In this document: positions 1 to 64,000 of the stretch, piece after piece
Position numbering within the stretch: the stretch's first letter is position 1
Layout: each line of letters opens with the position of its first letter
From: an uncultured Candidatus Saccharibacteria bacterium
GTDB lineage: Bacteria; Patescibacteriota; Minisyncoccia; Phycocordibacterales; UBA2163
DNA: 64,000 bases
NCBI GenBank assembly: GCA_964626705.1
Contig: CAZVGL010000001.1
Coordinates: 4,441 to 68,440 of the forward strand
Direction of reading: 5' to 3'
The notes under the pieces: generated by a model
What the model saw: the letters and a program-made list of their open reading frames with translations, nothing else
Told to the model about the DNA's origin: nothing
The model's database searches: none
Made by a program: the position numbers and the translations under genes

Positions 1-345
1 AACAGAGTCTGCCACAGCTTCACCTAAGACTTTTATCTCTTTATGTAGCGGAGTGAAAAGCACAGCACGGATGTTATGCTCTCCTCTCGGTAATGGATCT
101 ATATGATGCACTTTATCAAACACCAAACTCACTAAGTTATCATTTATATACAAATGCACATGACCATCTTGCTTGCCTACTATAAAATTTTCAACTTCCA
201 TATTAATATCCCAGCCAGAGCCAGCCTCTACTGCACTTATCTTAATATCAGGTCTGCTTTTTACAACAGTGTTATAACCAAAATACCCAAGATACCCCAC
301 CACAATTATTATTAATACAAGGAAAACTAGATTTATTTTTTTCAT
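1..345 (-). CDS. hypothetical membrane-anchored protein, N-terminal part (gene runs off the window start)
   Basis: An ATG at 345 on the minus strand opens a frame reading MKKINLVFLVLIIIVVGYLGYF... (hydrophobic N-terminal helix) that stays open to position 1. It is absent from the ORF track because it is truncated. Confidence 0.4.
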   Translation of the reverse strand, partial: MKKINLVFLVLIIIVVGYLGYFGYNTVVKSRPDIKISAVEAGSGWDINMEVENFIVGKQDGHVHLYINDNLVSLVFDKVHHIDPLPRGEHNIRAVLFTPLHKEIKVLGEAVADSV

Positions 346-384
346 ATGCCTTATATTAACATGGTACAGCGTCAAACACACAAT

Positions 385-412
385 AAAACCCGCTTTTTTA
401 TAGCGGGTTTTA
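385..412. terminator. bidirectional rho-independent terminator
   Basis: Hairpin AAAACCCGC...GCGGGTTTT with an A-run on one side and a T-run on the other, between the convergent upstream gene and rpsT. Confidence 0.7.
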
Positions 413-673
413 TGCGACTTTATTTATAGATGCAACTAGGCGGGATTTCTTTCTTGCTGCTGTGTTTTTCTTTATGACACCTCTCTTTGCTGCTTTGTCT
501 ATTGCTTTATATGCTTTTGATAGAAGTGCCGTAGCTTCGTCTTTTTTCTTCTCTACAATAAGCTTTTTAATATCTTTAACTACCCCTCTCATTTCAGTGA
601 GTCGACGCACATTAAAGACACGCTTTCGCGCTGAATTTCGTATCGCCTTTTTTGCTGATGATGTTATTGCCAT
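410..673 (-). CDS. rpsT: 30S ribosomal protein S20
   Basis: The ORF-track protein contains MAITSSAKKAIRNSARKRVFNVRR...AARKKSRL, typical of S20. The likely true start is the internal Met at 673; the track ORF extends to 766. Confidence 0.85.
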   Translation of the reverse strand: MAITSSAKKAIRNSARKRVFNVRRLTEMRGVVKDIKKLIVEKKKDEATALLSKAYKAIDKAAKRGVIKKNTAARKKSRLVASINKVA

Positions 674-754
674 ATTTAATCTGCTAAAAGTAGCATAAAT
701 ACCTATAAAACGCAAGGTTTCGACACTTCCTACTTTATCCTTTATACTTAAGAT

Positions 755-1339
755 ATGATAGCTCAACTCAAAGGAGAGGTGGTTGAAATAAAGGGTGGTT
801 TTATAGTGCTTTCTGTTGGCGGAGTAGGCTACAAAGTCAGCACAACACTTGAAACTATCAAAAAAATAAACGAGGCTGATCTTGCAGAGATCGTCATAAA
901 AACATATCTTGCAGTACGTGAAACATCTTTAGATCTCTATGGGTTCTTAAGGAATGAGGAGCTTGAGTTCTTCGAAATGCTCCTATCAGTCTCTGGCATC
1001 GGTCCAAAGTCAGCAATAGGTATTTTAAATGTTGCTGATGTAGAAACACTAAAGACTGCTGTATCTACTGGAGAGAGCTCTTATCTTACAAAGGTTTCAG
1101 GTATCGGCAAAAAGAATGCGGAAAAGATTATCCTCGAACTCCGCGACAAACTCGGCGCGATAGAAACAAAAGAAGACAGTGCGACCATGAAAGAAGAGCT
1201 GGAGACTTTGGAAGCATTACAAACTCTTGGCTACTCCACACGTGACGCCCGTGAAGCAATGCAAAACATAAGCAAAGATGCAGACACACCAAGCAAAAGA
1301 ATAAAAGAAGCACTTAAAATACTCGGCGGACAAAAATAA
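755..1339 (+). CDS. ruvA: Holliday junction branch migration protein RuvA
   Basis: MIAQLKGEVVEIKGGFIVLSVGGVGYKV... N-terminal OB fold plus HhH motifs (GIGPKSA, GIGKKNAEKII); 194 aa. Confidence 0.9.
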   Translation: MIAQLKGEVVEIKGGFIVLSVGGVGYKVSTTLETIKKINEADLAEIVIKTYLAVRETSLDLYGFLRNEELEFFEMLLSVSGIGPKSAIGILNVADVETLKTAVSTGESSYLTKVSGIGKKNAEKIILELRDKLGAIETKEDSATMKEELETLEALQTLGYSTRDAREAMQNISKDADTPSKRIKEALKILGGQK

Positions 1340-1582
1340 TTAAAATTTATAAGTATCTTCTTGTTTTCGATCAATAGAAATAATATTTACTACCTTAGTT
1401 TCATCAACAGTAAAAATAATTCTAATTTCTCCTTTTCTAATGCGATACACGTTTGTATATCCTTTAAGTTTTTTATAATTTAAACCTTCAAAATCCTTAT
1501 TTATAATTTTAAAAACCAAATCGTCTATTTTTTCACGATCTTTTATAGAAATCTTTTTGAGAAATTTATCTATTTTATCCAT
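1340..1582 (-). CDS. type II toxin, RelE/ParE family
   Basis: 80 aa. C-terminal pattern KLKGYTNVYRIRKGEIRIIFTVDETKVVNIISIDRK matches the RelE/ParE fold. It overlaps the upstream antitoxin gene by 8 nt. Confidence 0.7.
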   Translation of the reverse strand: MDKIDKFLKKISIKDREKIDDLVFKIINKDFEGLNYKKLKGYTNVYRIRKGEIRIIFTVDETKVVNIISIDRKQEDTYKF

Positions 1583-1817
1583 TAAGATCTCTTAGCCGTT
1601 TTAGTAAATCCTTTGCAGGAATACCCTTTTTATTAAATTTTGTGAAGTCGGCGACTGTTTCCCACACTCCCTCATCTCCCAGATCATCAATAGGTGTAAT
1701 CTTAAAAATAGGTTTTGACCTACGAACAACAACGAAAGACTTCCCTTTTTTAACTTGAGATATATAGTTTTCAGTATTCCCTCTTAGCTCCTTTAGCCCT
1801 ATGATTGAATTTTTCAT
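1575..1817 (-). CDS. type II antitoxin, Phd/YefM family
   Basis: 80 aa. N-terminus MKNSIIGLKELRGNTENYISQVKKGKSFVVVRRSKPIFKI is the Phd/YefM signature. It sits immediately upstream of and overlaps the toxin gene. Confidence 0.7.
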   Translation of the reverse strand: MKNSIIGLKELRGNTENYISQVKKGKSFVVVRRSKPIFKITPIDDLGDEGVWETVADFTKFNKKGIPAKDLLKRLRDLNG

Positions 1818-1829
1818 AACACCCTAAGT

Positions 1830-1843
1830 TTATCTTAAGATAA
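1830..1843. promoter_or_regulatory. perfect 14-bp palindrome TTATCTTAAGATAA, candidate TA operator
   Basis: Perfect palindrome located 13-26 nt upstream of the antitoxin start codon (1817, minus strand). Confidence 0.4.
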
Positions 1844-1850
1844 CCTTTAT

Positions 1851-1887
1851 GTCAAACAAAAAGAGGCAGATAACATTACCTGCCTCT
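1851..1887 (-). terminator. rho-independent terminator for the 1904..2296 gene
   Basis: Minus strand reads AGAGGCAGGTAATGTTATCTGCCTCTTTTTGTTTG: a stem-loop followed by a T-run. Confidence 0.5.
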
Positions 1888-1903
1888 AAACATAAATACT
1901 AAA

Positions 1904-2296
1904 TTAAGTCTCTTCCAGCTTTGGTATAAAGATTTCTCTCCACCATTTTTTTTGTTCCATAGAAAAGATTAGATCCTCTAAACTTTTACTTACAAGCAAA
2001 TAAATATCGTTCATATAAATCGTTCCAGCCTTATAATCACTTATCACACCCACAGCTGTGCACGTGCCCCATCTTTGATACTGAATCCAGTACAAAGTCT
2101 GCATAATTTTGGCGCCGTCTCGCACCATTATTATGCAGGGTGACTCATTACTACTAAATGGTAATGAAAGATATGGTTTGAGATCTTGATATTCATGAAT
2201 TTTATATCTTTGCACATAACTACATAGTTTTTTTATTAGAATTGCTCTGTCAAACTCTATCCCTTCTTGGATATACACATGTATATCTTTTTTCAT
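1904..2296 (-). CDS. hypothetical protein
   Basis: 130-aa ORF with coding-like composition, forming a two-gene operon with 2315..2758. No family recognised. Confidence 0.5.
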   Translation of the reverse strand: MKKDIHVYIQEGIEFDRAILIKKLCSYVQRYKIHEYQDLKPYLSLPFSSNESPCIIMVRDGAKIMQTLYWIQYQRWGTCTAVGVISDYKAGTIYMNDIYLLVSKSLEDLIFSMEQKKWWREIFIPKLEET

Positions 2297-2314
2297 CTTC
2301 TTTTCTCCTTTCTA

Positions 2315-2758
2315 TTAATTTCTATGTTCTTTCGCAATAATCATGTATGCTAGTATTTTTTCCAATACACCATCTTCACAACTACAACAACCAGGAGTTT
2401 CTAGTAAGGCTTTGATTTCTTTATCACTCTCAAGAAAATCAGAAATATCTTCATTGAAAGATACTGAGCCAGTAAGATAATGTATTGATATTTTTTTACC
2501 AAACCTATCCAATAACAAACTTATCTTGTAATCAATAGAGCATCCGCAACTTATAAACCACACTCGCCTTCCGTTTTTATTTTTTTGCTCTAGTTCCCCT
2601 ATTATTTCTTCCAGAGGAAGAAGGTTATCTTCTGCACCAGGACGAGACTTTCTGACCTCAATCGTGTCTGCATAAACAAATACATCTTTTTTTAAGGTTT
2701 TAAAATCATAAATTTTATCCTCTTTGTGTGGATTATGTATAACTTGTATTTTGGCCAT
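2315..2758 (-). CDS. hypothetical protein with Cys motifs (SCGCS, GCCSC)
   Basis: 147-aa ORF located 18 nt upstream of the next gene. No family recognised. Confidence 0.5.
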   Translation of the reverse strand: MAKIQVIHNPHKEDKIYDFKTLKKDVFVYADTIEVRKSRPGAEDNLLPLEEIIGELEQKNKNGRRVWFISCGCSIDYKISLLLDRFGKKISIHYLTGSVSFNEDISDFLESDKEIKALLETPGCCSCEDGVLEKILAYMIIAKEHRN

Positions 2759-2820
2759 TTCTCCTTCTCCTTTATATTAATTTCAATATTCTTTATATTC
2801 TACCTATATTATACACTTGT

Positions 2821-2850
2821 TTGATAGAATGTCAAACAAAATAGTATAAT
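2821..2850 (+). promoter_or_regulatory. sigma70-like promoter (TTGATA-N18-TATAAT)
   Basis: TTGATA gaatgtcaaacaaaatag TATAAT lies about 100 nt upstream of the Lrp-like gene. Confidence 0.45.
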
Positions 2851-2949
2851 TTCTTTATGTTTTGTCTGAAAAGATACTATATTGTATAAAATATAAAAAA
2901 ATAGTAGTATTAAATTATACTTTAATACACCCTTTTAACGACATGAGAT

Positions 2950-3984
2950 ATGAAAAAAGAGCTATCAGAATTAGACAAAAAAATACTCTACGAACTTGAC
3001 CAAGAAGGTCGCGAAAGCTTTGCCAGAATTGCCAAGACAATAGGCACCACCACACAAGTGGTTAAATATCATTACGATAAACTTATTGATAGCGGGGTTA
3101 TCAAGCACTTTTGGGCATTTGTTGACTATGATAAAGCAGGATATTCATTTTTCTGGGGATATTGGCTAAAATTCAGCGGACTCACAAAAGAAGCCGAAGA
3201 AGAAATGTATGCTGACTTCAAAACAAACGGGCATATACCCATAGTCATGCGTTGTGATGGATATGCTGATGCATTGCTAGGAATAATAGGTAAAGATATA
3301 TCTCATCATAATAAAGTCTTGGAGGACGTGTTCGCTAAGTATGGAAAATATATAACAATGAGCGACATTGTCGTTGGACTTGGCTTTATTAAGTTTCCAC
3401 GCTCATACTTGATTGGAAAAGAAAATAAAGTTGGCTCTTTTGTTGTTTCAGGTAGCACAGAAAAGATAAAAAATCTTTCCGAAGTAGATAAAAAGATAAT
3501 ATCTCTCTTGCAAGAAGACGGGAGGATGGATTTTACCCAAATCGCAAAGATTTTAGGAGTATCTGTAGGATTAGTACACAAACATTATTATAATCTAGTA
3601 GAAAAAGGTGTTATCACTAAAATCACATACACTCTTGATTATGAAAAAATCGGAATGGTTTTTTATAGAGTACTTTTCAAAATAATTCAGTATAATAAAG
3701 AAGAAATAGACCGTTTATACAAATTTTGTGAACTACATCCAAATATAATAAACTATGTTAAAGTTATGGGTGATTGGCAGTTAATACTTGATGTAGAAAT
3801 AGAAAGTCGTGACAAACTAAGAGACATGCTGAGGCAGATTAAAAACGATTTTAGAAGCATTGTTTATCAAATAGAAATTAACGAGATATACAAAATAGAT
3901 AAATTTACACAAATGGCTGTGGAGTATCCCGAACTAGGAAAACCCAAGCAACATACTTATCCAATACCAAACATAGAAAAATAA
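2950..3984 (+). CDS. Lrp/AsnC-family transcriptional regulator with tandem duplicated HTH plus AsnC-type domains
   Basis: Two internal repeats: LDKKILYELDQEGRESFARIAKTIGTTTQVVKYHYDKLIDSGVIK and VDKKIISLLQEDGRMDFTQIAKILGVSVGLVHKHYYNLVEKGVITK. Confidence 0.75.
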   Translation: MKKELSELDKKILYELDQEGRESFARIAKTIGTTTQVVKYHYDKLIDSGVIKHFWAFVDYDKAGYSFFWGYWLKFSGLTKEAEEEMYADFKTNGHIPIVMRCDGYADALLGIIGKDISHHNKVLEDVFAKYGKYITMSDIVVGLGFIKFPRSYLIGKENKVGSFVVSGSTEKIKNLSEVDKKIISLLQEDGRMDFTQIAKILGVSVGLVHKHYYNLVEKGVITKITYTLDYEKIGMVFYRVLFKIIQYNKEEIDRLYKFCELHPNIINYVKVMGDWQLILDVEIESRDKLRDMLRQIKNDFRSIVYQIEINEIYKIDKFTQMAVEYPELGKPKQHTYPIPNIEK

Positions 3985-3985
3985 C

Positions 3986-5254
3986 ATGGAAACTATACTA
4001 AACATAGGGAGGAAAATAATACCAAAGAGTGTTTTTAAAACAGCACAGCCTGTGTACCATTTTTTGCTTGCTTTAGCTGGTGCAATATATTATAAATTCC
4101 CTTCTAGAAAGGTTTTTGTTATAGCTGTGACTGGCACAAAAGGAAAGACAAGCGTAACAGAAATGATAAACGAAATATTAAGAGAAGCTGGTCACAAGAC
4201 AGCACTTCTAAATACTATTCATTTCAAGATCGGGGACAAAGAAGAAAGAAATTTATTTAAGATGACAATGCCAGGGCGGTTTTTCATACAGCGTTTTATA
4301 AGAGAAGCAGTAGATGCAAAATGTAAATATGTAGTAATGGAGATGACATCAGAAGGTGTAAAACAGTTCAGACACAAGTTTATAGCACTCGATGCGCTTA
4401 TATTTACAAACATAGCACCTGAGCACATAGAGTCACACGGTTCGTTTGAAAACTATTTAAATGCAAAATTAGAGATAGCACATGCTCTTGAGAGCTCTCC
4501 AAAGAAAAACAAAACTGTAATAGCAAACAATGACGACGAATACGGTGGGAAGTTTTTAAATATTAATGTACAAAATAAAATACCATTATCTCTTAAGAAT
4601 GCGGAGCCGTATATGCTATCTGAGAAGTTTACCGAAGTAACATTTGACGGAATAAAAATGCACTTAAAGCTTGTCGGGGAATTCAATATATACAACACAC
4701 TTTCCGCCATGTCTTTTGCAAAAAGCCAAGGTATAGACATATTAACAACACGTACTGCAATTGAAAAATTTATTGGTGCCAAAGGAAGAGTTGAGAGAGT
4801 GGAAGAAGGGCAAAACTTCACAGTGATAGTAGACTACGCACATACAAAAGAATCCCTAGAGGAACTATACAAAACATTTGATAAGTCTGACAAAGTTTGT
4901 GTATTAGGGAACACTGGTGGCGGTAGAGATAAATGGAAACGTCCAGAGATGGCAAGTATTGCGGAAAAGTATTGTAAGCATATTATCCTCACAAATGAAG
5001 ACCCTTATGACGAAGACCCTATGCAAATATTAAAAGAAATGGCGATAGGAATAAAAGACAAGAAGCCAGAAATAATACTAGACAGGAGGAAAGCTATAAA
5101 AAAAGCATTCACATTAGCTAAAGAAAACGATATAGTATTAATAACAGGAAAAGGTACGGACCCTTATATAATGGAAGCAAAAAGAAAGAAGACACCTTGG
5201 AGTGACGTAGAGGTGGCGCGTGAAGAATTAAATAAATACATTTTTAAATCTTAA
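3986..5254 (+). CDS. Mur ligase family protein (MurE/MurT-like ATP-dependent amide ligase)
   Basis: P-loop VTGTKGKTS followed by a Mur ligase central and C-terminal domain pattern; 422 aa. Exact substrate is not resolvable from sequence. Confidence 0.7.
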   Translation: METILNIGRKIIPKSVFKTAQPVYHFLLALAGAIYYKFPSRKVFVIAVTGTKGKTSVTEMINEILREAGHKTALLNTIHFKIGDKEERNLFKMTMPGRFFIQRFIREAVDAKCKYVVMEMTSEGVKQFRHKFIALDALIFTNIAPEHIESHGSFENYLNAKLEIAHALESSPKKNKTVIANNDDEYGGKFLNINVQNKIPLSLKNAEPYMLSEKFTEVTFDGIKMHLKLVGEFNIYNTLSAMSFAKSQGIDILTTRTAIEKFIGAKGRVERVEEGQNFTVIVDYAHTKESLEELYKTFDKSDKVCVLGNTGGGRDKWKRPEMASIAEKYCKHIILTNEDPYDEDPMQILKEMAIGIKDKKPEIILDRRKAIKKAFTLAKENDIVLITGKGTDPYIMEAKRKKTPWSDVEVAREELNKYIFKS

Positions 5255-5267
5255 ATATAATAAAATC

Positions 5268-6215
5268 ATGGGAGCAAAATCAGACTTAATATTTGTAATA
5301 CTTGTTATCGTAGCACTCGGTTTTGTGTGGGTGTTTACTGGAGGGCCTGAGCGTGCTCGCAACCAAGGAGTTTTTATAAAACCACCTGCTCCACTTGATT
5401 CTGGAGAAACATACGGAAAAATAAACGTGGTAAGATCTTCTGTTAATGTGGATCTTGACGGAAGTGGGAATGGAGGTGTACAAGTTGGTACGTCTGACGG
5501 AAACGGAAACAGTGGTGCTGAAGTTAATCCAAGCTCTTCAGAATTTGAAAACAAGGTAAGTATTAAAAGTAGCTCGACAGGACCTAGGAAAAGCTCTCCT
5601 TTGGAAGAATATATCACTTTGTCTGCATCAAGCAGGAACAATGAAAAGATTTCAATAACAGGATGGAAACTTGAAAGTATAATCTCAAAGAAACAAGCTA
5701 CAATAGGTGGCGCAACTGAAGTATATATATCAGGATTGGTAAACTCTGAACCTACACTCAAACTAGCACCAGGTGAAACCGTAATAATATCGACAGGGCT
5801 CTCTCCTATCGGTGCATCTTTTAAAGTCAACAAATGTAGTGGTTACCAAGAACAGTTCCAAGACTTCTTCCCCAAATTATCCAAAAAGTGCCCCTACCCA
5901 GACGACGAGTTTGACGATATCGCTTTAAGTATCCCCTCAACAGACAATAAATGCGAAGATTTTGTAGACAGTATTAGCAGATGTGAGATGGAGCTTACAG
6001 CCTTCCCTGCCGGCGTATCAAGTCAGTGTACTGAATTTGTTTCAAACACTATAAACTATTCAGGTTGTGTTAAAAACCATAGAGATGACCTAAACTTTTT
6101 TACAAAAGAGTGGAGAGTCTTTCTAAAGAAAGATAGTGAACTCTGGAGAGCAAAACGCGAAACCATAAGACTTATAGATAACGACGGCAAAGTCGTTGAT
6201 ACGTATACGTATTAA
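5268..6215 (+). CDS. secreted, membrane-anchored protein with a lamin-tail-domain-like segment
   Basis: N-terminal TM helix. Segment EEYITLSASS...ISITGWKLES...LKLAPGETVIISTG resembles the LTD pattern. C-terminal half is Cys-rich. Confidence 0.5.
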   Translation: MGAKSDLIFVILVIVALGFVWVFTGGPERARNQGVFIKPPAPLDSGETYGKINVVRSSVNVDLDGSGNGGVQVGTSDGNGNSGAEVNPSSSEFENKVSIKSSSTGPRKSSPLEEYITLSASSRNNEKISITGWKLESIISKKQATIGGATEVYISGLVNSEPTLKLAPGETVIISTGLSPIGASFKVNKCSGYQEQFQDFFPKLSKKCPYPDDEFDDIALSIPSTDNKCEDFVDSISRCEMELTAFPAGVSSQCTEFVSNTINYSGCVKNHRDDLNFFTKEWRVFLKKDSELWRAKRETIRLIDNDGKVVDTYTY

Positions 6216-6685
6216 ATATTTAATACTCTAAACAAAAACACTCCTGCCGTCACAGACACGTTGAGTGATTCTTTTTTGCCTAACATTTTTATTTGTGAGA
6301 TTTGATCACTTTTTTCTAAAATAGATTTGGAAAGCCCCTTCACTTCGTTTCCAAAAATAAACGCTGTAGAAGAATTTATTTTTACTTTTTTATAATCAAC
6401 TGCATCATTAGCTTGCTCAACTGCTACGATTGCAGTTTTTTCTTTCTTCAATTTATTTATTACAGGATTAACTGTTTTAAAATGCTCCCATTCTATATTT
6501 TTCTGTGCACCAAGTGCAGTTTTTGCAATATCGCTTCGCTCTCGTCCAAACCGATCAACTGGTGTAGGAGTATAGCCAGTAAGATATATTTTAGAAATAC
6601 CAGCAGCGTCAGCAGTCCTAAAAATAGAGCCCACGTTCTGCACGCTTCTTATATTGTGGAGTATTATGTATGTTTTATTATCCAT
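6212..6685 (-). CDS. SpoU/TrmH-class RNA 2'-O-methyltransferase (SPOUT)
   Basis: Motifs NVGSIFRTADAAGI, GNEVKGLS and SLNVSVTAGVFLF; 157 aa. Confidence 0.8.
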   Translation of the reverse strand: MDNKTYIILHNIRSVQNVGSIFRTADAAGISKIYLTGYTPTPVDRFGRERSDIAKTALGAQKNIEWEHFKTVNPVINKLKKEKTAIVAVEQANDAVDYKKVKINSSTAFIFGNEVKGLSKSILEKSDQISQIKMLGKKESLNVSVTAGVFLFRVLNI

Positions 6686-6730
6686 AAACCAATATTACAC
6701 TCATAAATAAAAAATGCTACAATATTATTA

Positions 6731-7144
6731 ATGTTAAATATATTCCCAGACTTATTGTTTTTACAACTTCTCGCGCCATTCTTATTACGTGTTGCAGTAG
6801 GTGCTATGCTCTTTTGGATAGGATATTCTTATATATTTAAAGATAGAGTTGCAACAATAACACAGCTTAAAACAAAATTTCCAAGACTAGCATCTTTTGC
6901 TGTGTGGTCTGGTGGAATAATAGAGATGGTCGCTGGAATATTTCTAGTAGCAGGGCTTTTCACACAAGGTGTTGCAATAGCTGGAGCACTCATTGCAATA
7001 GACGCACTATTCGCAAAGATTTTATACAGAGACTTAGATAAAGTAGTTAAGTACAGCAAGATGTTTTATATCTTAGTACTTATAATATCTCTATCACTCA
7101 TATTCTCCGGCGCCGGAGCCTTTGCAATTGATTTACCGTTATAG
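6731..7144 (+). CDS. DoxX family membrane protein
   Basis: 137 aa with 4 TM helices and DoxX-like conservation (LLRVAVGAMLFWIGYSY...). Confidence 0.75.
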   Translation: MLNIFPDLLFLQLLAPFLLRVAVGAMLFWIGYSYIFKDRVATITQLKTKFPRLASFAVWSGGIIEMVAGIFLVAGLFTQGVAIAGALIAIDALFAKILYRDLDKVVKYSKMFYILVLIISLSLIFSGAGAFAIDLPL

Positions 7145-7206
7145 AAAAATCACCCGCAACAACGTTAGTTGTGCGAGTGATGTTGATACATATTTTTGAG
7201 TCAGAG

Positions 7207-7692
7207 TCAGATAGTCATTTCTCTTATCTTTTTAATTATAAGACTTGCAGACACCTCTTCTTTAGTATAACGAGGAAAAATATTTATATTCGTTCTATAT
7301 GAATATTTTTTTATGGTATTACTCCACCGTTCAATTTTGTCTGCAACCACACCTCCTCCAAAAACAACACTGTCGGGCTGTAATAGACTTATGGTTTCAT
7401 GCCCATTAGGATTTATACATGCTATAAATACATAATCAACAACTATCATACTTGCAAGCATTACAGCTCTCTGTTTTTCATTTATGATTGGTCGTCCTGA
7501 TTTTTTATACCCTCGTATATTCTCATCAGAAAGAACTGCCACCACTAGCAGATCTTCAAGACTACTGGCGTATTCAAGAAGGTGAACATGTCCTACATGA
7601 AGAAGGTCGAAACACCCTCCAACCAGAGTAAATGTTTTATTCTTTGGTATAATCTTTTTTAGATCACCAACATTTTCAATAATTTTTTTCAC
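7207..7692 (-). CDS. cytidylyl/adenylyltransferase-like nucleotidyltransferase (RfaE domain II / TagD-like)
   Basis: GGCFDLLHVGHVHLL is the (H/T)xGH nucleotidyltransferase motif. ...VLSDENIRGYKKSGRPII resembles RfaE-II/TagD. Confidence 0.7.
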   Translation of the reverse strand: MKKIIENVGDLKKIIPKNKTFTLVGGCFDLLHVGHVHLLEYASSLEDLLVVAVLSDENIRGYKKSGRPIINEKQRAVMLASMIVVDYVFIACINPNGHETISLLQPDSVVFGGGVVADKIERWSNTIKKYSYRTNINIFPRYTKEEVSASLIIKKIREMTI

Positions 7693-7737
7693 AACTACCT
7701 CCTAGTAAAAATTATTTTATAATACTATAATCTAACT

Positions 7738-8211
7738 ATGCTAAAAAAATATACAGACAAGGAGTATGCTAATATGCTTCCAAAGAAACAAGTAGGAACT
7801 GCTGTTTTGTTTTTTAATACAAAAGGAGAACTACTTATACTCAAACCTAACTATAAAGATGGGTGGTTGATACCCGGAGGATCAACAGATGAAAATGAAT
7901 CACCACTACACTGTGCTATCCGAGAAACCAAAGAAGAAACAGGTCTTGACATCCAAGAGTTAAAATTAGTCGGTATATATTACGCTCAAAAAAAGGGATA
8001 TTTTTCAGATTCACTAAAATTCCTTTTCAATGGCGGTGTATTAACCGATAAACAAATTTCTGAAATACAATTAGCAGCTGACGAACTAGAAGAATTTACC
8101 TTTTTTTCAAAAGAAAAAGCGATACCTATTTTGTCTAATAGCTTGCAAAAAAGTGTGCCCCAATGTATCGAAGCAATCAAAAATAAGACTACCGCGTATA
8201 TAGAAAACTAA
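7738..8211 (+). CDS. NUDIX hydrolase
   Basis: Nudix box GGSTDENESPLHCAIRETKEETGL. Confidence 0.85.
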   Translation: MLKKYTDKEYANMLPKKQVGTAVLFFNTKGELLILKPNYKDGWLIPGGSTDENESPLHCAIRETKEETGLDIQELKLVGIYYAQKKGYFSDSLKFLFNGGVLTDKQISEIQLAADELEEFTFFSKEKAIPILSNSLQKSVPQCIEAIKNKTTAYIEN

Positions 8212-8212
8212 C

Positions 8213-8782
8213 CTAATTACCTTCTTCTCTAACAAAATCCTTGGACCATGGAAAACAATAGTTTCCTGCTGGAAGTATTGAGAAATCAGACTCTACATTT
8301 GAAACAAAAGTAAGTGTTGCAACCCTAACTTCTGAAACAAAGCGTTCCTGAAAATACCTTACTGCAACAGCTAATGTTGCACCAGTATGGACCGAATCAT
8401 CAACAATAAGAATTTTCTTACCAGAAATATCAAAATCAAGATTTATTGAAACCACAGGTTTAACTGTATGAAAAAGATAGTGGTGATATACACTCATTAT
8501 CCATCTCAAAGGTATTGGATCTCTGTTGTACATACGTCCAATGTTAATATCTCTACGAATAGTGATATGTTTAACTGGAACACCTAAATCCTTAGCGACA
8601 AGATCTCCAGGCACAGAGCCTCCGGTATCAATAGCAATCACCAAATCTGGCGTATACACCTTCTCTACTTCTCTAGCTAGGCTAGTACAATAAATTACTA
8701 CCTTTTCTTCAGAGATTCTTTTCCGAGCTTTATCAGCAAACATATCTTGCAATGCATTTATTATCTTAGAGATTTTCACCAC
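8213..8782 (-). CDS. phosphoribosyltransferase (type I PRTase fold)
   Basis: PRPP-binding motif KILIVDDSVHTGATL. Confidence 0.7.
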   Translation of the reverse strand: MVKISKIINALQDMFADKARKRISEEKVVIYCTSLAREVEKVYTPDLVIAIDTGGSVPGDLVAKDLGVPVKHITIRRDINIGRMYNRDPIPLRWIMSVYHHYLFHTVKPVVSINLDFDISGKKILIVDDSVHTGATLAVAVRYFQERFVSEVRVATLTFVSNVESDFSILPAGNYCFPWSKDFVREEGN

Positions 8783-8994
8783 TTCCTCCTATTTTTTTTG
8801 AAAGAACAAGATTAATCAACTTTTAATTAACTTTTTTAATATAACACATAATTTACTTTCTGTAAACTTACTGATTGTTAACCGGTAGGAATTTTGATCC
8901 TTACAGGATCAGTACAGTTTTCGCATCGTACTCGCTAAAAGCTCCGTGCGACACACTCAAACTTTTCAAATCCTACACAAGAGCTTTGCTCTTT

Positions 8995-9056
8995 CGGGCG
9001 GACAGCATAATAAAAAACTCCCTACTTAGGGAGTTTTTTATTATGCTGTCCGCCCG
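8995..9056. terminator. 28-bp perfect inverted repeat hairpin (terminator) downstream of tRNA-Lys
   Basis: cgggcggacagcataataaaaaactccc tactta gggagttttttattatgctgtccgcccg. The right arm overlaps the last 8 nt of the tRNA (3' acceptor strand plus discriminator). Confidence 0.6.
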
Positions 9057-9121
9057 GTAGGATTTGAACCTACGACATTCTCCTTAAAAGGGAGCTGCTC
9101 TACCAACTGAGCTACGGGCGG
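9049..9121 (-). tRNA. tRNA-Lys (anticodon TTT)
   Basis: Reverse complement folds into a cloverleaf: acceptor CCGCCCG/CGGGCGG, D-arm GCTCAGTTGGTAGAGC, anticodon loop CTTTTAA, T-arm GTAGGTTCAAATCCTAC. No encoded CCA. Confidence 0.85.
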
Positions 9122-9163
9122 ATACAAATAGAACTATACAACATATAGCGATTATATTCAATT

Positions 9164-9880
9164 TTATATCCCCAAGATAAACCTCTCCATTGCACTATCC
9201 ATCTCATGTACACCACGACGAGTATCGTGATAAAGAGATATTAGAGAAAAAGAAAGCTTTCTAAGCTCACTTTCTGAATAATTTTTTACAAATCCTAGAG
9301 ACTTTCTAAATACAAACGGATTAAGCCCAGACTCTTTAGCGTCTTTTGTATTGAGCGATAGCAACATACTTTTAACCTGCCAAAACAGTATGCCGTGTAC
9401 TTCTTCATCAGAAACATTGTTCATCTTCGCTTTTTGATACAAGACCCAAAGATTTTTCTTATCTCTCTTCCCCAAGGCTTCTGTTAAAGAAAAGATATCA
9501 AACTTTTTCTTTTTTTCTATTTCAACACCGACAAATTCCTGAATCTTCTCGGCATATTTTTCAAATTTATTTAATTCTGTTTTGTTTAACTTTTCTTCTA
9601 AGAAAATAAAGATATTTTCAGACTTTGAAATCTCTTTCAAACTTTTTAACAAAACTTCTTTTACTTTTTTATCTAAAAACAGATTATCGAAAACTATTAT
9701 ATATTTATTTGTAAAAAGTCCTTGCCCTCCTACGAATTCGTCTAACCTACTCTCATCAAACTCTCCTGCCTCTACACGTACAAACGATGCGTCTGGTTTT
9801 TTTGCAAACATACTACCCAAAAGTGAGTGTAGTTTTTCCCTAGATTTTATTATATCTGTACCGTGGAGAAGATATATCAT
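9164..9880 (-). CDS. holA: DNA polymerase III subunit delta
   Basis: MIYLLHGTD... N-terminus typical of delta subunits. The start at 9880 forms an ATGA overlap with the polA stop; the track ORF extends to 9901. Confidence 0.65.
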   Translation of the reverse strand: MIYLLHGTDIIKSREKLHSLLGSMFAKKPDASFVRVEAGEFDESRLDEFVGGQGLFTNKYIIVFDNLFLDKKVKEVLLKSLKEISKSENIFIFLEEKLNKTELNKFEKYAEKIQEFVGVEIEKKKKFDIFSLTEALGKRDKKNLWVLYQKAKMNNVSDEEVHGILFWQVKSMLLSLNTKDAKESGLNPFVFRKSLGFVKNYSESELRKLSFSLISLYHDTRRGVHEMDSAMERFILGI

Positions 9881-12264
9881 ATTTTTTTCATCTCTCCCCA
9901 ATTATCCCCCACTGATACATCAACCAAAAGCTCTATGTCGTAAATATCTTTTGGATCTATCACTGATTCCATTATTTTTTTAATTTCTTTTGAGATCTCT
10001 TCTACTTTTTTATCTTTGATCTCATATACAAGTTCGTCATGTACCTGAAGTAAAAGCTGTGCGTCTTTTGAGAGTCCCTGCTTCTCAAGATAGCTATCGA
10101 TACGCGCCATAGCTATCTTTATAATATCTGACTGTGTACCCTGAATAGGCGCATTTATAGCCATCCTCTCTGCCATAGCCCTGACGAATGGTATATTAGA
10201 ATTAATCCCCTCAAAGTGCCGTTTTCGGCCAAAATACGTCTCTGTATAACCAAGACGCGCTGCATCTAGCTTTATTTCATGCATATAATGCGCAAGTCCT
10301 GAGAATATTTTGAAGTATTCGTTAAGATACTTTTGTGCCTCTGCACGTGTAGTCTTAAGATTCTCTTTAAGCGCACTTACACCCATGCCATATTGGATAC
10401 CAAAGTTGATAACTTTTGCTTCTCTTCTCATCTCATCATCTACCATATCTATAGGCACATCAAAAACCTCCGATGCAACTTTCGCATGAATATCTCCACC
10501 TGTCTTAAAGTTTTCTATAAGCTTCTCGTCACGAGATAAAAATGCAGCAACACGAAGTTCTATCTGAGAATAATCAAGTGCTACTAATTTATACCCCTTG
10601 CTCGCAACAAATGCATTACGAATATTCCTACCAAGCTCTGTGCGAACAGGTATGTTCTGCAAATTCGGATTCTGAGACGACATCCTTCCCGTTGTCGTAC
10701 CTGTCTGTATGAACTTAGCGTGCAAACGATTATCTTTGTCTAGAAGCTGTGGGATATTATCTATATAAGTAGACAAAAGTTTTTGCAACTCCCTATATGA
10801 AAAGATCTCACTGATGATAGGGTGCATATCCCTCATCTTTTCTAGCTCAGACTCACGAGTAGAACGAGCACCTGAGCCTGTTTTCTTTTGGTTTTTCGGC
10901 TTAAGCTCTAACTTATCAAAAAGCACGACACCTAATTGCTTCGGGGAGTTAATATTAAACTCTTCACCTGCATGTTTATAGATCTTATCCTCAAGTTTAG
11001 ATAAATTTTTATGATAATCTTTCGAAAGTTTTTTTAAATAAACAGCATCGACAACAATACCTCTTTCTTCCATCTTTTCTATCACAGGTATGATAGGTAG
11101 CTCTATATCATTTAAAACTTTTTCTAACTTTTGCTTTTTTATTTCTGTAAATATATACTTATGCGCTTCTTTAAAAGATTTAGTGTCTGCAAACTGCAAA
11201 ATATCCTCAAGTGTTGGGTTTGTAGTGTCAGAATGCAAAAGCCAAAGAGCTATACCAACCTTTTTAATATCGTCATCTGAAACTTCTTCTTTTTCAACCT
11301 CTTCTTCAGGCTCTGCTTCTTCTAAGATATTAGCTCCCCCACCAAATGCCTCTCGCACTCTCTGTGACAAAGTTCTAAACCCAAGTTCTTGAAACAATTT
11401 AAATATCCCATCAACCTCGAGTGCATCTCTCCACTTTTCCTCTGGTATCTTAAAATCTATAGGTACATCAAGACGTATTGTCGCAAGCATTTTAGAAAAC
11501 AATGCTTCTTCTTCATTTTCCTCTAAAATACCTACGATTCGTGGCTTTATACCAGCTTCTTCAAATTTCTCTTTGCTCTTTTTGAGAGCCTTGTACATCT
11601 CTTCAATAGTGCCAAACTTTTGTATTAAAATAGTTGCAGTTTTCTCGCCGATTCCTGCAATCCCAGGGATATTGTCAGACGGATCACCGCGAAGCCCTTT
11701 GTAATCTGTCAAAAGCTTTGGACCAAAACCAAATCTTTCTTCAACACCTTTTTCATCATATAGTACAACTTCTTTAATCCCTTTCTTCTGTGTGTAAACA
11801 CGCACGCGCTTGTTGTCCACGAGCTGGAGTGTATCCATATCGCCAGATGCGATAATCACATCAATATCTTTTTTACCTTTTACCTGATGTGCAATAGTGC
11901 CGAGTACGTCATCGGCTTCAAACCCAGCTTTTTCATAAATAGGAATATTAAAAACTTCAAAAATATCTCGCGAACGGTTAATTTGGGCAATAAGGTCATC
12001 GTGTGTTTTTGCACGCCCTGCTTTATAGTCTTCATAGACCTCATGCCTGTATGTCGGCTCCGGCAAGTCATAACACGCTACCAAATAGTCCGGCTTCAGA
12101 TCGTCAATGATTTTCATAAGCATTGCTGACACTCCATAGAGCGCGCCAGTGGGCTCACCCTTATCCGATGTAAAATCCGGCAATGCATGGTACGCCCTGT
12201 GCAATATCGCATGTGCATCAAGGAGTACTAACCTCTTTTTCTCACTTTTTCCACCTTTAGTCAT
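9877..12264 (-). CDS. polA: DNA polymerase I
   Basis: 795 aa. 5'-3' exonuclease N-terminal domain (LVLLDAHAILHRAYHAL...) and polymerase motifs (RREAKVINFGIQYGM, QVHDELV). Confidence 0.95.
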   Translation of the reverse strand: MTKGGKSEKKRLVLLDAHAILHRAYHALPDFTSDKGEPTGALYGVSAMLMKIIDDLKPDYLVACYDLPEPTYRHEVYEDYKAGRAKTHDDLIAQINRSRDIFEVFNIPIYEKAGFEADDVLGTIAHQVKGKKDIDVIIASGDMDTLQLVDNKRVRVYTQKKGIKEVVLYDEKGVEERFGFGPKLLTDYKGLRGDPSDNIPGIAGIGEKTATILIQKFGTIEEMYKALKKSKEKFEEAGIKPRIVGILEENEEEALFSKMLATIRLDVPIDFKIPEEKWRDALEVDGIFKLFQELGFRTLSQRVREAFGGGANILEEAEPEEEVEKEEVSDDDIKKVGIALWLLHSDTTNPTLEDILQFADTKSFKEAHKYIFTEIKKQKLEKVLNDIELPIIPVIEKMEERGIVVDAVYLKKLSKDYHKNLSKLEDKIYKHAGEEFNINSPKQLGVVLFDKLELKPKNQKKTGSGARSTRESELEKMRDMHPIISEIFSYRELQKLLSTYIDNIPQLLDKDNRLHAKFIQTGTTTGRMSSQNPNLQNIPVRTELGRNIRNAFVASKGYKLVALDYSQIELRVAAFLSRDEKLIENFKTGGDIHAKVASEVFDVPIDMVDDEMRREAKVINFGIQYGMGVSALKENLKTTRAEAQKYLNEYFKIFSGLAHYMHEIKLDAARLGYTETYFGRKRHFEGINSNIPFVRAMAERMAINAPIQGTQSDIIKIAMARIDSYLEKQGLSKDAQLLLQVHDELVYEIKDKKVEEISKEIKKIMESVIDPKDIYDIELLVDVSVGDNWGEMKKI

Positions 12265-12310
12265 ACTCCAATTTTACCATATATTTTAGTAAAAAATTTT
12301 ACAAAAAAAG

Positions 12311-12347
12311 AAGGAGCTGAAAACTAATAAATTAGTCCAGCTCCTTT
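12311..12347 (-). terminator. hairpin terminator downstream of the 12380..12805 gene
   Basis: AAGGAGCTG...CAGCTCCTT stem-loop in the intergenic region before the polA promoter. Confidence 0.5.
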
Positions 12348-12379
12348 GTATAAAACCCTTTTTAATTGGTTGTCATATC

Positions 12380-12805
12380 TTACTTCTTTGCATCTGCAAC
12401 CAAACCTTGAGCTTTTTTGAGAAGATCTGACATCTTCTTCTCAATTTCAGCCTGCATCTTCTCAAGCTCAGAAATACTCTCATCAACTTTTTTTATTCCA
12501 TTTTCGAGCATTACTTTTAATTTAGTGTTATCTGTTGTATCAGCGATACCTTGAAATTTTGCCTTTTGTAATTCAGTAGCCATGATTAGACCAACAACTT
12601 TCTGAAGTTCTTTTGACAGTTGATCCGATTCATTCTTAATTTCAAACAACTCCATCTTAAGCAAGATATTGTCTGTCAGTTGGATAAGCACACTTTCCAT
12701 AGTTTTTGACTTCTGCTCATCTTGCGCAAACGAATTAGCAGAGAAAGAAATAGTAACAACAATCAGTAATGCAACAAAGGTAGGTATAATTTTCGCAAAT
12801 TTCAT
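12380..12805 (-). CDS. secreted coiled-coil protein (signal peptide)
   Basis: 141 aa, MKFAKIIPTFVALLIVVTISFSANSFAQDE... It shares its start codon context, signal-peptide-like 5' end and about 220-bp upstream leader with the two duplicated genes upstream. Confidence 0.55.
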   Translation of the reverse strand: MKFAKIIPTFVALLIVVTISFSANSFAQDEQKSKTMESVLIQLTDNILLKMELFEIKNESDQLSKELQKVVGLIMATELQKAKFQGIADTTDNTKLKVMLENGIKKVDESISELEKMQAEIEKKMSDLLKKAQGLVADAKK

Positions 12806-13023
12806 TTTCGGTCTCCTTTCAAGAGATGAAAATTAAAAAGATAATATTTAATGTACAAAACAATACACTTGTATCGTACTTATATATTAGCATACTTATA
12901 TATGTTTGTCAAGGGTTAATTTTACCCTTACTCTAAGCTAGATTTGGATGCAAAAAAAAGGCCCGGCATATAAATATAACATGCTCGGACCCCGTCTTTC
13001 TTGAAACTGCGAACTTACTTTAA

Positions 13024-13467
13024 CTATTCGCACATATTTACTAAATCCCCTGAAGTAAACTCAACACCAGCAATCTTTACTTCATCCAGATTAATGACCG
13101 CATAATCACCATCTATTGTGGCTCCATTACTAACCATCGCAGACCTGCTTATTTCAGTAGTATCGCCGTATACTTTGACCCTTGCTTTAACAACAAACTT
13201 CATAAGTTCTGCATTAAGCGCTATTTTTGCAACCATTATTCCAAATTTTTCGCTACCATTATTTAATGCTGTAAATTGTGCAACTTTTGTACGAAGCAAT
13301 ATTTTACCATCATCACTTGATACAAATTCATAATTAAGGACGTATTCGTTTCTTACTCCAGGAACCGTATAAGCCAAAAGTCGCTTTTCTGCAAATGAAT
13401 CAGCAGAGAAAGAAGCGGTAACAACAAATAGCAACATAGCAATAACGACAAGATTTCGGATTTTCAT
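13024..13467 (-). CDS. secreted hypothetical protein, duplicate copy 1
   Basis: 147 aa, MKIRNLVVIAMLLFVVTASFSADSFAEKRL... with a signal peptide. An AGGAG ribosome-binding site precedes it (gaaaggagaccgaaaATG). Confidence 0.6.
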   Translation of the reverse strand: MKIRNLVVIAMLLFVVTASFSADSFAEKRLLAYTVPGVRNEYVLNYEFVSSDDGKILLRTKVAQFTALNNGSEKFGIMVAKIALNAELMKFVVKARVKVYGDTTEISRSAMVSNGATIDGDYAVINLDEVKIAGVEFTSGDLVNMCE

Positions 13468-13545
13468 TTTCGGTCTCCTTTCAAGAGATGAAAATTAAAA
13501 AGATAATATTTAATGTACAAAACAATACACTTGTATCGTACTTAT

Positions 13546-13574
13546 ATATTAGCATACTTATATATGTTTGTCAA
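13546..13574 (-). promoter_or_regulatory. sigma70-like promoter TTGACA-N17-TAATAT (minus strand)
   Basis: Equivalent copies lie at 12884-12912 (for the 12380 gene) and 14208-14236 (for copy 2). Each leader also carries the motif TCTAGCTTAGA just upstream of the -35 box, although that motif is absent from the diverged third leader. Confidence 0.5.
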
Positions 13575-13685
13575 GGGTTAATTTTACCCTTACTCTAAGC
13601 TAGATTTGGATGCAAAAAAAAGGCCCGGCATATAAATATAACATGCTCGGACCCCGTCTTTCTTGAAACTGCGAACTTACTTTAA

Positions 13686-14129
13686 CTATTCGCACATATT
13701 TACTAAATCCCCTGAAGTAAACTCAACACCAGCAATCTTTACTTCATCCAGATTAATGACCGCATAATCACCATCTATTGTGGCTCCATTACTAACCATC
13801 GCAGACCTGCTTATTTCAGTAGTATCGCCGTATACTTTGACCCTTGCTTTAACAACAAACTTCATAAGTTCTGCATTAAGCGCTATTTTTGCAACCATTA
13901 TTCCAAATTTTTCGCTACCATTATTTAATGCTGTAAATTGTGCAACTTTTGTACGAAGCAATATTTTACCATCATCACTTGATACAAATTCATAATTAAG
14001 GACGTATTCGTTTCTTACTCCAGGAACCGTATAAGCCAAAAGTCGCTTTTCTGCAAATGAATCAGCAGAGAAAGAAGCGGTAACAACAAATAGCAACATA
14101 GCAATAACGACAAGATTTCGGATTTTCAT
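13686..14129 (-). CDS. secreted hypothetical protein, duplicate copy 2 (100% identical)
   Basis: Identical 147-aa product; part of the tandem duplication. Confidence 0.6.
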   Translation of the reverse strand: MKIRNLVVIAMLLFVVTASFSADSFAEKRLLAYTVPGVRNEYVLNYEFVSSDDGKILLRTKVAQFTALNNGSEKFGIMVAKIALNAELMKFVVKARVKVYGDTTEISRSAMVSNGATIDGDYAVINLDEVKIAGVEFTSGDLVNMCE

Positions 14130-14240
14130 TTTCGGTCCCCTTTCAAGAGATGAAAATTAAAAAAGTAATATGTAATGTACAAAACAATACACTTGTATCG
14201 TGCTTATATATTAGCATATTTAGATGCGTTTGTCAAGTAC

Positions 14241-14699
14241 CTATTTGACTTCAATCTCTCTTGTGTTTTCGTCTATGAATTTGAAGTACATTTCTTGTTT
14301 ATCGTCTGGTAAGACATCTTTTACATTATCAGGCCACTCTATAAATATAATGTTTTTAGGGTTTTTAGAGACTTCTTCCCAACCTAAAGTCTTTAACTCT
14401 TCCCCGCTCTTAAGCCTATATGCGTCAATATGGATCAGATTATCAAAATCTTGATTCTCTAGTTTATAAATCTTTTCAATAACAAATGTCGGACTTGTAA
14501 CAGTGTTCTCTATACCAAACTCTTTTGCCACCATTTTTACAAAAGTTGTTTTACCAGAACCCAAGTCACCATGCATCGCCACCACAAAGGCTAAGCCTTT
14601 GTGAGGTTTGATGTTTTCTACAAACTCTTTTGCTATTTTTCCTGTTTCTTCTATGCTTTTAGATATCATACACACTACTTTATCATTTTTTAGACGCAA
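14241..14699 (-). CDS. tsaE: tRNA threonylcarbamoyladenosine biosynthesis protein TsaE
   Basis: P-loop GDLGSGKTTFVK and YjeE-like conservation. The real start is probably the Met at 14669. Confidence 0.85.
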   Translation of the reverse strand: MRLKNDKVVCMISKSIEETGKIAKEFVENIKPHKGLAFVVAMHGDLGSGKTTFVKMVAKEFGIENTVTSPTFVIEKIYKLENQDFDNLIHIDAYRLKSGEELKTLGWEEVSKNPKNIIFIEWPDNVKDVLPDDKQEMYFKFIDENTREIEVK

Positions 14700-14706
14700 A
14701 TAAAGG

Positions 14707-14745
14707 GGAAATCAAAATGACTTTCCCCTTTTTTTAATTACCGAA
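14707..14745. terminator. bidirectional hairpin terminator
   Basis: AGGGGAAA tcaaaatgac TTTCCCCT flanked by A- and T-runs, between the lipoprotein gene and tsaE. Confidence 0.5.
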
Positions 14746-15318
14746 ACCTCGATAGCCTGTAGTACCCCAATAACCAACATTGAAGTTACTCTCTCTATCG
14801 TATCTCCTAGACCTTCTACGTCTGCTATCTCCCCAACCCCAATCACCGCCAAGATATCTAATTCTTCTTCCAGAATATACATTTTGGAAGTAAATCATCC
14901 TTCTTCTCGATGGCCAGTATTGCCCTCTGTTAATGTTGACTTGAACATTAGCATTACCAAGAGAAAAGGTAGTTTTTCCACATCCACCATTGCAGCTACT
15001 TTTTCCGCAACTATCGCAAGATGGTGTGTATTCTACTACAGAAGATCTTGTTTCTGAAGCAGAACCATAGAAGTTACTGCTGTCCACTACTATTGGACTT
15101 ACAGCTCTTCTTTTACATCTACTCCCCCCATGCAGTCCACGCTCTCTATCACCATAATAAAGATTGTGAACCGGACAATGAAACTTGTCACTTGGACGCT
15201 TCATATAGCTTCCAAGACTAGGAGCGGTGACGGTGGAGCGCGTTGTTGCGCATCCACTAAATACTCCGATCAGGAGCATTATAGATATTATTGTCATTAT
15301 CAGTTTTTTAACTTTCAT
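14734..15318 (-). CDS. Cys-rich, Arg/Gly-rich lipoprotein
   Basis: Signal peptide with lipobox (IGVFSGC). Cys clusters and an RRRRSRRYDR tail. GC content is higher than the surroundings. Confidence 0.55.
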   Translation of the reverse strand: MKVKKLIMTIISIMLLIGVFSGCATTRSTVTAPSLGSYMKRPSDKFHCPVHNLYYGDRERGLHGGSRCKRRAVSPIVVDSSNFYGSASETRSSVVEYTPSCDSCGKSSCNGGCGKTTFSLGNANVQVNINRGQYWPSRRRMIYFQNVYSGRRIRYLGGDWGWGDSRRRRSRRYDRESNFNVGYWGTTGYRGFGN

Positions 15319-15391
15319 GACATCCTCACTTTCTCGATCTCCTGATCGAAATAATATTTTAAATTATAAAACAACTACTTTTCTTAGCCCT

Positions 15392-15419
15392 ATTGTAGCA
15401 TATACACCGTATTTGTCAA
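15392..15419 (-). promoter_or_regulatory. sigma70-like promoter TTGACA-N16-TACAAT for the lipoprotein gene
   Basis: Minus strand reads TTGACAaatacggtgtatatgcTACAAT. Confidence 0.45.
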
Positions 15420-15563
15420 GGGTTTATACCCCATCCACACATCTACCCAACATCCTTGATTTTTGCCAAAAACCACGTATTCTAAAAAGTGGAGAGAGGA
15501 GCGACTCTTTGACAAGTAAAAGGTAGTAGATTTCTTTTCTAATTTCTAACAATTTAATTTGGA

Positions 15564-16190
15564 TTGGAGGTAGTTATGAAAAACAGATTTATTATATTAA
15601 TCGCGTGTTTCGCAATGCTCTGCAGTATTGTGATTACACAATCGCAGGAAACGTTTGCCGAGAAAACGAAATCGGCAAGTCATGACGTACATTTCTTTAC
15701 ACAAGGCTCTGATGGAGCAAATGATCTGCAGTCGTTTAAGTACGACAAGAAAGAAAACGGTGTGTCACACAACAATTGGCCGGAATATGGTATCGAAGGT
15801 GAGAGCAAACAGCGAAACGTTGATGAGAGCAATGTAGCTTACGATAAGGCGATTGATCCTGGATATAAACAAGCCGCTATTGGAAGATGTCCGACCCGGG
15901 CTGAATACGGAACACTGGCCGCTATCGTCACACCCACATATTATAAAGCAGGGGTGTTGGCAATTACACAGGAACAGAAACCGATTAATGAAGGCGATGT
16001 GTTGAAGATAAGAGCAGCCATACTGAATGCAGAAATTATGGCCATGTCAAACTCAGGAGGTGCCGGTAAGTACCAGGATTTCCATGGACTCACACTGGAA
16101 AATGTTGAGCTATCAGCGAATGATCTGAAGATTAACAACAATGAAAAGTTTGCCGTAACAAAAAAAGTGAAAGTCTCAAGACAGGTTTAA
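15564..16190 (+). CDS. secreted hypothetical protein with atypical (high-GC) composition
   Basis: 208 aa with an N-terminal signal peptide and a GGAGG ribosome-binding site. Hand-counted GC is about 42-50% against roughly 33-38% for neighbouring genes. Codons ending in G or C (ccg, gcg, ctg) are frequent. Confidence 0.6.
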   Translation: MEVVMKNRFIILIACFAMLCSIVITQSQETFAEKTKSASHDVHFFTQGSDGANDLQSFKYDKKENGVSHNNWPEYGIEGESKQRNVDESNVAYDKAIDPGYKQAAIGRCPTRAEYGTLAAIVTPTYYKAGVLAITQEQKPINEGDVLKIRAAILNAEIMAMSNSGGAGKYQDFHGLTLENVELSANDLKINNNEKFAVTKKVKVSRQV

Positions 16191-16370
16191 TCAGCTTTAA
16201 TAAAAGCATGGCACACTTGTAATACAACTTGGAAACGCTTAATCGGACGCAAAGCGCCGGTAAAATTAGTACAAGTTTTATTTAGAAGGAGTAGTATAAA
16301 CAATGTTTTAGAGGAGTCGCTCCCTCTACTCTATTTTGTACATTTAGTAGAAGCATGAACACAGATAGCC

Positions 16371-16408
16371 CAACCTTTATCATAAAGGTTGGGCTATTTC
16401 TTTTTTAA
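16371..16408 (+). terminator. rho-independent terminator
   Basis: GCCCAACCTTT atcataaa GGTTGGGC followed by TTTCTTTTTT. Confidence 0.55.
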
Positions 16409-16412
16409 AAAT

Positions 16413-16475
16413 CTCTCCTCAAGGTCGCACCTATGAAGAAGGAGTTACGTATCTTCTTCATCGAGGAAAGACCTT
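16413..16475. repeat. dispersed palindromic intergenic repeat, copy R1
   Basis: ctcctcaaggtcgcacc...cgaggaaagacctt with an inner hairpin atgaagaag/cttcttcat. Confidence 0.75.
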
Positions 16476-16587
16476 AATTTATAGACGATAAAAAGCAATA
16501 CGATTGCTTTTTATTACCACACGGTTTTTATACAAAACAAATATTGTCACGATGTGGAAAAGACGCTAATATGGAAATAATAATGAC

Positions 16588-18255
16588 ATGGTCACTTTTG
16601 ATGAAACAAAAGTAGAGAAGAAGATTGCCCAACTCCACAGGAAAGAGGAGGAGGAATTAGCAGATATTCTATCAAACAAATATGGTTTGCAGTATATTGA
16701 CCTTTCTGGTGTTCCGATAAACACAGAAGCTCTTCAGCTCATCACAGAAGAAGTCTCTAAAGAAGCTGAAATGGCTATTTTTAAAAAAGTTGGCAAGAAG
16801 ATCTCCGTTGCCGTACGTTCACCAAACAATATAAAAACAAAAGAAGTGGTAAAAGAGCTTGAAGAAAAAAACTATCTTCCCACACTCTTCATGGCTTCTT
16901 CAAACAGTATTAACCGTGCTATTAAAAGATATGCTGACATCTCCTTTGCTGTTGAAACTAAAGCAGGGATGCTGGACATATCTGGAGAAGATATAAAAAA
17001 GATATTAACTTCACTAAACAGTGTTTCTGATATTAAAAACCTCATTGACGAAACATTGAAAATAAAAAAGGCTCACAGAATATCAAGAATACTTGAAGTT
17101 ATTATTGCTGGAGGTCTTGCAAAAAATGCATCTGACGTACATATAGAGCCAGAAGAAAATATAGTGCGTTTAAGATATCGTCTCGACGGTGTACTTATAA
17201 ACATTACAGATATTGATATAGAAACATATGACTTACTTTTATCAAGAATAAAACTTATATCCGGACTAAAGCTAAACCTAAAGAACACAGCACAAGACGG
17301 AAGGTTTAGTGTACAGATCGACGAAGATGATGTGGAAATAAGAACATCCATGCTTCCAGATGCATATGGTGAATCTATAGTTATGCGTATCCTAAACCCA
17401 AAGACGATATCTTTGTCGATGGAAGACTTGGGTATAGAAAAAAGGTTGTTTGATATCTTAGAAAGAGAAATATCTAAACCAAATGGCATGATACTAACAA
17501 CAGGACCAACTGGTTCTGGTAAAACAACCACACTATATGCATTCCTAAGAAGGATACAGACTCCCGAGAAAAAAATAATAACCATAGAAGACCCTATCGA
17601 GTACCATCTTCCAGGGATAGTGCAAACACAAGTAGACGATACAAATTATACATTTGGAAACGGCCTACGCTCAACTCTACGACAAGACCCTGACATCATA
17701 ATGGTGGGTGAGATACGAGATGAAGACGTAGCCTCAACTGCCATAAACGCATCCCTAACTGGTCATCTTGTATTCTCAACACTACACACAAACAATGCCG
17801 CTGGCTCATTCCCTCGCCTTATAGATCTTGGTATTAATCCTAAAGTTATAAGCTCTTCTATAAACGTAGTGCTAGCACAACGACTTGTAAGAAAGCTTTG
17901 TGAATCATGTAAAAAACAAATAGAAATAAGTGGCGACAAAAAGAAACAAATAGACAGGACTCTTGAAACTATTATTAATAAAGAAAATATTCAAGAGAAT
18001 ACTTCCATTATTTGGGAGGCCGGAGGATGTGACAAATGTAATAACACTGGATACAAAGGTAGGATCGGAGTTTTCGAAGCAGTTGTAATGGATGAAAAAG
18101 TAGAAGAGCTTGTAAAAGGTAGTGCGAGTGAAAGAGAGATATCTGAAGCTGCGATAAGCCAAGGAGTGCTTAGTATGCAACAAGACGGAGTACTGAAAGT
18201 CCTAAGAGGTGTCACGTCACTTGATGAGCTGGCGAGGGTGATAGAGCTGACCTAA
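16588..18255 (+). CDS. pilB: type IV pilus / type II secretion ATPase (PilB/GspE family)
   Basis: Walker A GPTGSGKTTTLYA, Asp box, His box and a C-terminal CxxC...CxxC motif; 555 aa. Confidence 0.9.
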   Translation: MVTFDETKVEKKIAQLHRKEEEELADILSNKYGLQYIDLSGVPINTEALQLITEEVSKEAEMAIFKKVGKKISVAVRSPNNIKTKEVVKELEEKNYLPTLFMASSNSINRAIKRYADISFAVETKAGMLDISGEDIKKILTSLNSVSDIKNLIDETLKIKKAHRISRILEVIIAGGLAKNASDVHIEPEENIVRLRYRLDGVLINITDIDIETYDLLLSRIKLISGLKLNLKNTAQDGRFSVQIDEDDVEIRTSMLPDAYGESIVMRILNPKTISLSMEDLGIEKRLFDILEREISKPNGMILTTGPTGSGKTTTLYAFLRRIQTPEKKIITIEDPIEYHLPGIVQTQVDDTNYTFGNGLRSTLRQDPDIIMVGEIRDEDVASTAINASLTGHLVFSTLHTNNAAGSFPRLIDLGINPKVISSSINVVLAQRLVRKLCESCKKQIEISGDKKKQIDRTLETIINKENIQENTSIIWEAGGCDKCNNTGYKGRIGVFEAVVMDEKVEELVKGSASEREISEAAISQGVLSMQQDGVLKVLRGVTSLDELARVIELT

Positions 18256-18274
18256 AGTTCTTTAAAATAAAAAG

Positions 18275-18320
18275 CTTCCAAGGGTAGCCCTTATAATTTA
18301 AAAAGGGCTACCCTTGGAAT
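18275..18320. other. long perfect hairpin (18-bp stem) after pilB
   Basis: cttccaagggtagccctt...agggctacccttggaat. There is no clear T-run on the plus strand. Confidence 0.4.
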
Positions 18321-18338
18321 CAATCAATATATCGAAAT

Positions 18339-18472
18339 CATGAATCTCTAAGCAATCTTTTAATGCAAGACTAAAAGTGAGCATCCTCCCTAAGGAGAGC
18401 CCGAGCAAGTCCAACCAGTGGTTGGAACCAAGGCATCCTCGAGAGGTGCGTCGGTTTGCTTAGAGATTCATG
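18339..18472. repeat. 134-bp GC-rich element bounded by perfect 17-bp terminal inverted repeats (MITE-like or structured RNA)
   Basis: catgaatctctaagcaa ... ttgcttagagattcatg. The interior is about 55% GC with nested palindromes (ccaaccagtggttgg; gcatcctc appears twice). Confidence 0.45.
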
Positions 18473-18500
18473 CTCTCGAAACAAAAAGCGGAGGAACTAA

Positions 18501-18577
18501 AGTGAAGTGTGCTTTTTTAAAAGTCTGGCCGAGTACAGCGAGGGTATCCGAGGACTTTTGAAAAAAGTACATTTCAC
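18501..18577. repeat. palindromic repeat family 2, copy A (upstream of ruvB)
   Basis: gtgaagtgtgcttttttaaaagtctggccgagtacagcgagggtatccgaggacttttgaaaaaagtacatttcac. Termini are inverted: gtgaaatgt/acatttcac. Confidence 0.7.
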
Positions 18578-18634
18578 TTTAAGTTCTTGTAGCTTCTATT
18601 TTCAATACATAAATACTAGCATATAAAATATATT

Positions 18635-19663
18635 ATGTCAAGCCCTAAAGAAACATTAAAAGATTCAGGCGGTAGTGGTATAAAAGCATCGCTTGATACC
18701 ACCCTTCGCCCCAAACACTGGGACGAATATGTTGGACAAGCAAATATCAAAGAAAACTTAAAGATATTGCTTACCGCAGCCAAAGAACGCTCTCATCCAC
18801 CAGAGCATCTCCTTTTTTATGGCCCACCAGGACTTGGGAAAACCACGCTAGCACACCTTATCTCGCAAGAACTCGGCGCTCAGGTGCGTGTCACTTCAGG
18901 ACCCGCTATTGAAAAGGTGGGTGACCTTGCAGCTATACTTACAAACCTCGGTGAAGGTGATATCCTTTTTATAGATGAGGTGCATAGACTTAATAAAACT
19001 ATTGAGGAAGTACTTTACCCTGCTATGGAGTCTGGGGTGATGGATATCATCATCGGTAAAGGTCCTTCTGCTCGGACTATACAGCTTGAGCTTCCGCCTT
19101 TCACACTTATAGCTGCTACGACTCGTATCGCACTTCTTTCTTCCCCTCTTCGTTCACGTTTTTCAGGTGGAACATTCCGCTTGAAGTTCTATGAGCAAAG
19201 CGAAATAGAAGAAATACTAAAACGCTCTGCTAAGATATTAGAAGTGGAGGTGGACGACCTTGCTGCAAATGAAATATCAAAAAGAAGTCGCTTCACACCG
19301 AGGATGGCAAACTACTTGTTGAAGCGTTGTCGTGATTTTGCACAAGTAAACCGAGAAACGCTTTCTAAAGACATGGTGGACAAAGCGCTAGAGCTTTTAG
19401 AGATAGACGAACTTGGACTTAACTCTTCTGATAGAAAGATCCTAGAAACTATTATAGAGAAGTTCAAAGGTGGGCCGGTAGGCCTTTCCACTATCGCTGC
19501 CGCAACATCAGAAGAGCAAGCTACAATAGAAGAAGTACATGAGCCATATCTTATACAGCTCGGGCTTCTACAACGCACACCACGTGGGCGTGTAGCAACA
19601 GAAGCAGCTTATAAACATTTGGGGTATGATGTACCCGAAGATTTACAAGGGAGATTATTATAA
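18635..19663 (+). CDS. ruvB: Holliday junction DNA helicase RuvB
   Basis: AAA+ Walker A GPPGLGKTTLA and sensor motifs; 342 aa. Confidence 0.95.
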   Translation: MSSPKETLKDSGGSGIKASLDTTLRPKHWDEYVGQANIKENLKILLTAAKERSHPPEHLLFYGPPGLGKTTLAHLISQELGAQVRVTSGPAIEKVGDLAAILTNLGEGDILFIDEVHRLNKTIEEVLYPAMESGVMDIIIGKGPSARTIQLELPPFTLIAATTRIALLSSPLRSRFSGGTFRLKFYEQSEIEEILKRSAKILEVEVDDLAANEISKRSRFTPRMANYLLKRCRDFAQVNRETLSKDMVDKALELLEIDELGLNSSDRKILETIIEKFKGGPVGLSTIAAATSEEQATIEEVHEPYLIQLGLLQRTPRGRVATEAAYKHLGYDVPEDLQGRLL

Positions 19664-19668
19664 AACAA

Positions 19669-19748
19669 GTGCAGTGAAATATGCTTTTTTAAAAGTCTGG
19701 CCGAGCATAGCGAGGGAGCCCGAGGACTTTTGAAAAAACATATTCCAC
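19669..19748. repeat. palindromic repeat family 2, copy B (downstream of ruvB)
   Basis: About 88% identical to copy A and in direct orientation. It overlaps the N-terminal extension of the track ORF for yebC. Confidence 0.7.
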
Positions 19749-19771
19749 GAAACGCTAATAATAAAAATACT

Positions 19772-20302
19772 ATGTCAGGACATAATAAATGGTCAAAAAT
19801 AAAACATAAAAAAGCACTTACAGATGCTAAGAAAAGCAAAGTGTTTTCAAAATTTGCGAAGCTTATCCAAGTAGAATCTAAGAAAGCAGGTGGCAACACT
19901 GACTCACCCGGTCTTCGCGCAGCTATCGACAAAGCAAAAGCTGAGAACATGCCATCAAGCAATATTGAAAAGGCGGTAGATAAAGGTAAAGCAGGAGAAG
20001 GTGAACACATGGAACATCTAACATTTGAAACATACGGCCCAGGTGGTTCAGCGGTGATAATAGAAGCGCTAACTGATAACAATAACCGCACATCACCAGA
20101 GATAAAACATATACTTACTAAAAGAGGTCTTGCGCTTGCAGCACAACATTCTGCAACATGGGCATTTGATAAAGTAGAAGGTGGTGGTTGGCAAGCCAAG
20201 ATGCCACATGAGGTTTCAGAAAGTGATCTAGAGAAGCTCGAAGGTCTTATAGAAGAGCTAGAAGACCACGAGGATGTACAAGGAGTATATACGAATGTTT
20301 AA
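19772..20302 (+). CDS. yebC: YebC/PmpR family DNA-binding regulatory protein
   Basis: MSGHNKWSKIKHKK...YGPGGSAVIIEALTDNNNRT. The track ORF starts at 19730, but the conserved N-terminus begins at 19772. Confidence 0.85.
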   Translation: MSGHNKWSKIKHKKALTDAKKSKVFSKFAKLIQVESKKAGGNTDSPGLRAAIDKAKAENMPSSNIEKAVDKGKAGEGEHMEHLTFETYGPGGSAVIIEALTDNNNRTSPEIKHILTKRGLALAAQHSATWAFDKVEGGGWQAKMPHEVSESDLEKLEGLIEELEDHEDVQGVYTNV

Positions 20303-20384
20303 AAACAAAAAAAGTTCACAAATGTGAACTTTAAACCTTATGGAAGAACGCACCATTGCGTTCTTCCAAAACCTTCTTACATAA

Positions 20385-20741
20385 TCAGTCAGCCTGAGAC
20401 AATGCCCATTTTAGATCGGCCTCAAACTTAGCGTCGACCTCTTTTCCAAATTCGTCAACATTAAAATTGATGATATCGTCAAGAGTCTGAATCTCAACCA
20501 AAACAGGTTGAGATTGCTGGATTACGTCGATCCTTATATTAAGATCCTTTTGTTTGACACTAATCTCCTGAAGAGCTTTGTCCAAATTAGCACGGTTTTC
20601 TTTAGAATTTTTCAGAAACCTACTGATTACTTTTTCTGTAGACTTCTCACGCTCTTTCAGCAGCTCACCTTCTACGGGACGTGCTGAAACTACTGACATC
20701 CCTACCAACAGTAAAACTATTACTATTACCAAACTTTTCAT
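20385..20741 (-). CDS. small secreted hypothetical protein
   Basis: 118 aa with a signal peptide. The leader contains the TCTAGCTTAGA motif shared with the duplicated cassette leaders. Confidence 0.5.
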   Translation of the reverse strand: MKSLVIVIVLLLVGMSVVSARPVEGELLKEREKSTEKVISRFLKNSKENRANLDKALQEISVKQKDLNIRIDVIQQSQPVLVEIQTLDDIINFNVDEFGKEVDAKFEADLKWALSQAD

Positions 20742-20895
20742 ATTTTTTCTCCTTTAGAAAAAATGTTGTGTGTTTACCCAACTTTCTAAGCTAGACAAAC
20801 ACAATATATAATTTTCAAATTCATAAACAGGATAGCATATTCTGTCCTGTTTGTCAAGAGGTTACAAGGTTTAAGCTGGGCTGTACTATATACAT

Positions 20896-21378
20896 ATGAC
20901 AATACTATCCATAGACCCAGGGTATGAACGAGTTGGTATTGCGGTACTTGAAAAAACCTCGAGTGGCTCTGGTGGTGAAGAGCTTATTTACTCTGACTGC
21001 TTCAAGACAGACAAAGGACTACCCTTTTTAGAACGCTTAGAGCTTGTAGGCAATGAAGTCGAGAGAATTATAAAACAATTCAAACCAGAAGCTTTCTCTA
21101 TAGAGAAGCTGTTTTTCAATACAAACCAGAAGACAGCGACGAATGTTTCTGAAGTACGTGGAGCATTACTCTATATAGCACTTAAAAATAAGCTAAAAGT
21201 ATTTGAATACACACCACTTCAGATCAAAGTCGCAGTAGCAGGAGACGGACATGGCGACAAGACACAGGTGATCTCGATGGTGAAAAATCTTATAAAAATA
21301 GAAAAAGATATAAAGTACGACGACGAATATGACGCCATAGCAGTAGGGCTTACATGCTTTGCTTCAGAGAGGTTTTAA
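20896..21378 (+). CDS. ruvC: crossover junction endodeoxyribonuclease RuvC
   Basis: MTILSIDPGYERVGIAVLE... RNase H-like fold; 160 aa. Confidence 0.9.
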   Translation: MTILSIDPGYERVGIAVLEKTSSGSGGEELIYSDCFKTDKGLPFLERLELVGNEVERIIKQFKPEAFSIEKLFFNTNQKTATNVSEVRGALLYIALKNKLKVFEYTPLQIKVAVAGDGHGDKTQVISMVKNLIKIEKDIKYDDEYDAIAVGLTCFASERF

Positions 21379-21384
21379 TCTTAT

Positions 21385-21439
21385 CGCTCCTCAAGGTCGC
21401 ACCTCTCCCGTCGCAAGCTCCTCCTCGAGGAACGACCTT
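21385..21439. repeat. dispersed palindromic intergenic repeat, copy R2
   Basis: cgctcctcaaggtcgcacctctcccgtcgcaagctcctcctcgaggaacgacctt. Confidence 0.75.
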
Positions 21440-21581
21440 ATAAATAAACAAGTTGTCCACAGCAAAATTAGCAAGGTATTGCAAAAAAATATAGATTTGA
21501 TAAAAATATAGAGCTAGGCCTAAATACAGTAATTCAGATAGGCTGGGTCGTTTAAAAGATAATTATATAAACACAAAATAT

Positions 21582-21695
21582 ATGCAAGAAGATACAATGC
21601 TTCACGAAGATGAAGTTATGAACATGGAAGAAGGTGAAATGGAGAACGACGAAGAAGTTTCAGCTGACGAAGAGGAAACTGAAGACGAAGAATAA
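21582..21695 (+). CDS. candidate small acidic protein (37 aa)
   Basis: MQEDTMLHEDEVMNMEEGEMENDEEVSADEEETEDEE, immediately followed by a strong terminator. No Shine-Dalgarno sequence. It falls below the ORF-track length cutoff. Confidence 0.25.
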   Translation: MQEDTMLHEDEVMNMEEGEMENDEEVSADEEETEDEE

Positions 21696-21697
21696 AT

Positions 21698-21741
21698 AAA
21701 AAAACACCCCGTCGCTTGCAAGCGACGGGGTGTTTTTTTAT
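21698..21741. terminator. strong bidirectional terminator
   Basis: CACCCCGTCGCTTGCAAGCGACGGGGTG flanked by A7 and T8 runs, between the small ORF and tyrS. Confidence 0.75.
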
Positions 21742-22958
21742 TTTACTTTTACTTTTAAGAATCTTCTTTTACCTATCTTTAGGGTAACATCTCTTGTTAT
21801 AACAAAATTCGGGTCAGTAATTTTTTCTCCATTCATTTCAGAGACAGCGCCACCTTCAACCAATCTTCTTAATTCTGATTTTGATTTAACAAACCCCCTA
21901 ACTGCATAATAAAGAGTTGCGTTTTCCTTAACACAGACTTCATCAACATCTTCTGGTACACCGCCACCACTAAAAGTATTTGTAAAGTTATCTTCAGCAC
22001 TCTTTGCTTTTTTCTCTCCGTGGTAAATAGTGACTATTTCTCTCGCCAACCTCATCTTTATATCTTTTGGATTCACACCGCTATCTAATTCTTTTTTTAC
22101 ATCCTCTATCTCACTTGTAGAAACATTCGTCGCAAGATCAAATCCAGAAAGTATCATGCCATCAGTCCAGCTCATCACTTTCCCAAACATTTCATTCTCA
22201 CTGTCCTGAAACGTAATCATATTACCTGTAGTTTTACCCATCTTCACACCAGAAGTATCTTCGAGGATTTTCATCGTTATAACAAACTTTTCTTTTTGTA
22301 ATATTTGCTTCATCAAAGTTCTTCCTGTAAGCATATTAAACGTCTGATCATTACCACCGATCTCACCATTTACTTCCATAGCAACAGAGTCATACCCTTG
22401 CATAAGTGGATACAAAAACTCATGTATGTAGATAGGCTTTTCTTGCTTTTGCCTTTCTTCAAACATATCTCTTTTTAACATCTGCTCTACTGTCATGTGC
22501 GACGCAAGCTCAAGCACTTCTTCAAAGTCCATCTTTGAAAGCCACTCTGAATTATATTTTATTTCTGCCCTATTCTCTCCATTAAATTTTAAAAACAAAG
22601 ACGCTTGCTTTTTGTACAATTCTGCATTATCAAGCACTTCTTTTTTTGTTAGCTTTTTTCTAAGTGAAGTTTTATCTGTCGGGTCACCTATCATACCTGT
22701 AAAATCTCCTACTAACAAAATCACTTTATGACCAAGTTTTTGAAACTCTTGTAGCTTTTTCAAAATAATAGCATGCCCAAGGTGAAGTGTCGGCCCAGTT
22801 GGGTCTATACCTATATACATACTCAATCTCACACCTTTCTTAAGCTGTGCTTCCAAAAACTCACGGCTCGGATAAATATTCTCAACACTTCTATCTAAAA
22901 AATCTTGAATATCTCCCTCATCTGTACTTATTTTATTTTCTTTAGTTTCCCAAAACAT
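21738..22958 (-). CDS. tyrS: tyrosine--tRNA ligase
   Basis: HIGH motif (PTGPTLHLGH), KMSKS-like KMGKT, and a C-terminal S4 domain; 406 aa. Confidence 0.95.
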   Translation of the reverse strand: MFWETKENKISTDEGDIQDFLDRSVENIYPSREFLEAQLKKGVRLSMYIGIDPTGPTLHLGHAIILKKLQEFQKLGHKVILLVGDFTGMIGDPTDKTSLRKKLTKKEVLDNAELYKKQASLFLKFNGENRAEIKYNSEWLSKMDFEEVLELASHMTVEQMLKRDMFEERQKQEKPIYIHEFLYPLMQGYDSVAMEVNGEIGGNDQTFNMLTGRTLMKQILQKEKFVITMKILEDTSGVKMGKTTGNMITFQDSENEMFGKVMSWTDGMILSGFDLATNVSTSEIEDVKKELDSGVNPKDIKMRLAREIVTIYHGEKKAKSAEDNFTNTFSGGGVPEDVDEVCVKENATLYYAVRGFVKSKSELRRLVEGGAVSEMNGEKITDPNFVITRDVTLKIGKRRFLKVKVK

Positions 22959-22989
22959 ATATGTATACTAGCACAAATATTATGTTATT

Positions 22990-25536
22990 ATGAAACTCAT
23001 AATGTCGGGAAAGAAGCGTCGAAAAAGAGATAGCCTATTTGGCAAAACACTTCAACTGGTGATAATTATCGGGCTTTTTGGTTCTGGGATAATCTTCCTT
23101 TGGGTATCCTCACTTTCTATACCCGAGCTTGATTCGTTCGAGAAACGAAAAGTTAGACAGTCTACCAAGATCTACGACAGGACAGGAGAAATACTTCTAT
23201 ACGACGTCCATGAAAACATACAGAGGACAGTTATCCCTCTTACTGAAGTTTCACGTAATGTTAAGAACGCGGCAGTTGCTATCGAAGATGCAGAGTTTTA
23301 TGAACACAACGGCATACGACCAAGGGCAATCTTACGAGCTATACTTGTAAACCTTGGACTAAAAAGCGGTTACTCAGGACAAGGTGGTTCTACTATCACA
23401 CAGCAAGTTGTAAAGAACTCCATACTTACTTCTGATAAAAAGATATCAAGGAAGCTTAAAGAGTGGATCTTGGCACTTAAGCTTGAGAAAGAACTTACGA
23501 AAGAAGAAATACTCGAACTTTATCTTAACGAATCTCCATACGGTGGAAATATTTATGGAATAGAAGAAGCTAGCCAGCTATTTTTTGGCAAAAGTGCAAC
23601 TGACATAACTCTCGCAGAGTCAGCATACTTAGCAGCACTACCTCAAGCTCCGACTTTTTACTCACCATATGGCAATAACAGAGATGAGCTAGACGAAAGA
23701 CAAGACCTTGTACTACAAAAGATGTTTGAGAACGGCTTCATAACCAAAGAAGAGCACGAAGGTGCGAAAGAAGAAATTATCGCATTTCAACCACGGCACG
23801 ACACAGGTATAAATGCCCCACACTTTGTATTTTATGTAATAGAATATTTGGAAAACAAATACGGCAAACGTGCAGTGGAAGAAAAAGGCTTTAAAGTTAT
23901 AACCACACTAGACTTTAATCTCCAACAAAAAGCAGAGGAGATAATAAACAAGTTTGCACTTGAAAACGAAGAAAAGTTTAATGCTAAAAACGCAGGACTT
24001 GTAGCAACAGACCCAAAGACTGGTCAGATACTTGTGATGGTCGGCTCTCGTGACTACTTCGACGAAGATATAGATGGCAACTTCAACGTAGCAATAAACC
24101 CAAACAGGCAACCTGGGTCTGCATTTAAACCATTTGTATATGCAACAGCTTTTAATAAAGGGTACACACCAGACACGACTGTGTTTAACTTGAAAACACA
24201 ATTCCAAACCACATGTGAGCCAGAGGACCTACATGTTGATGAGAACGACGAAAGTAAAGCGGAATGTTATTCACCCGTTAACTACGACGGAGTATTTAAT
24301 GGACCGATGACATTTAGAGATGCTCTAGCTCAGTCTGTGAACGTACCTGCAGTAAAAGCTCTTTACCTTTCAGGACTTCGAGACTCACTTCGCACAGCAA
24401 AAGATATGGGTCTTAAAGGTCTGACAGATGTAAGCAGATACGGACTTACTCTCGTACTTGGTGGTGGAGAGGTATCACTGTTAAACATGACAAGTGCTTA
24501 TGGTGTGTTTGCAAATGAGGGTGTGCGTAACGAGCCAGTGAGTATTTTACAAGTGGAAGACGGTGCCGGGAATGTCATAGAAGAGTTCACGCAGAGAAGT
24601 GAGACCGTACTTCCCACAAACACCGCATTGCAGATATCAGACATACTCTCTGACGAAGAAGCACGAGCTCCTGCATTTGGACGACATTCATATTTATACT
24701 TTGACGGCAGAGACGTAGCTGTAAAGACAGGAACTACGAACGACTACCGTGACGCGTGGATCATAGGCTACACACCCAACATCTCAGTAGGTACATGGGC
24801 AGGAAACAACGACAATAGCTCCATGGAAAAGAAAGTGGCGGGCTTTATAGTCGCACCTATGTGGAATGCATTTATGCAAGAAGTATTACTAGCAACAGAC
24901 GACGAGAAGTTCAAGAAACCAAATGAAGTAGATAAAAACACTTTAAAGCCAGCACTAAAAGATGTATGGAAAGGTGGTGTGGAATACACTGTCGACAGTA
25001 TCTCTGGTAAGTTTGCAACACAATACACACCAGAAGAAACAAAGATCAAAAAAGTTCTTACAGACATCCACTCTATTCTCTACTGGGTAGACAAGACTGA
25101 TCCGAACGGCCCTAACCCAAAAAAGCCTGAGGAAGATTCGCAGTTTAAGTTCTGGGAATACCCTGTAGAAAAGTGGCGTACTGAACAAGGTTTTGCATCT
25201 ACCACAACAAGTGGGCTTCCTACAGCAAATGACGATGTACACAAGCCAGAGTTTGCACCTAGGATCACTATCACAAACCCAAGGACAGATGTTACTTATT
25301 CAAAAGACAATAAAATAACTATAAGCACTATTCAGAGCAGTCGCTTCCCTATGTCTAAGATAGACATCTTTATAAATGACATATTTGTCGGCTCATCTAA
25401 AAAAGCTCCGTTTAGTTTTTCATTCTTACCAAGCGATCTGGATAATATAAAAAGTAAAAACCGATTAAAGATAATCGGTTACGACAATGTATTCAACCGC
25501 GGTGAGGTTGAGATAACTTTTGATGTAAATATTTAG
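22990..25536 (+). CDS. class A penicillin-binding protein (transglycosylase/transpeptidase)
   Basis: Glycosyltransferase motif EDAEFYEHNGI, transpeptidase motifs SAFKP and KTGTT, and an N-terminal TM helix; 848 aa. Confidence 0.9.
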   Translation: MKLIMSGKKRRKRDSLFGKTLQLVIIIGLFGSGIIFLWVSSLSIPELDSFEKRKVRQSTKIYDRTGEILLYDVHENIQRTVIPLTEVSRNVKNAAVAIEDAEFYEHNGIRPRAILRAILVNLGLKSGYSGQGGSTITQQVVKNSILTSDKKISRKLKEWILALKLEKELTKEEILELYLNESPYGGNIYGIEEASQLFFGKSATDITLAESAYLAALPQAPTFYSPYGNNRDELDERQDLVLQKMFENGFITKEEHEGAKEEIIAFQPRHDTGINAPHFVFYVIEYLENKYGKRAVEEKGFKVITTLDFNLQQKAEEIINKFALENEEKFNAKNAGLVATDPKTGQILVMVGSRDYFDEDIDGNFNVAINPNRQPGSAFKPFVYATAFNKGYTPDTTVFNLKTQFQTTCEPEDLHVDENDESKAECYSPVNYDGVFNGPMTFRDALAQSVNVPAVKALYLSGLRDSLRTAKDMGLKGLTDVSRYGLTLVLGGGEVSLLNMTSAYGVFANEGVRNEPVSILQVEDGAGNVIEEFTQRSETVLPTNTALQISDILSDEEARAPAFGRHSYLYFDGRDVAVKTGTTNDYRDAWIIGYTPNISVGTWAGNNDNSSMEKKVAGFIVAPMWNAFMQEVLLATDDEKFKKPNEVDKNTLKPALKDVWKGGVEYTVDSISGKFATQYTPEETKIKKVLTDIHSILYWVDKTDPNGPNPKKPEEDSQFKFWEYPVEKWRTEQGFASTTTSGLPTANDDVHKPEFAPRITITNPRTDVTYSKDNKITISTIQSSRFPMSKIDIFINDIFVGSSKKAPFSFSFLPSDLDNIKSKNRLKIIGYDNVFNRGEVEITFDVNI

Positions 25537-25560
25537 AAGCGAAGTGAAATAACGCGGGAA

Positions 25561-25626
25561 AAGGTCGTTCCTCGAGGAGGAGTGCAGCGAAGCGGAATGA
25601 CGGGAGAGGTGTGACCTTGAGGAGTG
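25561..25626. repeat. dispersed palindromic intergenic repeat, copy R3 (opposite orientation)
   Basis: aaggtcgttcctcgaggaggagtgcagcgaagcggaatgacgggagaggtgtgaccttgaggag. Confidence 0.75.
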
Positions 25627-25890
25627 TTAGTGTATATCTCTAATAGTCTTCTTATAAGTTTTGAGTTTTTCTTTTAGGTTTTCCATAACCTGTTTTTTTC
25701 GTAAAAAGATTTCGTTTTTTATTATTGGATCAGTAGATATAAAAACAGTGCCATTGCGTACATCTATATCCCCTTTTTCTATATCAACCCCAACCACATC
25801 TTTCACAACAGAAACCAGCTCATCTTTCACAAACTTATCTGGAGGAGTAATGTTTTTAAACTTTGATAAATAGTCGCTGATGTTGAACAT
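25627..25890 (-). CDS. DUF721 (RemB/DciA-like) small protein
   Basis: 87 aa. The pattern ...VSVVKDVVGVDIEKGDIDVRNGTVFISTDPIIKNEIFLRKKQVMENL resembles DUF721, which is typically encoded near dnaN. Confidence 0.45.
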   Translation of the reverse strand: MFNISDYLSKFKNITPPDKFVKDELVSVVKDVVGVDIEKGDIDVRNGTVFISTDPIIKNEIFLRKKQVMENLKEKLKTYKKTIRDIH

Positions 25891-25967
25891 AGGTACAGAA
25901 TACTATAACTTTATAAATAATAAAGAGGCACCAAATTGTGCCTCTATCCTCTTTTATATCTATTCTT

Positions 25968-26174
25968 CTAAATTAACGCATCGTTCCCAGACCCCTTACA
26001 TATAGTTTTTCTTGTTTTAGATAGATGTTCGAACATCTTTGCTGTTTCTGAGTCATCGCTTACTATTGCATACTTATCAACCCGACAAACCGGACAAGGT
26101 ATTTCTATCTCATCTCCTGCTGAAAATTCTATTTTCTTAGTTCCCTGCTCCATATTCCACCTCTTTATATACAA
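25968..26174 (-). CDS. small Cys-motif protein, paralogous to the C-terminus of 26297..26743
   Basis: IEIPCPVCRVDKYAIVSDDSETAKMFEHL...CKGSGNDALI aligns with VDVECVVCQSMQSAIVNSDLNTAEIPEHP...CGGVGKNAVIK. Confidence 0.45.
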   Translation of the reverse strand: MYIKRWNMEQGTKKIEFSAGDEIEIPCPVCRVDKYAIVSDDSETAKMFEHLSKTRKTICKGSGNDALI

Positions 26175-26296
26175 GATTAAACTTCAATGTAGGTTCTTCT
26201 GCCACCAATATATACAAATATGAGATGAAACGCAAATTAAATTAAAATAGAAAAAACCCGTCGAAGCAGAAAACGGTTTTTTCTACTATAACGAGC

Positions 26297-26743
26297 TTAT
26301 TTTATTACTGCATTTTTCCCAACCCCTCCGCAATTTGTTTTACCTGTCGGAAATGGATGTTCAGGTATCTCTGCCGTATTTAAATCACTATTTACTATAG
26401 CAGATTGCATACTCTGACAAACTACACATTCTACATCTACCGCATCCCCTTCCTTGTACTTCGCTACCTTCTTCACCCCTCTAAAAAGAGCTTTCAGAAC
26501 AAGGGAAACAACTTCCGGCTCAAGTCCACTATAGCTCAAAGCTTGCCCTATATTACCTTCAAGCTCTGGAGCCAATGCAACAAGTGCTGGGTGTTTACAA
26601 TTACAGGTTAGTGCTCCCAAGACATGGCTCGGCCACCAAGGCGGCCTAGCTCTATCACCTGAAGAAATTGAAAATTTCACACCCTTACAAACAGAACATA
26701 TGTTACCAATCGGTAATATTACAACTTTGCCGACCTTATCCAC
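26297..26743 (-). CDS. Cys-rich hypothetical protein (shared CxxC...C domain)
   Basis: 148 aa with multiple Cys motifs (CSVCKG, CNCKH, CVVCQS, CGGVG). Confidence 0.5.
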   Translation of the reverse strand: MDKVGKVVILPIGNICSVCKGVKFSISSGDRARPPWWPSHVLGALTCNCKHPALVALAPELEGNIGQALSYSGLEPEVVSLVLKALFRGVKKVAKYKEGDAVDVECVVCQSMQSAIVNSDLNTAEIPEHPFPTGKTNCGGVGKNAVIK

Positions 26744-26780
26744 CTTTCACCTCTTTCTATAATAAAATTAAAAACCGAGA

Positions 26781-27017
26781 TTATCGATCCCAACTACCAT
26801 ACCTTGAACTATATACATTGGCTAGTCTAGCGCGATACTTGCGCCATGTTGCAACATTTTTACGAGTGATTCTGGGCCTAAAGTTAGTAATTTTATCTTT
26901 GCACAAAGTATTTATGTCAGTTGGATTGTCCTTATGCATGCCGCTTAGCCATTTGATCATCTCTTCTTCCGTCACAGACTCCATTATATCCTCCACTTTT
27001 ATTACTCCCTTTTTCAA
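26781..27017 (-). CDS. hypothetical protein
   Basis: 78-aa ORF in the same-strand small-gene cluster. Confidence 0.4.
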   Translation of the reverse strand: MKKGVIKVEDIMESVTEEEMIKWLSGMHKDNPTDINTLCKDKITNFRPRITRKNVATWRKYRARLANVYSSRYGSWDR

Positions 27018-27035
27018 AATCCAAAATATTTGTTT

Positions 27036-27284
27036 TTAAGATCTTACGGATACTTCTTGACACGCCTCTAAGACCATCTGTCCAACTTTTTCTGCCACAT
27101 TTTCCCTATACTCCAACAAAAGCTTAAATGCTTCAACTGTTTTTTTAGGCTCTCTGTCTACAACCAACCAAAAGAACGTTTCTATGTTCTCATCTGATAG
27201 AGCTGCACGATTCGGAACCAACGCTTGGAAATTTTCAAACATTTTTTTCCTTTCAAAAAACTCATTTGAATTAAAAACCCACAT
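27036..27284 (-). CDS. hypothetical protein
   Basis: 82-aa ORF (possibly 68 aa from an internal Met). Confidence 0.4.
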   Translation of the reverse strand: MWVFNSNEFFERKKMFENFQALVPNRAALSDENIETFFWLVVDREPKKTVEAFKLLLEYRENVAEKVGQMVLEACQEVSVRS

Positions 27285-27353
27285 AATTCACTTTGCATAC
27301 CATATCAAATATAACCATTTTGTCAAGTCTATCGATGGGGTGGGTGAAATAGA

Positions 27354-27402
27354 AAAACCCGTGTTGGTAGCTGGGTTTCTCCATCTACCAACACGGGTTT
27401 TT
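27354..27402. terminator. strong bidirectional terminator downstream of dnaN
   Basis: AAAACCCGTGTTGGTAG...CTACCAACACGGGTTTTTT. Confidence 0.7.
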
Positions 27403-27589
27403 TGTTTTCACACCTAATAATAAGTGCGACATCTTGCACAAACGAAAGCTTTTAAAAATCTAAAAAGTATGAGTACCGGCTTTCTAGGCCTAAAAGATTC
27501 TAGTTCACAAATATTATGAACTCCAGTAGAAACTCTTTTAGAATTACTCCAGAACATCATCCGATAAATCCAATATGTGTGTAATCCAT

Positions 27590-27628
27590 CTTCGCATCTT
27601 TTTCATCGAGGAAAGACCTTTTCCCGCT
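27590..27628. repeat. truncated half-copy of the dispersed repeat (R4)
   Basis: ...atcttcgcatctttttcatcgaggaaagacctt matches the right half of R1. Confidence 0.5.
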
Positions 27629-27641
27629 ATTTAACGAATTC

Positions 27642-28745
27642 TTACTTATTCATCGGCATGACTAAATAAAAGAAGCTATTATCCCCCACCCCTCTTACAA
27701 TAACAGGTTTACTTAACCCTGCGAATGATAGCGATACACTATCTTGGTTTATGGACTGGAAGCAATCTGATATGTATTTGTGGTTAAAATTTATATTAAG
27801 AGCATCGCCTGTTATAGCAGAGTCTACTGCGTCTGTAACCTCCCCTACGTTTTCATTTCTAGAGCTTACTGTGAACGACTTTTCTTCTTGATTAATAGAA
27901 AAACTAACCTGATTAAACTTATCTGAGAAAACATTGGTGTTTTTAAGCGTATTTATAATATCCTGCTTTAAAACTATCACTTCTGTAGTATGACTTTTAG
28001 GAACTATTTGTTTATAGTCAGGAAATGAGCCATTTATAAGCCTTGAGGTTAGATAAATCTTGTCAGAAACAAAAGAAATCTGATTATTACTGATATTTAT
28101 CTGTATATCACCACCAATATACTCTAAAACCCTTATAATCTCTGCTATATTTGAAAGTGGGATCAAAATAGGCTCAAAATCCTCTATTTTATCCTTAATT
28201 ATCAATGTTTTTTCTGCAAGTCTAAATGAATCCGTGGCTACAAATATAAGTTTTCCGTCATTATGGTAGATATAAACACTTGAAAGCTCTTGTTTTATAG
28301 ACGAAACAGAAGCACTAAACCATACTGATTTTAAGCCGTTTACTAAGTCTTTAGCCTTAATATGTATAGGATTATCTGATTTTACCTGAGGTAATGTAGG
28401 AAAATCATCATTTGGGACTGTATTTACAAGAGCATTAGTGCTTTTTGTGGATACTGTTAGGTTATTAGACACAACTTCCAAAACAATCTTATCAGAGCCA
28501 TAAATGGTTGAAATAAGACCATGTAAGACCTGTCCAGACACTGCGACTATCCCCTCTTTTTCCACTTTACATGCAACCTCTATTTCTATACCCAAGTCCA
28601 AGTTTGTAGACCGTACTGTAAACTTATTATCTTTTGCTATAAGTAGTAAATTATTTAAAACAGGAAGCGTTAAGTTCTTACCGCTTATCTTTTCAGCTAC
28701 TCCAATACTTTCCACCAAATTTTCTTTTATACATTCTATTTTCAT
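27642..28745 (-). CDS. dnaN: DNA polymerase III beta subunit (sliding clamp)
   Basis: 367 aa, MKIECIKENLVESIGVAEKISGKNLTLPVLNNLLL..., with a three-domain beta-clamp layout. Confidence 0.9.
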   Translation of the reverse strand: MKIECIKENLVESIGVAEKISGKNLTLPVLNNLLLIAKDNKFTVRSTNLDLGIEIEVACKVEKEGIVAVSGQVLHGLISTIYGSDKIVLEVVSNNLTVSTKSTNALVNTVPNDDFPTLPQVKSDNPIHIKAKDLVNGLKSVWFSASVSSIKQELSSVYIYHNDGKLIFVATDSFRLAEKTLIIKDKIEDFEPILIPLSNIAEIIRVLEYIGGDIQINISNNQISFVSDKIYLTSRLINGSFPDYKQIVPKSHTTEVIVLKQDIINTLKNTNVFSDKFNQVSFSINQEEKSFTVSSRNENVGEVTDAVDSAITGDALNINFNHKYISDCFQSINQDSVSLSFAGLSKPVIVRGVGDNSFFYLVMPMNK

Positions 28746-29011
28746 ATTGTATTAGTTATAGTTTAGTTTCTCTTAATTTATTTTATTACTACTATTACTT
28801 AGTGTGTGGATATGTGTATAACTTTCTCTTTTGTATATTCTTAAACATACTTTTTGTATTTATAATCCACATTTTCTTGTTGATAAGTTATGTATAAGTT
28901 GTTTTTAAAAACTGTATAACTTTCTTTTTTAAATAAACCTAAATCTATGTGAAACTTATGCAATAGTTGTTAACGTTTTTATACATAAGTTATCAACAGG
29001 CTTATCAACAG
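28746..29011. other. candidate oriC: DnaA-box cluster in the dnaA-dnaN intergenic region
   Basis: AT-rich 266-bp spacer with at least 5 DnaA-box-like 9-mers (TTATCCACA within 1-2 mismatches): 28805-13, 28863-71, 28878-86, 28990-98, 29002-10. Confidence 0.6.
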
Positions 29012-30388
29012 CTAACTTAGCATCATTCTTATCTGCTCCACCTCTTTTATAAGTAGGCTATCAACTTTCAGATCGTTTTTTATCTTTTCACATGAGTGAA
29101 TAACTGTAGTATGGTCTCGACCACCAAGCTTCTGACCTATAGTAGGGTATGAAACATTAAAATCTTCTCTCAGTATGTACATAATAAGTTGCCTTGGCTT
29201 CACAACTTCTTTAACACGTGTTTTTTTGTAAATAATATCTTCTTCAAGGTTATAAAAGTCTGCAACTTGTTTAATAACATCCTTTACAGAAACAGATTTC
29301 TTAGGTTTTACATTATTTTTTATAAGATTCTTCACATCACTTAAAGACAAGACTTTGTCTTTAAGTTGTGACTGACAGATGATGGAGTTTAGTATTCCTT
29401 CAAGCTCGCGTATGTTTCCATGAACGTTTGAAGCAAGGTAGTTTGTAACTTCATCGTCTATTATCAGCTTACTTTGTTGAGCTTTCGATTTTATAATAGC
29501 GATGCGAGATTCACTATCAGGAGACGGTATGTCTATTATCATACCTGAAGAAAACCTAGACTTTAAGCGGTCTTCTAGGTTTGGTATGAAGTTTGGGTGC
29601 TTGTCAGATGAAAATATAATCTGTTTATTGTTGTCATAAAGTGCATTAAAAAGATGGAATAGCTCTTCACGAGTTTTGTCCATTGTAGAGAGGAACTGGA
29701 TGTCATCTAGTATAAGCACATCGTATTTTCTATACTTTTCTTTAAAGAGTGTGTTGATCTTATTACTACGAAGAGCGCTTACGTAGTCCATAGCGAACTT
29801 TTCTGACGTAGTGTAAAACACTTTTGTGTCAGGGTTTCTTTTTTTAAGCTGATTCCCTATTGATTGGATAAGGTGTGTCTTACCGTGCCCAGTTCCACCA
29901 TAAATAAAAAGTGGATTGTAGACTATTCCCGGCTTTTCTACTACGGCTTGTGACGCAGCATGTGCAAGTTCGTTAAATGAACCTACGACAAATGTATCAA
30001 ATATGTATCTTGGGTTTAGATTGTCTTCTTTATTTATATAAAAATCATTCAAAGGTAGTTCTCTGTTTACACTTTGTTTTTCTTTTACGTCATCCCCCTT
30101 TTTTTCATCTTTTTTAACTATATATTCAAGTCCTCGTATACTTGGGACAAAATTTCTTAATATTTTTAGTATTGTTTTATGATATTTGTCAAAAAGCCAA
30201 CCTCTCGCGAACTCACTTTCTACACTTAAGTAGACTACATTGTCCTCTATTTTTATTATGTGTGTGTTTTTAAACCAAGTACTGAAATTTGCTTTAGATA
30301 TCTCAAGCTCTACATCAACGAGAGTGTTTTCCCAAAGTTCTTTTACATTAACTTCTTCTATTACATTATCGTTTATAGTTTCATTCAT
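29012..30388 (-). CDS. dnaA: chromosomal replication initiator DnaA
   Basis: AAA+ Walker A GGTGHGKTHL and the C-terminal DNA-binding domain (ILREDFNVSYPTIGQKLGGRDHTTVIH). Confidence 0.95.
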   Translation of the reverse strand: MNETINDNVIEEVNVKELWENTLVDVELEISKANFSTWFKNTHIIKIEDNVVYLSVESEFARGWLFDKYHKTILKILRNFVPSIRGLEYIVKKDEKKGDDVKEKQSVNRELPLNDFYINKEDNLNPRYIFDTFVVGSFNELAHAASQAVVEKPGIVYNPLFIYGGTGHGKTHLIQSIGNQLKKRNPDTKVFYTTSEKFAMDYVSALRSNKINTLFKEKYRKYDVLILDDIQFLSTMDKTREELFHLFNALYDNNKQIIFSSDKHPNFIPNLEDRLKSRFSSGMIIDIPSPDSESRIAIIKSKAQQSKLIIDDEVTNYLASNVHGNIRELEGILNSIICQSQLKDKVLSLSDVKNLIKNNVKPKKSVSVKDVIKQVADFYNLEEDIIYKKTRVKEVVKPRQLIMYILREDFNVSYPTIGQKLGGRDHTTVIHSCEKIKNDLKVDSLLIKEVEQIRMMLS

Positions 30389-30513
30389 AAATTTTTGAGA
30401 AAATTAAATATATTACACTTATTATATAGTTATAAGAAAATAATGTAACTTGATATTAAACGGAATATATGTTAATAAAGTGTTAACAACCTGTTAATAA
30501 CTTTAATAAAAAC

Positions 30514-30648
30514 ATGTCAAAAACATATCAACCAAAAGTAAGAAAGCGAGCAAAGACTCATGGGTTCTTAGTAAGAAAAAGAACTACAGGAGGTAGGAAT
30601 GTAGTTGCAAGAAGAAGAGCTAAGGGTAGGACTAAGCTTGCAGTATAA
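30514..30648 (+). CDS. rpmH: 50S ribosomal protein L34
   Basis: Translated by hand: [44 protein letters not shown] (44 aa). Below the ORF-track cutoff. Confidence 0.85.
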
Positions 30649-30653
30649 ATAGT

Positions 30654-30980
30654 GTGAAAATCAACATCAAACAATTATTTGGAGAGGTGTTGAAGAAAGG
30701 TAGAGGTTCTCACTCTCCACATATGTCAATAAAAGTGCTTTCAATGCCAGAAATAGGTAAAAGCGCCTTCTATTTCGTCGTTTCTGGGAAAATCATCAAA
30801 AAAGCAGTAAAACGTAACCTTTTTAAGCGCCGCGGGCGCCATATAACACGGTCTGAAAAAACAAAAGACGGCTACATAGCTATATTCTTCGCCAAAAAAG
30901 GCGCCGGAAACCTAGAACATTCTGATTATAAGGCAGAAATACTTGATTTAATGCAAAAAGCAAATATCTTAGCAAATTAA
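30654..30980 (+). CDS. rnpA: ribonuclease P protein component
   Basis: Directly follows rpm[16 protein letters not shown] is the RnpA basic motif. Confidence 0.8.
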
Positions 30981-31095
30981 ACTTGTGAGGGGTAAACCCT
31001 CACATATTATGTATTCATCGTATGGTATTTTATTGCCAGATTTGGTGATTTGTGTTATATTTAGGGTATATTTAAGCTTAATTTATATAAAAACT

Positions 31096-31674
31096 ATGTT
31101 AATTCCAACAGTTATAGAAAAATCACAATTTGGGGAAAGAGCTTTTGATATCTACTCTCGCCTACTTAAAGACAGAATAATCTTCCTTGCAGGCCCAATA
31201 GACGATAATGTCGCTAATATTATAATTGCCCAACTACTTTTTCTTGAGTCAGAAGACCCAAAGAAAGATATTCACCTATATATAAACTCACCTGGAGGCT
31301 ATATTCACTCAGGACTAGCTATTATGGACGCTATGAATCATGTAAAGCCAGATGTTTCTACTACATGTGTAGGTATAGCGGCTTCTATGGGTTCTGTACT
31401 ACTCTCAGCTGGTAAAAAAGGAAAGAGGTTTATACTTCCTCATGCTGAAGTGATGATACATCAACCTCTCGGTGGTGTGGAAGGTCAGGCATCTGATATC
31501 GAAATATCAGCAAAGCATATTCTTAAGCAAAAAGAGCTTATGAATAAGATTCTAGCTAAAAACACAGGTCATCCGTTAAAAGATATAGAAAAAGACGTGG
31601 ACCGAGACTATTATCTAGATGCTGAAGCAGCTAAGAAGTACGGTTTAGTAGATAAAATCTTAAAAACTAAATAA
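31096..31674 (+). CDS. clpP: ATP-dependent Clp protease proteolytic subunit
   Basis: Catalytic Ser (GIAASMGS) and His (MIHQPLGG). The likely start is the Met at 31096; the track ORF begins at 30985. Confidence 0.9.
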
Positions 31675-31689
31675 ATTTATATATAAACA

Positions 31690-31728
31690 AAAAATACCCA
31701 GTTGTTCGTAAGCAACTGGGTATTTTTT
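31690..31728 (+). terminator. rho-independent terminator
   Basis: ATACCCAGTTG ttcgtaa GCAACTGGGTAT plus a T7 run. Confidence 0.7.
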
Positions 31729-31933
31729 TGCCTTTTTGCGAAAAATATGGTAAAGTGTTTATGTACAATTGATTAAAAATTTAAATTTGAAGTTTCGTTT
31801 CTTAATATCTAATCACCTTATGAAAGGTTTTGAAAGTCTAGTTTTACCTAAAAAATCTAATAATAGTAATAACTTAAGTTGTTTGAACACTTAAGGTGTT
31901 TATCTTATTAAGTGGTGAAGTTTCCACTTATAT

Positions 31934-33463
31934 ATGTCATTAAAAATAGTTTTAGTACTGCTATCTTTTGCAGGAGTGATCGGAATAGCTTTCGGTTATT
32001 TTTTGCGTTGGATCATTTCTCTCGGTAAGAAAGGTTCTATGGAGCTGGAGATCAAGCAAATGATGCTTGAAGCAAAAGAAGATGCAAAAAGGATAACAGC
32101 AGGTGCAGAACAAAAAGCAAAAGAGACACTACAAGAGCTTAAAGTTGAACTGAAAGAAAAAGGAGAGCAAACAAAGAAGAATGAAGACAGGCTTATTAAA
32201 AAAGAAGAGTTCTTAGACAAAAGACAGGTTGATATAGATAAAGAAGTAGAAGATGTTAAAAAGAAAATAGAAGAGATCAGGGGTATAAAAGAACGTGTCG
32301 ATGAGATGGATGCAAAAAAGAATATAGAACTTGAAAAGATTTCAAAACTTTCAACAGAACAAGCAAAAGAAGAAATATTGAAAGTTGCAGAAAAAGAATA
32401 CGAGGAAGATATCCTTACAAGAATACAGAAGATAGAAAACACAGGTAAAGAAAGACTTGAAAAGAAAGCAAGAGACATACTTACCTCTGCAATACATAGG
32501 TTTGGAAATGCAGTTCCTGCTGATGTAATGTCTACAAACATTACACTTCCGTCAGATGAGATAAAAGGAAAGATTATCGGTAAAGAAGGAAGAAACATTA
32601 AAGCGTTTGAAAAAGCAACAGGTGTGGATGTAATAATAGACGACACTCCTGGGGCTATAACTATATCTTCTTTTGACCCTGTAAGGCGTCAGATAGCTCG
32701 TGTAGCACTGGAAACACTTATAGTGGACGGACGAATACAACCAGCGAAGATAGAAGAGGTTGTGGAGAAGTCAAAAGAAGAAGTAAATAAAATAATAAAA
32801 GAAAAAGGAGAGCAAGCTGTGTTTGAAGTGGGTGTGTTTGGGCTTGACCCACGCGTCGTTTCTATCTTAGGGCGACTGTTCTTCCGTACAAGTTATGGGC
32901 AGAATGTTTTACAGCATTCTATAGAGATGGCACACATTGCAGGAATGCTCGCAGAAGAACTTGGGGCGGATGTAGCTGTTGCAAAAGCTGGTGCACTTTT
33001 ACACGACCTTGGAAAAGCTGTTGATCATGAAGTGCAAGGTACTCATGTTGAAATAGGAAGAAGGATTTTGCAGAAGTTTGGTTCGAATGAAAAAATAATA
33101 GAAGCTATGCAGTCTCACCACGAAGAGTATCCGTATGAAACAGTAGAGTCTATTATAGTGCAGGTCGCTGACAGTATTTCGGGTGGAAGGCCTGGTGCGC
33201 GTCGCGACTCTGTTGAAAACTATTTGAAACGACTTGAAGAGCTTGAAGCTATTGCAAACACACATAAGGGAGTTGAAAAATCTTATGCTATTCAAGCAGG
33301 ACGAGAGGTTCGTGTATTTGTAACGCCAGAAAAAGTAACAGACTTGGAAGCAAAAAACATGGCGAAAGATATTGCACATAAAATAGAAGAGGATTTGAAG
33401 TATCCGGGTGAAATAAAGGTTAATGTTATACGAGAATCTAGAAGTATTGAATACGCTAGATAA
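31934..33463 (+). CDS. rny: ribonuclease Y
   Basis: N-terminal TM helix, coiled coil, KH domain (GKEGRNIKAFEKATGVDVIID) and HD domain (LLHDLGK); 509 aa. Confidence 0.9.
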   Translation: MSLKIVLVLLSFAGVIGIAFGYFLRWIISLGKKGSMELEIKQMMLEAKEDAKRITAGAEQKAKETLQELKVELKEKGEQTKKNEDRLIKKEEFLDKRQVDIDKEVEDVKKKIEEIRGIKERVDEMDAKKNIELEKISKLSTEQAKEEILKVAEKEYEEDILTRIQKIENTGKERLEKKARDILTSAIHRFGNAVPADVMSTNITLPSDEIKGKIIGKEGRNIKAFEKATGVDVIIDDTPGAITISSFDPVRRQIARVALETLIVDGRIQPAKIEEVVEKSKEEVNKIIKEKGEQAVFEVGVFGLDPRVVSILGRLFFRTSYGQNVLQHSIEMAHIAGMLAEELGADVAVAKAGALLHDLGKAVDHEVQGTHVEIGRRILQKFGSNEKIIEAMQSHHEEYPYETVESIIVQVADSISGGRPGARRDSVENYLKRLEELEAIANTHKGVEKSYAIQAGREVRVFVTPEKVTDLEAKNMAKDIAHKIEEDLKYPGEIKVNVIRESRSIEYAR

Positions 33464-33465
33464 AA

Positions 33466-33530
33466 CCTTCGCTCCTCAAGGTCTCACCTTCGCTTGAATG
33501 AAGTGGAGCGGAGGTGAGTCCTTGTGGAGC
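33466..33530. repeat. dispersed palindromic intergenic repeat, copy R5 (variant)
   Basis: ccttcgctcctcaaggtctcaccttcgcttgaatgaagtggagcggaggtgagtccttgtggag. Confidence 0.65.
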
Positions 33531-33653
33531 ATAAACAAGTTTTCCACACCTATTTCTAAGGGTATTGCTTAAATGGTGGCTTAATATATAATTATCCTAT
33601 AGTAATAAATCGGTCGAGTTTAGTAAGTACATAAATTCATACCATTACATATT

Positions 33654-33926
33654 ATGAACAAAGCAATAATTGCAGAAAAAGTTCACGAAATGCTTGGAGG
33701 TACAAAAGTTCAAGCAGAAAAAGCAGTTGATATGGTTGTAGATTCTATCGTAGAAGGCCTAAAAGGAGGAGATGAAGTATCTCTAGCAGGTCTTGGAATC
33801 TTCTCAACAAAGATGCGAGCAGCTCGTCAGGGACGAAACCCTCGTACAGGAGAGAGCATCCAGATCCAAGCTATGCGAATTCCTAAATTTAGAGCAGCAA
33901 AAGCTCTTAAGGACGCAGTAAAATAG
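33654..33926 (+). CDS. hup: DNA-binding protein HU
   Basis: MNKAIIAEKV...GFGTF-like arm RNPRTGESIQIQAMRIPKFRAAKALKD. Confidence 0.9.
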   Translation: MNKAIIAEKVHEMLGGTKVQAEKAVDMVVDSIVEGLKGGDEVSLAGLGIFSTKMRAARQGRNPRTGESIQIQAMRIPKFRAAKALKDAVK

Positions 33927-33945
33927 TATTTTTCTCTAGAGGAAA

Positions 33946-33979
33946 CAAAAAAACCCGCCATATGGCGGGTTTTTTTTGT
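33946..33979. terminator. bidirectional terminator
   Basis: AAAAAAACCCGCCATATGGCGGGTTTTTTTT. Confidence 0.75.
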
Positions 33980-33985
33980 TTGATG

Positions 33986-34056
33986 TGCGGGTAGGGGGAA
34001 TCGGACTCCCGTCTACTGCTTGGAAGGCAGTCGTTCTACCACTAAACTATACCCGC
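33986..34056 (-). tRNA. tRNA-Gly (anticodon TCC)
   Basis: Reverse complement reads GCGGGTATAGTTTAGTGGTAGAACGACTGCCTTCCAAGCAGT.... Anticodon loop CTTCCAA. One A·C mismatch in the T-stem. No encoded CCA. Confidence 0.75.
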
Positions 34057-34093
34057 AATAGAATGAATAGTATCAAAAAATAAACAAAAAACA

Positions 34094-34124
34094 AACCCCA
34101 TCGCAAAGCGATGGGGTTTGTTTC
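34094..34124. terminator. bidirectional terminator
   Basis: AAACCCCATCGCAAAGCGATGGGGTTTGTTT. Confidence 0.6.
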
Positions 34125-34127
34125 TGA

Positions 34128-34226
34128 CTATGCTTCTGCTTCGTCAGTTGCTGGAGCTTCCTCTGCAGGAGCTTCAGTTGCTGCAGGAGTTTCTTCTACT
34201 CCTTCTGGTGTTGTATTCTCTTCCAT
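34128..34226 (-). CDS. candidate small acidic protein (32 aa)
   Basis: MEENTTPEGVEETPAATEAPAEEAPATDEAEA. GC-rich relative to the background. A terminator follows it and a TTGACA-N16-TATACT promoter lies upstream. No Shine-Dalgarno sequence. Confidence 0.2.
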   Translation of the reverse strand: MEENTTPEGVEETPAATEAPAEEAPATDEAEA

Positions 34227-34362
34227 AAAACTATTTTATTAAAGCTCAAATGTGCCTCTTGGACGTATTTAAACTTGCTTATAAACAAACAAAAACTCAG
34301 GAAAACCCAAGCTTCTATACTCAACAGTATACACGAATGGAAACATTTGTCAATACCCTGCA

Positions 34363-35568
34363 ATGGTTATATGCCTTAGTCAATCTCTTGTGTATAATAT
34401 TAATATTGTTATGAAATCAACTATCTATACTATTTTTATAGGTGTCATTGTCATGTTTTTTGCCCTGTTGCTTTATGTGCCAGACGAAACAGTTCTTGAT
34501 ACAGCTCAAGTGCAAGATTTAGGTGCGTCTGAGGTGGTAGTGGTAGAAGATGTTGAGGTTTCTGAGCTAGAACCTACCGAAGAAGAACCCGAAATACTTA
34601 TTGTCGAAGAGGAGGTGGAGGTAGTAGTGGATCTTCCAGCAGAAGTAGTTGTCGAACAGCCTATCGCACCAGAAGTTGAAGAGGTTGAAGAGAAAATAGA
34701 AGAATTACCGCAAGTGTCGTTCACAAAAATAAATGAAGTTACAAGAAAAGCTATTGTTAATATTTTTTGTACTACAAAAAGTGGTGGGTCTTTTAAACCA
34801 ACAACAGGAAGCGGGGTTATTATAGATGAGCGAGGTGTGATACTTACAAATGCACATGTTGCACAATATTTTTTATTGGAAAATTATTTAACTGAAGGTT
34901 TTATTAATTGTGTTATACGAACAGGCTCCCCTGCTATACCACTTTATAAAGCAAAACTTATTTTTATATCGCCGTCGTGGGTCAATGCAAATGCAAACAA
35001 TATTATACAGCAGTCTCCAAAAGGTACAGGTGAAGACGACTACGCATTGCTTCTGATAACAGAACGTACTGACCCCACTGCAGACCTTCCAGAAAGTTTT
35101 TCTTTTATTGAACCGCTTTATAATAGTGGAAGTATTGAAACCGGAGACGGTGTTCTACTTGCTGGTTATCCAGCAGGGTTTTTAAGTGGTATTACTATTG
35201 CTAAAAATCTTTATATAAGCTCGGCTATTACAAGCGTGATGGAGCTATTTACTTTTAGAGATGGTACATTAGACCTGTTTTCAATAGGCGGTTCTGTGGT
35301 GGCTCAACAGGGTTCTTCTGGGGGTGCTGTCGTAGATACAAACAACAGACTACTTGGCGTTATAGTTACAAGTTCTGTAGCAGATGCAACAGATGAACGT
35401 GATTTGCGCGCCATAACCATAGCTCATATAAACAGAAGTTTTGTGAAAGATACAGGTTTTGATCTGCAAACACTCTTTAGTGGTAATATGGAGGCCGAAG
35501 TAAATGCCTTTGAAGAAAACCTAGCACCTGCTCTTACACAGTTGTTAGCAGATGAGCTGGATAAATAA
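34363..35568 (+). CDS. membrane-anchored trypsin-like (S1 family) serine peptidase
   Basis: Catalytic triad contexts TNAHV, DYALL and GSSGGAV. TM helix, then an acidic low-complexity linker. The likely start is the Met at 34411. Confidence 0.75.
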   Translation: MVICLSQSLVYNINIVMKSTIYTIFIGVIVMFFALLLYVPDETVLDTAQVQDLGASEVVVVEDVEVSELEPTEEEPEILIVEEEVEVVVDLPAEVVVEQPIAPEVEEVEEKIEELPQVSFTKINEVTRKAIVNIFCTTKSGGSFKPTTGSGVIIDERGVILTNAHVAQYFLLENYLTEGFINCVIRTGSPAIPLYKAKLIFISPSWVNANANNIIQQSPKGTGEDDYALLLITERTDPTADLPESFSFIEPLYNSGSIETGDGVLLAGYPAGFLSGITIAKNLYISSAITSVMELFTFRDGTLDLFSIGGSVVAQQGSSGGAVVDTNNRLLGVIVTSSVADATDERDLRAITIAHINRSFVKDTGFDLQTLFSGNMEAEVNAFEENLAPALTQLLADELDK

Positions 35569-36627
35569 TTATTTAGCTACAAAAACTTTCTGAGTTGGGT
35601 AAGCAAACTCTATCCCCTCTTTTTCAAACATCTCTAGAAGTGCAAAGTTAAATCCTTCTTGCGCATCCATATAAATATTGTAATCATCTGTTGTTATAAG
35701 ATACACTACTTCAAAGTTTAGAGAAAAATCTCCAAGTTGTTTGAAATGAACTCTACTAAACTCTGTATTTTCTAAGTTATTAAAAATATTTTCTACTATT
35801 TGTTTAATCTTTTTTATTTTCTCTACTGGAGTCTCATAAAGTATTCCAAAAGAAGATACAACCCTTCTTTTTTCAAGTTTTTTGAAGTTTTGTACACGCG
35901 CACTTGTGAGCTCACTGTTTGAGATCACAATCTCTTCTCCTTGTAGTGCTCGTAGACGTGTTGTTTTAATACCGATCTTTTCTACAACTCCTGAATGAGC
36001 TCCTGCAACTATGAAATCCCCTATTTTGAATGGTTTATCAAAATAAATAGAGAATGAACTAAATACATCACCTAGAATATTCTGAAGTGCAAATGCTATA
36101 GCAACACCACCAATACCAAGTCCAGCTATTAATGATGTGATATCAATACCAAGATTTGAGAAAATAAGAAGAAGTCCAACTGCCCAAAGTATTATCTTTG
36201 ATATAAGTCCTATGTAGTTTATCGCTGACTTTGCACCAGCATCGTCTTCTTTTGCAAACTTTTTCTTAAGTATGTAATTAATAAGTATCTGAACCCCTGT
36301 TATGATTTGATACACCACCCACACAACTAACACACCTCCTATAATCTTCATTGTAAGCGCTCCTAGTGCAAGAAACTTCACTGCGAAGAAGAATGCTAAG
36401 AAATAGTAAAAAGCAGGCTTCAGGCTCTTTGTGATAGCTATTAGAGTGTCATCTAGGTCTGTCTTGGTGCTTTCCGCAAGTTTCCCTAGTCTTTTCAGGA
36501 TAAAATACTGAACAAGTTTGAAAACTATGAGTAATACTATGAATAGTCCGACAGCTTTAGCGTATTCAAGTAGTGAATTACCGAAATATACTGCGCTGAA
36601 ATTGATATTTGATATGAAATTAGTCAT
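35569..36627 (-). CDS. mechanosensitive ion channel, MscS family
   Basis: TM helices plus the MscS beta domain (FKIGDFIVAGAHSGVVEKIGIKTTRLRALQGEEIVISNS). Confidence 0.85.
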   Translation of the reverse strand: MTNFISNINFSAVYFGNSLLEYAKAVGLFIVLLIVFKLVQYFILKRLGKLAESTKTDLDDTLIAITKSLKPAFYYFLAFFFAVKFLALGALTMKIIGGVLVVWVVYQIITGVQILINYILKKKFAKEDDAGAKSAINYIGLISKIILWAVGLLLIFSNLGIDITSLIAGLGIGGVAIAFALQNILGDVFSSFSIYFDKPFKIGDFIVAGAHSGVVEKIGIKTTRLRALQGEEIVISNSELTSARVQNFKKLEKRRVVSSFGILYETPVEKIKKIKQIVENIFNNLENTEFSRVHFKQLGDFSLNFEVVYLITTDDYNIYMDAQEGFNFALLEMFEKEGIEFAYPTQKVFVAK

Positions 36628-36846
36628 TTTTTGTATGGTTATTATTATGTATTATTGACATATCTTATAATATATTGCTTTATTATGCAAATCCCCTACT
36701 CATCATTTATCTGTAAAGCTATTGACATGGTATAAGGGTATGTGATATGGTGTTAGCTTCGTAGTACATTACAGTTGAATATTACATAAGCCCGCCACGA
36801 CCACAATTCTATATTTTCTTATAATTGTTAAAAAGGAGTTGGTTTT

Positions 36847-37383
36847 ATGGAAACAGGTTTAAAAAAAGGATTATTGACACATGGTTTTAATAATGATTTG
36901 GAAGAAAGTCTTAAAACAATTCTGAGTGAATATGGCATACCTATTACATCTAACAACTCTTTTGGCGAAACCCTAAAGGCAATAGACACGAATTCGTTAA
37001 GCTTTAACGGTTTAATAATTAATGCCAAAGACCTTCCGATCGATGCTATAGGTACAGAACTTCACAAATCTATTTCTGGAATGACTGGGTTAATCCAGGA
37101 AGCTTTGAGTAAGAAGTTGCCGGTGATCATAGTTAGTCGTACGGGTGATAATTATTTTATCACTTTGAACGGCACTCTTATGACGGTTTCCGATGATCTC
37201 AGGAAAAATGTTACCATGGGTCTTACCAAAGAAATCCTTACAAAAGAAGATCTTGCAGACCTGTTCATCAGGAGTGCAGAAAAGACTTCTTTTGTAGATA
37301 AAGCTTGGGATTTCGAACCTATCAGTGCTTCCGACACCTTAGAAAAGATTGAGGATAAGAAGACAGAAAAGTCACTGGCTTAA
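36847..37383 (+). CDS. hypothetical protein
   Basis: 178-aa ORF preceded by an AGGAG ribosome-binding site. No family recognised. Confidence 0.5.
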   Translation: METGLKKGLLTHGFNNDLEESLKTILSEYGIPITSNNSFGETLKAIDTNSLSFNGLIINAKDLPIDAIGTELHKSISGMTGLIQEALSKKLPVIIVSRTGDNYFITLNGTLMTVSDDLRKNVTMGLTKEILTKEDLADLFIRSAEKTSFVDKAWDFEPISASDTLEKIEDKKTEKSLA

Positions 37384-37542
37384 CTCAGTTTCTGTTGTAG
37401 ATTGTAAATTAGTAGATGGTTAAATTTAATTCGTTTATAATTTATTGTTTCATCTTTAAAAATGGCTGTGGCGGCTTATGTAATTGTAGTTATTGTCCTG
37501 GGGATTCCGTATGAATTCCTAGGGCTTTTGTTTTGTAAAAAT

Positions 37543-37613
37543 TCGGGGAGCCGAGAATCGAACTCGGGCCGCTCGGTCCCAAACCGAGTACACTACCACT
37601 ATGCTACACCCCG
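37543..37613 (-). tRNA. tRNA-Pro (anticodon TGG)
   Basis: Reverse complement reads CGGGGTGTAGCATAGTGGTAGTGTACTCGGTTTGGGACCGAG...CCGAGTTCGATTCTCGG. Anticodon loop TTTGGGA. One acceptor-stem mismatch. Confidence 0.75.
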
Positions 37614-37664
37614 TATAATGTTTCTTAGTATAAGTTATTTACGTAATAAACTCAACATTTTGTC

Positions 37665-38063
37665 CTATATAACTATATCTTCTAAAAACTGAACCTTTGC
37701 TTTTTTATTAGACATATCAAGATATATCGCTATTACATCAAACTGCCAATCCGTATCGTCACTTCCCTTTTCTAATAAATACGTTTGAATAGTCCTAGAT
37801 AAACGCTTTAGTTTCCATGGATGTATATTATCTTCTGGTCTGTAGGAGTCTGTTTCATATGGAACGTTATCTAATGTTACACATGAAACAGTTTTAACTT
37901 CTATAAACCGTAAAATCCCCTCTTTCTTTGCAATTATGTCTATTTCTCCCCATTTTTTCCAGTAATTCCTCTCAACTATCTCAAATCCATGTTTCATAAG
38001 AAACCTACAAGACACATTTTCACCAATTTCCCCCACTTTTTGCTTATCTGTTTTGGTTCCCAT
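37665..38063 (-). CDS. YraN (UPF0102) family endonuclease-like protein
   Basis: GEIGENVSCRFLMKHGFEIVERNYWKKWGEIDIIAKK...IEVKT is the YraN signature. Confidence 0.7.
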   Translation of the reverse strand: MGTKTDKQKVGEIGENVSCRFLMKHGFEIVERNYWKKWGEIDIIAKKEGILRFIEVKTVSCVTLDNVPYETDSYRPEDNIHPWKLKRLSRTIQTYLLEKGSDDTDWQFDVIAIYLDMSNKKAKVQFLEDIVI

Positions 38064-38346
38064 AGATTTATTCTATCAGATGTTACATATGAAACATAAA
38101 TTATTTATTTAATAATGTTTCACGTGAAACGTTATTAAATACAGTAATAATGTCTATTAAATGACCTTTTAGTTCAATATAGCCTTGGTATAAGCCATAT
38201 TTTGTAAAAAGACATGAAAATTGTTTAATAGCCACTTTTGTCCGTTATGCACATGTCCCCAGTTTTATCCACAGTTATACACATAAATGTGTATATTCTT
38301 ACTTAAATTTAAAAGACTTAAAGTACAGACTGTTAAGGACTTTTAT

Positions 38347-38420
38347 TGGTGCGGATAGAGAGAATCGAACTCTCGTTTCATCCTTGGCAAGGACGTGTTC
38401 TACCACTAAACTATACCCGC
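38347..38420 (-). tRNA. tRNA-Gly (anticodon GCC)
   Basis: GCGGGTATAGTTTAGTGGTAGAACACGTCCTTGCCAAGGATG...GAGAGTTCGATTCTCTC...CCA. The CCA is encoded. Confidence 0.85.
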
Positions 38421-38464
38421 AATATGTTCATTATATATTTTTTATTGTCTTATTCCAAATATTG

Positions 38465-38536
38465 TGCACCCGCCAGGATTCGAACCTGGAACAGCCGCTT
38501 CGAAGGCGGATATGATATCCGTTTCACTACGGGTGC
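38465..38536 (-). tRNA. tRNA-Arg (anticodon TCG)
   Basis: GCACCCGTAGTGAAACGGATATCAT...CTTCGAA...CCAGGTTCGAATCCTGGCGGGTGCA. Perfect acceptor and T stems. Confidence 0.8.
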
Positions 38537-38598
38537 ATATCAAGATATTATATAGTATTTAATAGCAAAAACATAGAATCTATAATAAAATAGAACTA

Positions 38599-40077
38599 AT
38601 GCCAAAGACTGACAAATTTAACATACCAAAAGAGGTTTCACATGTAACAGGGAAGCTTGAAAACGCTGGTTTTGAGGCGTATATTGTTGGCGGTTGTGTC
38701 AGAGACTTGCTTATAGGTAGGGCGCCTAAGGATTGGGATGTAACAACAAGTGCGAAACCGGAAGACATAGAGAAGCTGTTTGAAAATACTTATTATAACA
38801 ACGACTACGGTACAGTTGGTGTAGTTAATGAAGACGTTTCAGATGAAACACTTAAAGTTGTAGAAGTTACGCCATACAGACTAGAGTCAGAATACTCAGA
38901 TGCCAGAAGACCAGACTCTGTAGAGTTTAGTGATTCTATCGAAGATGACCTTAAGAGACGTGACTTTACTATAAATGCGATCGCATACAGTGAAGGTAAG
39001 GGACAAATTATTGATTTGTATGAAGGTCAAAAGGACATAGAAAAGAAGATAGTCCGAGCAGTGGGGGACCCAAACGTGCGTTTTAATGAAGACGCTCTTA
39101 GAATATTACGTGCAATACGTATTTCAGCAGAATTAGGCTTTGAAATAGAAGAAAAAACTAAAGAAGCTATAAAAAAAGACGCTAAAATGCTTGAAAAGAT
39201 AGCAAAAGAGCGTATTAAAGATGAGTTTGTAAGGATTATTATGTCAGACAGACCTATGGAAAGTCTAGAATTAGCTCATGAAATGGCGGTTCTACAGTTT
39301 GTTGTGCCTGAGCTTGAGGAGGGAATTGGTGTTAATCAGAACCAAGCACATTCTTTTACTGTGTGGGAGCATAATCTAAGGGCGGTTAAGCATTCTGCAG
39401 AAAAAAAATATCCATTTGAGATAAGGTTGTCAGCACTTTTTCATGATATAGCAAAACCAGCAACAGCAAGGTGGTCTGACGAAAAGAAAGACTGGACGTT
39501 TCATGGACATGATGTAGTTGGTGGTAGGATGACAAAAAAAATATTAGAAAGATTGAAGTTTCCAAAGAAACAGATAGATAAAATAACAAAATTAGTACGT
39601 TGGCATTTGTTTTTCTCTGATACTGATCAGATAACACTCTCTGCTGTACGTAGAATGGTGAGAAACGTAGGGGAAGAGAATATATGGCACCTTATGGATG
39701 TAAGAGAGAGCGACAGGATAGGTATGGGTAGACCAAAGGCAAATCCATATAGACTTAGAAAGTATAAATCTATGATAGAAGAAGCTTTGAGAGCTCCAGT
39801 ATCTGTAAAGATGCTTAAGATTGACGGCGCTAGGATTATGGAGGTTACACATGAAACACCAGGACCTAAAATAGGCTTCATACTACATGCTTTATTGGAA
39901 GAAGTGCTTGATGATCCAAAGTTAAATACAGAGGAATATCTCGAAGAAACAGCTAAAAGCCTTATTAAATTAAGTGAAACAGAGCTTAAAAAGCTTGGTG
40001 AAAAGGGGAGAGACAAGAAGGAGGAGGTAGAAGAGAAAGAGATAGAGGGATTAAGAGGAAAACACTGGGTCAAATAA
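38599..40077 (+). CDS. cca: CCA-adding tRNA nucleotidyltransferase / poly(A) polymerase family with HD domain
   Basis: GGCVRDLLIG...DWDV...RRDFTINA head motifs plus a C-terminal HD domain (FHDIAKP...HDVVGG). Confidence 0.85.
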   Translation: MPKTDKFNIPKEVSHVTGKLENAGFEAYIVGGCVRDLLIGRAPKDWDVTTSAKPEDIEKLFENTYYNNDYGTVGVVNEDVSDETLKVVEVTPYRLESEYSDARRPDSVEFSDSIEDDLKRRDFTINAIAYSEGKGQIIDLYEGQKDIEKKIVRAVGDPNVRFNEDALRILRAIRISAELGFEIEEKTKEAIKKDAKMLEKIAKERIKDEFVRIIMSDRPMESLELAHEMAVLQFVVPELEEGIGVNQNQAHSFTVWEHNLRAVKHSAEKKYPFEIRLSALFHDIAKPATARWSDEKKDWTFHGHDVVGGRMTKKILERLKFPKKQIDKITKLVRWHLFFSDTDQITLSAVRRMVRNVGEENIWHLMDVRESDRIGMGRPKANPYRLRKYKSMIEEALRAPVSVKMLKIDGARIMEVTHETPGPKIGFILHALLEEVLDDPKLNTEEYLEETAKSLIKLSETELKKLGEKGRDKKEEVEEKEIEGLRGKHWVK

Positions 40078-40440
40078 AAAAAACACCTACATAGTGCCAT
40101 TAAACGTTAATGATACTGTGCAGATGTTTGATGTGGAGTATGACTTAAGAGAAGCCATAATGGATGTGTTGTGACTCTCGGGGAAAAGTCACGGATGTGG
40201 AAAGGAAAGTCGGTTTGTAATTCGTATTTACTATGTATGTATACATATCTTTTTTTACAAGAAAAGTTAAAAGATTGTGGATATATATACCACATACTTA
40301 AATGAATCCAAACTATTTAATTACGTGAAGGTACTGTAGGTCTGATTTAAGAATACCATCCCTAAGAGACATGTAAAGGACATACCTGTGGATAACTTCT
40401 AGAACAGTCTTTTAGGAAACATTTTTAATACAAAATATGT

Positions 40441-41208
40441 CTAAGAGAGTCTTATACCAGTGGGTGCATGGTCAGAGCCAAATATGTCCGTAAGGATAAA
40501 AGCGTCTTTTAGGTTTTTCTGTAGGTCAGAGCTTATGAAAAAGTAGTCGAGTCTCCAACCTACATTTCTGTCTCTTGACCTTGTTTTCATATCCCAATAG
40601 CTATATGCATCTTTCTTGTTTGGGTTAAGGTGTCTAAAGGTGTCTATATATCCGTGACGCACCACCTCGTCTATCCATTCGCGCTCTATAGGTAGAAAGC
40701 CAGTATTATCTCTATTTGCTTTTGGGCGTGCAAGATCTATTTCTGCATGTGCAGTATTTATATCACCGCAGAAGATAACTTTATGTCCGCTCTTATTTAT
40801 CTTCTCTATATATTCAAGAAAAGCATCATAAAACTCTAGTTTATACTTTAGTCTTTCATGTCCTTGGCCACCGTTAGGGAAGTAACCAGTCATAAGTACA
40901 AAATCTTTGAAGTATAAAGTTAAAAGTCTCCCTTCTTGATCAAGTTCTTCAATACCCATGCCGTACCGCACCTTTTCTGGTTTTACTTTGCTGTATATAG
41001 CCACACCACTGTATCCTTTTCTGGTTTTAGAGTAATCAAAGTATGAGAAATAACCTTTAATTTCACGAAGTTCGTCTGAGAGTTGGTCTGGATGAGCTTT
41101 TGTTTCTTGTAAGCAAAAAATATTCGGATTCTCTTTTAGGAAATCCTGCCAACCGTCTTTTTTAGACATTGCGCGTATTCCATTCACATTCCAAGATAGT
41201 ATTTTCAT
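40441..41208 (-). CDS. xth: exodeoxyribonuclease III
   Basis: MKILSWNVNGIRA... EEP nuclease motifs; 255 aa. Confidence 0.9.
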   Translation of the reverse strand: MKILSWNVNGIRAMSKKDGWQDFLKENPNIFCLQETKAHPDQLSDELREIKGYFSYFDYSKTRKGYSGVAIYSKVKPEKVRYGMGIEELDQEGRLLTLYFKDFVLMTGYFPNGGQGHERLKYKLEFYDAFLEYIEKINKSGHKVIFCGDINTAHAEIDLARPKANRDNTGFLPIEREWIDEVVRHGYIDTFRHLNPNKKDAYSYWDMKTRSRDRNVGWRLDYFFISSDLQKNLKDAFILTDIFGSDHAPTGIRLS

Positions 41209-41223
41209 GTTTTTATTGTAGCA

Positions 41224-42153
41224 TTATTTCTTACGGCCTTTTCCGTGGAAGGTTTTGTGTATATCACGTAAATGTTTGTCGGTAACGTGTGTATAGACTT
41301 GTGTGGTTGCTATGTTGGCATGTCCTAAAAGAGCTTGCACAGAGCGCAGATCTGCGCCGTTTTGTAGAAGGTCAGTTGCAAAGCTATGACGTACTATATG
41401 CGGTGTAACTTTCTTAGAGATACCAGCTTTTATAGCATAGTGTTTTACTATCCTTTCTACTGAGCGGGGAGAGAGACGTAAAGATTTAGAATTTGCTGTG
41501 TTTTTGCCAAGCTGTGCGAACATTGCATCATCCATGTCTTTTCTTTCTTTTAAATATGTTTTTATTGCACCTTTTGCATCGTCAGAAAGAAACACTACAC
41601 GCACTTTTTCGCCTTTACCACGTACTGAGAATTCATCCCTCTTTAGGTCGATGTCATTATTAAGTGAACAAAGCTCTGATACACGAAGTCCTGTAGAAAA
41701 TAGAAGTTCAAGCATGGCTTTGTCTCTGAGGCTCTTTAAATCACTGCCATTTGGTGCGGATAACAGTCTTTCAAGATCATCTGCAGATATAAGGTCAAGG
41801 TCACGCTCTGCAACTTTGGCTAATTCTATACGCTCGGGGGATAGGGAGTCTATTTCGCGTCGGCGTAAGAATTTAAGAAAGGCACGTAAGGCTATAAGAT
41901 AGTAGTTTTGAGTCTTCTTTTTTAAAGTATCTGCTATACCCTCTGTTATAACGCCACTTTCTTGGCGATTAAGCCAAAGACGGAACTTGCGCACTACTTC
42001 ATCTGTAATACCAGAAGGTTTCTTTATTTTAGTGAAATCAATAAAACGAGAGAGGTATCTGTCATAGTTGCTTATAGTCTTTAAGCTCCTACCTTTCTCT
42101 ATCTCAAGGTATTCAAGAAACTCTCGCTTTAATTGTTCCATATTTTGCGACAT
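41224..42153 (-). CDS. tyrosine recombinase XerC/XerD
   Basis: Catalytic region HIVRHSFATDLLQNGADLRSVQALLGHANIATTQVYTHV with an N-terminal SAM-like domain. Confidence 0.85.
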   Translation of the reverse strand: MSQNMEQLKREFLEYLEIEKGRSLKTISNYDRYLSRFIDFTKIKKPSGITDEVVRKFRLWLNRQESGVITEGIADTLKKKTQNYYLIALRAFLKFLRRREIDSLSPERIELAKVAERDLDLISADDLERLLSAPNGSDLKSLRDKAMLELLFSTGLRVSELCSLNNDIDLKRDEFSVRGKGEKVRVVFLSDDAKGAIKTYLKERKDMDDAMFAQLGKNTANSKSLRLSPRSVERIVKHYAIKAGISKKVTPHIVRHSFATDLLQNGADLRSVQALLGHANIATTQVYTHVTDKHLRDIHKTFHGKGRKK

Positions 42154-42297
42154 TAACTATATTGTAGCAGGGGAGTGAGTTTGGGAAAGGCTTGACAAGT
42201 GGTATTTAATATGGTAGACTGTTTGTAGTAATTCAATACATATTTATAGACGTATAAAGTCTTTTACTTCGTTTTTTAAAAAGAAAGAGGGGTTGTC

Positions 42298-42591
42298 ATG
42301 GATAAAGGTTTTCAGAACGCTTTAACAAGAATAAAAGAGGATGATATAAAGATTGAAGCAGTATATGAGCTTTTTTCTAAAATCACTTCAATGGAATTTG
42401 AAGAGATTGTAGCTGCTAAAAACACCATGGATTTGTTTCTAAAAGTCTCCAAAAATATCGGTGATGAAGAGAAGCAGATAATAAAGTCTGTTTTAGGGGC
42501 GCTTCAAGGTAGGTGCAGAGTCTTATTAAAGACTAATCTAGTTACTAAAGATGTTGTAACTGCTGCATGTGGTTGTTTCTGGGGTATGTAA
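42298..42591 (+). CDS. hypothetical protein
   Basis: 97-aa ORF with a GGGG ribosome-binding site. No family recognised. Confidence 0.45.
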   Translation: MDKGFQNALTRIKEDDIKIEAVYELFSKITSMEFEEIVAAKNTMDLFLKVSKNIGDEEKQIIKSVLGALQGRCRVLLKTNLVTKDVVTAACGCFWGM

Positions 42592-42617
42592 GTATGAGTA
42601 AATTAATCTAATATAAA

Positions 42618-42672
42618 CCAGTCTAGTAGTGTTATTTACACGAACGGCTGGTTTTTCTTTTTTGAAACTTTA
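42618..42672 (+). terminator. rho-independent terminator
   Basis: AACCAG...CTGGTT stem followed by TTTCTTTTTT. Confidence 0.55.
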
Positions 42673-42761
42673 TTTTTTTGTTAGCTCTGCTTCGTAGTCT
42701 TTTTCTGCATAAAATCAAATTTTCGCTTTGTAGCCGCTCACACTTGTGAGGGATGCAGACA

Positions 42762-42890
42762 AAGGTCTTTCTTCGGCGAAACGAAGTGGAGCGGAGGAGA
42801 GTCCTTGTGTCAAATTCCGTATTTACTCCACCAAGGTCTCACCTTTCCCGTCGCTGTCACTCCTCCTCAAGGAAAGACCTTTTTCCGCGA
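42762..42890. repeat. composite copy (two adjacent units) of the dispersed palindromic repeat (R6)
   Basis: aaggtctttcttcggcgaaacgaagtggagcggaggagagtccttgtg plus ccaaggtctcacctttcccgtcgctgtcactcctcctcaaggaaagacctt. Confidence 0.7.
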
Positions 42891-42932
42891 ATACTTGCAA
42901 AAAGTGTAGTTTTCTGCTATTATATACAGGTT

Positions 42933-43199
42933 ATGCTTACGAAGAAAAAGAAAGAAAAAACAATAAAAGAGACGCAAGTTCATGATAAAGACACAGGATC
43001 TCCTGAAGTGCAGGTTTCTATCCTTACAAAACGGATCACTGAACTTACAAAACACCTCAAAAAAAACAACAAAGACAAGCACCCACGCCGAGGGCTTTTA
43101 GGTATGGTTGCTGCTCGTAGGACACATCTAAAGTATTTAGAGAAAAAGGATAAAAAGCGATACAGTGCTGTTATCAAAAAACTTGGTTTGAAGAAATAG
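42933..43199 (+). CDS. rpsO: 30S ribosomal protein S15
   Basis: [63 protein letters not shown]... The track ORF (42753) is a spurious upstream extension across the repeat. Confidence 0.9.
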
Positions 43200-43267
43200 T
43201 CGCTCCTTTCTCGCGACTTGCTCTTTGGCTATTTTTCAATAATAATTAAGTATGACGGTGAGTATTT

Positions 43268-43327
43268 TTCGCTCCTTAAGGTCTCACCTCTCTCTACGAG
43301 GCGAGGAAAGACCTTTTCCTGCGAAAC
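43268..43327. repeat. dispersed palindromic intergenic repeat, copy R7
   Basis: ttcgctccttaaggtctcacctctctctacgaggcgaggaaagacctt. Confidence 0.7.
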
Positions 43328-43360
43328 TACATTTATTTATTTTAATTAAACATTTTTAAT

Positions 43361-43879
43361 ATGTCAGTTATAAAACACAAAAACCAACGCGTTGGGATTT
43401 TCATAGATACACAAAACCTATATCACAGCGCTAAGAATTTATATAAATCAAAAGTAAACTTCGGCAACGTCATTAAGGACGCGCTCGCAGGTCGCGATCT
43501 TATACGTGCAAGTGCATATGTGGTTACTACAGAGTCTGGAGAAGAGTCTAGTTTTTTTGAAGCTATGGGAAAACTCGGTATTGAGATAAAAAGTAAAGAA
43601 CTGCAAGTGTTCTTTGGTGGTGCTAAGAAAGCAGACTGGGATGTAGGTATAGCTATAGATGCAGTTTCTATGGCTGCAAAGCTAGACGCTGTAATACTTG
43701 CAACGGGAGACGGCGACTTCATACCACTTGTTGAATACCTAAAAATGAAAGAAGGTTGTCAGGTAGAAGTTATCTCTTTTGGTAAATCATCTTCAAGTAA
43801 ACTTCGTGAAGCATCAGATGATTTTATAGATATGTGCGACAATCCAAAAAGATACTTAATGGGATATAGAGGACGATAG
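43361..43879 (+). CDS. NYN-domain (LabA/PIN-like) putative RNase
   Basis: VGIFIDTQNLYHSA...ILATGDGDF matches NYN/LabA motifs. Confidence 0.7.
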   Translation: MSVIKHKNQRVGIFIDTQNLYHSAKNLYKSKVNFGNVIKDALAGRDLIRASAYVVTTESGEESSFFEAMGKLGIEIKSKELQVFFGGAKKADWDVGIAIDAVSMAAKLDAVILATGDGDFIPLVEYLKMKEGCQVEVISFGKSSSSKLREASDDFIDMCDNPKRYLMGYRGR

Positions 43880-43931
43880 ATATCAAGTCGATTAAATTGA
43901 AAAATGGTGCGCGTCTGTTAGAATTAGAATA

Positions 43932-45326
43932 ATGGATGAAAAAAATATAAACTCAGAAGAATCTAAAGTTCAATATCAGACACCAGAAGATAATGCACCT
44001 GAGAATCTACCAGGTGTTGAGGTTACTAATGTTGATGAAACAACACAGCTTATCTCTCCGCAGGCTCCTACACCAACACCACCTACGTCCGAGCCAAAAA
44101 TAGAGGCAGAGATAAAAACAGAAACTCCTTCAGATAAAAAAGCTCCAAACTTTTATGAACTATACGAAGATAAAAATGCTTTAGACGCAAAACTTCAAGA
44201 GGATCTACAGAAAGAGATAAATAGTGAAGTAGAAGAGGCCTTTAAGCCAGAAGTAGATCTCGAATCAGATAAAGAGGGCATAGTTACACCACAAAAAGAT
44301 CTCGAAGAAGATGTATATAAAATAGAAGAAAAACCAGAGCCATCTGTAAGTGAGATAAAACCACAAGAAATAAAACCTCTTCCAGATGAAGATAAACAGC
44401 AGAGTAAGGTAGAAGAAACCAAGCTAAAGTCATTGCGTACATATAAAGGAGACCTTGAGAAAGTTATGGGTACAAAATCTGGGTCTTTGGTTGGTATTGC
44501 ATCTGCAGAAAGCAAGAGGCGTTATAGTGGTAAAAAAGCTGCATCGACACCTTATGGTAAAGCAAAAAAGTCTAAAAAAGGATTTGGAAAAAAAGTTGGT
44601 ATCATTATTTTAATAACAATCCTTGTTGTCTTGGGCATAGGGTCAATGTTTTATTTTTATGGAAAAAGTAATCCAGGTATAGTAGAGTCTGGTTTTAAAA
44701 TACAATCAATTATATTTGCAGACGACAATTCAGAATTCAATATAACAGATTTATCAAGAAGGCAGATCTTAAACGAATTAGCTTCGGCCAAAGTTAGTAC
44801 ACAGCTATCTATAGGACGTATTAATAATGTTGTTATAACAAAATCTTTTCTAAATGAGATAGGTGAAGAAAAGAAAACCTTAGCTGGTACGAAGGATTTT
44901 TTAAATGCAATCGACGCACAAGTACCCACGTCGTTTTTGCGCTCTCTTCAAACAAGCTTTATGGTAGGTGTCCACGTGTTTGATGGGAATCAGCCGTTTA
45001 TCATACTCAATACAAGTTTTTACGAGAATGCTTTTGTAGGGATGCTCGAATGGGAGAGGTCTATAAAAGAAGATCTGTCTCCATTTTTTGCAGAAAAAGA
45101 GATTGCTGTAAACACACTTGCACAAGTAGCTACAACAACAGAAATAAAAGTACTTACATTTAATGATTTGGTCTTAAAAAATAAAGACACTAGGGTTTTG
45201 AAAAATAAAAATGGAGATATTGTGCTTATCTATTCATTTATAGATAAGAATACTATCGTTATAACGACAAACGAACACACATTTAGTGAAGTTCTTACAA
45301 GGTATTCTTCTAGATCTGTTCGGTAA
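43932..45326 (+). CDS. hypothetical single-pass membrane protein with an acidic, Pro/Thr-rich N-terminal region
   Basis: 464 aa. TM segment VGIIILITILVVLGIGSMFYFY in the middle. Confidence 0.5.
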   Translation: MDEKNINSEESKVQYQTPEDNAPENLPGVEVTNVDETTQLISPQAPTPTPPTSEPKIEAEIKTETPSDKKAPNFYELYEDKNALDAKLQEDLQKEINSEVEEAFKPEVDLESDKEGIVTPQKDLEEDVYKIEEKPEPSVSEIKPQEIKPLPDEDKQQSKVEETKLKSLRTYKGDLEKVMGTKSGSLVGIASAESKRRYSGKKAASTPYGKAKKSKKGFGKKVGIIILITILVVLGIGSMFYFYGKSNPGIVESGFKIQSIIFADDNSEFNITDLSRRQILNELASAKVSTQLSIGRINNVVITKSFLNEIGEEKKTLAGTKDFLNAIDAQVPTSFLRSLQTSFMVGVHVFDGNQPFIILNTSFYENAFVGMLEWERSIKEDLSPFFAEKEIAVNTLAQVATTTEIKVLTFNDLVLKNKDTRVLKNKNGDIVLIYSFIDKNTIVITTNEHTFSEVLTRYSSRSVR

Positions 45327-45391
45327 AAAACAGGCTGTGCATCGATCGCTCCACTATTGAGTTAGCCAGAATTTGTTGGTATTATGTATAT

Positions 45392-45763
45392 ATGGAAACA
45401 ATAAATACACAACATTTTAAAGAAAAATTAGAAGAAGAATTAAAAGCCATTACAGAAGATCTGGAAAAAATAGCTAGGATTAACCCTTCAAATCACAATG
45501 ATTGGGAGCCTATTCCTGCAAATCTTGATATACAAGAAGCAGATAAGAATGAGGTTGCAGATAGGATAGAGGCATTTGAGAAAAACACAGCACAGGTTAA
45601 AGATCTTGAAATTAGATACAATGATATTAAGTATGCTCTGAAGAAGGTAGAAGATGACAAATACGGTATTTGTGAGGATACAGGAGAGCAAATACCTGTT
45701 GCGCGTCTTGAAGCAAACCCTGCTGCAAAAACTTGCGCAGAACATTTAGGACCAGAAGAATAA
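45392..45763 (+). CDS. DksA/TraR-family protein with a degenerate zinc finger
   Basis: N-terminal coiled coil plus a C-terminal YGICEDTGEQIPVARLEANPAAKTCAEH (DksA C4 finger with two Cys replaced). Confidence 0.65.
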   Translation: METINTQHFKEKLEEELKAITEDLEKIARINPSNHNDWEPIPANLDIQEADKNEVADRIEAFEKNTAQVKDLEIRYNDIKYALKKVEDDKYGICEDTGEQIPVARLEANPAAKTCAEHLGPEE

Positions 45764-45773
45764 TTTAAAAAAA

Positions 45774-45826
45774 CAAAACACCACCGAATTTGTAGAAACG
45801 AATTCGGTGGTGTTTTGTTTTTGCGC
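45774..45826 (+). terminator. rho-independent terminator
   Basis: AACACCACCGAATT...AATTCGGTGGTGTT plus a T-run. Confidence 0.7.
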
Positions 45827-45838
45827 TATACTTAATTA

Positions 45839-47386
45839 ATGAGTACAAAAAACTTTGCAAAAGTTTATAGTGCACAGACGACACTTTTGTCTGCGCGGAT
45901 TATAGATATAGAAGTAGATCTTTCAAAAGGGTTACATTCTTTTGCAGTTGTGGGACTCCCTGATAAAGCTGTGGAAGAATCTCGAGACAGGGTTTCTGCT
46001 GCTATAAAAAACTCAGATTTCAAATCGCCGAAAGCTAAGAATCAAAAAGTGGTTATCTCACTTGCTCCAGCTGATCTTAAAAAAGAAGGACCTGTGTTTG
46101 ATTTAGGGATAGCTCTCGCATATCTACTTTCTTGTGATGATATTAAATTTGATCCAGAGGGGAAACTTTTCTTGGGAGAGTTATCTCTCGATGGATATTT
46201 AAGAAAAATAAAAGGTGTGCTGCCGATAGTACTTGAGGCTAAAAAACAAGGTTTCGAAGAAGTTTTTTTGCCAAAAGAAAATGCCGAAGAAGGCGCACTG
46301 ATAGATGGTATTAAGATATATGGTGTTAATAGTCTAAAAGAAGTAATAGAGCACTTAGATGAAAAACAGATAGAAAACAAACTTATAGAACAAGAAAAGA
46401 AAACGGAAGTTAGGGTAGAAAAAGCAGACCATCTTATTGATTTTGGAGATATAAAAGGGCAGGAGAGAGCAAAACGCGGATTAGAAATAGCTGCAGCCGG
46501 TGGGCATAATATAGCCATGTACGGACCACCAGGGACAGGAAAGACAATGCTCGCAAAGGCTTTTTGTCATATACTTCCACCGCTTTGTTTTGACGACGCA
46601 CTTGAGACTACATCTATACATTCTATTGCAGGTACTTTAAATGAGACGCTTATGACTAAGCCTCCATTTAGGACTCCTCACCATACGTCATCACACGTGG
46701 CGATAGTTGGAGGTGGTGCTATACCAAAGCCAGGGGAGATAACACTAGCACATAGGGGCGTACTTTTCTTAGATGAATTCCCAGAGTTTGAACGAAGGGT
46801 TGTAGAAGCGCTTCGTCAGCCACTTGAAGACAGAGTGATAAGTATCTCACGTGCGAAAGGCACAGCACTTTTCCCTGCGAGTTTTATATTAGTAGCAGCG
46901 ATGAATCCGTGCCCATGTGGTAACCACGGAAGTCAGAGAAGGTGCATATGTTCAGCTGTAGCACTTGAGAGATATAAAAGAAAAATATCAGGTCCTATAA
47001 TAGATCGTATAGATATGTGGATCGAAGTTGCAAATATTTCTCACGAAAAGCTTTCAGAAAAGGGAAGTGGGTATAAAGAAAGTGAAGTGAAAAGAAAAAA
47101 CATCTCTCGTGCAAGAGAAATACAGAAACAGAGATTTGATGGAGTAAAAAGAAATATAAAAACAAATAGCGAGATGAATAGTAAAGACTTGTCACAGCTT
47201 GTTGAATTAAAAGAAGATGCACAAAAGAGTTTGAATACTGCTGCACACAATATGGACTTATCTCCACGTGCATATCACAGAGTCATCAAGCTCGCTCGTA
47301 CTATCGCAGACTTAGATGAAAGCGAAGATGTAAAAGAAGGTCATGTATTAGAAGCACTTCAGTATAGACCAAAGCAGGTAGAATAA
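45839..47386 (+). CDS. comM: YifB/ComM family Mg-chelatase-like AAA+ ATPase
   Basis: Lon-like N-terminal domain, Walker A YGPPGTGKTML, and a C-terminal ChlI domain; 515 aa. Confidence 0.85.
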   Translation: MSTKNFAKVYSAQTTLLSARIIDIEVDLSKGLHSFAVVGLPDKAVEESRDRVSAAIKNSDFKSPKAKNQKVVISLAPADLKKEGPVFDLGIALAYLLSCDDIKFDPEGKLFLGELSLDGYLRKIKGVLPIVLEAKKQGFEEVFLPKENAEEGALIDGIKIYGVNSLKEVIEHLDEKQIENKLIEQEKKTEVRVEKADHLIDFGDIKGQERAKRGLEIAAAGGHNIAMYGPPGTGKTMLAKAFCHILPPLCFDDALETTSIHSIAGTLNETLMTKPPFRTPHHTSSHVAIVGGGAIPKPGEITLAHRGVLFLDEFPEFERRVVEALRQPLEDRVISISRAKGTALFPASFILVAAMNPCPCGNHGSQRRCICSAVALERYKRKISGPIIDRIDMWIEVANISHEKLSEKGSGYKESEVKRKNISRAREIQKQRFDGVKRNIKTNSEMNSKDLSQLVELKEDAQKSLNTAAHNMDLSPRAYHRVIKLARTIADLDESEDVKEGHVLEALQYRPKQVE

Positions 47387-47461
47387 ATAGAATTTTAAAT
47401 AAAGTTTAAGCCGCATCAAAATGTTAATGATGCGGCTTCTGGTTGGTACTATCAAGGTGTT

Positions 47462-47992
47462 TTAATTAGCTACCGCCATGGACTCAGAAGTAATATTAGA
47501 GTTAGAATAAATACTTGAACTCTCACCACTTTCGTCAACAGAAGTAATGGCAAATTCTTCTTCTATACATATAGAAAATGAGCATTTGTGGCCATCAATG
47601 AGTCCACCAGTTTGCGTGCTAAACCCAATATTGCGCTCAGAAAGTTTTTTCTGTAAGGTGTATGTCTCTTCAAGCTTTTCTACATAAAACTCTTTTCTTG
47701 CACAGCCATTGTCAACTTCAAAATTAGTGCCGATGTTAGATGATGCGAGAATCTCTTGCATCAGTAAGATGTTAGAGGTCGGATGTATAGTAAACACCAC
47801 TCCAACGCCTCCATCTACAATAACTTCGAATGAAGTATCAATCCCAAGTTCTCCAAGAGCTTGGGTAGCCTTTTGTAATTGCCCATAAACCCAAGGGTTT
47901 ATCGTACGATTTTCTGTCTGAGCATATGCTTTAGATCCAAAAACTAAAACAACAATAATTAAAAAACTAAAAAGAACTTTTTTCGTATTCAT
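47462..47992 (-). CDS. secreted hypothetical protein
   Basis: 176 aa with a signal peptide (MNTKKVLFSFLIIVVLVFGSKAYAQ). Confidence 0.5.
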   Translation of the reverse strand: MNTKKVLFSFLIIVVLVFGSKAYAQTENRTINPWVYGQLQKATQALGELGIDTSFEVIVDGGVGVVFTIHPTSNILLMQEILASSNIGTNFEVDNGCARKEFYVEKLEETYTLQKKLSERNIGFSTQTGGLIDGHKCSFSICIEEEFAITSVDESGESSSIYSNSNITSESMAVAN

Positions 47993-48078
47993 AACAACCT
48001 CCTATAAATGTTGGTATAAAAATAAACTTACACTAGTAAGTATAACATAAGAACTACTATATTGTCAAGTATTAAATA

Positions 48079-49080
48079 TTAAAACGGGTTTTTAGCACCA
48101 CGTATCTCGAAGTGGACATGAGGGCCTGTAGATCGGCCTGTTGAACCGACGTAGCCGATAACCTGACCTTGGACTACATGCTGTCCTGAGTAAACAATGT
48201 TACTTGAGTTGTGAGAATAAAGAGTTTGTGTGCCGTTGCTGTGTTTTATAACAACATACTTTCCGTAACCTCCATTCCATCCAGAACCTCTACTTATTAT
48301 CACATTACCTGAAGCTGATGCGAGAATAGGTGTTCCAACAGGTGCTGCATAGTCGACGGCATTGTATCCATGAAGTCCTTGTGAACGACGTCCGGCAGTG
48401 ATGGGTTTAATATAGTATCCGCTATATGATGGAGCAACTGATCCTTTTACTACATGACCAGCACTTGTGTATGAAGGCGTTGCTATTTCTCCGTCTGGTA
48501 CTACTATTATGTCACCAACAGCAATGGTTGATTCTAAAGTAAGGTCGTTGTATTGAAGTATTTCTTCATAGTCACCGCCGTATTTCTTAGTAATACTTTT
48601 AACAGTCTCACCTTTTACCACAGCGTGTCGTACTCCAGTAATAGGTAGTATCACAAGTGTTTGTCCGGGGGTTATAAATGAACCTCTTTTGATGTCATTT
48701 GCCCAGATAATGGTATTTGTAGATACGTTAAACATCTTTGCGATCTGTGACAGAGAATCTCCTTCGCGTACTACATAGATACTGATCTCGTCAGATGAAG
48801 CTGGTCTTTCTTCTATCTCTGCTAGTGTTCCTGACGGTCCTATTTCAGAAAGTAGAGCCTCATCGTCAACGATAATTATCGCACCACCTCCTTTTGAAGG
48901 GTTGGGGTCTATATTAAGAGCCGCTCTTAGAACGGGTATTGTTTGTGAGTTATATGCGCTAGTGGTAGCTATTTCCACCTTTTTTGATGACGAAAACAGT
49001 CCTGAAACAAAAGAAAATACTCCAGCATGAGCAAGTCCTGGAGTAGACAGAGTTCCTACAATAAGTGCAGAAAATACCAC
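48079..49080 (-). CDS. LysM-domain M23 family metallo-endopeptidase (peptidoglycan hydrolase)
   Basis: LysM (YVVREGDSLSQIAKMFNVSTNTIIWAN) and M23 motifs (HNGTQTLYSH...GSTGRSTGPHVHFE). Confidence 0.85.
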   Translation of the reverse strand: MVFSALIVGTLSTPGLAHAGVFSFVSGLFSSSKKVEIATTSAYNSQTIPVLRAALNIDPNPSKGGGAIIIVDDEALLSEIGPSGTLAEIEERPASSDEISIYVVREGDSLSQIAKMFNVSTNTIIWANDIKRGSFITPGQTLVILPITGVRHAVVKGETVKSITKKYGGDYEEILQYNDLTLESTIAVGDIIVVPDGEIATPSYTSAGHVVKGSVAPSYSGYYIKPITAGRRSQGLHGYNAVDYAAPVGTPILASASGNVIISRGSGWNGGYGKYVVIKHSNGTQTLYSHNSSNIVYSGQHVVQGQVIGYVGSTGRSTGPHVHFEIRGAKNPF

Positions 49081-49317
49081 TTTTGTGGCAAAAAGTGTCC
49101 AAAATGCTGTATTTGTCGCCTGATTCTTGGTAGGTCTATGAGGAAGATCAGGGTCTTGATTAGTGGGTATGATATGTCTTGTTTTATTGCGACAATGCTA
49201 GTCTTTCTAGAATATCTGGCTTTGTTAAGCCATAAAGAAAACTGCTACCGTTCAGTATTTCACTACTATACCCCCGTCAGATATAAAGTCAATAGAGTTA
49301 TCCACCATGCCATAAAA

Positions 49318-50079
49318 CTATTTTTCAATCAATTTTGTTGCTTTTTCAAGTCTAGTTTTCCACACTATTTCAAAAATTTGTTTCATAGTATCAGCTATGT
49401 CTTTATTTTCTATACGAGTAATTTGTAAATCTCTAAAAGAAAAGAAAGAAATAAAATCATCCCCCACAGTCACAGAAATATTGGCAGAATATTCATCAAG
49501 TGGAATAGTTTTTAGTTGACGATTATATTTCCCATCAGTCTTTCTAGCCCAATCAAGATTGGGGTGGTCTGGCACGATCCCTCGCATTCTATTATTATTT
49601 TTCTTAAAATCCTCCATATTTTCTATAAAAAATTCAACAAGTTCTTTTGAGGCATCACCAGAATGTGCATAGAAACCAAGCGTTTCTTTATCTTTCATCT
49701 TTCTGTTTTCCCATCTGAAGTTTTCTTTCACACCTTTCATCCCCTCAAAAAATAAAGTTCTTGGTTTTGGTTTTTCTCCTTCTTTCATTGCTTTAAGTTG
49801 TGGCAATATAGTTTTTGCTAAAGATATTCGCTCTTCAGCCATAGCAAATAGTTCTTCAGGAGGCTTTGCCACGAAGAGCTGTTTTCTTACTCTAGGTATA
49901 CGACTTGCAAGGCCTTTTTCTATGAGGTCGTCTAAGATTACATAAGTAGTAGGTTTTTTAAGACCAGATTCTTCCGCAATACCATATGCAGAAGTCCTTC
50001 CGCGCTTGAGTAAGGCGGTATACACGCGAGCTTCTTTGTCTGTTAGTCCTAGGTTTTGTAAGGCTTCTATTATAGTCAT
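49318..50079 (-). CDS. TrmB-family HTH transcriptional regulator
   Basis: LGLTDKEARVYTALLKRGRTSAYGIAEESGLKKPTTYVILDDLIEKGLA, an N-terminal TrmB-type wHTH. Confidence 0.65.
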   Translation of the reverse strand: MTIIEALQNLGLTDKEARVYTALLKRGRTSAYGIAEESGLKKPTTYVILDDLIEKGLASRIPRVRKQLFVAKPPEELFAMAEERISLAKTILPQLKAMKEGEKPKPRTLFFEGMKGVKENFRWENRKMKDKETLGFYAHSGDASKELVEFFIENMEDFKKNNNRMRGIVPDHPNLDWARKTDGKYNRQLKTIPLDEYSANISVTVGDDFISFFSFRDLQITRIENKDIADTMKQIFEIVWKTRLEKATKLIEK

Positions 50080-50300
50080 ATTTTTAGTATATATTATATA
50101 AATAAATAGTCAATAATTTTGATGATAAGTCATATAAAAGTGTAAATAATGGCTTATTTAAAGGGGGTACTAGGTACTTTTTAGTCATTAAATTAGACAC
50201 TAGACTTGACTTTTTAAACTCATCATGTATAATGTAGGCAGAATCATAAATTAAATAATTATCATTTCTTTTACACTTTTCTCTTGAAAGGAGAATTATT

Positions 50301-50777
50301 ATGAAAAAGATTTTATTGATCGAAGATAGCCAGCACCATGTAGACTCTGCAAAGAAATTTTTTGCAGACAAAGATGTGGAACTAAAAATAGTTTGTAATT
50401 TTGATGGGTTTCTTGGAGAACTTAGAAACTTACGTGCAAACTATGACGGCATCTTGTCAGACATCTTCATACCATATGATGATGAGCAGTTCACAGAGGA
50501 AGTTCCTGCAGGGGTTGGGATTTTCTCAATATGTTCTGCTAGAGCGATTCCCTGCATTCTTGTTACAGCAGGACATCATCACGGTCAGAAATACCATTGG
50601 ATAGGATCTATGGTAACCCGTCTTGTTGGAGATGGTCGGCATGTACTTGTTGACACTAAAAAGAGTGGACATTATCTGGGCGACAAGGAGCTGGATGAAG
50701 ATTCTCCAGAGAAAAACTGGAGTCGCGCATACGAGAGTCTTTTGAAAGAGATCTCTCGAATCCCAGTCACAGGATGA
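50301..50777 (+). CDS. stand-alone CheY-like receiver (REC) domain protein, possibly atypical
   Basis: MKKILLIEDS..., GILSDIFIPY (phospho-acceptor Asp context) and ILVTAGHHH (T/A position). No output domain. Confidence 0.4.
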   Translation: MKKILLIEDSQHHVDSAKKFFADKDVELKIVCNFDGFLGELRNLRANYDGILSDIFIPYDDEQFTEEVPAGVGIFSICSARAIPCILVTAGHHHGQKYHWIGSMVTRLVGDGRHVLVDTKKSGHYLGDKELDEDSPEKNWSRAYESLLKEISRIPVTG

Positions 50778-51103
50778 TGAGATATCTTATATTTTATAAT
50801 AATTTTCTAAGGAGAAAAAAGTGAAGTAGACCAGAAAAAAAGTCCCCCTGGGCGAAGGCGTACAAACGTCTCGGCAACATAAAGCACACGCTATTTGTAG
50901 AGATAAGGTCTCTTAAAAAACCTTTCTGTATTGAGATGTGTATCTCAACTGATGATTCCGAAAGGATGAAACAGAATGCTCCCTGTTTGCTCAAGAGCAT
51001 AGCGATTGATTTGCAAACAGCAGTCCTGTTAAAGGTTCCCGATAGTTCTTTAAATTTAAAATTAAATATTTCTTTTAACTTTTCTCTTGAAAGGAGAATT
51101 GGA

Positions 51104-51409
51104 ATGAACTTGTTAAGTGTATATTTAGAAAATGATATTAAAGAAGCAATTAAAAACAAAAGGATGAACGAAAACCAGGTAAAGCAAACGATGAATGATG
51201 CCGCAAAGGAATACATAGATCAGTTTAGCGACAAGTCGCACAAATCAAATGCCATAGCGATAAAGTTGTTTTTATCAGGAGACTTTATAACTTGTGACTT
51301 TGAGAGATTTACGAAAGAGGCAGTAGAGATAGCTAGAAAAAAAGGTATTGAGGCAAAAAACTATTTTGAAATTCTTTTAGAAAAAGTTAGAGAGGGGAAT
51401 AAAAAATGA
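51104..51409 (+). CDS. small hypothetical protein (101 aa)
   Basis: Start at the Met preceded by ttttctcttgaaaggagaatt, the same 5' context as 50301. Its stop overlaps the next start (ATGA). Confidence 0.4.
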   Translation: MNLLSVYLENDIKEAIKNKRMNENQVKQTMNDAAKEYIDQFSDKSHKSNAIAIKLFLSGDFITCDFERFTKEAVEIARKKGIEAKNYFEILLEKVREGNKK

Positions 51410-51801
51410 AAACTGAAAAAACTGTTAAGAAGGCCTTAAGAGTAAAATGTCATCTTTGTGGAAAAAGAATGGCGGTTCAGCAAGGAACCTTAGATGTTGG
51501 TCCATATACGTGCGAAAACTGTTTTGACGAGATTAATAAAGGATCAAGAAAATTTAAAGTGCATTGGGGAAGCGAAGTAGATAAGGAAATTGAGATATTG
51601 AAGTTTAAAGCTGTTGCTCAAGAGAAATCAATGAAACTCTGTTGTAGTAATAAGAGTAAATGCGGTATGGATACACATGACGTTGGCGATGTACTTGTAT
51701 TCTTTGATGTAAATGTACGATTTTCTGACGGAAAAGAATTTCATTACGATGGATGTTGCCACATAATTCCACCTATTGAGTACTGGTGTGTTGCGTCTTA
51801 G
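51406..51801 (+). CDS. Cys-rich (zinc-ribbon-like) hypothetical protein
   Basis: CHLCGK...CENC N-terminal ribbon plus CCSNKSKC and GCCH motifs. Translationally coupled to the upstream small gene. Confidence 0.45.
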   Translation: MKTEKTVKKALRVKCHLCGKRMAVQQGTLDVGPYTCENCFDEINKGSRKFKVHWGSEVDKEIEILKFKAVAQEKSMKLCCSNKSKCGMDTHDVGDVLVFFDVNVRFSDGKEFHYDGCCHIIPPIEYWCVAS

Positions 51802-51880
51802 AAAGGGGGCGGATAGATTTTACAATAAAAGGTAAAATTTATTCGCCTTTTGTTGTTTTTATTATGTTATTATTTTACAT

Positions 51881-52831
51881 ATGTCTAAGTTAGAACAAGA
51901 CAAACAAATAAAAGTAAATAATGAAAATATTACTACAATATTAAGATTTTACGATATTACAAAATTTACTTACCGTGAAATAAAACAAGGTATTGAAAAT
52001 ACATCTCTATATATTGAAGAAGACAATAAAAAATATGTATTAAGAATTTATCGCGCTGACAGTAAGACTGACAAAGAGATTTGTTTTGAGCTTGAATTCC
52101 AAGATTATTTACGCAAACACAAGATTCCTATTCCTATCATATATAAAAATATAGATGGAAATGAATTAAGTATTATAGAGTTAGGTAGCACAAAATGGCA
52201 AGTAATCTTAATGGAATTTTGTAAAGGTGATATAGGAATCTCAAACATTACCTATAGTAATCAGTTAATACATGAACTTGCCACGATTCAGTCAAAGATG
52301 CATAAGCTTGGAGTGGTTTTTTCTAAAAAATATCCGTGTGAAAATAAATGGAAAAATCTAAAAGATTCTTACGTAATAAAAATCGATGTAAATAAATATT
52401 CCGATAGAATAAAAAGTTTTCTTCAAAGATCTAATTCATTTTCATATATATTACCTACAGAAATTACATATGGATACAATCATTTAGATATTGATTTTGA
52501 TGGCAATGTTATTGTTAATAATGACACTATTTCTGGAATTATAGACTTTGATGATCTTAAGTATTCACCAAATATCGTGTGTTTGGGGTATACACTTTGG
52601 GGTATCCTATTTGATTATGGAATAGATGAAATGAATACGTATTTAAAAAAATATCAAGAATTACATCCATTAAATCAATTTGAAATGGAAGCACTTCCAC
52701 AGTGCATATTGTTTAGAAATTATACGATCGGAGTACTTAATCGTTTATTTGAAGGTAGCGACGAAAAAATAGAGAAAATTATTAAACTTGAATCAGAGAT
52801 TCCTAGGTTGTTTAATTCATACAATCTTTAA
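51881..52831 (+). CDS. aminoglycoside/choline-kinase-like phosphotransferase (APH family)
   Basis: Brenner-like HLDIDFDGN and DFDD motifs with N-lobe K (YVLRIY). Very low GC, about 27%. Confidence 0.55.
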   Translation: MSKLEQDKQIKVNNENITTILRFYDITKFTYREIKQGIENTSLYIEEDNKKYVLRIYRADSKTDKEICFELEFQDYLRKHKIPIPIIYKNIDGNELSIIELGSTKWQVILMEFCKGDIGISNITYSNQLIHELATIQSKMHKLGVVFSKKYPCENKWKNLKDSYVIKIDVNKYSDRIKSFLQRSNSFSYILPTEITYGYNHLDIDFDGNVIVNNDTISGIIDFDDLKYSPNIVCLGYTLWGILFDYGIDEMNTYLKKYQELHPLNQFEMEALPQCILFRNYTIGVLNRLFEGSDEKIEKIIKLESEIPRLFNSYNL

Positions 52832-52992
52832 AGACAATATAAAAAATGTGAAAATCTGTATTTTTTAGTAGTTTTTCACGATTTTGTTACGTGATTTGTT
52901 GAAAAATACTGCCGCTAGGTCAAACCTAGCGGATTTATTCTTTCTAGGTCTTTTTTGATTGACAATGTCATTACATTGAATATAATATAAAT

Positions 52993-53271
52993 ATGGACTC
53001 AACATTACAAATAAGAATAAACAAAAGAACTAAAGAAAAGGCTAAAAAGGTATTTAATGACCTCGGTATAGACATGTCTTCTGGTGTGAAGTTATACCTT
53101 TCGCAGGTAATCAATACTGGCTCCATATTATTTTATCCCACTACTAAGAATGGTTTTTCTATGGCTAAAGAGCAAGAGATGATAGAAGAAGTAAATCAGG
53201 TTATTGATAATAAAAGAGGTAAATTATACAAAACCGCTGAAGAAGCTCATGTAGATATATTAAAGACATAG
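52993..53271 (+). CDS. type II antitoxin, RelB/DinJ family
   Basis: LQIRINKRTKEKAKKVFNDLGIDMSSGVKLYLSQVINTGSI is the DinJ pattern. Confidence 0.65.
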   Translation: MDSTLQIRINKRTKEKAKKVFNDLGIDMSSGVKLYLSQVINTGSILFYPTTKNGFSMAKEQEMIEEVNQVIDNKRGKLYKTAEEAHVDILKT

Positions 53272-53274
53272 TTT

Positions 53275-53556
53275 ATGTTTAAGATAAAAATTGCTCCCAC
53301 CTATAAGAGAGCTTTTAAAAGGTTGGTCAAATCAGGCAGAGCAAAAGACGTTAAAAAATTAGAAGGGGTTATAGGGCTCATCGCTTCTGGGCAGAAATTA
53401 GATAAAAAACATAAGAATCATTTTTTAACAGGTAAAATGTCGGAATTTCAAGAATGTCATATAAAAGATGATCTATTACTTATTTACTTTAAAAATAAAC
53501 AAAATTTAGTTCTAGTACTAATTAATACAGGTAATCATTCAGAATTATTTAGTTAA
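53275..53556 (+). CDS. type II toxin, YafQ/RelE family mRNA interferase
   Basis: ...HKNHFLTGKMSEFQECHIKDDLLLIYFKNKQNLVLVLINTGNHSELF is the YafQ signature. Lies 3 nt after the antitoxin. Confidence 0.65.
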   Translation: MFKIKIAPTYKRAFKRLVKSGRAKDVKKLEGVIGLIASGQKLDKKHKNHFLTGKMSEFQECHIKDDLLLIYFKNKQNLVLVLINTGNHSELFS

Positions 53557-53571
53557 AATATGCATTACAAA

Positions 53572-53652
53572 ACCTCTCCTCAATGTCCCACCTACGAAGG
53601 AGGAGTTTCGTATCTCCTTCGTCGTCTATCTGCGAGGAACAACCTTTTCCCT
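53572..53652. repeat. dispersed palindromic intergenic repeat, copy R8 (diverged)
   Basis: cctctcctcaatgtcccacctacgaaggaggagtttcgtatctccttcgtcgtctatctgcgaggaacaacctt. Confidence 0.6.
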
Positions 53653-53688
53653 AGATTTTTGAAATTTAATTTATGGTATATTACTTAA

Positions 53689-55644
53689 ATGCATTTAAAA
53701 GGACTTAATCCACAACAAAAAGAGGCGGTACTCCATAAAGATGGACCACTTTTAATAATCGCCGGTGCCGGAGCAGGGAAGACCAAGACTATCACGCACA
53801 GAATACTTAATCTTATAAAATCAGGTATAGCACCTGAGAATATTCTCGCTGTGACATTCACAAACAAAGCAGCAAAAGAAATGAAGGGTCGGGTGAAGGA
53901 TTTGATAGATAAAGATGAAGAAATTAATTTCCCTATCTCTACTAATGCATATCCGTATGTTGCAACATTCCATGCACTTGGAGTAAAGATGCTAAAAGAG
54001 AATGCACGGCTTTTAAATACAACAAGACATTTTAAAATTTTTGACAGAAATGATTCCCTACGTGCTATTAAAGATGCTATCAAGAAGGTTGACCTTGATC
54101 CCAAACAATATCCACCAAAAGTAATGTTAAGTGTAATCTCAAAACAAAAAGGTAATGCAGTAACTTTGCAAATGTATGAAGAAAATGTTGGCAATTCATA
54201 TTTCCCAAAAATAGTTGCACAAGTATGGCGCGAATATGAAAAAACTTTACAAAGTGAAAAAGCATATGACTTTGACGACTTGCTTTTGAAGGTTGTAATT
54301 TTGCTAGAACAAAACAGCCAAGTACTAGATAGATATCAAAACACTTGGAAGTATATTCATATAGACGAGTATCAAGACACAAACAAAGTTCAATACAAAT
54401 TTGCAAGACTTCTGTCTAAAAAACATAATAATATTTGTGTTGTGGGAGATGGAGATCAGAATGTCTATAGTTGGAGAGGAGCAGATATGCAAAACATGTT
54501 GGATTTTGAAAAACATTACTCAGGTGCTGAGACAATGCTTCTTGAAGAGAATTATCGTTCCACCAAAACAATAATAGAAGTTTCAAATAAAATAATACAG
54601 AAAAATAAAAACCGCAAAGAGAAAAATTTATTTACAAACAATCAAGACGGAGAAAATATCTCACTTTTTTCAGCTTACAATGAAATGCAAGAGGCGCAGT
54701 TTATCGCAGTGAAGGCTAAAGAGCTTATAGAGGCAGGTGTAGAACCCAAGGATATAGCTGTACTTTATAGGGCTAACTTTCAATCTAGAATACTAGAAGA
54801 GGTATTTTTAGCAACAGATATTCCGTATCAAGTGCTTGGTGTGCGCTTCTTTGAGCGTAAGGAGGTAAAGGATATCTTGGCATTTTTGAGTGCAGCACTT
54901 AATCCGGAAAGTATTTCTGACATGAAAAGGATTATAAACGTACCGGCACGTGGAATCGGCAAAGTAACACTTTTAAAAATCGTAGAAGGTAGGGAAGATG
55001 AGCTAAGTTTGAAAGTTGCACAGAAGGTAGATGATTTTAAACTACTTCTTAAGAAGATCGCACACACGGCAATGAATGCAAAACCAAGTGAGACTATTAA
55101 ATTTATACTCAAAGAGTCTGGACTCGAAAGTCTTTTAAAGAACGGAAGTGAAGAAGATTTGGAAAGACTTGAAAACATAAAAGAGCTTACAACGCTTGCT
55201 ATGCGTTACGATGTTATGTCACCAAGTGACGGAATAGAAAAACTTCTAGAAGACGCTGCACTTGCATCAGACCAAGACGAGCTTAAAGAAGACAAGAATG
55301 CAGTACGACTGATGACAGTGCATGCGTCCAAAGGTTTGGAGTTTAGCGTCGTGTTTATAACAGGGCTTGAGGACGGACTCTTCCCGCATAGTTCGATGGG
55401 AGATGAGAAGCGGGACGACGAAGAGGAGCGTAGACTTTTCTATGTTGCTCTCACAAGAGCGAAGAAAAAAGTATTTCTTACACATACATCGGTTAGAACT
55501 ATCTTTGGCTCACAGAAAGTAAACTTGCCGTCGGAGTTTATTATGGATATAGATGAGAGTTTTATAGATGAGGTTATGCTCGACGGTGCGGAAGCTACTA
55601 ATAGCCCTGCTCCCACAAAAGAGTATTTAATAGATTTTGATTAA
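53689..55644 (+). CDS. UvrD/PcrA/Rep-family SF1 DNA helicase
   Basis: Walker A AGAGAGKTKT, DEYQDTN, and motifs IV-VI (VHASKGLEFSVVFI, ALTRAKK). Confidence 0.9.
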   Translation: MHLKGLNPQQKEAVLHKDGPLLIIAGAGAGKTKTITHRILNLIKSGIAPENILAVTFTNKAAKEMKGRVKDLIDKDEEINFPISTNAYPYVATFHALGVKMLKENARLLNTTRHFKIFDRNDSLRAIKDAIKKVDLDPKQYPPKVMLSVISKQKGNAVTLQMYEENVGNSYFPKIVAQVWREYEKTLQSEKAYDFDDLLLKVVILLEQNSQVLDRYQNTWKYIHIDEYQDTNKVQYKFARLLSKKHNNICVVGDGDQNVYSWRGADMQNMLDFEKHYSGAETMLLEENYRSTKTIIEVSNKIIQKNKNRKEKNLFTNNQDGENISLFSAYNEMQEAQFIAVKAKELIEAGVEPKDIAVLYRANFQSRILEEVFLATDIPYQVLGVRFFERKEVKDILAFLSAALNPESISDMKRIINVPARGIGKVTLLKIVEGREDELSLKVAQKVDDFKLLLKKIAHTAMNAKPSETIKFILKESGLESLLKNGSEEDLERLENIKELTTLAMRYDVMSPSDGIEKLLEDAALASDQDELKEDKNAVRLMTVHASKGLEFSVVFITGLEDGLFPHSSMGDEKRDDEEERRLFYVALTRAKKKVFLTHTSVRTIFGSQKVNLPSEFIMDIDESFIDEVMLDGAEATNSPAPTKEYLIDFD

Positions 55645-55649
55645 ACATT

Positions 55650-56486
55650 ATGAGAGCTAAAAAATCATTAGGACAAAACTTTCTTACATCACAGTCTGTG
55701 GTAGATAAAATAGTCGCAACAGCAAATCTCAGTAATGATGATGTTGTTCTGGAAGTGGGTCCAGGTAAAGGTATTTTGACCCAAACTTTACTTAGGTCAG
55801 CGGGGAAGGTTATAGCTGTTGAAAAGGATGACGCTTTGATTTATCTACTGAAAGAAAAATTTGCACAAGAAATTAAAGAAGAGAGATTAACCTTTGTACG
55901 TGGTGATATATTGAAATTTGATTTTGAAAGTCTTGAGGAGAAATTTAAAATAGTCGCCAATATCCCTTACTACATAACTGGGGAGTTCTTGCGCAAAGTA
56001 CTTTCATCAAATACACAACCTACTCAGATGGTACTTCTTGTGCAAAAAGAAGTCGCAGAAAGGATAGCAAAAAGTAAAAAAGAAAGCATTTTGTCGTTAA
56101 GTGTAAAGGTATATGGCGAACCGAAGTATATTCAAACAGTAAAAGCTGGAAGTTTTAGTCCAGCGCCAAAAGTTGATTCAGCTATTTTGTCTATAGAAAA
56201 CATATCCAAGCAATTTTTTAGCAACAGCGAGGTTGAACCTCTATGTTCAGCAGAAAAGAGATTTTTTGAGGTGGTTAAAACAGGCTTTGCTCATAAAAGA
56301 AAGCTTTTAATAAATAATTTGGGCAGTTTTATAGACCCCGAACGACAAGCTAACGGGGCAGGTAAAGAAATACTTAAAAAAGCCTTTAAACAAGTCAAAA
56401 TAGATGAAAAAACCCGCGCAGAAGATATCAGTTTAGAGCAGTGGAAACAGCTTCTAAGTGTTCTAAGCTCGGTTTCAAGCACTTGA
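55650..56486 (+). CDS. rsmA: 16S rRNA (adenine1518/1519-N6)-dimethyltransferase
   Basis: KSLGQNFL, SAM motif VLEVGPGKGILT, and NIPYYIT. Confidence 0.9.
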   Translation: MRAKKSLGQNFLTSQSVVDKIVATANLSNDDVVLEVGPGKGILTQTLLRSAGKVIAVEKDDALIYLLKEKFAQEIKEERLTFVRGDILKFDFESLEEKFKIVANIPYYITGEFLRKVLSSNTQPTQMVLLVQKEVAERIAKSKKESILSLSVKVYGEPKYIQTVKAGSFSPAPKVDSAILSIENISKQFFSNSEVEPLCSAEKRFFEVVKTGFAHKRKLLINNLGSFIDPERQANGAGKEILKKAFKQVKIDEKTRAEDISLEQWKQLLSVLSSVSST

Positions 56487-56502
56487 ACAATTATTTGAGG
56501 AA

Positions 56503-57120
56503 TTAAAAACTTGTTCCAACCATCTGGATTACATGAGGGTGTCCCAAAGTATCAAGCTTTTTTCCAAAACCAAACTTGCTTGCAAAACCAGCTATTCCTA
56601 ATGCTTGTCCAATTTGCGCAGAAGACACCTTTAATATGGTGTCACCTATTGCTTGTTGAAATATAATATTAGTACCAAACGTAGAGTATAAAGATATTGC
56701 AGTACCCGCAATTATTAATGCTGTTCCAAAACCTGGTGAGAAAAGTCCGCTTTTTCCCTTACATGTTACAGTACCAGTGTCCGCATTACCAAGTGTCCAT
56801 GTACCATTTCGAAATACACCGTGTTTGAATACACGACTACTATCTGTCAGGAGAAATTGTCCGCCTCTTGGACCTCCTATGGTTAACATCATTCCAGCTG
56901 GTGTCTTGCATGGCTGTATGCTTATAATCCTACCTCCAAATGGCTTAATGCCAGCATATGAATAAGAATATAAAGATGATATCTGTGCAGATACTGAAAC
57001 TGGATAAACTGTTGTTATGGAAAACAGAACAATTAATAAGATTAAGATTATTTTTTTTGAATAAAACATATACTGTAACGATAACATAAAAATTAAAACT
57101 TTGATTGTTATTATCCACAT
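56503..57120 (-). CDS. secreted hypothetical protein
   Basis: Hydrophobic N-terminus and a Gly-rich body. The start is probably an internal Met (MFYSKKIILILL...). Confidence 0.5.
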   Translation of the reverse strand: MWIITIKVLIFMLSLQYMFYSKKIILILLIVLFSITTVYPVSVSAQISSLYSYSYAGIKPFGGRIISIQPCKTPAGMMLTIGGPRGGQFLLTDSSRVFKHGVFRNGTWTLGNADTGTVTCKGKSGLFSPGFGTALIIAGTAISLYSTFGTNIIFQQAIGDTILKVSSAQIGQALGIAGFASKFGFGKKLDTLGHPHVIQMVGTSF

Positions 57121-57190
57121 TAAAATAACTATTTAAGTATTTAAAATGGCTATTTCTGATATAATTAAAATATAGATAAGTAATAATAAA

Positions 57191-58195
57191 TTGAATTTAT
57201 TATCGAAGAAAAAGCTTAAGTTTGTAATTTTTGGATTATTTCTAGTAGTAATAATCGGTTTTTTGGCGTCACAGCCTAATCATCTGAAATATGGCGGTAA
57301 TGAAATATTGTTAGCTGGTACTTTAGATAGAGGTGCACAGATAAAGATATTAGAAAATATAAATAAGAAAGATACCGATAATGATGGACTTAAAGATTGG
57401 GAAGAAGAGCTGTGGGGAACTGACCTCAGAAATCCTGATACTGATGGTGATGGGACAAAAGATAGTGATGAAATACAAATAGGACGAGACCCTCTTAATG
57501 GAGGACTTAATGATGAAGTTAATAATAAACCTTTTGCACAGAATAAAGAAAATAAAAGTGAAAGCACATTTAAAAGTCTTACTGATACAGATATTTTTGC
57601 ACAGAATTTATTTACAGAATACTTATCCTTACGAAGATCAAACGAATCGCTTAATGATATAGATAAAAATTTTTTAGTTAATTCTGCTGTAGCCGATGCT
57701 TTAAATACTGAATCTAACAAACAGTATGAAATCGCTAATTTGAATATTACAAATGACAATAGTGTAACAGCGTTTAAGAGATATGGAAATGATTTTGCTC
57801 AGATAATACAGTTTTATTCAAATAATTTGCCACAAGATGAATTAACTGTTTTTGAAAGGATATTAAGGACAGAAGATAAAAAAGACATTGTATATCTTAG
57901 TGAATCTGCAGGTGTATACCGCTCAGCAGTAGATGAGTTAAAATATATTAGTGTACCAAGTGATCTTACTTTTGTTCATTTGGATATTTTAAATAGTTAT
58001 ATGGCTATCAGCGGTGCATTGGAGGATATGAGTTTGGTATTAGATGATCCTATCCGCGGATTAAGCGGGTTTAGTATTTATACCAATACAAAGGATTTAC
58101 AAGTTGGACTTTTCAAAAAGATTATAGATTCTCTCATAGAAAATAGGGTTGTTTTTAGTGTAAGTGAAGTAGGATATATGTGGCATACGATTTAA
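57191..58195 (+). CDS. membrane-anchored protein with thrombospondin-type-3-like Ca-binding repeats
   Basis: Signal-anchor helix, then DTDNDGLKDWEE and DTDGDGTKDSDE (DxDxDG) motifs. Confidence 0.5.
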   Translation: MNLLSKKKLKFVIFGLFLVVIIGFLASQPNHLKYGGNEILLAGTLDRGAQIKILENINKKDTDNDGLKDWEEELWGTDLRNPDTDGDGTKDSDEIQIGRDPLNGGLNDEVNNKPFAQNKENKSESTFKSLTDTDIFAQNLFTEYLSLRRSNESLNDIDKNFLVNSAVADALNTESNKQYEIANLNITNDNSVTAFKRYGNDFAQIIQFYSNNLPQDELTVFERILRTEDKKDIVYLSESAGVYRSAVDELKYISVPSDLTFVHLDILNSYMAISGALEDMSLVLDDPIRGLSGFSIYTNTKDLQVGLFKKIIDSLIENRVVFSVSEVGYMWHTI

Positions 58196-58205
58196 TTTTT
58201 AAAAG

Positions 58206-59969
58206 ATGAGTAAAAATATTTTTAAAAAAATAATATCCAGTATTCTAACAATCGCAATTTTTGCAATAAGTATTTTTGGTACTTTTAATATTAGTATTAC
58301 AGTTGCCGCAACAAAACCACCAAGGACTCAAGGATTGCCAGGATCAGGGACAAGTGGTAATCGTAATGAAATCATGACAGGGGCTGAAGGGGTAAATGCT
58401 GTTGGGGTAAATACAGCAACTGTGGTAGTTGATCAAGATGTTGTAGGTATGTTGTCACCAGTTGATAAATTAATTGATCAAGATGTTGTAGGTATGTTGT
58501 CACCAGTTGATAAATTAATTGATCAAGATGCTATAGGTATGTTGTCAGCAAATGATGCACAGATAAGTCAAGTAAAAAACAAAACAGCAGGGATTTTAAG
58601 TTCAAACCCTTTTGGAAACAGTATGGTTCCTACAGATGATGTAAAAGATAATTACAAAGAAAGGGTACAAGATTCTATTTGGTCACTTATGGCAAAAAGA
58701 GCTATAAGGATGATCACTACAAGTACTGTAAACTGGATAAATAATGGTTTTCAGGGTGGTCCAGCATATGTAACAGATCTTAACGGTTTTCTTCTTGATG
58801 TTGCAGATGATCAGACTAGTATCTTCATAGAGCGTCTAGGGCTTACAGATCTATGTAGTCCTTGGAAGTTAGACATACGAATTGCATTAGCAATGAGACA
58901 GGCAGCACCGTTTGACAGAGAAATCGCATGTACCCTCTCTGACATTGTGGCAAATATGGATGATTTTATAAATGGAGATTTCTCTCAAGGTGGATGGGCA
59001 GGGTGGTTTGAACTTACTACAAAACCACAAAATAACCCTTATGGACTTTATCTTATGACAGCATCTGAGCTTGACCAAAGGATAGCGGGTACACAACAGC
59101 GACAGACACAAATCCTTGATTGGGGTGATGGATTTCTTTCGTATGAAGAATGTGAAGACTTACCCGAAGGGTTTGGGGGACCACCGCGTTGTGAAATAGT
59201 AACACCGGGGACTGTTATTGAAAATCAATTAGACCATGTTTTGGGTACTGGTGTAAGGCAGTTAGAGCTTGCGGATGAATTTAATGAAGTAATAAATGCT
59301 TTAATGCAACAGCTTGTGGTACAAGTATTTACTGGAGTAGATGGATTGAGGGGTGTAAGTAGAAGTTATGGAGGTAACCCATCGTATACAAACCGTCTTT
59401 CAGCTACTGAAGATAATACTACGATAGGAAATGTCATAGCAAGTTCAGAGCTTGAGTTTGGAAGGGTGTTAAATGAAGAGTTAGTTTACCTGACAGCCAA
59501 AGACGGCTCACTTAAGAGTATTGAGGCGGCAGAAAACAGACTTTCTAGCTTGGTCGCATGTTACGACAATAAACTCGCGGATATCAGTTTGAATTTAACT
59601 ATTAGTGAAAAAACAATAGCTCTTGAGAGGAGAAACAGTGCCTCTTCTACTATAGATACACTCATCACACCGCGTAAGAATATTCTTATCACAGAAATAG
59701 ATTTTTCAAGTAGGGTTATATTGAAATTAGATTCATTGTTAACTAATATGCAAAACGCAACAAATCCAATTCAGCTTCAAGTACCTACAAGTGAGTTAGA
59801 AAGTATGCGCAGACAGGATATTCTAAGAGGTCCATATATATTTTCTGCAGAGCAGGAAAGGGTGGGATTGTTGAGCGAGATGAATGCACTTAACCAAGAT
59901 ACTGAGAATAAAATTACAGAATGTCAGGTATTCCCGCTGCTACCGCAGGGGCAACAGCAGAATCCATAA
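58206..59969 (+). CDS. large secreted hypothetical protein with internal 15-aa tandem repeats
   Basis: N-terminal TM/signal helix. DQDVVGMLSPVDKLI repeated. Q-rich C-terminus. Confidence 0.5.
   Translation: MSKNIFKKIISSILTIAIFAISIFGTFNISITVAATKPPRTQGLPGSGTSGNRNEIMTGAEGVNAVGVNTATVVVDQDVVGMLSPVDKLIDQDVVGMLSPVDKLIDQDAIGMLSANDAQISQVKNKTAGILSSNPFGNSMVPTDDVKDNYKERVQDSIWSLMAKRAIRMITTSTVNWINNGFQGGPAYVTDLNGFLLDVADDQTSIFIERLGLTDLCSPWKLDIRIALAMRQAAPFDREIACTLSDIVANMDDFINGDFSQGGWAGWFELTTKPQNNPYGLYLMTASELDQRIAGTQQRQTQILDWGDGFLSYEECEDLPEGFGGPPRCEIVTPGTVIENQLDHVLGTGVRQLELADEFNEVINALMQQLVVQVFTGVDGLRGVSRSYGGNPSYTNRLSATEDNTTIGNVIASSELEFGRVLNEELVYLTAKDGSLKSIEAAENRLSSLVACYDNKLADISLNLTISEKTIALERRNSASSTIDTLITPRKNILITEIDFSSRVILKLDSLLTNMQNATNPIQLQVPTSELESMRRQDILRGPYIFSAEQERVGLLSEMNALNQDTENKITECQVFPLLPQGQQQNP
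58431..58556 (+). repeat. 45-bp in-frame tandem repeat, about 2.8 copies
   Basis: gatcaagatgttgtaggtatgttgtcaccagttgataaattaatt appears twice, followed by a diverged partial copy. Confidence 0.85.
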
Positions 59970-60007
59970 AATCTGAATAAAAACAAAATGAAAAAACAAA
60001 AAACAAA

Positions 60008-60538
60008 ATGAAAAAAGCTAAAACAAAAACAAAAATAATCCCAAGTATAGAAATAGAGAGTAAGATTCTATTTATTAGAAACAAAAAAGTAATGCTTGAT
60101 AAAGATTTGGCGGTGCTTTATGGTGTAAAGCCTATTCGTCTAAGAGAGCAGGTAAAAAGAAATAAAGAACGGTTTCCAGAAGATTTTATGTTTCAGATTA
60201 CTAAAGATGAAGCAACTCTCTTGGTATCGCAAAATGCGATACCATCAAAAAAGAGTTTGGGAGGACATTTGCCCTATGTATTTACAGAACATGGTGCGTT
60301 AATGGCAGCAAATGTTATAAAAAGTAAAGCAGCCATAGAGGCAAGTATCGCAATAGTGAGAACCTTTGTAAAGTTAAGAGAAATGATGATGTCATACAAA
60401 GAATTACAAAAGAAGATAGAAGATATGGAGAGAAAATATAGTAAGCATGACAAACATTTTCAGATTATCTTTCAGACAATACAGAAAATGTTGAATCCGA
60501 CAGAACAACCAAAAACCAAAATTGGTTTTGGAACATAG
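60008..60538 (+). CDS. ORF6N-domain protein (phage/mobile-element-associated DNA-binding)
   Basis: KKVMLDKDLAVLYGVKPIRLREQVKRNKERFPEDFMFQITKDE matches the ORF6N signature. Confidence 0.55.
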   Translation: MKKAKTKTKIIPSIEIESKILFIRNKKVMLDKDLAVLYGVKPIRLREQVKRNKERFPEDFMFQITKDEATLLVSQNAIPSKKSLGGHLPYVFTEHGALMAANVIKSKAAIEASIAIVRTFVKLREMMMSYKELQKKIEDMERKYSKHDKHFQIIFQTIQKMLNPTEQPKTKIGFGT

Positions 60539-60549
60539 TATTTACGAAA

Positions 60550-60605
60550 AAGGTCGTTCCTCATCGTGTAGCGAAGCGGAACAGGGAGGTGCGACCTTGA
60601 GGAGC
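60550..60605. repeat. dispersed palindromic intergenic repeat, copy R9 (same subtype as R3)
   Basis: aaggtcgttcctcatcgtgtagcgaagcggaacagggaggtgcgaccttgaggagc. Confidence 0.75.
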
Positions 60606-60622
60606 AAATACAAAAAACAAAA

Positions 60623-63022
60623 ATGTTAAAACAAAAACTTTTCAAAAAAATAATCCCGACATTGCTCATAATGGCGGTTTTGCTAACCGGATTTTTTGGT
60701 GTTATTGGTGCAAACGTGGCGCATGCGCAAGGTCCGGATGATTTGTTCAAGAAAGCAGATGAAGTAAAAGCAACTGAAGATGGTGCTGCTAAACCCACTA
60801 ATTCTAATAGTTCTGGAAACTTACGTACAGAATTATTTAAAGAAAAAAATGTTAATACTGTTGGTACTAGTAAAAGTTTACCATTTGACTCAGTATCAAC
60901 AGACGACGACATAGTACAAGACGACATAGTACAAGACAGGGCTGGATGTAAGATATTACGTCTCGATCGATGTGTGATTTCTGTATTTGCTATAATTGGA
61001 AACGCGATGCTAAATATTTTCGCACTATTTACTGGTATTGCTGGATATATATTAGATAGAGCTGTTGATTATACGATCGTTGGTATGGGTAAGCATACAA
61101 GAGATATAGGTGCAATAGAGACAGGTTGGAAGGTGTTTAGAGATCTTTCAAATATAGTGATTATATTCGTCTTGCTTGTCATAGGTATTGCTACAATTCT
61201 TCAGCCCTATCAAGGCTTGGAAAATTATGGCGCAAAGGCGCTCCTCGCTAAGCTCATAGTAGTGGCACTTCTTATAAATTTTAGTTTGTTCTTTACGCAA
61301 GTTATTATTGATTCTAGTAATCTCATATCGCTGCAGTTTTATAATAAAATAACAGAAAAAAGTGTTGTTGTAGGAGGAGAGGATATTGTGATAATAGAAA
61401 CTGTAGGGGAAAAGTATATGCAAGCATTTGGGCTTACTACTTTATATGATGGTAAAGAAATTTTTAAACCAGAAAGATTATCAGGAAAAAATACTTTTTT
61501 GGAGATATTCCTGACATCTGTTTTAGGATCAGTTGTATTCTTAGTTTCTGCTTTTGCATTTCTTGCGGGGGCATTTTTACTCATCAGTAGGTTTGTGGTA
61601 CTTATTTTCCTTATGATACTCGCTCCGCTTGCTTTTGTAGGGATGATATTGCCGTCACTTTCGAAACATGCAAGTAAGTGGTGGGGTGCGCTTATGCGTT
61701 ATGCATTTTTTGCGCCAGCATATATGATACTTACTTGGTTTGTTATAGAGGTTATTAACTCCGATTCTTTTGGGTTAAGTATTGGATTAAATGAAACATC
61801 ATCATTTGCATCAGCTATAACGGGTGGTAATATGGCGATCATATTTAACTTTATAATAGTTATTGCTTTTATAATCGCTTCGGTTTTGATATCAAACTAT
61901 TTTGGGATCATTGGTTCAAATGCAGTTATAAAATGGGGACATGCTGCACGTAAGTTCGGACAAGGTGTTGTCGGGCGAAGCACTATTGGTCTTGGAAGCA
62001 AATACGGAGGGAAAGCGTATGACAGAGGTGCTGCCAAATTTGCAGGCTCAAATCTTGGTAAGATATTGCGTAAAATACCTGGCCTCAAGCAGTTAGGTGC
62101 TATAGGTGATCTGACAGCCAGAAATGTTATAAGTGCGGGAGAGGGTGCAAAGTTTGGAAGTGGTGCATCATATGCTGATATGGACAAAAAATATGAAGCA
62201 AGAAGGAAGGAGATTGCTGAAGTACAGGAAAACCTAAAAGAAAAAGATGCAATTGATGTGATGAGCGACGAGGCTAAGTTTGAAAAGATGTCACCAAAAG
62301 AACAACGAGAGTTTGCGGCAATAGTCGGTAAGATGAGTATTAAAGAGCTTGAGAAGCGTGGTATTAGAGAAAATCTAGCATATCCTGAGATTGCAAAAAA
62401 TCTGTCTACAGATATGTACAGTGCTCTGGACAAGAGTGAGGTGTTTACAAAGCAGCAAGTTGAAGCTATAAAAGACGCAAGATTTGAAGATATTATGACT
62501 CTGTTGAACAGCAAAGATCCTATAAAGCAAGAGAAAGGTAAGAAGATGTTACGGGCGCTTGGCGACAAAGAAATGGAGATATTTGGAAGCAGGCTATATG
62601 AGGCAGGTATGATCGAGATGATTTCACAGTCGCAAGTTGAAGGTATTAAGAAGAGTGCAAAGATAAATAGTAGCCTGAAAAAGCGTGTTCTAGATACAAA
62701 AGAAATGTACTTCAAGGCATTGGTCAGAATGGAAGATGGTAGTCTCGAGAAAGAATTAGATGGTATGAAAATACCTCAAATAGCAAAACTTGATCCAGAT
62801 GTTCTTACTTCAAAAGAAGGTATAAATTTTGTATCAAGAAATGTTTTGGCAGAAATTATAAAAGAATCAACAGCTGAGGACAAGAAAAAGGTAATCGACG
62901 GTGTTGTTAAAGCTTATGACGAAGCCACAGCTCCTGGATCTTCAACTAAAATTTCAAAAGACCTAGAAGATGCATACGAAGCTCTTACTGATAAGACTTT
63001 ACCAATGGCGTTATTTACTTAA
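60623..63022 (+). CDS. large polytopic membrane protein, TrbL/VirB6-like (conjugation/T4SS inner-membrane component candidate)
   Basis: Signal peptide, at least 7 predicted TM helices in the first 450 aa, and a long soluble C-terminal domain. It lies adjacent to the PrgI-like gene. The short tandem repeat DDIVQDDIVQD falls at 60904-60933. Confidence 0.4.
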   Translation: MLKQKLFKKIIPTLLIMAVLLTGFFGVIGANVAHAQGPDDLFKKADEVKATEDGAAKPTNSNSSGNLRTELFKEKNVNTVGTSKSLPFDSVSTDDDIVQDDIVQDRAGCKILRLDRCVISVFAIIGNAMLNIFALFTGIAGYILDRAVDYTIVGMGKHTRDIGAIETGWKVFRDLSNIVIIFVLLVIGIATILQPYQGLENYGAKALLAKLIVVALLINFSLFFTQVIIDSSNLISLQFYNKITEKSVVVGGEDIVIIETVGEKYMQAFGLTTLYDGKEIFKPERLSGKNTFLEIFLTSVLGSVVFLVSAFAFLAGAFLLISRFVVLIFLMILAPLAFVGMILPSLSKHASKWWGALMRYAFFAPAYMILTWFVIEVINSDSFGLSIGLNETSSFASAITGGNMAIIFNFIIVIAFIIASVLISNYFGIIGSNAVIKWGHAARKFGQGVVGRSTIGLGSKYGGKAYDRGAAKFAGSNLGKILRKIPGLKQLGAIGDLTARNVISAGEGAKFGSGASYADMDKKYEARRKEIAEVQENLKEKDAIDVMSDEAKFEKMSPKEQREFAAIVGKMSIKELEKRGIRENLAYPEIAKNLSTDMYSALDKSEVFTKQQVEAIKDARFEDIMTLLNSKDPIKQEKGKKMLRALGDKEMEIFGSRLYEAGMIEMISQSQVEGIKKSAKINSSLKKRVLDTKEMYFKALVRMEDGSLEKELDGMKIPQIAKLDPDVLTSKEGINFVSRNVLAEIIKESTAEDKKKVIDGVVKAYDEATAPGSSTKISKDLEDAYEALTDKTLPMALFT

Positions 63023-63029
63023 TAAAAAC

Positions 63030-63608
63030 ATGAGATATACAAAAGAACAAATAAATGAGAGATTCCAAATGCTACCGTCTTCCGTACAAGACGTGGTGTT
63101 GTCTGCAGAAGTTGCAGACGCGATAAAGACTATTGCGGACAAAAATGATCTGTACATAGATACAGCTGGGCTTTTAAACGAGGAGATCACTTACGTCATG
63201 GTCGGTGCAGAAAAGTCTGTTAACTTTATAAGTAATCTAAAGACAAAGGTACATTTGCCAGAAGATAAGGTTAACGCTGTTGCGGGAGATGTAAACGATA
63301 AAATATTTTTACCAATCAGAGAGGCTTTGAAAAATGCAGCAAACAAACCAGCTCAAGATATAGGGCCGGAAACACCAGCCCCGAGCGACTTACAAGAAAA
63401 GGCGATAAGTTTAGAGAATAAGGATAGTCGCCCGCCGTTAACCGAGTCAGAAGAGATAAGAGAGCAGGTCAAAAGAAGTCAAGAAGTGAAACAGACCCCT
63501 GCGCCACCTGCGAACCTTCCTATTGGTGAAGAAAATAAGATAAAAGAAAAGCATATACAGAAGCAAAGTCCATATGCCAAAGACCCGTATCGTGAACCAC
63601 TTAAATAA
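63030..63608 (+). CDS. hypothetical protein (192 aa)
   Basis: Start taken at the internal Met at 63030, because the track ORF (62970) overlaps the upstream gene. Acidic, Pro-rich tail. Confidence 0.4.
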   Translation: MRYTKEQINERFQMLPSSVQDVVLSAEVADAIKTIADKNDLYIDTAGLLNEEITYVMVGAEKSVNFISNLKTKVHLPEDKVNAVAGDVNDKIFLPIREALKNAANKPAQDIGPETPAPSDLQEKAISLENKDSRPPLTESEEIREQVKRSQEVKQTPAPPANLPIGEENKIKEKHIQKQSPYAKDPYREPLK

Positions 63609-63614
63609 AAAAAT

Positions 63615-64000
63615 ATGCGATTTCAAGTACCACAATTCATCGAAGTAGAAGATAAGATTTTCGGGCCACTAACCTTGAGGCAATTTATTTATCTTGCGGG
63701 AGCAGGTGGTGTGGTGTTTGTGCTCTGGAGAGTCTTTCCTATATTTATCGCTGTACTCATCGCCGCTCCTATTATAGTTCTTGCTCTAGCTCTAGCCTTT
63801 TATAAGATAAACAAAAGACCATTTGTGTTTGTTTTGGAATCAGCATTTAAATATATAATTAGTAATAGGTTATATATATGGAAGAGTAAGGATCTAAGGC
63901 AAATAAAGAAAGAGAAAAAGAAAGACCCAGCACTACAAGGATCACAAGTACAAGTACCCAAACTTTCAGGAAGCAAGCTCAAGGATATTGCATGGAGTCT
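63615..64000 (+). CDS. PrgI-family (T4SS) small membrane protein, partial (runs off the window end)
   Basis: MRFQVPQFIEVEDKIFGPLTLRQFIYLAGAGGVVFVLW... matches the PrgI family N-terminus, with two TM helices. The frame is still open at 64000. Confidence 0.45.
   Translation, partial: MRFQVPQFIEVEDKIFGPLTLRQFIYLAGAGGVVFVLWRVFPIFIAVLIAAPIIVLALALAFYKINKRPFVFVLESAFKYIISNRLYIWKSKDLRQIKKEKKKDPALQGSQVQVPKLSGSKLKDIAWS

What the first reader, a model, noticed from the sequence alone, without database searches (positions are those of the whole stretch)
18256..19748. ruvB is bracketed by direct copies of a second palindromic repeat, next to a 134-bp GC-rich element with perfect 17-bp terminal inverted repeats
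Two roughly 77-bp elements, about 88% identical, lie 58 nt upstream and immediately downstream of ruvB in direct orientation. Their core is GCTTTTTTAAAAGTCTGGCCGAG..CGAGGG..CCGAGGACTTTTGAAAAAA and their termini are GTGAAATGT/ACATTTCAC. Just upstream, 18339-18472 carries perfect TIRs catgaatctctaagcaa/ttgcttagagattcatg enclosing a roughly 55%-GC core with nested palindromes. That composition is very atypical for this AT-rich genome. These could be MITEs, a structured small RNA or riboswitch-like leader for ruvB, or recombination sites. The downstream repeat overlaps the annotated N-terminal extension of yebC, which argues for the shorter yebC start.
Basis: seen in the sequence. Interest (0 to 1): 0.6.

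Follow-up and report, generated by a model that had tools for sequence, protein, structure and literature searches.

The report
Conserved small RNA plus mobile hairpins
The GC-rich "element" upstream of ruvB is a small structured RNA gene that matches no described RNA family, is read from the opposite strand and is conserved across a class of ultra-small (Patescibacteria) bacteria; the two repeats around ruvB belong to a dispersed hairpin family that elsewhere sits in frame inside housekeeping genes, as the palindromic elements of Rickettsia do.

Summary

**The 134-bp "TIR element" (18339-18472) is a single-copy structured small RNA gene on the minus strand, not a MITE or a ruvB leader.**
- It lies next to ruvB in 22 Patescibacteria loci, including cultured Minisyncoccus archaeiphilus.
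- 33 of its 50 base pairs show compensatory changes.
- G·U pairs outnumber A·C pairs 82:22 on the minus strand.
- Every homolog has a TTGACA-N17-TAnnnT promoter on that strand, and most have an intrinsic terminator.
- The -35 box is often the reverse complement of ruvB's ATGTCAA start.
- No Rfam family matches. The function is unknown.

**The two ~95-nt repeats (R1 ~18491-18590, R2 ~19664-19758) are lineage-specific insertions.**
- They are absent from all the relatives' ruvB loci searched.
- They belong to a hairpin family found in 32 metagenome contigs.
- In 17 of the 23 distinct loci the element lies in frame inside intact housekeeping genes (TGT, KsgA, RNase R, PolA, Mur ligase, Fmt, SMC, TruB), in either orientation.
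- Two closely related genomes carry it as exact reverse complements at the same RNase R site.
- This resembles Rickettsia palindromic elements. The mobilising enzyme and any target-site duplication are unknown.

R1 sits between the sRNA promoter and the sRNA. The shorter yebC start (19772) is supported.

The parts
18262..18319 (-). Intrinsic terminator of the small RNA gene. It is a 17-bp perfect stem at 18276-18292/18303-18319, followed on the minus strand by GCUUUUUAUUUU (18275-18262). It also closes the convergent pilB gene, but has no U-run on the plus strand.
   Evidence: Inverted repeat I6. Fold -31.2 kcal/mol, z = -7.0. Minus-strand terminator-like sites. Equivalent minus-strand terminators in most homologous loci.
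18333..18478 (-). The 'TIRs' are the closing helix P1. P3 is a long arm with an invariant AGGA/UCCU helix, a C/UA internal loop and tandem U·G/G·U pairs. P4 is a small hairpin. P2 is a variable hairpin that is absent in this genome.
   Evidence: Covariance-model hit of 110.7 bits on the minus strand against 53.8 on the plus strand. 90.6% of cells paired against 77% in shuffles, with 33 of 50 pairs compensatory. G·U:A·C = 82:22 on the minus strand. Minus-strand fold z = -8.5. No Rfam match.
18491..18590 (+). R1, an intergenic copy of the dispersed palindromic hairpin family. Its apical core is GUC-U-GG-[CCGAGY-NNA-GCGAGG]-RRNY-CC-GAG-GAC. It is inserted between the sRNA promoter and the sRNA, so it probably lies in the sRNA's 5' leader in antisense orientation.
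   Evidence: Absent at the same place in L008, a relative with 93% RuvB identity. In the homologs other than the window the gap between promoter and RNA is 3-84 nt; here it is 134 nt.
18613..18641 (-). Sigma-70-type promoter of the small RNA: TTGACA, 17 nt, TG-extended TAGTAT. The -35 hexamer is the reverse complement of the first codons of ruvB (ATGTCAA at 18635-18641).
   Evidence: Best promoter-like site in the region, 10 of 12 matches with TG. The same arrangement occurs in 22 of 22 homologous loci. ATGTCAA at the presumed ruvB start is visible in 12 loci (the window and 11 of the 18 relatives shown).
18635..19663 (+). ruvB (342 aa), the Holliday-junction helicase. It is not itself unusual.
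   Evidence: Pfam RuvB_N/AAA/WHD_RuvB annotations on identical contigs. 565 related stretches found in the genome collection.
19664..19758 (+). R2, the second intergenic copy of the hairpin family. It fills almost all of the 108-nt ruvB-yebC spacer and overlaps the spurious TTG-start extension of yebC (19730-19771).
   Evidence: At least 14 relatives in which yebC lies downstream of ruvB have no R copy.
19772..20302 (+). yebC with its correct start (176 aa, MSGHNKW...).
   Evidence: Pfam TACO1_YebC_N begins at residue 19 of the 190-aa ORF. Relatives align from residue 1 of the short form. The 176-aa form is called on L002 and L005.

Best explanation
The interval holds two independent things.

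**(A) A small RNA gene at 18333-18478, minus strand.**
- It is an independently transcribed, structured small RNA of about 150 nt.
- Shown: transcription signals are a strong sigma-70 promoter at 18641-18613 and the intrinsic terminator at 18319-18262.
- Shown: the RNA folds into a long closing helix (the apparent 'TIRs') that encloses a conserved irregular arm (P3) and a small hairpin (P4).
- Shown: it is single-copy and conserved divergently next to ruvB across the class Paceibacteria.
- Inferred: it acts in trans as a protein-binding RNA. A 6S-like or other RNP role is the leading guess, at about 20%.
- Inferred: its strong promoter overlaps the ruvB start codon. That overlap both locks the gene to ruvB and probably competes with the weak, probably leaderless ruvB promoter.

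**(B) R1 and R2, two copies of a non-autonomous palindromic DNA element.**
- They belong to a ~95-nt family that is RPE-like or MITE-like and is dispersed in Patescibacteria.
- Shown: family members occupy intergenic spacers, and permissive linkers or loops of housekeeping proteins, where they are carried in frame.
- Shown: the element can invert in place.
- Inferred: both window copies are recent insertions in this lineage, one into the sRNA leader and one into the ruvB-yebC spacer.
- Inferred: they have no dedicated role in ruvB expression.
- Inferred: the nearly invariant apical loop is the recognition site of an unidentified mobilising enzyme.
For: **sRNA**
- Homologs lie upstream of ruvB in L008-L024, L031, L043, L047, L052 and L075 (Minisyncoccus archaeiphilus). 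The minus-strand score is always higher, including for non-seed members: L019 75.9 vs 35.6 bits, L009 75.4 vs 40.4, L031 53.3 vs 34.6.
- RNAalifold finds 31 of 40 pairs compensatory on the minus strand, at -35.6 kcal/mol. On the plus strand it finds 23 of 31, at -27.7 kcal/mol.
- On the four-helix structure, 90.6% of cells are paired against 77.2% in shuffles (0 of 500 reach it) and at most 49.5% when partners are slid. 33 of 50 pairs are compensatory.
- G·U:A·C on the minus strand is 82:22 overall, 41:5 in P3 and 20:1 in P4.
- A promoter is present in 22 of 22 homologs and a terminator in most, all on the minus strand.
- The window and its closest relative L008 differ by compensatory changes.

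**R**
- The core pattern is found in 33 metagenome stretches, 32 of them real hairpins.
- 18 of 31 pairs covary.
- 17 of 23 unique loci carry it inside long ORFs. Pfam domains continue on both sides of the element.
- It is absent from L008 and from all other ruvB loci searched.
- L102 and L114 carry exact reverse-complement elements at the same site, with flanks about 95% identical.
- The window's PolA lacks the element where L098's PolA has it.
- RPEs are described as ~150-bp palindromic elements that insert in frame into unrelated genes (PMC10969869).
Against: **sRNA**
- There is no expression data.
- Function is not established.
- There is no Rfam match, not even a weak consistent one, so the 6S-like guess has no positive support.
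- Some P1 and P2 positions show wobble pairs on the plus strand.
- All homologs were collected through ruvB, so the linkage to ruvB is partly an ascertainment effect. The control is about 290 kb of other Patescibacteria-like metagenome DNA (host taxa inferred, not named) that has neither ruvB nor a credible sRNA hit.
- The Minisyncoccus hit is weak (E = 0.0065).

**R**
- No transposase, no clear target-site duplication and no autonomous parent were found.
- Only two copies occur in 64 kb.
- Covariation of the outer arms, and a strand asymmetry, hint at selection on a folded strand rather than pure selfish spread. The asymmetry is that tandem G·A pairs form only on one strand, and that strand folds better in 22 of 25 copies.
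- A protein-database search for the encoded peptides returned nothing.
- The rest of the source genome could not be searched.
Confidence: 0.72

Rival explanations
1. The 134-bp element is a cis-acting 5' leader (riboswitch or attenuator) of ruvB on the plus strand.
For: It lies directly upstream of ruvB in every locus examined. The plus strand also folds better than shuffled sequence, z = -4.6. A few P1 and P2 pairs show G·U on the plus strand.
Against: G·U:A·C is 82:22 in favour of the minus strand, with P3 at 41:5 and P4 at 20:1. Covariance-model scores are higher on the minus strand for all members, including non-seed ones. The consensus promoter and the U-tailed terminator are on the minus strand in all or most loci, while on the plus strand the hairpin at 18276-18319 has no U-run. 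No riboswitch family matches.
Confidence: 0.05
2. The 134-bp element is a MITE or the remnant of a mobile element with 17-bp terminal inverted repeats.
For: It has perfect 17-bp inverted termini and atypical GC content.
Against: It is single-copy in the window. It sits at the same syntenic position in 22 loci whose RuvB identity to the window's ranges from 93% down to 56%. The 'TIRs' covary as a helix: in distant members P1 has entirely different sequences that still pair. It has its own promoter and terminator.
Confidence: 0.03
3. R1 and R2 are functional structured elements selected in place, not selfish insertions. Candidate roles are mRNA stabilisers, transcription insulators, antisense-RNA modules, or protein-binding DNA or RNA hairpins. 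Bracketing ruvB, or more broadly the ruv/yebC cluster, would then be meaningful.
For: The apical ~40 nt is nearly invariant across hosts with 34-60% GC. The outer arms covary. One strand forms two tandem G·A motifs and folds better in 22 of 25 copies. The only two copies in 64 kb flank one gene. An independent copy lies between yebC and ruvC in L106, and other copies lie next to ruvA (L101, L104) or after recR (L088).
Against: The closest relative and about 20 other relatives lack both copies. Copies sit in at least 9 unrelated genes, in either orientation relative to the mRNA: 12 antisense and 5 sense. The element flips between close relatives and completely changes the encoded peptide. Arm covariation can also arise by intra-palindrome gene conversion. 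The pattern search fixed 20 positions of the core, so their invariance among the retrieved copies is partly built in. The association with ruv genes rests on very few independent events.
Confidence: 0.15
4. R1 and R2 are recombination sites (attC-like or Xer-like) that make ruvB a mobile or excisable cassette.
For: They are direct repeats flanking a single gene, and each is an imperfect palindrome of attC-like length.
Against: The ruvB-yebC(-ruvC) synteny is ancestral and present without the repeats in relatives. No integrase is nearby. By inspection there are no GTTRRRY/RYYYAAC core sites. All 7 contig places shown that carry this exact RuvB have the same arrangement. Most family members are single and intragenic.
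Confidence: 0.03

Closest known systems
Rickettsia palindromic elements (RPEs; Ogata et al. 2000, as summarised in PMC10969869)
   Same: Both are short (~100-150 bp) palindromic, non-coding-for-transposase repeats. Both are found intergenically and also inserted in frame into unrelated housekeeping genes, adding a peptide at tolerated positions. Both occur in reduced genomes of host-dependent bacteria.
   Different: The phylum differs (Patescibacteria). No sequence relationship was tested or is expected. This family has a nearly invariant apical loop with tandem G·A pairs. It is seen in both orientations at the same site, with evidence of in-situ inversion. Copy number here looks low, at 2 per 64 kb.
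Bacterial MITEs and Correia/ERIC/BOX-type small dispersed repeats
   Same: Long inverted arms, small size, dispersed copies, presence/absence between relatives, and occasional co-transcription with neighbouring genes.
   Different: No target-site duplication, no parent IS and no transposase were identified. The arms covary rather than being conserved in sequence.
6S RNA (Rfam RF00013) and other abundant housekeeping sRNAs (SRP 4.5S RNA, Y RNA)
   Same: The sRNA is about 150 nt and single-copy, and has a strong sigma-70 promoter plus an intrinsic terminator. A long closing helix is formed by the 5' and 3' ends. An interrupted middle region is followed by a terminal arm.
   Different: No match to any Rfam model at E <= 10 in the window or in 10 homologs. 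The middle region is a multi-helix junction rather than an open bubble. The SRP GGAA tetraloop and AGCAGC motif are absent, by inspection. There is no evidence of RNA polymerase or protein binding.
REP elements mobilised by RAYT transposases
   Same: Palindromic hairpins with strand asymmetry.
   Different: REPs are 20-40 nt with a GTAG or CGTC head (PMC3733652 abstract). R is ~95 nt and has no such head.

Membership tests
RPE-like in-frame palindromic elements | Short palindromic repeat able to fold as a long hairpin | tested here: met
   Fold z = -7.2 and -4.3 for R1 and R2. 31 consensus pairs, 18 of them compensatory, over 25 copies.
RPE-like in-frame palindromic elements | Copies inserted in frame into unrelated, intact protein-coding genes | tested here: met
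   17 of 23 unique loci. Hosts include TGT, RrnaAD, RNB, DNA_pol_A, Mur ligase, Formyl_trans, SMC, MTS and TruB, with Pfam domains on both sides of the element. The two window copies themselves are intergenic.
RPE-like in-frame palindromic elements | Sequence homology to the described Rickettsia RPE families, or occurrence in Rickettsia | not tested
   No RPE sequences were available in the tools. The host here is Patescibacteria, so this can only be an analogous family.
MITE | Terminal inverted repeats | tested here: met
   24-25-nt arms at 88% complementarity. The subfamily ends are TTAGTG.../...CACTAA.
MITE | Target-site duplication flanking the element | tested here: inconclusive
   Comparison with the empty site in L008 and with other flanks gave no consistent duplication. 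A possible ATAAAA at R2 is not distinguishable from chance in AT-rich DNA.
MITE | Multiple dispersed copies within a genome | tested here: inconclusive
   Two copies in the 64-kb window. Up to 3 copies in a 4-kb metagenome locus, L114.
MITE | A related autonomous IS with the same ends, or a cognate transposase | not tested
Riboswitch or cis-regulatory leader of ruvB (for the 134-bp element) | Transcribed on the same strand as, and upstream of, the regulated gene | tested here: not met
   G·U:A·C is 82:22 for the opposite strand. The promoter and terminator are on the opposite strand in 22 of 22 and most loci respectively.
Riboswitch or cis-regulatory leader of ruvB (for the 134-bp element) | Match to a described aptamer or leader family | tested here: not met
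   No Rfam hit at E <= 10.
6S RNA | Match to the Rfam 6S covariance models | tested here: not met
   No hit at E <= 10 in the window or in 10 homologous loci.
6S RNA | Closing stem, large central bubble and terminal stem | tested here: inconclusive
   The closing helix (24 bp) and a terminal arm are present. The middle is a junction with the P2 and P4 hairpins rather than an open bubble.
6S RNA | Binds the RNA polymerase holoenzyme and templates product RNAs | not testable with these tools
   This needs biochemistry or RNA-seq.
Bacterial SRP (4.5S) RNA | Helix 8 with a GNRA tetraloop and the conserved GGAAGCAGC motif, plus a match to the Rfam model | tested here: not met
   No Rfam hit. The motif is absent from the consensus.
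Independent sRNA gene (generic) | Own promoter and terminator, conserved secondary structure with covariation, and no conserved ORF | tested here: met
   Coding potential was not formally tested, but compensatory changes in all four helices argue for an RNA.
Integron attC site (for R1 and R2) | R''/R' core sites (RYYYAAC and GTTRRRY) and a neighbouring integron integrase | tested here: not met
   No such core sites in the sequences, by inspection. No integrase within +/-10 kb.

The most novel reading that the evidence does not exclude
Two non-exclusive readings are not excluded.

(1) The sRNA is a class-wide, essential RNP component or global regulator of Paceibacteria. It could be their unrecognised 6S-like RNA, or a regulator tied to recombination or competence, given its fixed position between pilB and ruvB and a promoter that overlaps the ruvB start.

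(2) The R hairpin is not merely selfish. Its invariant loop with tandem G·A pairs could be a functional protein-binding module. The in-place flipping would then be a programmed switch that rewrites a peptide segment inside housekeeping proteins, or toggles an antisense structure.
Probability: 0.15. Interest if true: 0.85.

Novelty: new member of a known kind. Interest (0 to 1): 0.62.

Why it matters
Patescibacteria (the candidate phyla radiation) make up a large share of bacterial diversity, yet their non-coding repertoire is almost uncharted.

**The sRNA.** It is strongly supported by comparative evidence, matches no Rfam family, and is conserved from metagenome bins to the cultured Minisyncoccus archaeiphilus. 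That gives an experimentally reachable entry point.

**The hairpin family.** It shows that in-frame colonisation of housekeeping genes by palindromic elements is not confined to Rickettsia. The phenomenon also occurs in an unrelated lineage of reduced, host-dependent bacteria. Inversion at a fixed site swaps the encoded peptide. This matters for three reasons:
- gene calling, as the false yebC extension here shows;
- protein-family models, because Pfam alignments break at the element;
- understanding how small genomes tolerate and recycle selfish DNA.

Tried and rejected
- **Rfam at gathering thresholds.** Searched on the window and 20 related loci. Only tRNAs were found.
- **Rfam at E <= 10.** Searched on the interval, on 10 sRNA-homolog loci and on 9 R loci. 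Only hairpin-like chance hits (miRNA models, leader peptides elsewhere) appeared, and nothing consistent at either feature.
- **Viral contigs scanned for the R core.** No matches.
- **Protein-database search with a chimeric peptide encoding both orientations of R.** Three candidates, none significant.
- **Literature searches.** Topics covered were RPE- or MITE-like elements in CPR/Patescibacteria, 6S RNA in Patescibacteria, and Parcubacteria ncRNAs. Nothing relevant turned up beyond a general MITE review.
- **A 12-nt perfect complementarity between 18354-18365 and ruvB codons 7-10 (I8).** Rejected as a regulatory pairing. It is not conserved in L008, and the minus-strand RNA carries the same sense as the mRNA there.
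- **SRP RNA, 5S rRNA, tRNA-like, Y RNA, hammerhead or other ribozymes for the sRNA.** All rejected on missing signature motifs and on the lack of Rfam hits.
- **attC or Xer sites and REP/RAYT for R.** Rejected on missing signature motifs.
- **Target-site duplications.** None could be established.
- **A weak covariance-model hit in L091 (E = 0.014).** It is not next to ruvB and is treated as noise.
Full report
**Context.** The window is AT-rich (36% GC). It comes from a metagenome-assembled Patescibacteria (CPR) genome of the Paceibacteria/Campbellbacteria type. The nearest RuvB relatives are an unnamed MAG (93% identity) and a Candidatus Campbellbacteria MAG (77%). Many others are labelled Paceibacteria, Parcubacteria or Kaiserbacteria. 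The local gene order is pilB-like T2SSE ATPase (16588-18255, +), ruvB (18635-19663, +), yebC, a 118-aa ORF (-) and ruvC. dnaN and dnaA lie about 8-10 kb further on.

**Observation check.**
- The two repeats are 89% identical over 66 ungapped nt, direct, and each a long hairpin. The core pattern occurs twice against 0 expected.
- The 134-bp element has a perfect 17-nt inverted repeat, 24 nt at 92% complementarity.
- Its core is 52% GC.
- Its folding energy is far beyond shuffles, especially on the minus strand: z = -8.5 against -4.6 on the plus strand.

**The 134-bp element is a conserved small RNA gene on the minus strand.**
- BLAST and visual inspection of the ruvB-upstream regions of related genomes showed the same element at the same place. 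It is 84% identical in L008. In L009-L024 it is recognisable through ...ATCTCTAAGCAA...AAGGATAA..CCAG-hairpin-ACCAGAATGTCCTC...TTGCTTAGAGAT.
- RNAalifold on 17 sequences gave 40 pairs, 31 with compensatory changes, on the minus strand. The plus strand gave 31 pairs, 23 compensatory, with worse energy.
- A four-helix structure (P1 closing helix, which is the 'TIRs'; P2 variable hairpin; P3 long arm; P4 hairpin) was tested on a 13-sequence alignment. 90.6% of cells pair, against 77.2% in column shuffles (0 of 500 reach the observed value) and at most 49.5% when partners are slid. 33 of 50 pairs carry changes on both sides.
- The strand is decided by wobble pairs. There are 82 G·U cells on the minus strand and 22 A·C cells, which would be G·U on the plus strand. 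The ratio is 41:5 in P3 and 20:1 in P4.
- A covariance model built from this alignment found further members that were not in the seed: L019, L009, L012, L021, L024, L031, L052, L047, L043 and L075. L075 is the cultured Minisyncoccus archaeiphilus, with E = 0.0065. All lie directly upstream of ruvB, and all score better on the minus strand.
- There were no hits in the non-Patescibacteria ruvB loci, and no credible hits in about 290 kb of unrelated Patescibacteria-like contigs (host taxa inferred, not named), which also lack ruvB.
- In distant members P1 has completely different sequences that still pair. The 'TIRs' are therefore an RNA helix and not transposon ends.
- All 22 homologs have TTGACA-N15-19-TAnnnT, mostly with a TG extension, on the minus strand 3-84 nt before P1. 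Most have a GC-rich hairpin plus U-run after P1 on that strand.
- In the window, the promoter scan's best site is exactly this one: 18641-18613, 10 of 12 matches with TG. The hairpin at 18276-18319 is followed by a U-run only on the minus strand.
- In 12 loci (the window and 11 of the 18 relatives shown) the -35 TTGACA is the reverse complement of the ruvB start ATGTCAA.
- No Rfam family matches the RNA, in the window or in ten homologs, even at E <= 10.
- The window and its closest relative differ by compensatory substitutions in P3, so the structure is still under selection in this lineage.

**The two repeats belong to a dispersed, RPE-like hairpin family.**
- The closest relative (L008) lacks R1: its sRNA is followed directly by the promoter. 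None of the 80 ruvB loci contains an R copy, although at least 14 of them have yebC downstream of ruvB. Both copies are therefore insertions specific to this lineage.
- A scan of metagenome contigs with a 20-base core pattern returned 33 stretches. In 32 of them the core sits at the tip of a ~95-nt hairpin. The inner arms are conserved and the outer arms differ but stay complementary. Over 25 distinct copies, 18 of 31 pairs are compensatory.
- Seventeen of the 23 distinct loci carry the element inside a long ORF. It adds about 30 residues...KSSSSESPRxSSLRSARLSSEDF... when antisense to the gene (12 cases), or ...KKVWPSEARRPEDF... or ...SLAERSEETRGLF... when sense (5 cases).
- The hosts are intact housekeeping genes: TGT, KsgA, RNase R, DNA polymerase I, a Mur ligase, Fmt, SMC, a methyltransferase and TruB. 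Pfam domains lie on both sides of the insert.
- Coding-type copies are free of stop codons in 4-5 of 6 frames. The AT-rich intergenic subtype, to which R1 and R2 belong, is not.
- In PolA the element occupies the variable linker. The window's own PolA has an unrelated acidic linker at that position.
- Orthologous sites recur, for example one RNase R site in L096, L097, L102 and L114. In two closely related genomes with flanks about 95% identical, the whole element is present as exact reverse complements. The Mur ligase pair L104/L101 shows the same.
- The element therefore inverts in place. The encoded peptide is evidently not what is conserved.
- Other unrelated insert families occupy the same kinds of sites.
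- This set of properties matches what is described for Rickettsia palindromic elements (PMC10969869). I found no report of such elements in Patescibacteria in the searchable literature. No Rfam family matches R.

**What remains unexplained about R.**
- One strand (the '+' orientation used here) forms two tandem G·A motifs, one in the stem and one in the apical hairpin CC-GA-GY-NNA-GC-GA-GG. That strand folds better in 22 of 25 copies.
- The apical ~40 nt is almost invariant in hosts ranging from 34% to 60% GC.
- This could reflect recognition by a mobilising enzyme, which is my preferred inference, or a function of the folded strand.
- No transposase, parent element or target-site duplication was found.
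- The only two copies in 64 kb flank one gene, and an independent copy lies between yebC and ruvC in L106. This is suggestive but rests on too few events.

**How the pieces fit in the window.** The minus-strand unit reads as follows:
- promoter (18641-18613);
- about 20 nt of spacer;
- R1 in antisense orientation (18590-18491);
- about 12 nt of spacer;
- the sRNA (18478-18333);
- the terminator (18319-18262).

In the homologs other than the window the gap between promoter and RNA is 3-84 nt; here it is 134 nt because of R1. R1 thus probably adds a ~100-nt hairpin to the sRNA's 5' leader. A U-run 6 nt after that hairpin might attenuate transcription, but that is inference only. R2 fills the ruvB-yebC spacer and created the illusion of an N-terminal extension of yebC. 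The Pfam N-terminal domain and the alignments with relatives support the ATG at 19772.

**Verdict.**
It is wrong on the ruvB-leader and recombination-site ideas.
- Both features are new members of known kinds: an unclassified bacterial sRNA family, and an RPE-like palindromic element family in a new phylum.
- Function of the sRNA and the mobilisation mechanism of R are inferred, not shown.

Noticed in passing
window ~16421-16478, 21386-21440, 27593-27627 (partial), 42830-42885, 43272-43320, 53585-53650: A second repeated motif, mostly intergenic (the 42830-42885 copy lies within the ORF 42753-43199): AAGGUC[G/U]CACCU-(variable hairpin)-(C)GAGGAAAGACCUU, with outer pairing AAGGUC/GACCUU. It has no Rfam hit at gathering threshold.
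   Followed up: partly
L102:~6150-6400 vs L114 (same RNase R site); L104 vs L101 (same Mur ligase site): Closely related genomes carry the R element at the identical site as exact reverse complements. This changes the encoded ~30-aa insert completely and is evidence of in-situ inversion of a palindromic element inside an essential gene.
   Followed up: yes
L118 RNase R, L105 SMC (twice), L102 and L114 RNase R, L101 and L104 Mur ligase: Other, unrelated in-frame insert families occur in the same host proteins. Examples are ..NQNKNFDSSSLKGSHGTQNF.. and ..SPLTPLLNAGEGK...PSPASRGRAGDEV.., sometimes at the site that holds R in orthologs.
   Followed up: no
window 12800-14237: A 662-nt tandem repeat (two copies 100% identical over 300 nt, a third about 92%) encodes 147-aa ORFs of unknown function. 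The number of such ORFs differs between otherwise near-identical contigs (L001 vs L002).
   Followed up: no
window 19767-19796 (minus strand): A second promoter-like site (TTGACC-18-TAGTAT) overlaps the yebC start and points into R2. This mirrors the arrangement at ruvB and R1. It may be chance, since the hexamer lies in the conserved KWSK codons.
   Followed up: no
window ~27600-30400: dnaN and dnaA lie on the minus strand, and the cumulative GC-skew minimum falls at about 28-30 kb. The replication origin is therefore probably within the window, and ruvB lies on the lagging strand.
   Followed up: no
window 58426-58560: Three tandem 45-nt repeats (98% and 80% identical to the reference copy) lie inside a long ORF (58206-59969).
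   Followed up: no
L096:2090-2502 and L097:1977-2265: 16S rRNA genes start about 1 kb from the R-bearing RNase R genes (a membrane-protein ORF lies between). They could be used to place those R-carrying genomes taxonomically.
   Followed up: no
window 18354-18365 and 18654-18665: A 12-nt perfect inverted match links the sRNA region and ruvB codons 7-10. It is not conserved in L008 and has the wrong sense for pairing with the minus-strand RNA, so it is judged to be chance.
   Followed up: yes

Follow-up and report, generated by a model that had tools for sequence, protein, structure and literature searches.

A composite gene block with a type III hammerhead ribozyme beside TrmB-type and receiver-like genes in an uncultured Candidatus Saccharibacteria bacterium

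The window analysed here, 64,000 nucleotides of the genome of an uncultured Candidatus Saccharibacteria bacterium, contains a block of small genes (positions 49318-53652) between an M23/LysM peptidase gene upstream and a UvrD gene downstream. A sequence-only reading placed the block correctly between these flanks, and all the genes that it listed are present, including two whose stop and start codons overlap (ATGA). It proposed that a receiver protein, a kinase-fold enzyme and coupled small proteins form one signalling or defence-like module on a mobile low-GC island. Does the block function as such a module, or did separate elements come together at this position?

Base composition and borders do not define an island. 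The APH-fold kinase gene (26.9% GC, the lowest value anywhere in the 64-kb window), yafQ (28%), the gene of a 101-aa protein (31.7%) and dinJ (31.9%) are AT-rich relative to the window mean of 36.3 +/- 3.1%, while the genes for the TrmB-type regulator (35.3%), the 158-aa receiver-like protein (41.7%) and a 131-aa protein (36.1%) are grouped here as at or above that mean. The repeat R8 taken as the island end (53572..53653, plus strand; families D6 and D7) is a dispersed intergenic repeat found at least eight times in the window (16411, 21383, 25554 on the minus strand, 27593, 33468, 42864, 43268 and 60587 on the minus strand) and is not specific to the block.

A TrmB-type regulator paired with a receiver-like protein

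The minus-strand gene at 49318..50079 codes for a 253-aa wHTH regulator, correctly recognised from the letters as TrmB-type and divergent from the receiver-like gene. Its residues 7-75 match Pfam TrmB (PF01978; 61 bits, 8.6e-17) above the cut-off, a winged-helix amino terminus in common with the Thermococcales sugar-sensing regulators TrmB and TrmBL1. Unlike these proteins of ~340 aa, the window protein (~250 aa) has no match to the carboxyl-terminal sugar-binding domain, or to any Pfam family in its carboxyl-terminal part, and scores only 17-28 bits against NCBIfam TrmB equivalogs with cut-offs of 600-650. No solved homologue was detectable by sequence.

The plus-strand gene at 50301..50777 codes for a stand-alone receiver-like (REC-fold) protein of 158 aa. 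Pfam alone was insufficient for this call (Response_reg 14 bits, cut-off 30.2), which needed a structure model. When the AlphaFold2 model (pLDDT 93.3) was compared by Foldseek to the PDB, every listed match had a receiver domain (best E = 3e-4), with target-normalised TM values of 0.71-0.73. The protein belongs to an unannotated family of 452 cluster representatives, limited to CPR bacteria and DPANN archaea, whose profile can be aligned with the REC domains in solved structures. Between beta5 and alpha5 the family has an insertion of ~20 residues; it also has an invariant TAGxHHG / KNW signature and the invariant or near-invariant residues E8, D9, D54, T89, H93, H94, G95, K138 and W140. The acidic pair E8-D9, the phospho-acceptor D54 and the Thr T89 are thus all kept, and the invariant K138 may play the role of receiver Lys109. 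The early description as a CheY-like REC-only protein is borne out: as modelled, this is a real receiver-fold protein with a conserved Asp pocket, although it lies below the Pfam cut-off.

Of 18 loci with 2 kb or more of upstream sequence, 12 have the TrmB-type gene next to the receiver-like gene in divergent orientation, in CPR and in DPANN genomes, and a TrmB-type regulator is the sole recurrent neighbour across 21 genome loci of the receiver-like gene. The two genes are a conserved regulatory pairing in these organisms, and their products may be linked physically or in regulation. A minus-strand promoter-like site (50113-50086, 10/12) would serve the TrmB gene and a plus-strand one (50206-50233, TTGACT-16-TATAAT, 11/12) the receiver-like operon. 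The two are suggestive of a putative divergent promoter region on both strands (50086..50233); such sites come from a consensus scan whose window total is not above shuffle expectation.

In Thaumarchaeota, stand-alone REC genes are divergently paired with genes of wHTH (ArsR-type) regulators (Galperin et al. 2018, PMC5847659). The window pair shares with these a CheY-like single-domain receiver gene divergent from the gene of a predicted DNA-binding regulator, a conserved phospho-acceptor pocket and an interaction that is putative in both. It differs in its TrmB-type partner, in the divergent family of its receiver, below the Pfam cut-off and with its own insertion and signature, and in the CPR and DPANN hosts of that family. 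The two complete Nanoarchaeota genomes surveyed by Galperin et al. encode no two-component proteins (PMC5847659).

A hammerhead ribozyme in the gap behind the receiver-like gene

The gap that follows (50778-51103) had been described as a 327-bp leader with several hairpins. It is 326 nt long and does fold somewhat better than shuffles (z = -2.1). Within it lies a complete hammerhead ribozyme of type III (50924..50976, plus strand), which had gone unmentioned. Scission is predicted after A50930 (GUA). The element consists of stem III (50924-50929 with 50971-50976), a 7-bp stem I (50931-50937 with 50942-50948, loop GUGU), the core CUGAUGA (50949-50955), stem II (50956-50959 with 50964-50967, loop GAAA) and the GAAA strand (50968-50971). 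The cleavage rate could be low, because stem II is predicted to have just three Watson-Crick pairs and a U-U pair. This U10.1-U11.1 mismatch is a natural hammerhead variant and the best tolerated at its position (PMC3088659).

The element scores 34.6 bits against Rfam Hammerhead_3 (RF00008; E = 9e-6 for a 501-nt stretch, 0.0012 for the whole window), below the gathering cut-off of 48.5, and is therefore missed by standard annotation; a database gene model of 157 aa even begins inside the ribozyme and overruns it. The hammerhead shape is the minimum-energy structure of the isolated 61 nt, and a covariance model of the subfamily (R1) scores it at 80.1 bits. A strict descriptor has one match in the window and, on both strands of 300 kb, matches the ribozyme-carrying loci and no other. 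Stems I and II are capped and stem III is open, with the core and GUA site rule of RF00008. Unlike the viroid, satellite and eukaryotic repeat members of RF00008, whose gathering score it fails to reach, the window ribozyme is compact (stem I of 7 bp with its GUGU loop, stem II of three pairs plus U-U with a GAAA/AAAA loop) and lies in a DNA genome in mRNA context, not in a rolling-circle replicon.

Its subfamily is found in phages and metagenomes with strongly covarying stems. Among 49 distinct relatives 87.6% of cells are paired, and double changes occur at 16 of the 19 pairs; the covariation score is 0.659, against 0.191 in shuffles (0/500 reach 0.659) and 0.05-0.11 in slid controls. The catalytic core is intact in every copy found. 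A distant locus (L001), whose receiver-like protein is 44% identical, carries a hammerhead whose stems I and II differ by compensatory changes. A marine relative (L003) has a near-identical one: the ribozyme is 93% identical between the two genomes, the 131-aa protein 80%. Complete catalytic core, three helices, fold and covariation establish the element as a hammerhead.

The same motif abounds in viruses. A scan of viral contigs gave 90 descriptor hits at 54 loci, often 2-5 per contig, in short gaps ahead of genes, and cultured Pseudomonas LUZ24-like phages carry the subfamily just before their first annotated plus-strand gene. In related loci and phages the next start codon is often just 16-60 nt away. 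Multiple hammerheads flanking genes were reported in prophage and phage operons, among them one located 13 nt ahead of the helicase start codon of haloviruses HF1/HF2, and processing of long phage transcripts to gene-length mRNAs was proposed, a view backed by three tandem arrangements that cleaved in vitro (Perreault et al. 2011, PMC3088659). The window ribozyme resembles these in class, canonical core and U10.1-U11.1 variant, in its intergenic position on the strand of the genes, tens of nucleotides before the next start codon, and in belonging to a subfamily present in several copies per phage contig. In contrast to them it is a single copy in a seemingly chromosomal, non-prophage region between housekeeping genes (M23 peptidase and uvrD), and its type recurs beside TrmB genes, sometimes with a receiver-like gene, in related loci that are likely to come from CPR bacteria. 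Of 29 hammerheads from TrmB-linked loci (plus the window and L001), 16 carry a conserved 3' extension (GTTCTTTA...), which none of the 35 distinct viral copies in the comparison has.

Recurrence next to TrmB genes was seen in metagenome loci picked by the hammerhead pattern alone: 13 of 120, a raw count over partly orthologous loci, carry a full-length TrmB of the window's family (1e-28 to 1e-85), 0.34-2.2 kb from a hammerhead always oriented away from the TrmB gene. The order in L154 is that of the window (TrmB on the minus strand, a receiver-like remnant, hammerhead), while in L179 the ribozyme lies 65 nt ahead of the receiver-like gene. Many of these loci have wider synteny in common (XerC-like recombinase, rpsO, NYN) and are thus in part orthologous copies, not independent associations. 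At loci with TrmB proteins only 24-46% identical, a hammerhead was kept through compensatory stem changes. No ribozyme of any Rfam class was found at ten other TrmB/receiver-like loci, so it is not needed for the pair to function.

Leaders, small proteins, kinase and toxin-antitoxin pair

Two plus-strand leader cassettes precede the 158-aa gene (50244..50300) and, directly, the 101-aa gene (51047..51103, GTTCTTTAAATT ...). Both end in the Shine-Dalgarno context UCUCUU-GAA-AGGAGA (50280-50294 and 51083-51097). The identical 5' context noticed earlier for these genes is real and spans 23 nt rather than 21 (ACTTTTCTCTTGAAAGGAGAATT, 50275-50297 and 51078-51100), inside a 62-nt direct repeat that is 73% identical (family D14; second copy 51047-51108). 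It is not specific to the two genes: the core TCTCTTGAAAGGAGA occurs seven times in the window, against 0.12 expected, and three copies precede secreted-protein genes at 12805, 13467 and 14129. The window cassettes align with leaders of L003. In 16 of 29 related cases the leader starts at most 12 nt from the hammerhead 3' end; in the window it begins 68 nt after the ribozyme and not directly behind it, so the arrangement may be rearranged here.

The 101-aa helical protein (51104..51409, plus strand) is lineage-restricted. Its true start is 51104, and its marine homologue begins at the same MNLLSVYLEND; the gene models in databases, of 157 and 140 aa, run upstream into the intergenic region. 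Its homologues form only two clusters (own species and the marine relative, 92% identity), and no Pfam, NCBIfam, PHROG or PADLOC hit was above threshold. Its TGA overlaps the ATG of the translationally coupled 131-aa Cys-rich protein (51406..51801, plus strand; amino-terminal CxxC...CxxC), whose homologues fall in only three clusters (80-100% identity). AlphaFold2 modelled the latter poorly (pLDDT 66, one of five models), and there was no fold match. The pair is confined to this species and one close marine relative, which has a 99/130-aa version, also trailed by an APH-fold kinase gene, and no receiver-like gene in the examined sequence.

A terminator-like hairpin (51804..51851, plus strand) would end the unit of the 158-aa gene, ribozyme and 101/131-aa genes, and also marks a variable cassette slot, which here holds the kinase gene; in the marine relative (L004) a HAD + nucleotidyltransferase + APH' cassette has been inserted, with the homologous hairpin at either end. 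The 316-aa kinase (51881..52831, plus strand) is a small-molecule enzyme of the anticipated APH/ChoK fold (Pfam APH 56.6 bits, 4e-15) encoded at about 27% GC. Its nearest solved structures are homoserine kinase II (2ppq, 3.5e-8) and amicoumacin kinase (6sui); it scores 71.8 bits against the homoserine-kinase equivalog (cut-off 271). The two lineages do not have orthologous APH genes; their sequences are unrelated beyond the catalytic loop. A terminator-like hairpin follows the gene (52912-52932).

The DinJ-YafQ pair was also correctly named: both family models score above their cut-offs for the DinJ/RelB antitoxin (52993-53271, plus strand; RelB_DinJ TIGR02384 52.3 bits, cut-off 45.65) and the YafQ toxin (53275-53556, plus strand; YafQ_toxin 88.9 bits). 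As in E. coli the antitoxin (RelB/DinJ family) comes first, a 3-nt gap separates it from the toxin gene (YafQ/RelE) and a carboxyl-terminal H-x-E-L-F motif is present; unlike in E. coli, the score is below the narrower TIGR00053 YafQ cut-off (67.8 versus 87.25 bits). A promoter-like site of perfect consensus (52959-52986, plus strand, 12/12) precedes the pair. DinJ-YafQ and the APH gene look like unrelated add-ons to the block. This end looks accessory, with the lowest GC and a cassette content that differs in the nearest relative; the block as a whole is not one low-GC island.

Expression of the block and competing explanations

Promoter- and terminator-like sites of the consensus scan divide the plus strand into three units: the 158-aa gene to the 131-aa gene, the APH gene, and DinJ-YafQ. 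The explanation that we favour, with moderate confidence in it as a whole, is that four separate things came together in the block, which is not one module, and that its transcript is punctuated by a ribozyme. The core of the block would be the TrmB-type regulator and the divergent receiver-like protein with their common promoter region. Plus-strand transcription beginning before the receiver-like gene most likely continues through the 326-nt gap, in which the scan found no plus-strand terminator-like site (50777-51104). The hammerhead probably cuts this messenger between the two genes. Self-cleavage after A50930 would leave the receiver-like mRNA with a 2',3'-cyclic phosphate end and a downstream mRNA starting with a 5'-OH and the folded ribozyme, and carrying the conserved leader, the strong Shine-Dalgarno and the coupled 101/131-aa genes. 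Although parts of one transcription unit, the two halves would become independent in stability and translation, as proposed for prophage hammerheads. We infer co-transcription, self-cleavage in the cell and an effect on expression. The genes behind the ribozyme vary between relatives and would here be two lineage-specific small proteins; the AT-rich APH-fold kinase gene in the slot behind the hairpin and DinJ-YafQ with its own promoter-like site would be independent add-ons.

That the receiver-like protein, the APH kinase and the coupled small proteins instead form one signalling or defence module on a mobile low-GC island with the toxin-antitoxin pair is very improbable. These genes do lie on one strand within 3.3 kb, the phospho-acceptor pocket is retained, the marine 99/130-aa pair is also followed by an APH-fold kinase gene, and the APH and toxin-antitoxin genes have the lowest GC of the window. 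The genes are nonetheless not co-conserved: TrmB alone recurs across the 21 receiver-like loci, and the relative with the 99/130-aa pair lacks a receiver-like gene in the examined sequence. The two APH genes share little past the catalytic loop, one having come with the HAD and nucleotidyltransferase cassette flanked by a duplicated terminator, and the block is cut into three units. The substrates of APH-fold enzymes in this branch are small molecules, not Asp receivers, and no protein matched PADLOC defence models apart from a weak wHTH similarity of TrmB.

Two other explanations concern the ribozyme. It is unlikely, though not to the same degree as one module, that the hammerhead is an inert relic of a phage or mobile-element insertion, or a passive passenger of the repeated leader cassette, with no role in expression. 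Such a relic would fit the abundance of the subfamily in phage contigs and cultured phages, the 68 nt that separate the window copy from its usual leader, its weaker U-U stem II and the ten TrmB/receiver-like loci devoid of ribozyme. It fits poorly with a core intact in every copy, a ribozyme better conserved than the 131-aa protein in the marine relative, stems maintained by compensatory changes beside highly diverged TrmB proteins and a constant orientation relative to TrmB; furthermore, no phage proteins common to this region and viral contigs were found. Somewhat less doubtful, if still improbable, is that the ribozyme serves the receiver-like gene chiefly as an insulator or terminator-like element, trimming the 3' end of the upstream mRNA and not creating the downstream one, with the 101/131-aa genes expressed from their own promoter inside the leader cassette. 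This leader (GTTCTTTAAATTAAATA...) is AT-rich with -10-like hexamers; its equivalent before the 158-aa gene immediately follows a good promoter-like site and has no hammerhead in front of it, and the genes at 12805-14129 likewise have this leader and no hammerhead. Against this, the scan found no promoter-like site of at least 9/12 in 50977-51103, and the 16-60 nt that often separate hammerhead and start codon elsewhere are too short for a promoter and 5' UTR. If a weak promoter does lie between ribozyme and 101-aa gene, the ribozyme would be present only in read-through RNA.

Ribozyme-punctuated operons were already known; what is new is the recurrent genomic setting of the hammerhead next to TrmB genes.

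Gene content and variable end of the block

The block at window positions 49318-53652 lies between an M23/LysM peptidase gene (48079-49080, minus strand) and uvrD, which starts at position 53689. Its gene content, as described in the sequence-only reading, is borne out by the ORF list and family scans. A TrmB-type regulator gene (49318-50079, minus strand) is followed on the plus strand by an ORF for a 158-aa receiver-like protein (50301-50777), by the ORFs of p101 (101 aa, 51104-51409) and of the Cys-rich p131 (131 aa, 51406-51801), whose stop and start codons overlap (ATGA), by a gene for an APH-fold kinase (51881-52831; Pfam APH) and by genes coding RelB/DinJ (52993-53271) and YafQ (53275-53556), recognized by family models. 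The description as a low-GC island fits only a part of these genes. The APH gene, at 26.9% the GC minimum of all 64 kb, and the YafQ gene (28%) are indeed low, while the genes of TrmB (35.3%), the 158-aa protein (41.7%) and p131 (36.1%) are ordinary for a window whose mean GC content is 36.3 +/- 3.1% (950-nt windows).

Promoter- and terminator-like sites, which are predicted from consensus pattern matches, suggest that the block is organized in three plus-strand units. The first would extend from the 158-aa gene to p131, opened by a promoter-like site at 50206-50233(+) and closed by a terminator-like hairpin at 51804-51851(+). The APH gene forms the second, closed by a bidirectional hairpin at 52912-52932, and DinJ-YafQ the third, preceded by a promoter-like site with a perfect 12/12 match at 52959-52986(+). 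Terminator-like sites are enriched in the window (10 versus 1.9 in shuffles); the count of promoter-like sites is not enriched over shuffles.

DinJ-YafQ is a standard type II pair, with matches to RelB_DinJ TIGR02384 (52.3, cut-off 45.65), YafQ_toxin (88.9, cut-off 30) and RelE_StbE (59.7, cut-off 27.9); the narrower TIGR00053 stays below its cut-off for YafQ (67.8 versus 87.25). The APH domain (PF01636) scores 56.6 bits (cut-off 23.2), and the translation shows its catalytic-loop motif (NHLDIDFDGN) and its Mg-binding motif (GIIDFDD). The nearest solved structures are homoserine kinase II and amicoumacin kinase. Identity as homoserine kinase II was rejected, the score being 71.8 bits versus an equivalog cut-off of 271; no other equivalog model comes near its cut-off either.

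Homologues of p101 and p131 are confined to their own species and a marine relative (92% and 80% identity), and no Pfam, NCBIfam, PHROGs or PADLOC match to either protein passes threshold. The AlphaFold2 model of p131 has a pLDDT of 66 (one of five models) and Foldseek returned no match below E = 0.65, so that no fold is assigned. The ATGA overlap argues for coupled translation of p101 and p131, and for nothing more. An APH-fold gene follows the corresponding 99/130-aa pair of the marine relative as well; the catalytic loop is all that the two APH-fold proteins share. In its locus L004 the terminator hairpin of the 130-aa gene is duplicated (1285-1345 and 3811-3848), flanking a cassette of HAD, nucleotidyltransferase and APH genes. 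The window has the corresponding terminator at 51804-51875 with a non-orthologous APH gene behind it. Since different cassettes lie behind the p130/p131 terminator, the site is a variable cassette slot, and the arrangement suggests that cassettes are exchanged by recombination at the terminator. This slot is the best support for the accessory status attributed to the APH/toxin-antitoxin end. No empty M23-uvrD junction was found among the relatives obtained.

The repeat R8 at 53572-53653 had been taken as the island boundary, a role that its dispersal over the window speaks against. R8 is an intergenic element of ~80 nt, present in at least eight copies per 64 kb in both orientations (16411, 21383, 25554(-), 27593, 33468, 42864, 43268, 53572 and 60587(-)), with the consensus ...CTCCTCAAGGTCnCACCT...TCGAGGAAAGACCTTTTCCnGC. 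It resembles a REP or MITE element and matches no Rfam family. Another repetitive feature of the window, at 58426-58560, consists of three tandem 45-nt repeats (copies 98% and 80% identical to the first) within the gene for a 587-aa secreted protein, where they code the repeated peptide (V/L)IDQDVVGMLSPVDK.

The receiver-like protein, the kinase and the small proteins had also been proposed to form one signalling or defence-like module. Across 21 loci of the receiver-like gene, the APH and small-protein genes do not accompany it, and a search against PADLOC-DB 2.0 lends no support to a defence function: no defence-system component was found in the block, six of its proteins had no match at all, and TrmB showed weak wHTH similarity to CARF/Csa3/CasR regulators (E = 2e-6 to 7e-3). 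The block rather joins four parts, namely the TrmB/receiver-like pair, a transcript with lineage-specific small genes that is probably punctuated by a hammerhead, an exchangeable kinase cassette and the toxin-antitoxin pair.

A hammerhead ribozyme ahead of the 101-aa gene

The region between the 158-aa and 101-aa genes, earlier described as a leader with hairpins, holds a type III hammerhead for which site-specific self-cleavage is predicted. A permissive Rfam scan matched Hammerhead_3 (RF00008) at 50923-50977(+) with 34.6 bits, under the 48.5-bit gathering score; this corresponds to E = 9e-6 over a 501-nt stretch and 0.0012 over the whole window, counting both strands and all 4227 Rfam families. 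R1, a covariance model of the subfamily with the window sequence in its training set, gives 80.1 bits. As the subfamily scores under the Rfam cut-off, it is missed by standard annotation.

The core required of a type III hammerhead is complete. C3-A9 reads CUGAUGA (50949-50955), G12-A14 with A15.1 reads GAAA (50968-50971), the A15.1-U16.1 pair joins A50971 to U50929, and the predicted cleavage triplet is GUA, H17 being A50930 and not G. Stem III is open and pairs UUCUGU with ACAGAA (6 bp), stem I is UUGAGAU-GUGU-AUCUCAA (7 bp, loop GUGU) and stem II is U-UCC-GAAA-GGA-U (3 bp plus U-U, loop GAAA). The 61 nt, folded on their own, have their energy minimum in exactly this three-helix topology. 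The sole departure from the consensus is the absence of the canonical G10.1-C11.1 pair, whose place at the base of stem II is taken by a U50956/U50967 mismatch. Only 13 of 49 subfamily members have a standard pair at 10.1-11.1 (non-standard in 36), which makes U-U the norm for the subfamily. Natural U10.1-U11.1 hammerheads are known, and U-U is the best tolerated mismatch there (Perreault et al. 2011, PMC3088659).

A strict type III descriptor has one match in the window and, across 300 kb searched on both strands, hits only loci carrying the same ribozyme. The descriptor and R1 found no second hammerhead in the window and none in the 21 receiver-like genome loci, and Rfam ribozymes of any class are absent from ten TrmB/receiver-like loci. 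Downstream of the hammerhead, a SAM-III (SMK box, RF01767) match at 51024-51106 was rejected: it reaches 21.5 bits versus a cut-off of 45 and depends on UUCCC...GGAGA anti-SD/SD pairing and AT-rich sequence.

Relatives with compensatory changes indicate that the predicted hammerhead is real. The 1.4-kb contig L001, which codes P0002, the only distant homologue of the 158-aa protein found by word-indexed search (44% identity), carries a type III hammerhead (34.2 bits) with stem II GCUC/GAGC versus UUCC/GGAU in the window and two stem I pairs swapped. The marine relative (loci L003-L012, p131 homologue 80% identical) has a near-identical hammerhead ~1 kb upstream of its 99/130-aa pair. A search of a viral contig collection with a pattern made of the stem I apex and core gave 54 loci and 90 descriptor hammerheads, often 2-5 per contig, placed on the gene strand at 1.1-1.5 kb spacing in short gaps ahead of genes. 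In an alignment of 49 distinct sequences of the same architecture, 87.6% of cells are paired and changes on both sides occur in 16 of 19 pairs. The covariation score is 0.659 in these 49 sequences, which were chosen partly on pairing, versus 0.191 +/- 0.014 in 500 shuffles, none of which reaches it, and 0.05-0.11 with slid partners (maximum 0.113). The outer four stem I pairs are unconstrained by the search pattern; in a control set selected on the pattern only (n = 41), all four are paired in 41 of 41 sequences.

Matches to the hammerhead segment of the window also occur in unannotated intergenic DNA of 65 Pseudomonas LUZ24-like, three Enterococcus and two Listeria phage records. Phage Clew-1 (PQ790658.1) has a member of the subfamily at 1012-1068 (R1, 73 bits) that overlaps the annotated start of its first plus-strand gene and that carries no annotation in the phage record; a possible second one, weaker, is found at 2347-2404. 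A literature search returned nothing relevant linking the hammerhead with Candidate Phyla Radiation (CPR), Patescibacteria or LUZ24 phages. A phage origin of the block itself was rejected, as none of its proteins is matched by tblastn in the 54 hammerhead-bearing viral loci. DNA polymerase I is alone among the window ORFs of at least 80 aa in having a match there, and a TrmB protein of the window family is found in 0 of the 54.

The ribozyme also leaves a trace in protein databases. Gene callers read through it and create false N-terminal extensions starting with 'MCISTDD', the translation of stem I and CUGAUGA (window 50936-51409; 9086-9814 of the metagenome locus L179). Database models of the 101-aa gene (157 or 140 aa) reach upstream into intergenic sequence, and the longer one, of 157 aa, starts at the ATG inside stem I at 50936. 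One of these models is listed by its source as 'ABC-type glutathione transport system ATPase component'. The shorter, 101-aa call is supported by the marine homologue, which begins at the same MNLLSVYLEND. The 'MCISTDD' string could serve as a protein-database search handle for the ribozyme subfamily.

The receiver-like protein, its TrmB-type partner and the leader

The 158-aa protein scores below cut-off with Pfam Response_reg (PF00072; 14.0 versus 30.2 bits) and has no NCBIfam match. An exhaustive profile search assigns it to a family of 452 cluster representatives (146 at E <1e-10), most of them stand-alone proteins of 140-180 aa with the motifs ILvIED..H..DA, DGViSDixFP, PxGV, IPCvLxTAGyHHGxKYxWI and KNW. 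Its AlphaFold2 model (pLDDT 93.3) has the alternating strands and helices of a (beta/alpha)5 CheY-like fold, and the 50 Foldseek PDB matches listed all carry receiver domains, the best being PmrA (E = 3e-4; TM 0.71-0.73, normalized to target). The phospho-acceptor Asp, on which the receiver assignment had been made to depend, is retained as D54 (DGILSD), together with the acidic pair E8-D9 and T89 (VTAG). These residues are invariant or at least 90% conserved among 60 family members, and the family profile aligns them with the acidic pair, phospho-acceptor Asp and Thr of solved receivers. The invariant K138 of the KNW motif, a possible equivalent of CheY K109, comes after an insertion of ~20 residues that follows beta5, and sits just before alpha5.

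The TrmB domain (PF01978) covers residues 7-75 of the regulator (61.2 bits, cut-off 25.6). No Pfam match to the C-terminal sugar-binding domain of TrmB/TrmBL1 is found past residue 77, NCBIfam TrmB equivalogs reach 17-28 bits versus cut-offs of 500-650, and no solved homologue was found by sequence. A genome scan limited to one genome per species gave 21 receiver-like loci, labelled as seven CPR bacteria (Saccharibacteria, Zambryski-, Kaiser-, Magasanikii-bacteria, Minisyncoccia), 11 archaeal MAGs (Nano-, Woesearchaeota and bins labelled Methanosarcinales), two 'bacterium' and one Bdellovibrionales bin. By ORF clustering, 12 of the 18 loci with at least 2 kb upstream, and the window in addition, have a full-length TrmB-type gene as the divergent neighbour of the receiver-like gene; no other neighbour is conserved in the 21 loci. 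Pfam finds no cognate histidine kinase in the block. The nearest published analogue is found in Thaumarchaeota, where stand-alone REC genes are divergently paired with ArsR-type regulator genes and an interaction is only supposed (PMC5847659).

A metagenome scan with the hammerhead pattern only returned at least 120 loci. Among the matches listed, at least 13 carry a full-length TrmB of the same family (hmmsearch 1e-28 to 1e-85), with 24-46% identity to that of the window, and R1 recognizes 30 hammerheads, spread over 18 TrmB-linked loci of which five have weaker TrmB matches. The ribozyme is directed away from the TrmB gene in every pair among these matches. About half of the pairs are divergent, separated by 0.34-0.85 kb (845 nt in the window), and the remaining ones are co-directional with the ribozyme 1.0-2.2 kb downstream. 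Locus L154 has the window layout of TrmB(-), an N-terminal receiver-like remnant and then the hammerhead; in L179 a hammerhead lies 65 nt ahead of a receiver-like gene whose called ORF begins with 'MCISTDD'. A conserved protein of 114-118 aa that is not receiver-like (MK.YFGF...SCLNPSHKATI) occupies the same divergent position between TrmB and the ribozymes in L130 (7240-7596) and L181 (711-1055). Genes downstream of the hammerhead vary by locus and code zinc-ribbon, secreted or orphan proteins.

These counts are raw co-occurrence, taken over partly orthologous loci. Several of the loci have the wider synteny of the window (XerC-like recombinase, rpsO, NYN), so that the recurrence is partly explained by a single chromosomal region inherited within a clade. 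This synteny, together with the phyletic range of the receiver-like family, suggests that the window genome itself belongs to a CPR bacterium. The predicted ribozyme has nonetheless persisted, its stems changing in compensatory fashion, in lineages with TrmB proteins diverged to 24-46% identity.

The identical 5' context reported for the genes at 50301 and 51104 is real and measures 23 nt (50275-50297 and 51078-51100). It is part of a ~60-nt leader, GTTCTTTAAATTAAATA ... UCUCUU-GAA-AGGAGA ... AUG, in which the Shine-Dalgarno purines and a run of pyrimidines are predicted to form a six-pair hairpin with a GAA loop. The leader core has seven copies in the window versus 0.12 expected. A tandem duplication at 12800-14237(-) accounts for three of them, each ahead of a gene for a small secreted protein. 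This duplication has a 662-bp period, with two units 100% identical over 300 nt and a third that is partial; its genes code proteins of 141, 147 and 147 aa and each is preceded by the TCTCTTGAAAGGAGA leader, as in the block. Locus L003 of the marine relative has the leader ahead of three small genes.

The leader is also found next to the ribozyme. In the 29 hammerheads examined (R1 matches in TrmB-linked metagenome loci, the window and L001), the motif (G)TTCTTTA(AATT) starts at most 12 nt 3' of the ribozyme in 16, from loci L001, L136, L183, L151, L148, L201, L181, L175, L130, L211, L200, L179 and L171; of the 35 distinct viral copies compared, none has the motif. It may act as a signal for processing, ribosome loading or regulator binding. 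In the window the motif lies at 51045-51056, starting 68 nt after the ribozyme. The leader of the 158-aa gene directly follows the promoter-like site, so that one 5' UTR occurs in two settings, after a promoter-like site and after a ribozyme. A search for a conserved RNA 3' of receiver-like genes was negative, the alignment of window 50778-50923 with L001 1124-1304 being no better than shuffles.

L003 lacks a receiver-like gene or remnant. Its segment 1850-3950 is a 2-kb stretch of 45-52% GC in a ~33% background and holds four small zinc-ribbon ORFs (53, 68, 89 and 86 aa). In L126, L179 and L211, a homologue of the 86-aa protein is encoded behind a hammerhead. The long non-coding spacers of this stretch (2610-3005 and 3700-3950) may encode structured RNAs; a 100-nt repeat (2291-2400 and 3903-4008) is rich in short palindromes (TTTCAGA/TCTGAAA, GGGAA/TTCCC).

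Proposed role of the hammerhead

The consensus scan found no plus-strand terminator-like site between the 158-aa stop codon and the ribozyme and no promoter-like site between the ribozyme and the 101-aa gene. The simplest reading is therefore a single transcript that would comprise the 158-aa gene, the ribozyme, the leader and the 101-aa and 131-aa genes. This RNA would cut itself after A50930, leaving an upstream mRNA that ends in a 2',3'-cyclic phosphate and a downstream mRNA that would start with a 5'-OH, behind which come the folded ribozyme and the leader with its strong Shine-Dalgarno sequence. In that case the two mRNAs would be unequal in stability and translation. The same role was proposed for the multiple hammerheads that flank genes in prophages; cleavage in vitro was demonstrated for three tandem prophage arrangements, and in haloviruses HF1/HF2 a transcript 5' end was mapped at most three nucleotides from the cleavage site (PMC3088659). 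Self-cleaving ribozymes are common in bacteria and phages, their cellular roles being mostly undefined according to a later review (PMC6765202). The block offers a compact and testable case, with a single promoter-like site and a single hammerhead that has clearly different gene sets on its two sides.

The ribozyme belongs to a class already known, for which a gene-punctuating role has been proposed. Two points are worth following: the ribozyme is found repeatedly next to a TrmB-type regulator gene in CPR-type genomes, and CPR bacteria and DPANN archaea have in common a receiver-like family that lacks annotation. CPR and DPANN organisms mostly lack classical two-component systems. A family of ~450 clusters that has neither a Pfam nor an NCBIfam model, together with its conserved TrmB-type partner, provides a lead into signalling in these organisms.

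A broader reading, which we regard as unlikely at present, is that TrmB, the receiver-like protein and at least one hammerhead with its 3' leader make up a dedicated expression platform in a CPR-type clade. The regulator would set transcription, and from an array of small, rapidly changing genes (coding zinc-ribbon, secreted or orphan proteins) each ribozyme and leader unit would release and prime one mRNA. If this were true, CPR bacteria and DPANN archaea would share, in the receiver-like family, a signalling input that works without a kinase, and the ribozymes would be a case of cellular, chromosomal punctuation of a hypervariable gene set, possibly one for host interaction.

Follow-up and report, generated by a model that had tools for sequence, protein, structure and literature searches.

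A probable origin-proximal type IV secretion operon in a Paceibacteria-class genome

Does the gene cluster at positions 57,191–64,000 of the window (the whole 64,000-nucleotide stretch of DNA that was analysed) belong to a conjugative element, or is it a resident part of the chromosome? A preliminary description had presented the region as a conjugation module with ICE cargo and had called such clusters poorly characterised. We examined 74 kb of the genome, i.e., the window and the downstream 10 kb. The genes past the window end were read on contig L001, which showed one mismatch to the window in 11,997 bases. In our reading, which we hold with high confidence, the region makes up the upstream half of an operon that is fixed in the chromosome of a Paceibacteria-class (Parcubacteria) genome, near the replication origin, and that encodes a Patescibacteria-type type IV secretion system (T4SS). 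Clusters of this type are already known, having been described in 2023–2025 (PMC10633639, PMC12102498 and PMC12857230), and the locus is a typical example of the chromosomal T4SS gene clusters that ultrasmall Patescibacteria (CPR) carry near the replication origin.

Gene order and chromosomal setting

The six ORFs first described in the region were all recovered on the + strand with the same coordinates. The operon runs past the window end in the order p334, p587, the inserted ORF6N gene, VirB6-like p799, p192, PrgI, a TrsD-like gene, VirB4, a 174-aa membrane protein (p174), a 341-aa secreted protein (p341), a VirB2-like pilin and a 422-aa anchored protein (p422). Intergenic gaps within the operon do not exceed 38 nt, save for the 84-nt gap that contains a hairpin repeat.

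The order uvrD-ksgA-p334-p587-VirB6-p192-PrgI-TrsD-VirB4-...-jag-yidC was repeated across the 80 related Paceibacteria-class loci that were fetched. Relatives of p799 were present in all 80 loci, those of p587 in 73, p334 in 67, PrgI in 66 (40–73% identity), ksgA in 63, TrsD in 62, uvrD in 60, VirB4 in 59 and p192 in 40. Here, ksgA lies directly upstream of the locus and jag-yidC directly downstream; the ksgA/uvrD flanks are present in 60–63 of the 80 loci. The replication genes dnaA (29,012–30,388) and dnaN (27,642–28,745) are 27 kb from the locus, and the cumulative GC-skew minimum falls at about 30 kb, where these two genes sit. The GC content of the locus resembles that of the remainder of the window. 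Scans of the cluster genes, of window ORFs with 450 aa or more and of the 10 kb that follow the window revealed no relaxase, coupling protein (T4CP) or integrase. The window also contains genes for a ComM-like protein and a PilB-like ATPase.

Proteins of the locus

The first reading of the region as a T4SS-like module had placed a VirB4 ATPase just beyond the window end, and a VirB4-family ATPase gene was indeed found there. On contig L001, it appears divided over two genes: the TrsD-like gene (215 aa) starts about 50 nt past the window end and virB4 (651 aa) about 700 nt past it. VirB4 matched NF045971, the conju_CD1110 family, at 379.5 bits (cutoff 325) and Pfam P-loop_TraG at 89 bits, and its P-loop reads ATAGSGKS and its Walker B motif LLVIDE. 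Its scores against the DNA-import ATPases CedB and CedD were 34 and 17 bits (cutoffs 700 and 600). It is 64–92% identical to its counterparts in Paceibacteria-class loci; from synteny, identity and the taxonomy of its homologues, we infer that it probably falls within the monophyletic Patescibacteria clade. The TrsD-like protein scored well below cutoff with every model concerned (NF041427 TrsD, 26 bits against a cutoff of 200; VirB4_plasma residues 97–234, 34.6 bits; Pfam TraC_F_IV, 15.9 bits), a precomputed PF26593 TraC-like match is on record for it, and its gene is conserved directly upstream of virB4 in 62 of the 80 loci at 51–89% identity. The VirB2-like pilin (292 aa) narrowly passed the T4SS_pilin model PF18895 (26.7 bits, cutoff 26.6); 44 of 46 pilin orthologues match the same model, and four also match TrbC/VirB2.

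PrgI, a VirB3-like protein, is encoded at 63,615–64,000 (+ strand), where the window covers codons 1–128 of 143; the full 143-aa gene was read on contig L001. As had been proposed, it is a PrgI-family protein with two membrane segments running off the window: it scored 43.8 bits with Pfam PF12666 (cutoff 27), and one hydrophobic hairpin of 44 residues (residues 24–67) accounts for both segments. The preliminary description had named the lack of a downstream VirB4, together with failure of the PrgI and TrbL models, as evidence against its reading; instead, VirB4 is present and PrgI lies above cutoff.

The adjoining p799 (60,623–63,022, + strand, 799 aa) is an extended VirB6/TrbL-like polytopic membrane protein, and it is VirB6-like through its homologues only, as judged from sequence comparison. 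It had no Pfam match, and the TrbL model was silent on it even at E ≤ 1. By contrast, Pfam TrbL (PF04610) matched 18 of the 46 homologues scanned (best score 42.8 bits, cutoff 25.9; best E-value 6.5e-11), and residues ~204–419 of p799 are 36% identical (E 6e-60) to the TrbL-matching stretch of the homologue P0073, which scores 42.8 bits on TrbL. Its 416 homologues are all from Parcubacteria/Paceibacteria, and many have precomputed PF19590 or PF04610 matches. The TrbL/VirB6 assignment made earlier thus stands for the family, whereas the Pfam model misses the protein itself. Hydropathy and positive-inside reasoning, used in place of a dedicated predictor, gave a signal peptide, about seven membrane segments and, after the last of them, a K/R-rich hydrophilic C-terminal domain of 367 residues. 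Only about 80 residues following the signal peptide are predicted outside the cell. The large extracytoplasmic domain once ascribed to this protein is therefore not supported: its big hydrophilic part is the C-terminal 367 residues, which are most likely cytoplasmic. Relatives of this domain were detected only within the family.

The gene for p192, here at 63,030–63,608 (+ strand), always has the VirB6-like gene before it and the PrgI gene after it. This soluble 192-aa protein, in which no membrane segment was predicted, has a conserved domain at the N-terminus, then a linker rich in P, E and K, and an invariant DPYRE motif at the C-terminus. Its relatives in the 40 loci are 21–40% identical and hold the same place in the gene order, and P16, D185, P186, Y187, R188 and E189 are invariant in an alignment of 31 orthologues. 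No family match was obtained in Pfam, NCBIfam or PHROG, and a profile search of PDB sequences was empty.

The first conserved gene of the locus, p334 (57,191–58,195, + strand, 334 aa), encodes a protein anchored in the membrane, with two TSP3 repeats that bind calcium and a four-helix bundle as its C-terminal domain. The calcium-binding repeats noticed earlier were confirmed by Pfam TSP3_bac (29.2 bits, cutoff 25). When p334 was tested as a candidate VirB8-like component (NTF2 fold), it proved not to be NTF2-like. The next gene, p587 (58,206–59,969, + strand, 587 aa), encodes a helical protein, either secreted or anchored, whose family is very large and unannotated; the gene always adjoins the VirB6-like gene, with a median gap of 3 nt. 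The protein had no match in Pfam, NCBIfam or PHROG, and its family profile recovered 6,389 cluster representatives at E ≤ 1e-3. An AF2 model had a mean pLDDT of 70, with long C-terminal helices above 90. Fusions to surface domains (Ig-like, PKD or discoidin) are frequent among p587 homologues. Fold searches gave no specific match for p334 or p587; both are conserved members of the locus whose fold is not assignable.

The 15-aa tandem repeats reported for p587 are encoded by a 45-nt repeat of 2.6 copies at 58,429–58,547 (+ strand; repeat family D4), with the unit [VL][VI]DQD[VA][VI]GMLS... in the N-terminal region of the protein (Tandem Repeats Finder score 224, 97% matches). In homologues, the corresponding position has just one VPVxD motif.

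The ORF6N gene and the hairpin repeat

The ORF6N-domain protein (60,008–60,538, + strand, 176 aa) resembles phage anti-repressors. It matched Pfam ORF6N (PF10543) at 109 bits (cutoff 27.8) over the entire 86-position profile and the PHROG anti-repressor family phrog_4792 at 79 bits, and relatives at 42–47% identity were found on two viral contigs. None was found in the 80 related loci, and in 69 of them the gap from p587 to the VirB6-like gene does not exceed 233 nt, versus 653 nt here. The insertion is flanked by a direct repeat (repeat family D11, spacing 608 nt): the left copy, at 60,019–60,042, duplicates the 5' end of the VirB6-like gene, and the right copy, at 60,627–60,657, lies in the true 5' end of that gene (both + strand). 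The pattern TAAAACAAAAAC..AAAAATAATCCC matched at these two sites only, with 0 matches expected by chance, and the alignment agrees. The ORF6N gene is a lineage-specific 608-nt insertion flanked by the duplicated 5' end of the VirB6-like gene, and not a T4SS component. A phage-like gene for a DNA-binding regulator would have been inserted into that 5' end later. The domain assignment in the preliminary description was thus correct, but the protein is not a member of the module.

A dispersed hairpin repeat lies between the ORF6N gene and the VirB6-like gene (60,547–60,604, + strand). Its 18-mer core had 8 matches in the window against 0 expected, and its arm pattern 20 against about 2. The RNA fold was −23.6 kcal/mol (z = −3.4), and no Rfam match was found. 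About 10 copies are spread across the window, nearly all between called ORFs; the element is an intergenic REP-like hairpin and not an element boundary. Two copies (R8 and R9) had been said to bracket part of the region. There is a single copy inside it, and the nearest other one, at ~53,576–53,646, is upstream of uvrD.

Possible functions and comparison with known systems

That the locus is a conjugative element, an ICE or the remnant of an integrated plasmid, with a T4SS that sends DNA to other cells and with ORF6N and the repeats as mobile cargo or boundaries, is suggested by the VirB4 of the CD1110 family of conjugative-transposon ATPases, by PrgI, TrsD and VirB6, which are typical of Gram-positive conjugation systems, and by ORF6N, which is typical of phages and ICEs. 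However, this alternative is largely refuted by synteny, since gene order is conserved across the 80 related loci, housekeeping flanks included (uvrD-ksgA on one side, jag-yidC on the other). Moreover, the GC content is not deviant, ORF6N is missing from 80 of 80 related loci, the hairpin occurs window-wide between ORFs, and the scanned ORFs of the window and the following 10 kb yielded neither relaxase, coupling protein nor integrase. Relaxases occur in only 103 Patescibacteria genomes and seldom near virB4 (PMC12102498). We consider a conjugative element very improbable. The synteny, the flanks and the lack of detected transfer genes instead indicate a fixed chromosomal Patescibacteria T4SS; because no relaxase or coupling protein accompanies it, the locus most likely plays no part in sending out the cell's own DNA.

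For such a fixed T4SS, the more likely function is one proposed for the essential T4SS of the saccharibacterium Southlakia epibionticum, in which macromolecules would be exchanged with a host cell upon contact; any reading of substrate, transport direction and host contact follows entirely from analogy. One functional sub-case, which we regard as possible, is an uptake machine whose T4SS and pilus would bring in nucleic acids or other macromolecules from the host for a cell unable to make nucleotides, like the Helicobacter ComB or the archaeal Ced importer; it would not make this another type of locus. It is in line with the weak VirB4 matches to CedB and CedD, with the ComM-like gene and the PilB-like ATPase in the window, with the speculation in a review on uptake from the host via the pilus (PMC12857230), and with the reported tubular structures at the parasite-host interface and host RNA use in a cultivated member (preprint 10.64898/2026.06.21.733656). 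On the other hand, the CedB and CedD scores are far under their cutoffs, the sequence holds no indication of transport direction, and in Southlakia epibionticum a comEC deletion removed competence while leaving the cells viable, so that the T4SS of that species must be essential for a reason other than DNA uptake by transformation. Also possible, and only slightly less likely in our view, is a machine for effector export or adhesion that secretes proteins into or onto the host, with p334 and p587 as adhesins or substrates instead of structural parts. Protein export is one option suggested by Wang et al. (PMC10633639), TSP3 repeats like those of p334 are typical of surface proteins, and the surface domains fused to p587 homologues point the same way. 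All of p334, p587, p341 and p422 bear signal peptides or N-terminal anchors; however, these are ordinary Sec-type signals, and the T4SS is therefore unneeded for their export. Their strict position and co-orientation in the operon across related loci also fit structural subunits better than variable effectors.

By analogy with established T4SS families, VirB6, PrgI and TrsD/VirB4 of the chromosomal T4SS would constitute an energised membrane translocon, and the pilin would assemble into a tube or pilus outside the cell. The anchored or secreted proteins p334, p587, p341 and p422 might form or decorate the envelope-crossing, host-contacting part. Six of the 11 conserved proteins (p334, p587, p192, p174, p341 and p422) have no recognisable family, so their roles are guesses.

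The Patescibacteria T4SS survey of Quinonero-Coronel et al. (2025, PMC12102498) reported the same architecture, with abundant TrsD, VirB2-like pilins, no relaxase and proximity to ksgA and dnaA; VirD4 homologues are far from virB4 in many Patescibacteria. Our locus shares with that clade a VirB4 related to the MPF_FATA class of monoderms, PrgI/VirB3, a separate candidate TrsD-like gene directly upstream of virB4, VirB6 and a VirB2-like pilin near virB4, as well as the closeness of KsgA and replication-origin genes and the lack of a nearby relaxase or coupling protein. Nothing fundamental differs; here, ORF6N is inserted between the p587 and VirB6-like genes, there is a single pilin gene and no pilin array, and p334, p587 and p192, strictly conserved here, are not named components there.

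In Southlakia epibionticum ML1, of another class (Saccharimonadia) than this genome, the T4SS (SEML1_0006-0019) is needed for epibiotic growth on the host according to Tn-seq, and essentiality has been shown only there (Wang et al. 2023, PMC10633639). Both loci have the order VirB6-like, intervening gene(s), PrgI, TrsD-position gene and VirB4, as well as PF18895 pilins, and a relaxase or coupling protein is recognisable in neither. Unlike our locus, where none of these were found, that of Southlakia epibionticum has a six-pilin array and an NTF2-like (VirB8-like) protein, with peptidase and lysozyme genes following virB4.

With the extended VirB6 proteins of Alvarez-Martinez and Christie (2009), as cited in PMC12857230, p799 shares at least five hydrophobic helices and, at the C-terminus, a large hydrophilic domain; it differs from them in its homology to TrbL via family members only and in a C-terminal domain without outside relatives. 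The conjugative T4SS of Gram-positive bacteria (MPF_FATA: pCF10 Prg, pGO1 Trs, CTn2 CD1110 type and ICEBs1 Con) likewise have a CD1110-type VirB4, PrgI, TrsD (here a candidate homologue) and VirB6-like proteins and no outer-membrane core components. In contrast to them, no relaxase, VirD4/TcpA, VirB1-like hydrolase or VirB8-like protein was detected here, and our locus has a VirB2-like pilin, which the Gram-positive systems lack, and is fixed in the chromosome instead of lying within a mobile element.

Gene content of the type IV secretion locus

The six open reading frames reported at the 3' end of the window were all present on the plus strand at the expected coordinates: p334 (57191-58195), p587 (58206-59969), an ORF6N gene (60008-60538), p799 (60623-63022), p192 (63030-63608) and a PrgI gene (from 63615) that leaves the window. 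Several domain assignments made in the preliminary description were recovered by Pfam. Specifically, the calcium-binding repeats of the 334-aa protein are two TSP3 repeats (29.2 bits; cutoff, 25), the 176-aa protein carries a full-length ORF6N domain (109 bits), and PrgI was matched in the ORF running off the window (43.8 bits; cutoff, 27). In addition, a 45-nt tandem repeat (2.6 copies, 58429-58547) underlies the 15-aa repetition in the 587-aa protein.

Sixteen public metagenome contigs carry a gene for a protein identical to p799. The contig L001, which overlaps and extends the window, differs from it at 1 of 11,997 overlapping bases and is therefore a valid extension. On L001, the 192-aa gene is followed by genes for PrgI (143 aa; PF12666, 43.4 bits), a TrsD-like protein (215 aa; every match to TrsD and VirB4 N-terminal models was below cutoff) and the VirB4 ATPase that had been predicted just beyond the window end (651 aa; NF045971 CD1110 family, 379.5 bits; cutoff, 325). 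The ATPase also matched P-loop_TraG (89 bits), and both its P-loop and its Walker B motif were found. Next come p174 (a 174-aa membrane protein with 3-4 TM segments, without family), p341 (341 aa, secreted, without family), the pilin p292 (292 aa; PF18895 T4SS_pilin, 26.7 bits; cutoff, 26.6) and p422 (422 aa, with an N-terminal anchor and without family), and jag and yidC lie convergently 3' of p422. Intergenic gaps within the locus are at most 38 nt, except for one gap of 84 nt with a hairpin. A consensus scan of 56.4-64 kb for promoters and terminators gave a site count not above that of shuffled sequence, and none is claimed. Overall, the earlier observation was real and its reading essentially correct.

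Two points concerning p799 had to be revised. It had been called TrbL/VirB6-like; Pfam TrbL did not match p799 itself, and the assignment was instead supported via its homologues. A homologue search found 416 proteins, with named sources in Paceibacteria, Parcubacteria and the Patescibacteria group or given just as 'bacterium', and many of them carry precomputed TrbL or TrbL_3 matches. When 46 homologues were scanned singly, 18 matched TrbL; the best scorer was the homologue P0073 (residues 152-351, 42.8 bits; cutoff, 25.9), whose matching stretch aligns with p799 residues ~204-419 at 36% identity (E 6e-60). Support for placing p799 in the VirB6/TrbL superfamily thus comes through homologues and is not direct. 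The large extracytoplasmic domain attributed to it was not borne out: its large hydrophilic portion consists of the last 367 residues, which are rich in K/R and, judged by hydropathy and the positive-inside rule, most likely cytoplasmic. In its layout, with a signal peptide followed by about seven hydrophobic segments and then a long hydrophilic C-terminal part, p799 corresponds to the 'extended VirB6' type (PMC12857230).

Synteny and chromosomal setting

One genome per GTDB species was scanned, and the 80 loci returned were compared by tblastn with all locus proteins. Their record titles include Campbell-, Nomura-, Kaiser-, Taylor-, Zambryski- and Wolfebacteria, Paceibacterota and similar names, and many further loci are titled uncultured Candidatus Saccharibacteria or plain Patescibacteria group. 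The common order is uvrD, ksgA, p334, p587, VirB6-like, p192, PrgI, TrsD and VirB4, continuing 3' of VirB4 with p174, p341, pilin, p422, (jag) and yidC. Relatives of the VirB6-like p799 were found in 80/80 loci, followed by p587 (73), p334 (67), PrgI (66), TrsD (62), VirB4 (59), p341 (50), p422 (47), the pilin p292 (46), p192 (40) and p174 (31), and among the neighbouring genes ksgA (63), uvrD (60) and yidC (41); in many cases, a miss reflects a short contig or a small, fast-evolving protein. T4SS_pilin was matched in 44 of 46 pilin orthologues, and TrbC/VirB2 additionally in 4, so that the pilin assignment of p292 is robust. A minus-strand 205-aa ORF (56503-57120) was considered as a locus member and rejected because it had relatives in only 4 of the 80 loci.

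The genes dnaA (29012-30388) and dnaN (27642-28745), both on the minus strand, coincide with the minimum of the cumulative GC skew at about 28-30 kb. The chromosomal replication origin therefore probably lies inside the window, and the T4SS locus about 27 kb from it. Genes for a relaxase, a coupling protein or an integrase were not detected in the scanned window ORFs or the 10 kb downstream, and in GC content the locus does not stand out. A mobile conjugative element is excluded by the shared synteny, the lack of such genes among the ORFs scanned and in those 10 kb, the ordinary GC content and the proximity to the origin, which together identify a fixed chromosomal machine. A non-conjugative T4SS for host interaction is the most likely reading, and the identity of the system itself is very probable.

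Elsewhere in the window, two plus-strand genes point to type IV pilus and competence functions beside the T4SS, one for a PilB-like type II/IV secretion ATPase (16588-18255; T2SSE, 394 bits) and one for a ComM-like protein of the Mg-chelatase family (45839-47386). A 464-aa ORF without Pfam match (43932-45326, plus strand) gave a faint match to a PHROG excisionase (E 0.0038).

The ORF6N gene and the dispersed hairpin repeat

The ORF6N gene has no relative in the 80 loci by tblastn. In 69 loci, p587 and the VirB6-like gene are separated by a median gap of 3 nt and by 233 nt at most, whereas the gap is 653 nt here. The protein matches phage anti-repressor PHROGs (79 bits) and has relatives on two viral contigs at 42-47% identity. 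A direct repeat, TAAAACAAAAAC..AAAAATAATCCC, lies on either side of the insert at 60019-60042 and 60627-60657, 608 nt apart; these two copies are the sole matches of the pattern in the window, where none is expected. Consequently, the ORF6N gene opens with a start region and some twelve codons (MKKAKTKTKIIP) that copy the 5' end of the VirB6-like gene (MLKQKLFKKIIP), and the repeat looks like a target duplication, or like a gene start rebuilt after insertion. Judging from these comparisons, the ORF6N gene is an insertion in the locus, and the 80-locus comparison indicates that models of the T4SS machine should omit it.

The insert includes one copy of a dispersed, imperfectly palindromic repeat about 55 nt long (AAGGTCGTTCCTC..loop..GAGGTGCGACCTT). 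The window has about ten copies of it (16421-16475, 21393-21439, 25561-25618, ~27608, 33478-33523, 42762-42806, 42833-42881, 43278-43315, ~53576-53646 and 60547-60604), nearly all between called ORFs; two are inside a called 148-aa ORF (42753-43199). The 18-mer core has 8 matches in the window versus 0 expected, and the arm pattern 20 versus about 2. For the copy at 60547-60604, the RNA fold is stable at -23.6 kcal/mol (z = -3.4) and no T-run comes after it, and an Rfam search with the repeat gave no match. Two copies had been described as bracketing part of the region, but just one lies within it. With about ten copies spread over the window, nearly all between called ORFs, the repeats were rejected as boundaries of a mobile element. 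The repeat behaves like a REP-type element.

Near another copy, at ~52.9-53.6 kb (L001 990-1553), a RelB/YafQ toxin-antitoxin pair lies directly 5' of uvrD. A different kind of repetition was observed on the minus strand at 12380-14237, where a 662-nt unit occurs three times in tandem beside tsaE and a 300-nt stretch is 100% identical in two copies. The ORFs in these units (141, 147 and 147 aa) are paralogous and lack a Pfam match. This is a recent duplication or gene conversion of a small protein without Pfam family.

Conserved proteins, proposed function and described systems

Pfam has no model for the p587 family, whose gene always adjoins the VirB6-like gene. A profile search of 1.84 billion representatives for distant annotated relatives revealed just how large the family is (6,389 cluster representatives), and the 150 matches listed were close relatives throughout. 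p587 was considered as a VirB5-like subunit or a VirB1-like hydrolase; its profile had no match among PDB sequences, and the sole hint comes from two homologues (P0222 and P0246), in which an N-terminal VPVxD motif matches DUF4141. In Bacteroides conjugative transposons, this domain occurs in the protein whose gene lies between traG (VirB4) and traJ (VirB6); in the p587 of the window, the 45-nt repeat makes the motif triplicate. p192 is a soluble protein whose conserved N-terminal domain is joined, by a linker rich in proline and charged residues, to a C-terminal DPYRE motif, which is invariant in 31 orthologues (from loci L007-L083) despite an overall identity of 20-40%; this tail may be a docking peptide. 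Searches of PDB sequences with the p192, p341 and p422 profiles gave nothing significant.

That p334, p587 and p192 are unrecognised core subunits of the Paceibacteria T4SS, with p587 as its missing extracellular component, seems rather unlikely to us. If it were that component, p587 could act as a VirB5-like subunit, at the pilus tip or as an adhesin, or else as a stalk spanning the wall. Two narrower assignments were rejected: p334 is not the missing VirB8-like subunit, its confident AF2 model being an all-helical four-helix bundle and not an NTF2 fold, and p174 is not a second pilin, as it has no similarity to pilin and its orthologues match no family.

In the proposed machine, VirB6, PrgI and TrsD/VirB4 would form the membrane translocon, the VirB2-like pilin would build the tube, and the Sec-exported p334, p587, p341 and p422 would form or decorate the extracellular part. 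Such a machine might import host macromolecules or export effectors. Patescibacteria T4SSs are thought to be central to the host-dependent life of these ultrasmall, metabolically dependent bacteria, and the T4SS was essential in the sole species examined (PMC10633639). The 80-locus comparison yields a clean parts list of the Paceibacteria T4SS, with eleven conserved genes, six of them without recognised family, and p587 (a very large unannotated family) and p192 (with its invariant tail) are concrete targets for structural and genetic work.

In that species, the saccharibacterium Southlakia epibionticum, Tn-seq showed the T4SS cluster to be required for growth on the host; pilins are present, with no recognisable coupling protein or relaxase (Wang et al. 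2023, PMC10633639). Its order of VirB6-like, NTF2-like, large protein, PrgI, TrsD-position gene and VirB4 (PMC10633639) is paralleled by the window locus. A survey of Patescibacteria described a distinct VirB4 clade related to MPF_FATA, with abundant TrsD, PrgI/VirB3 and VirB6 homologues and VirB2-like pilins near virB4, almost no relaxases and, in Paceibacteria, a T4SS locus near dnaA, dnaN and ksgA (Quinonero-Coronel et al. 2025, PMC12102498), and in a 2025 FEMS review these systems appear as a new subgroup of T4SSs (PMC12857230). The window locus agrees point by point with this description (PMC12102498, PMC12857230). It is a typical further example of the already described Patescibacteria T4SS and reveals no new principle. 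Four features go beyond the literature compared: p334, p587 and p192 are strictly conserved, the p587 family is very large, p192 carries the DPYRE motif, and the ORF6N insertion has a target duplication.
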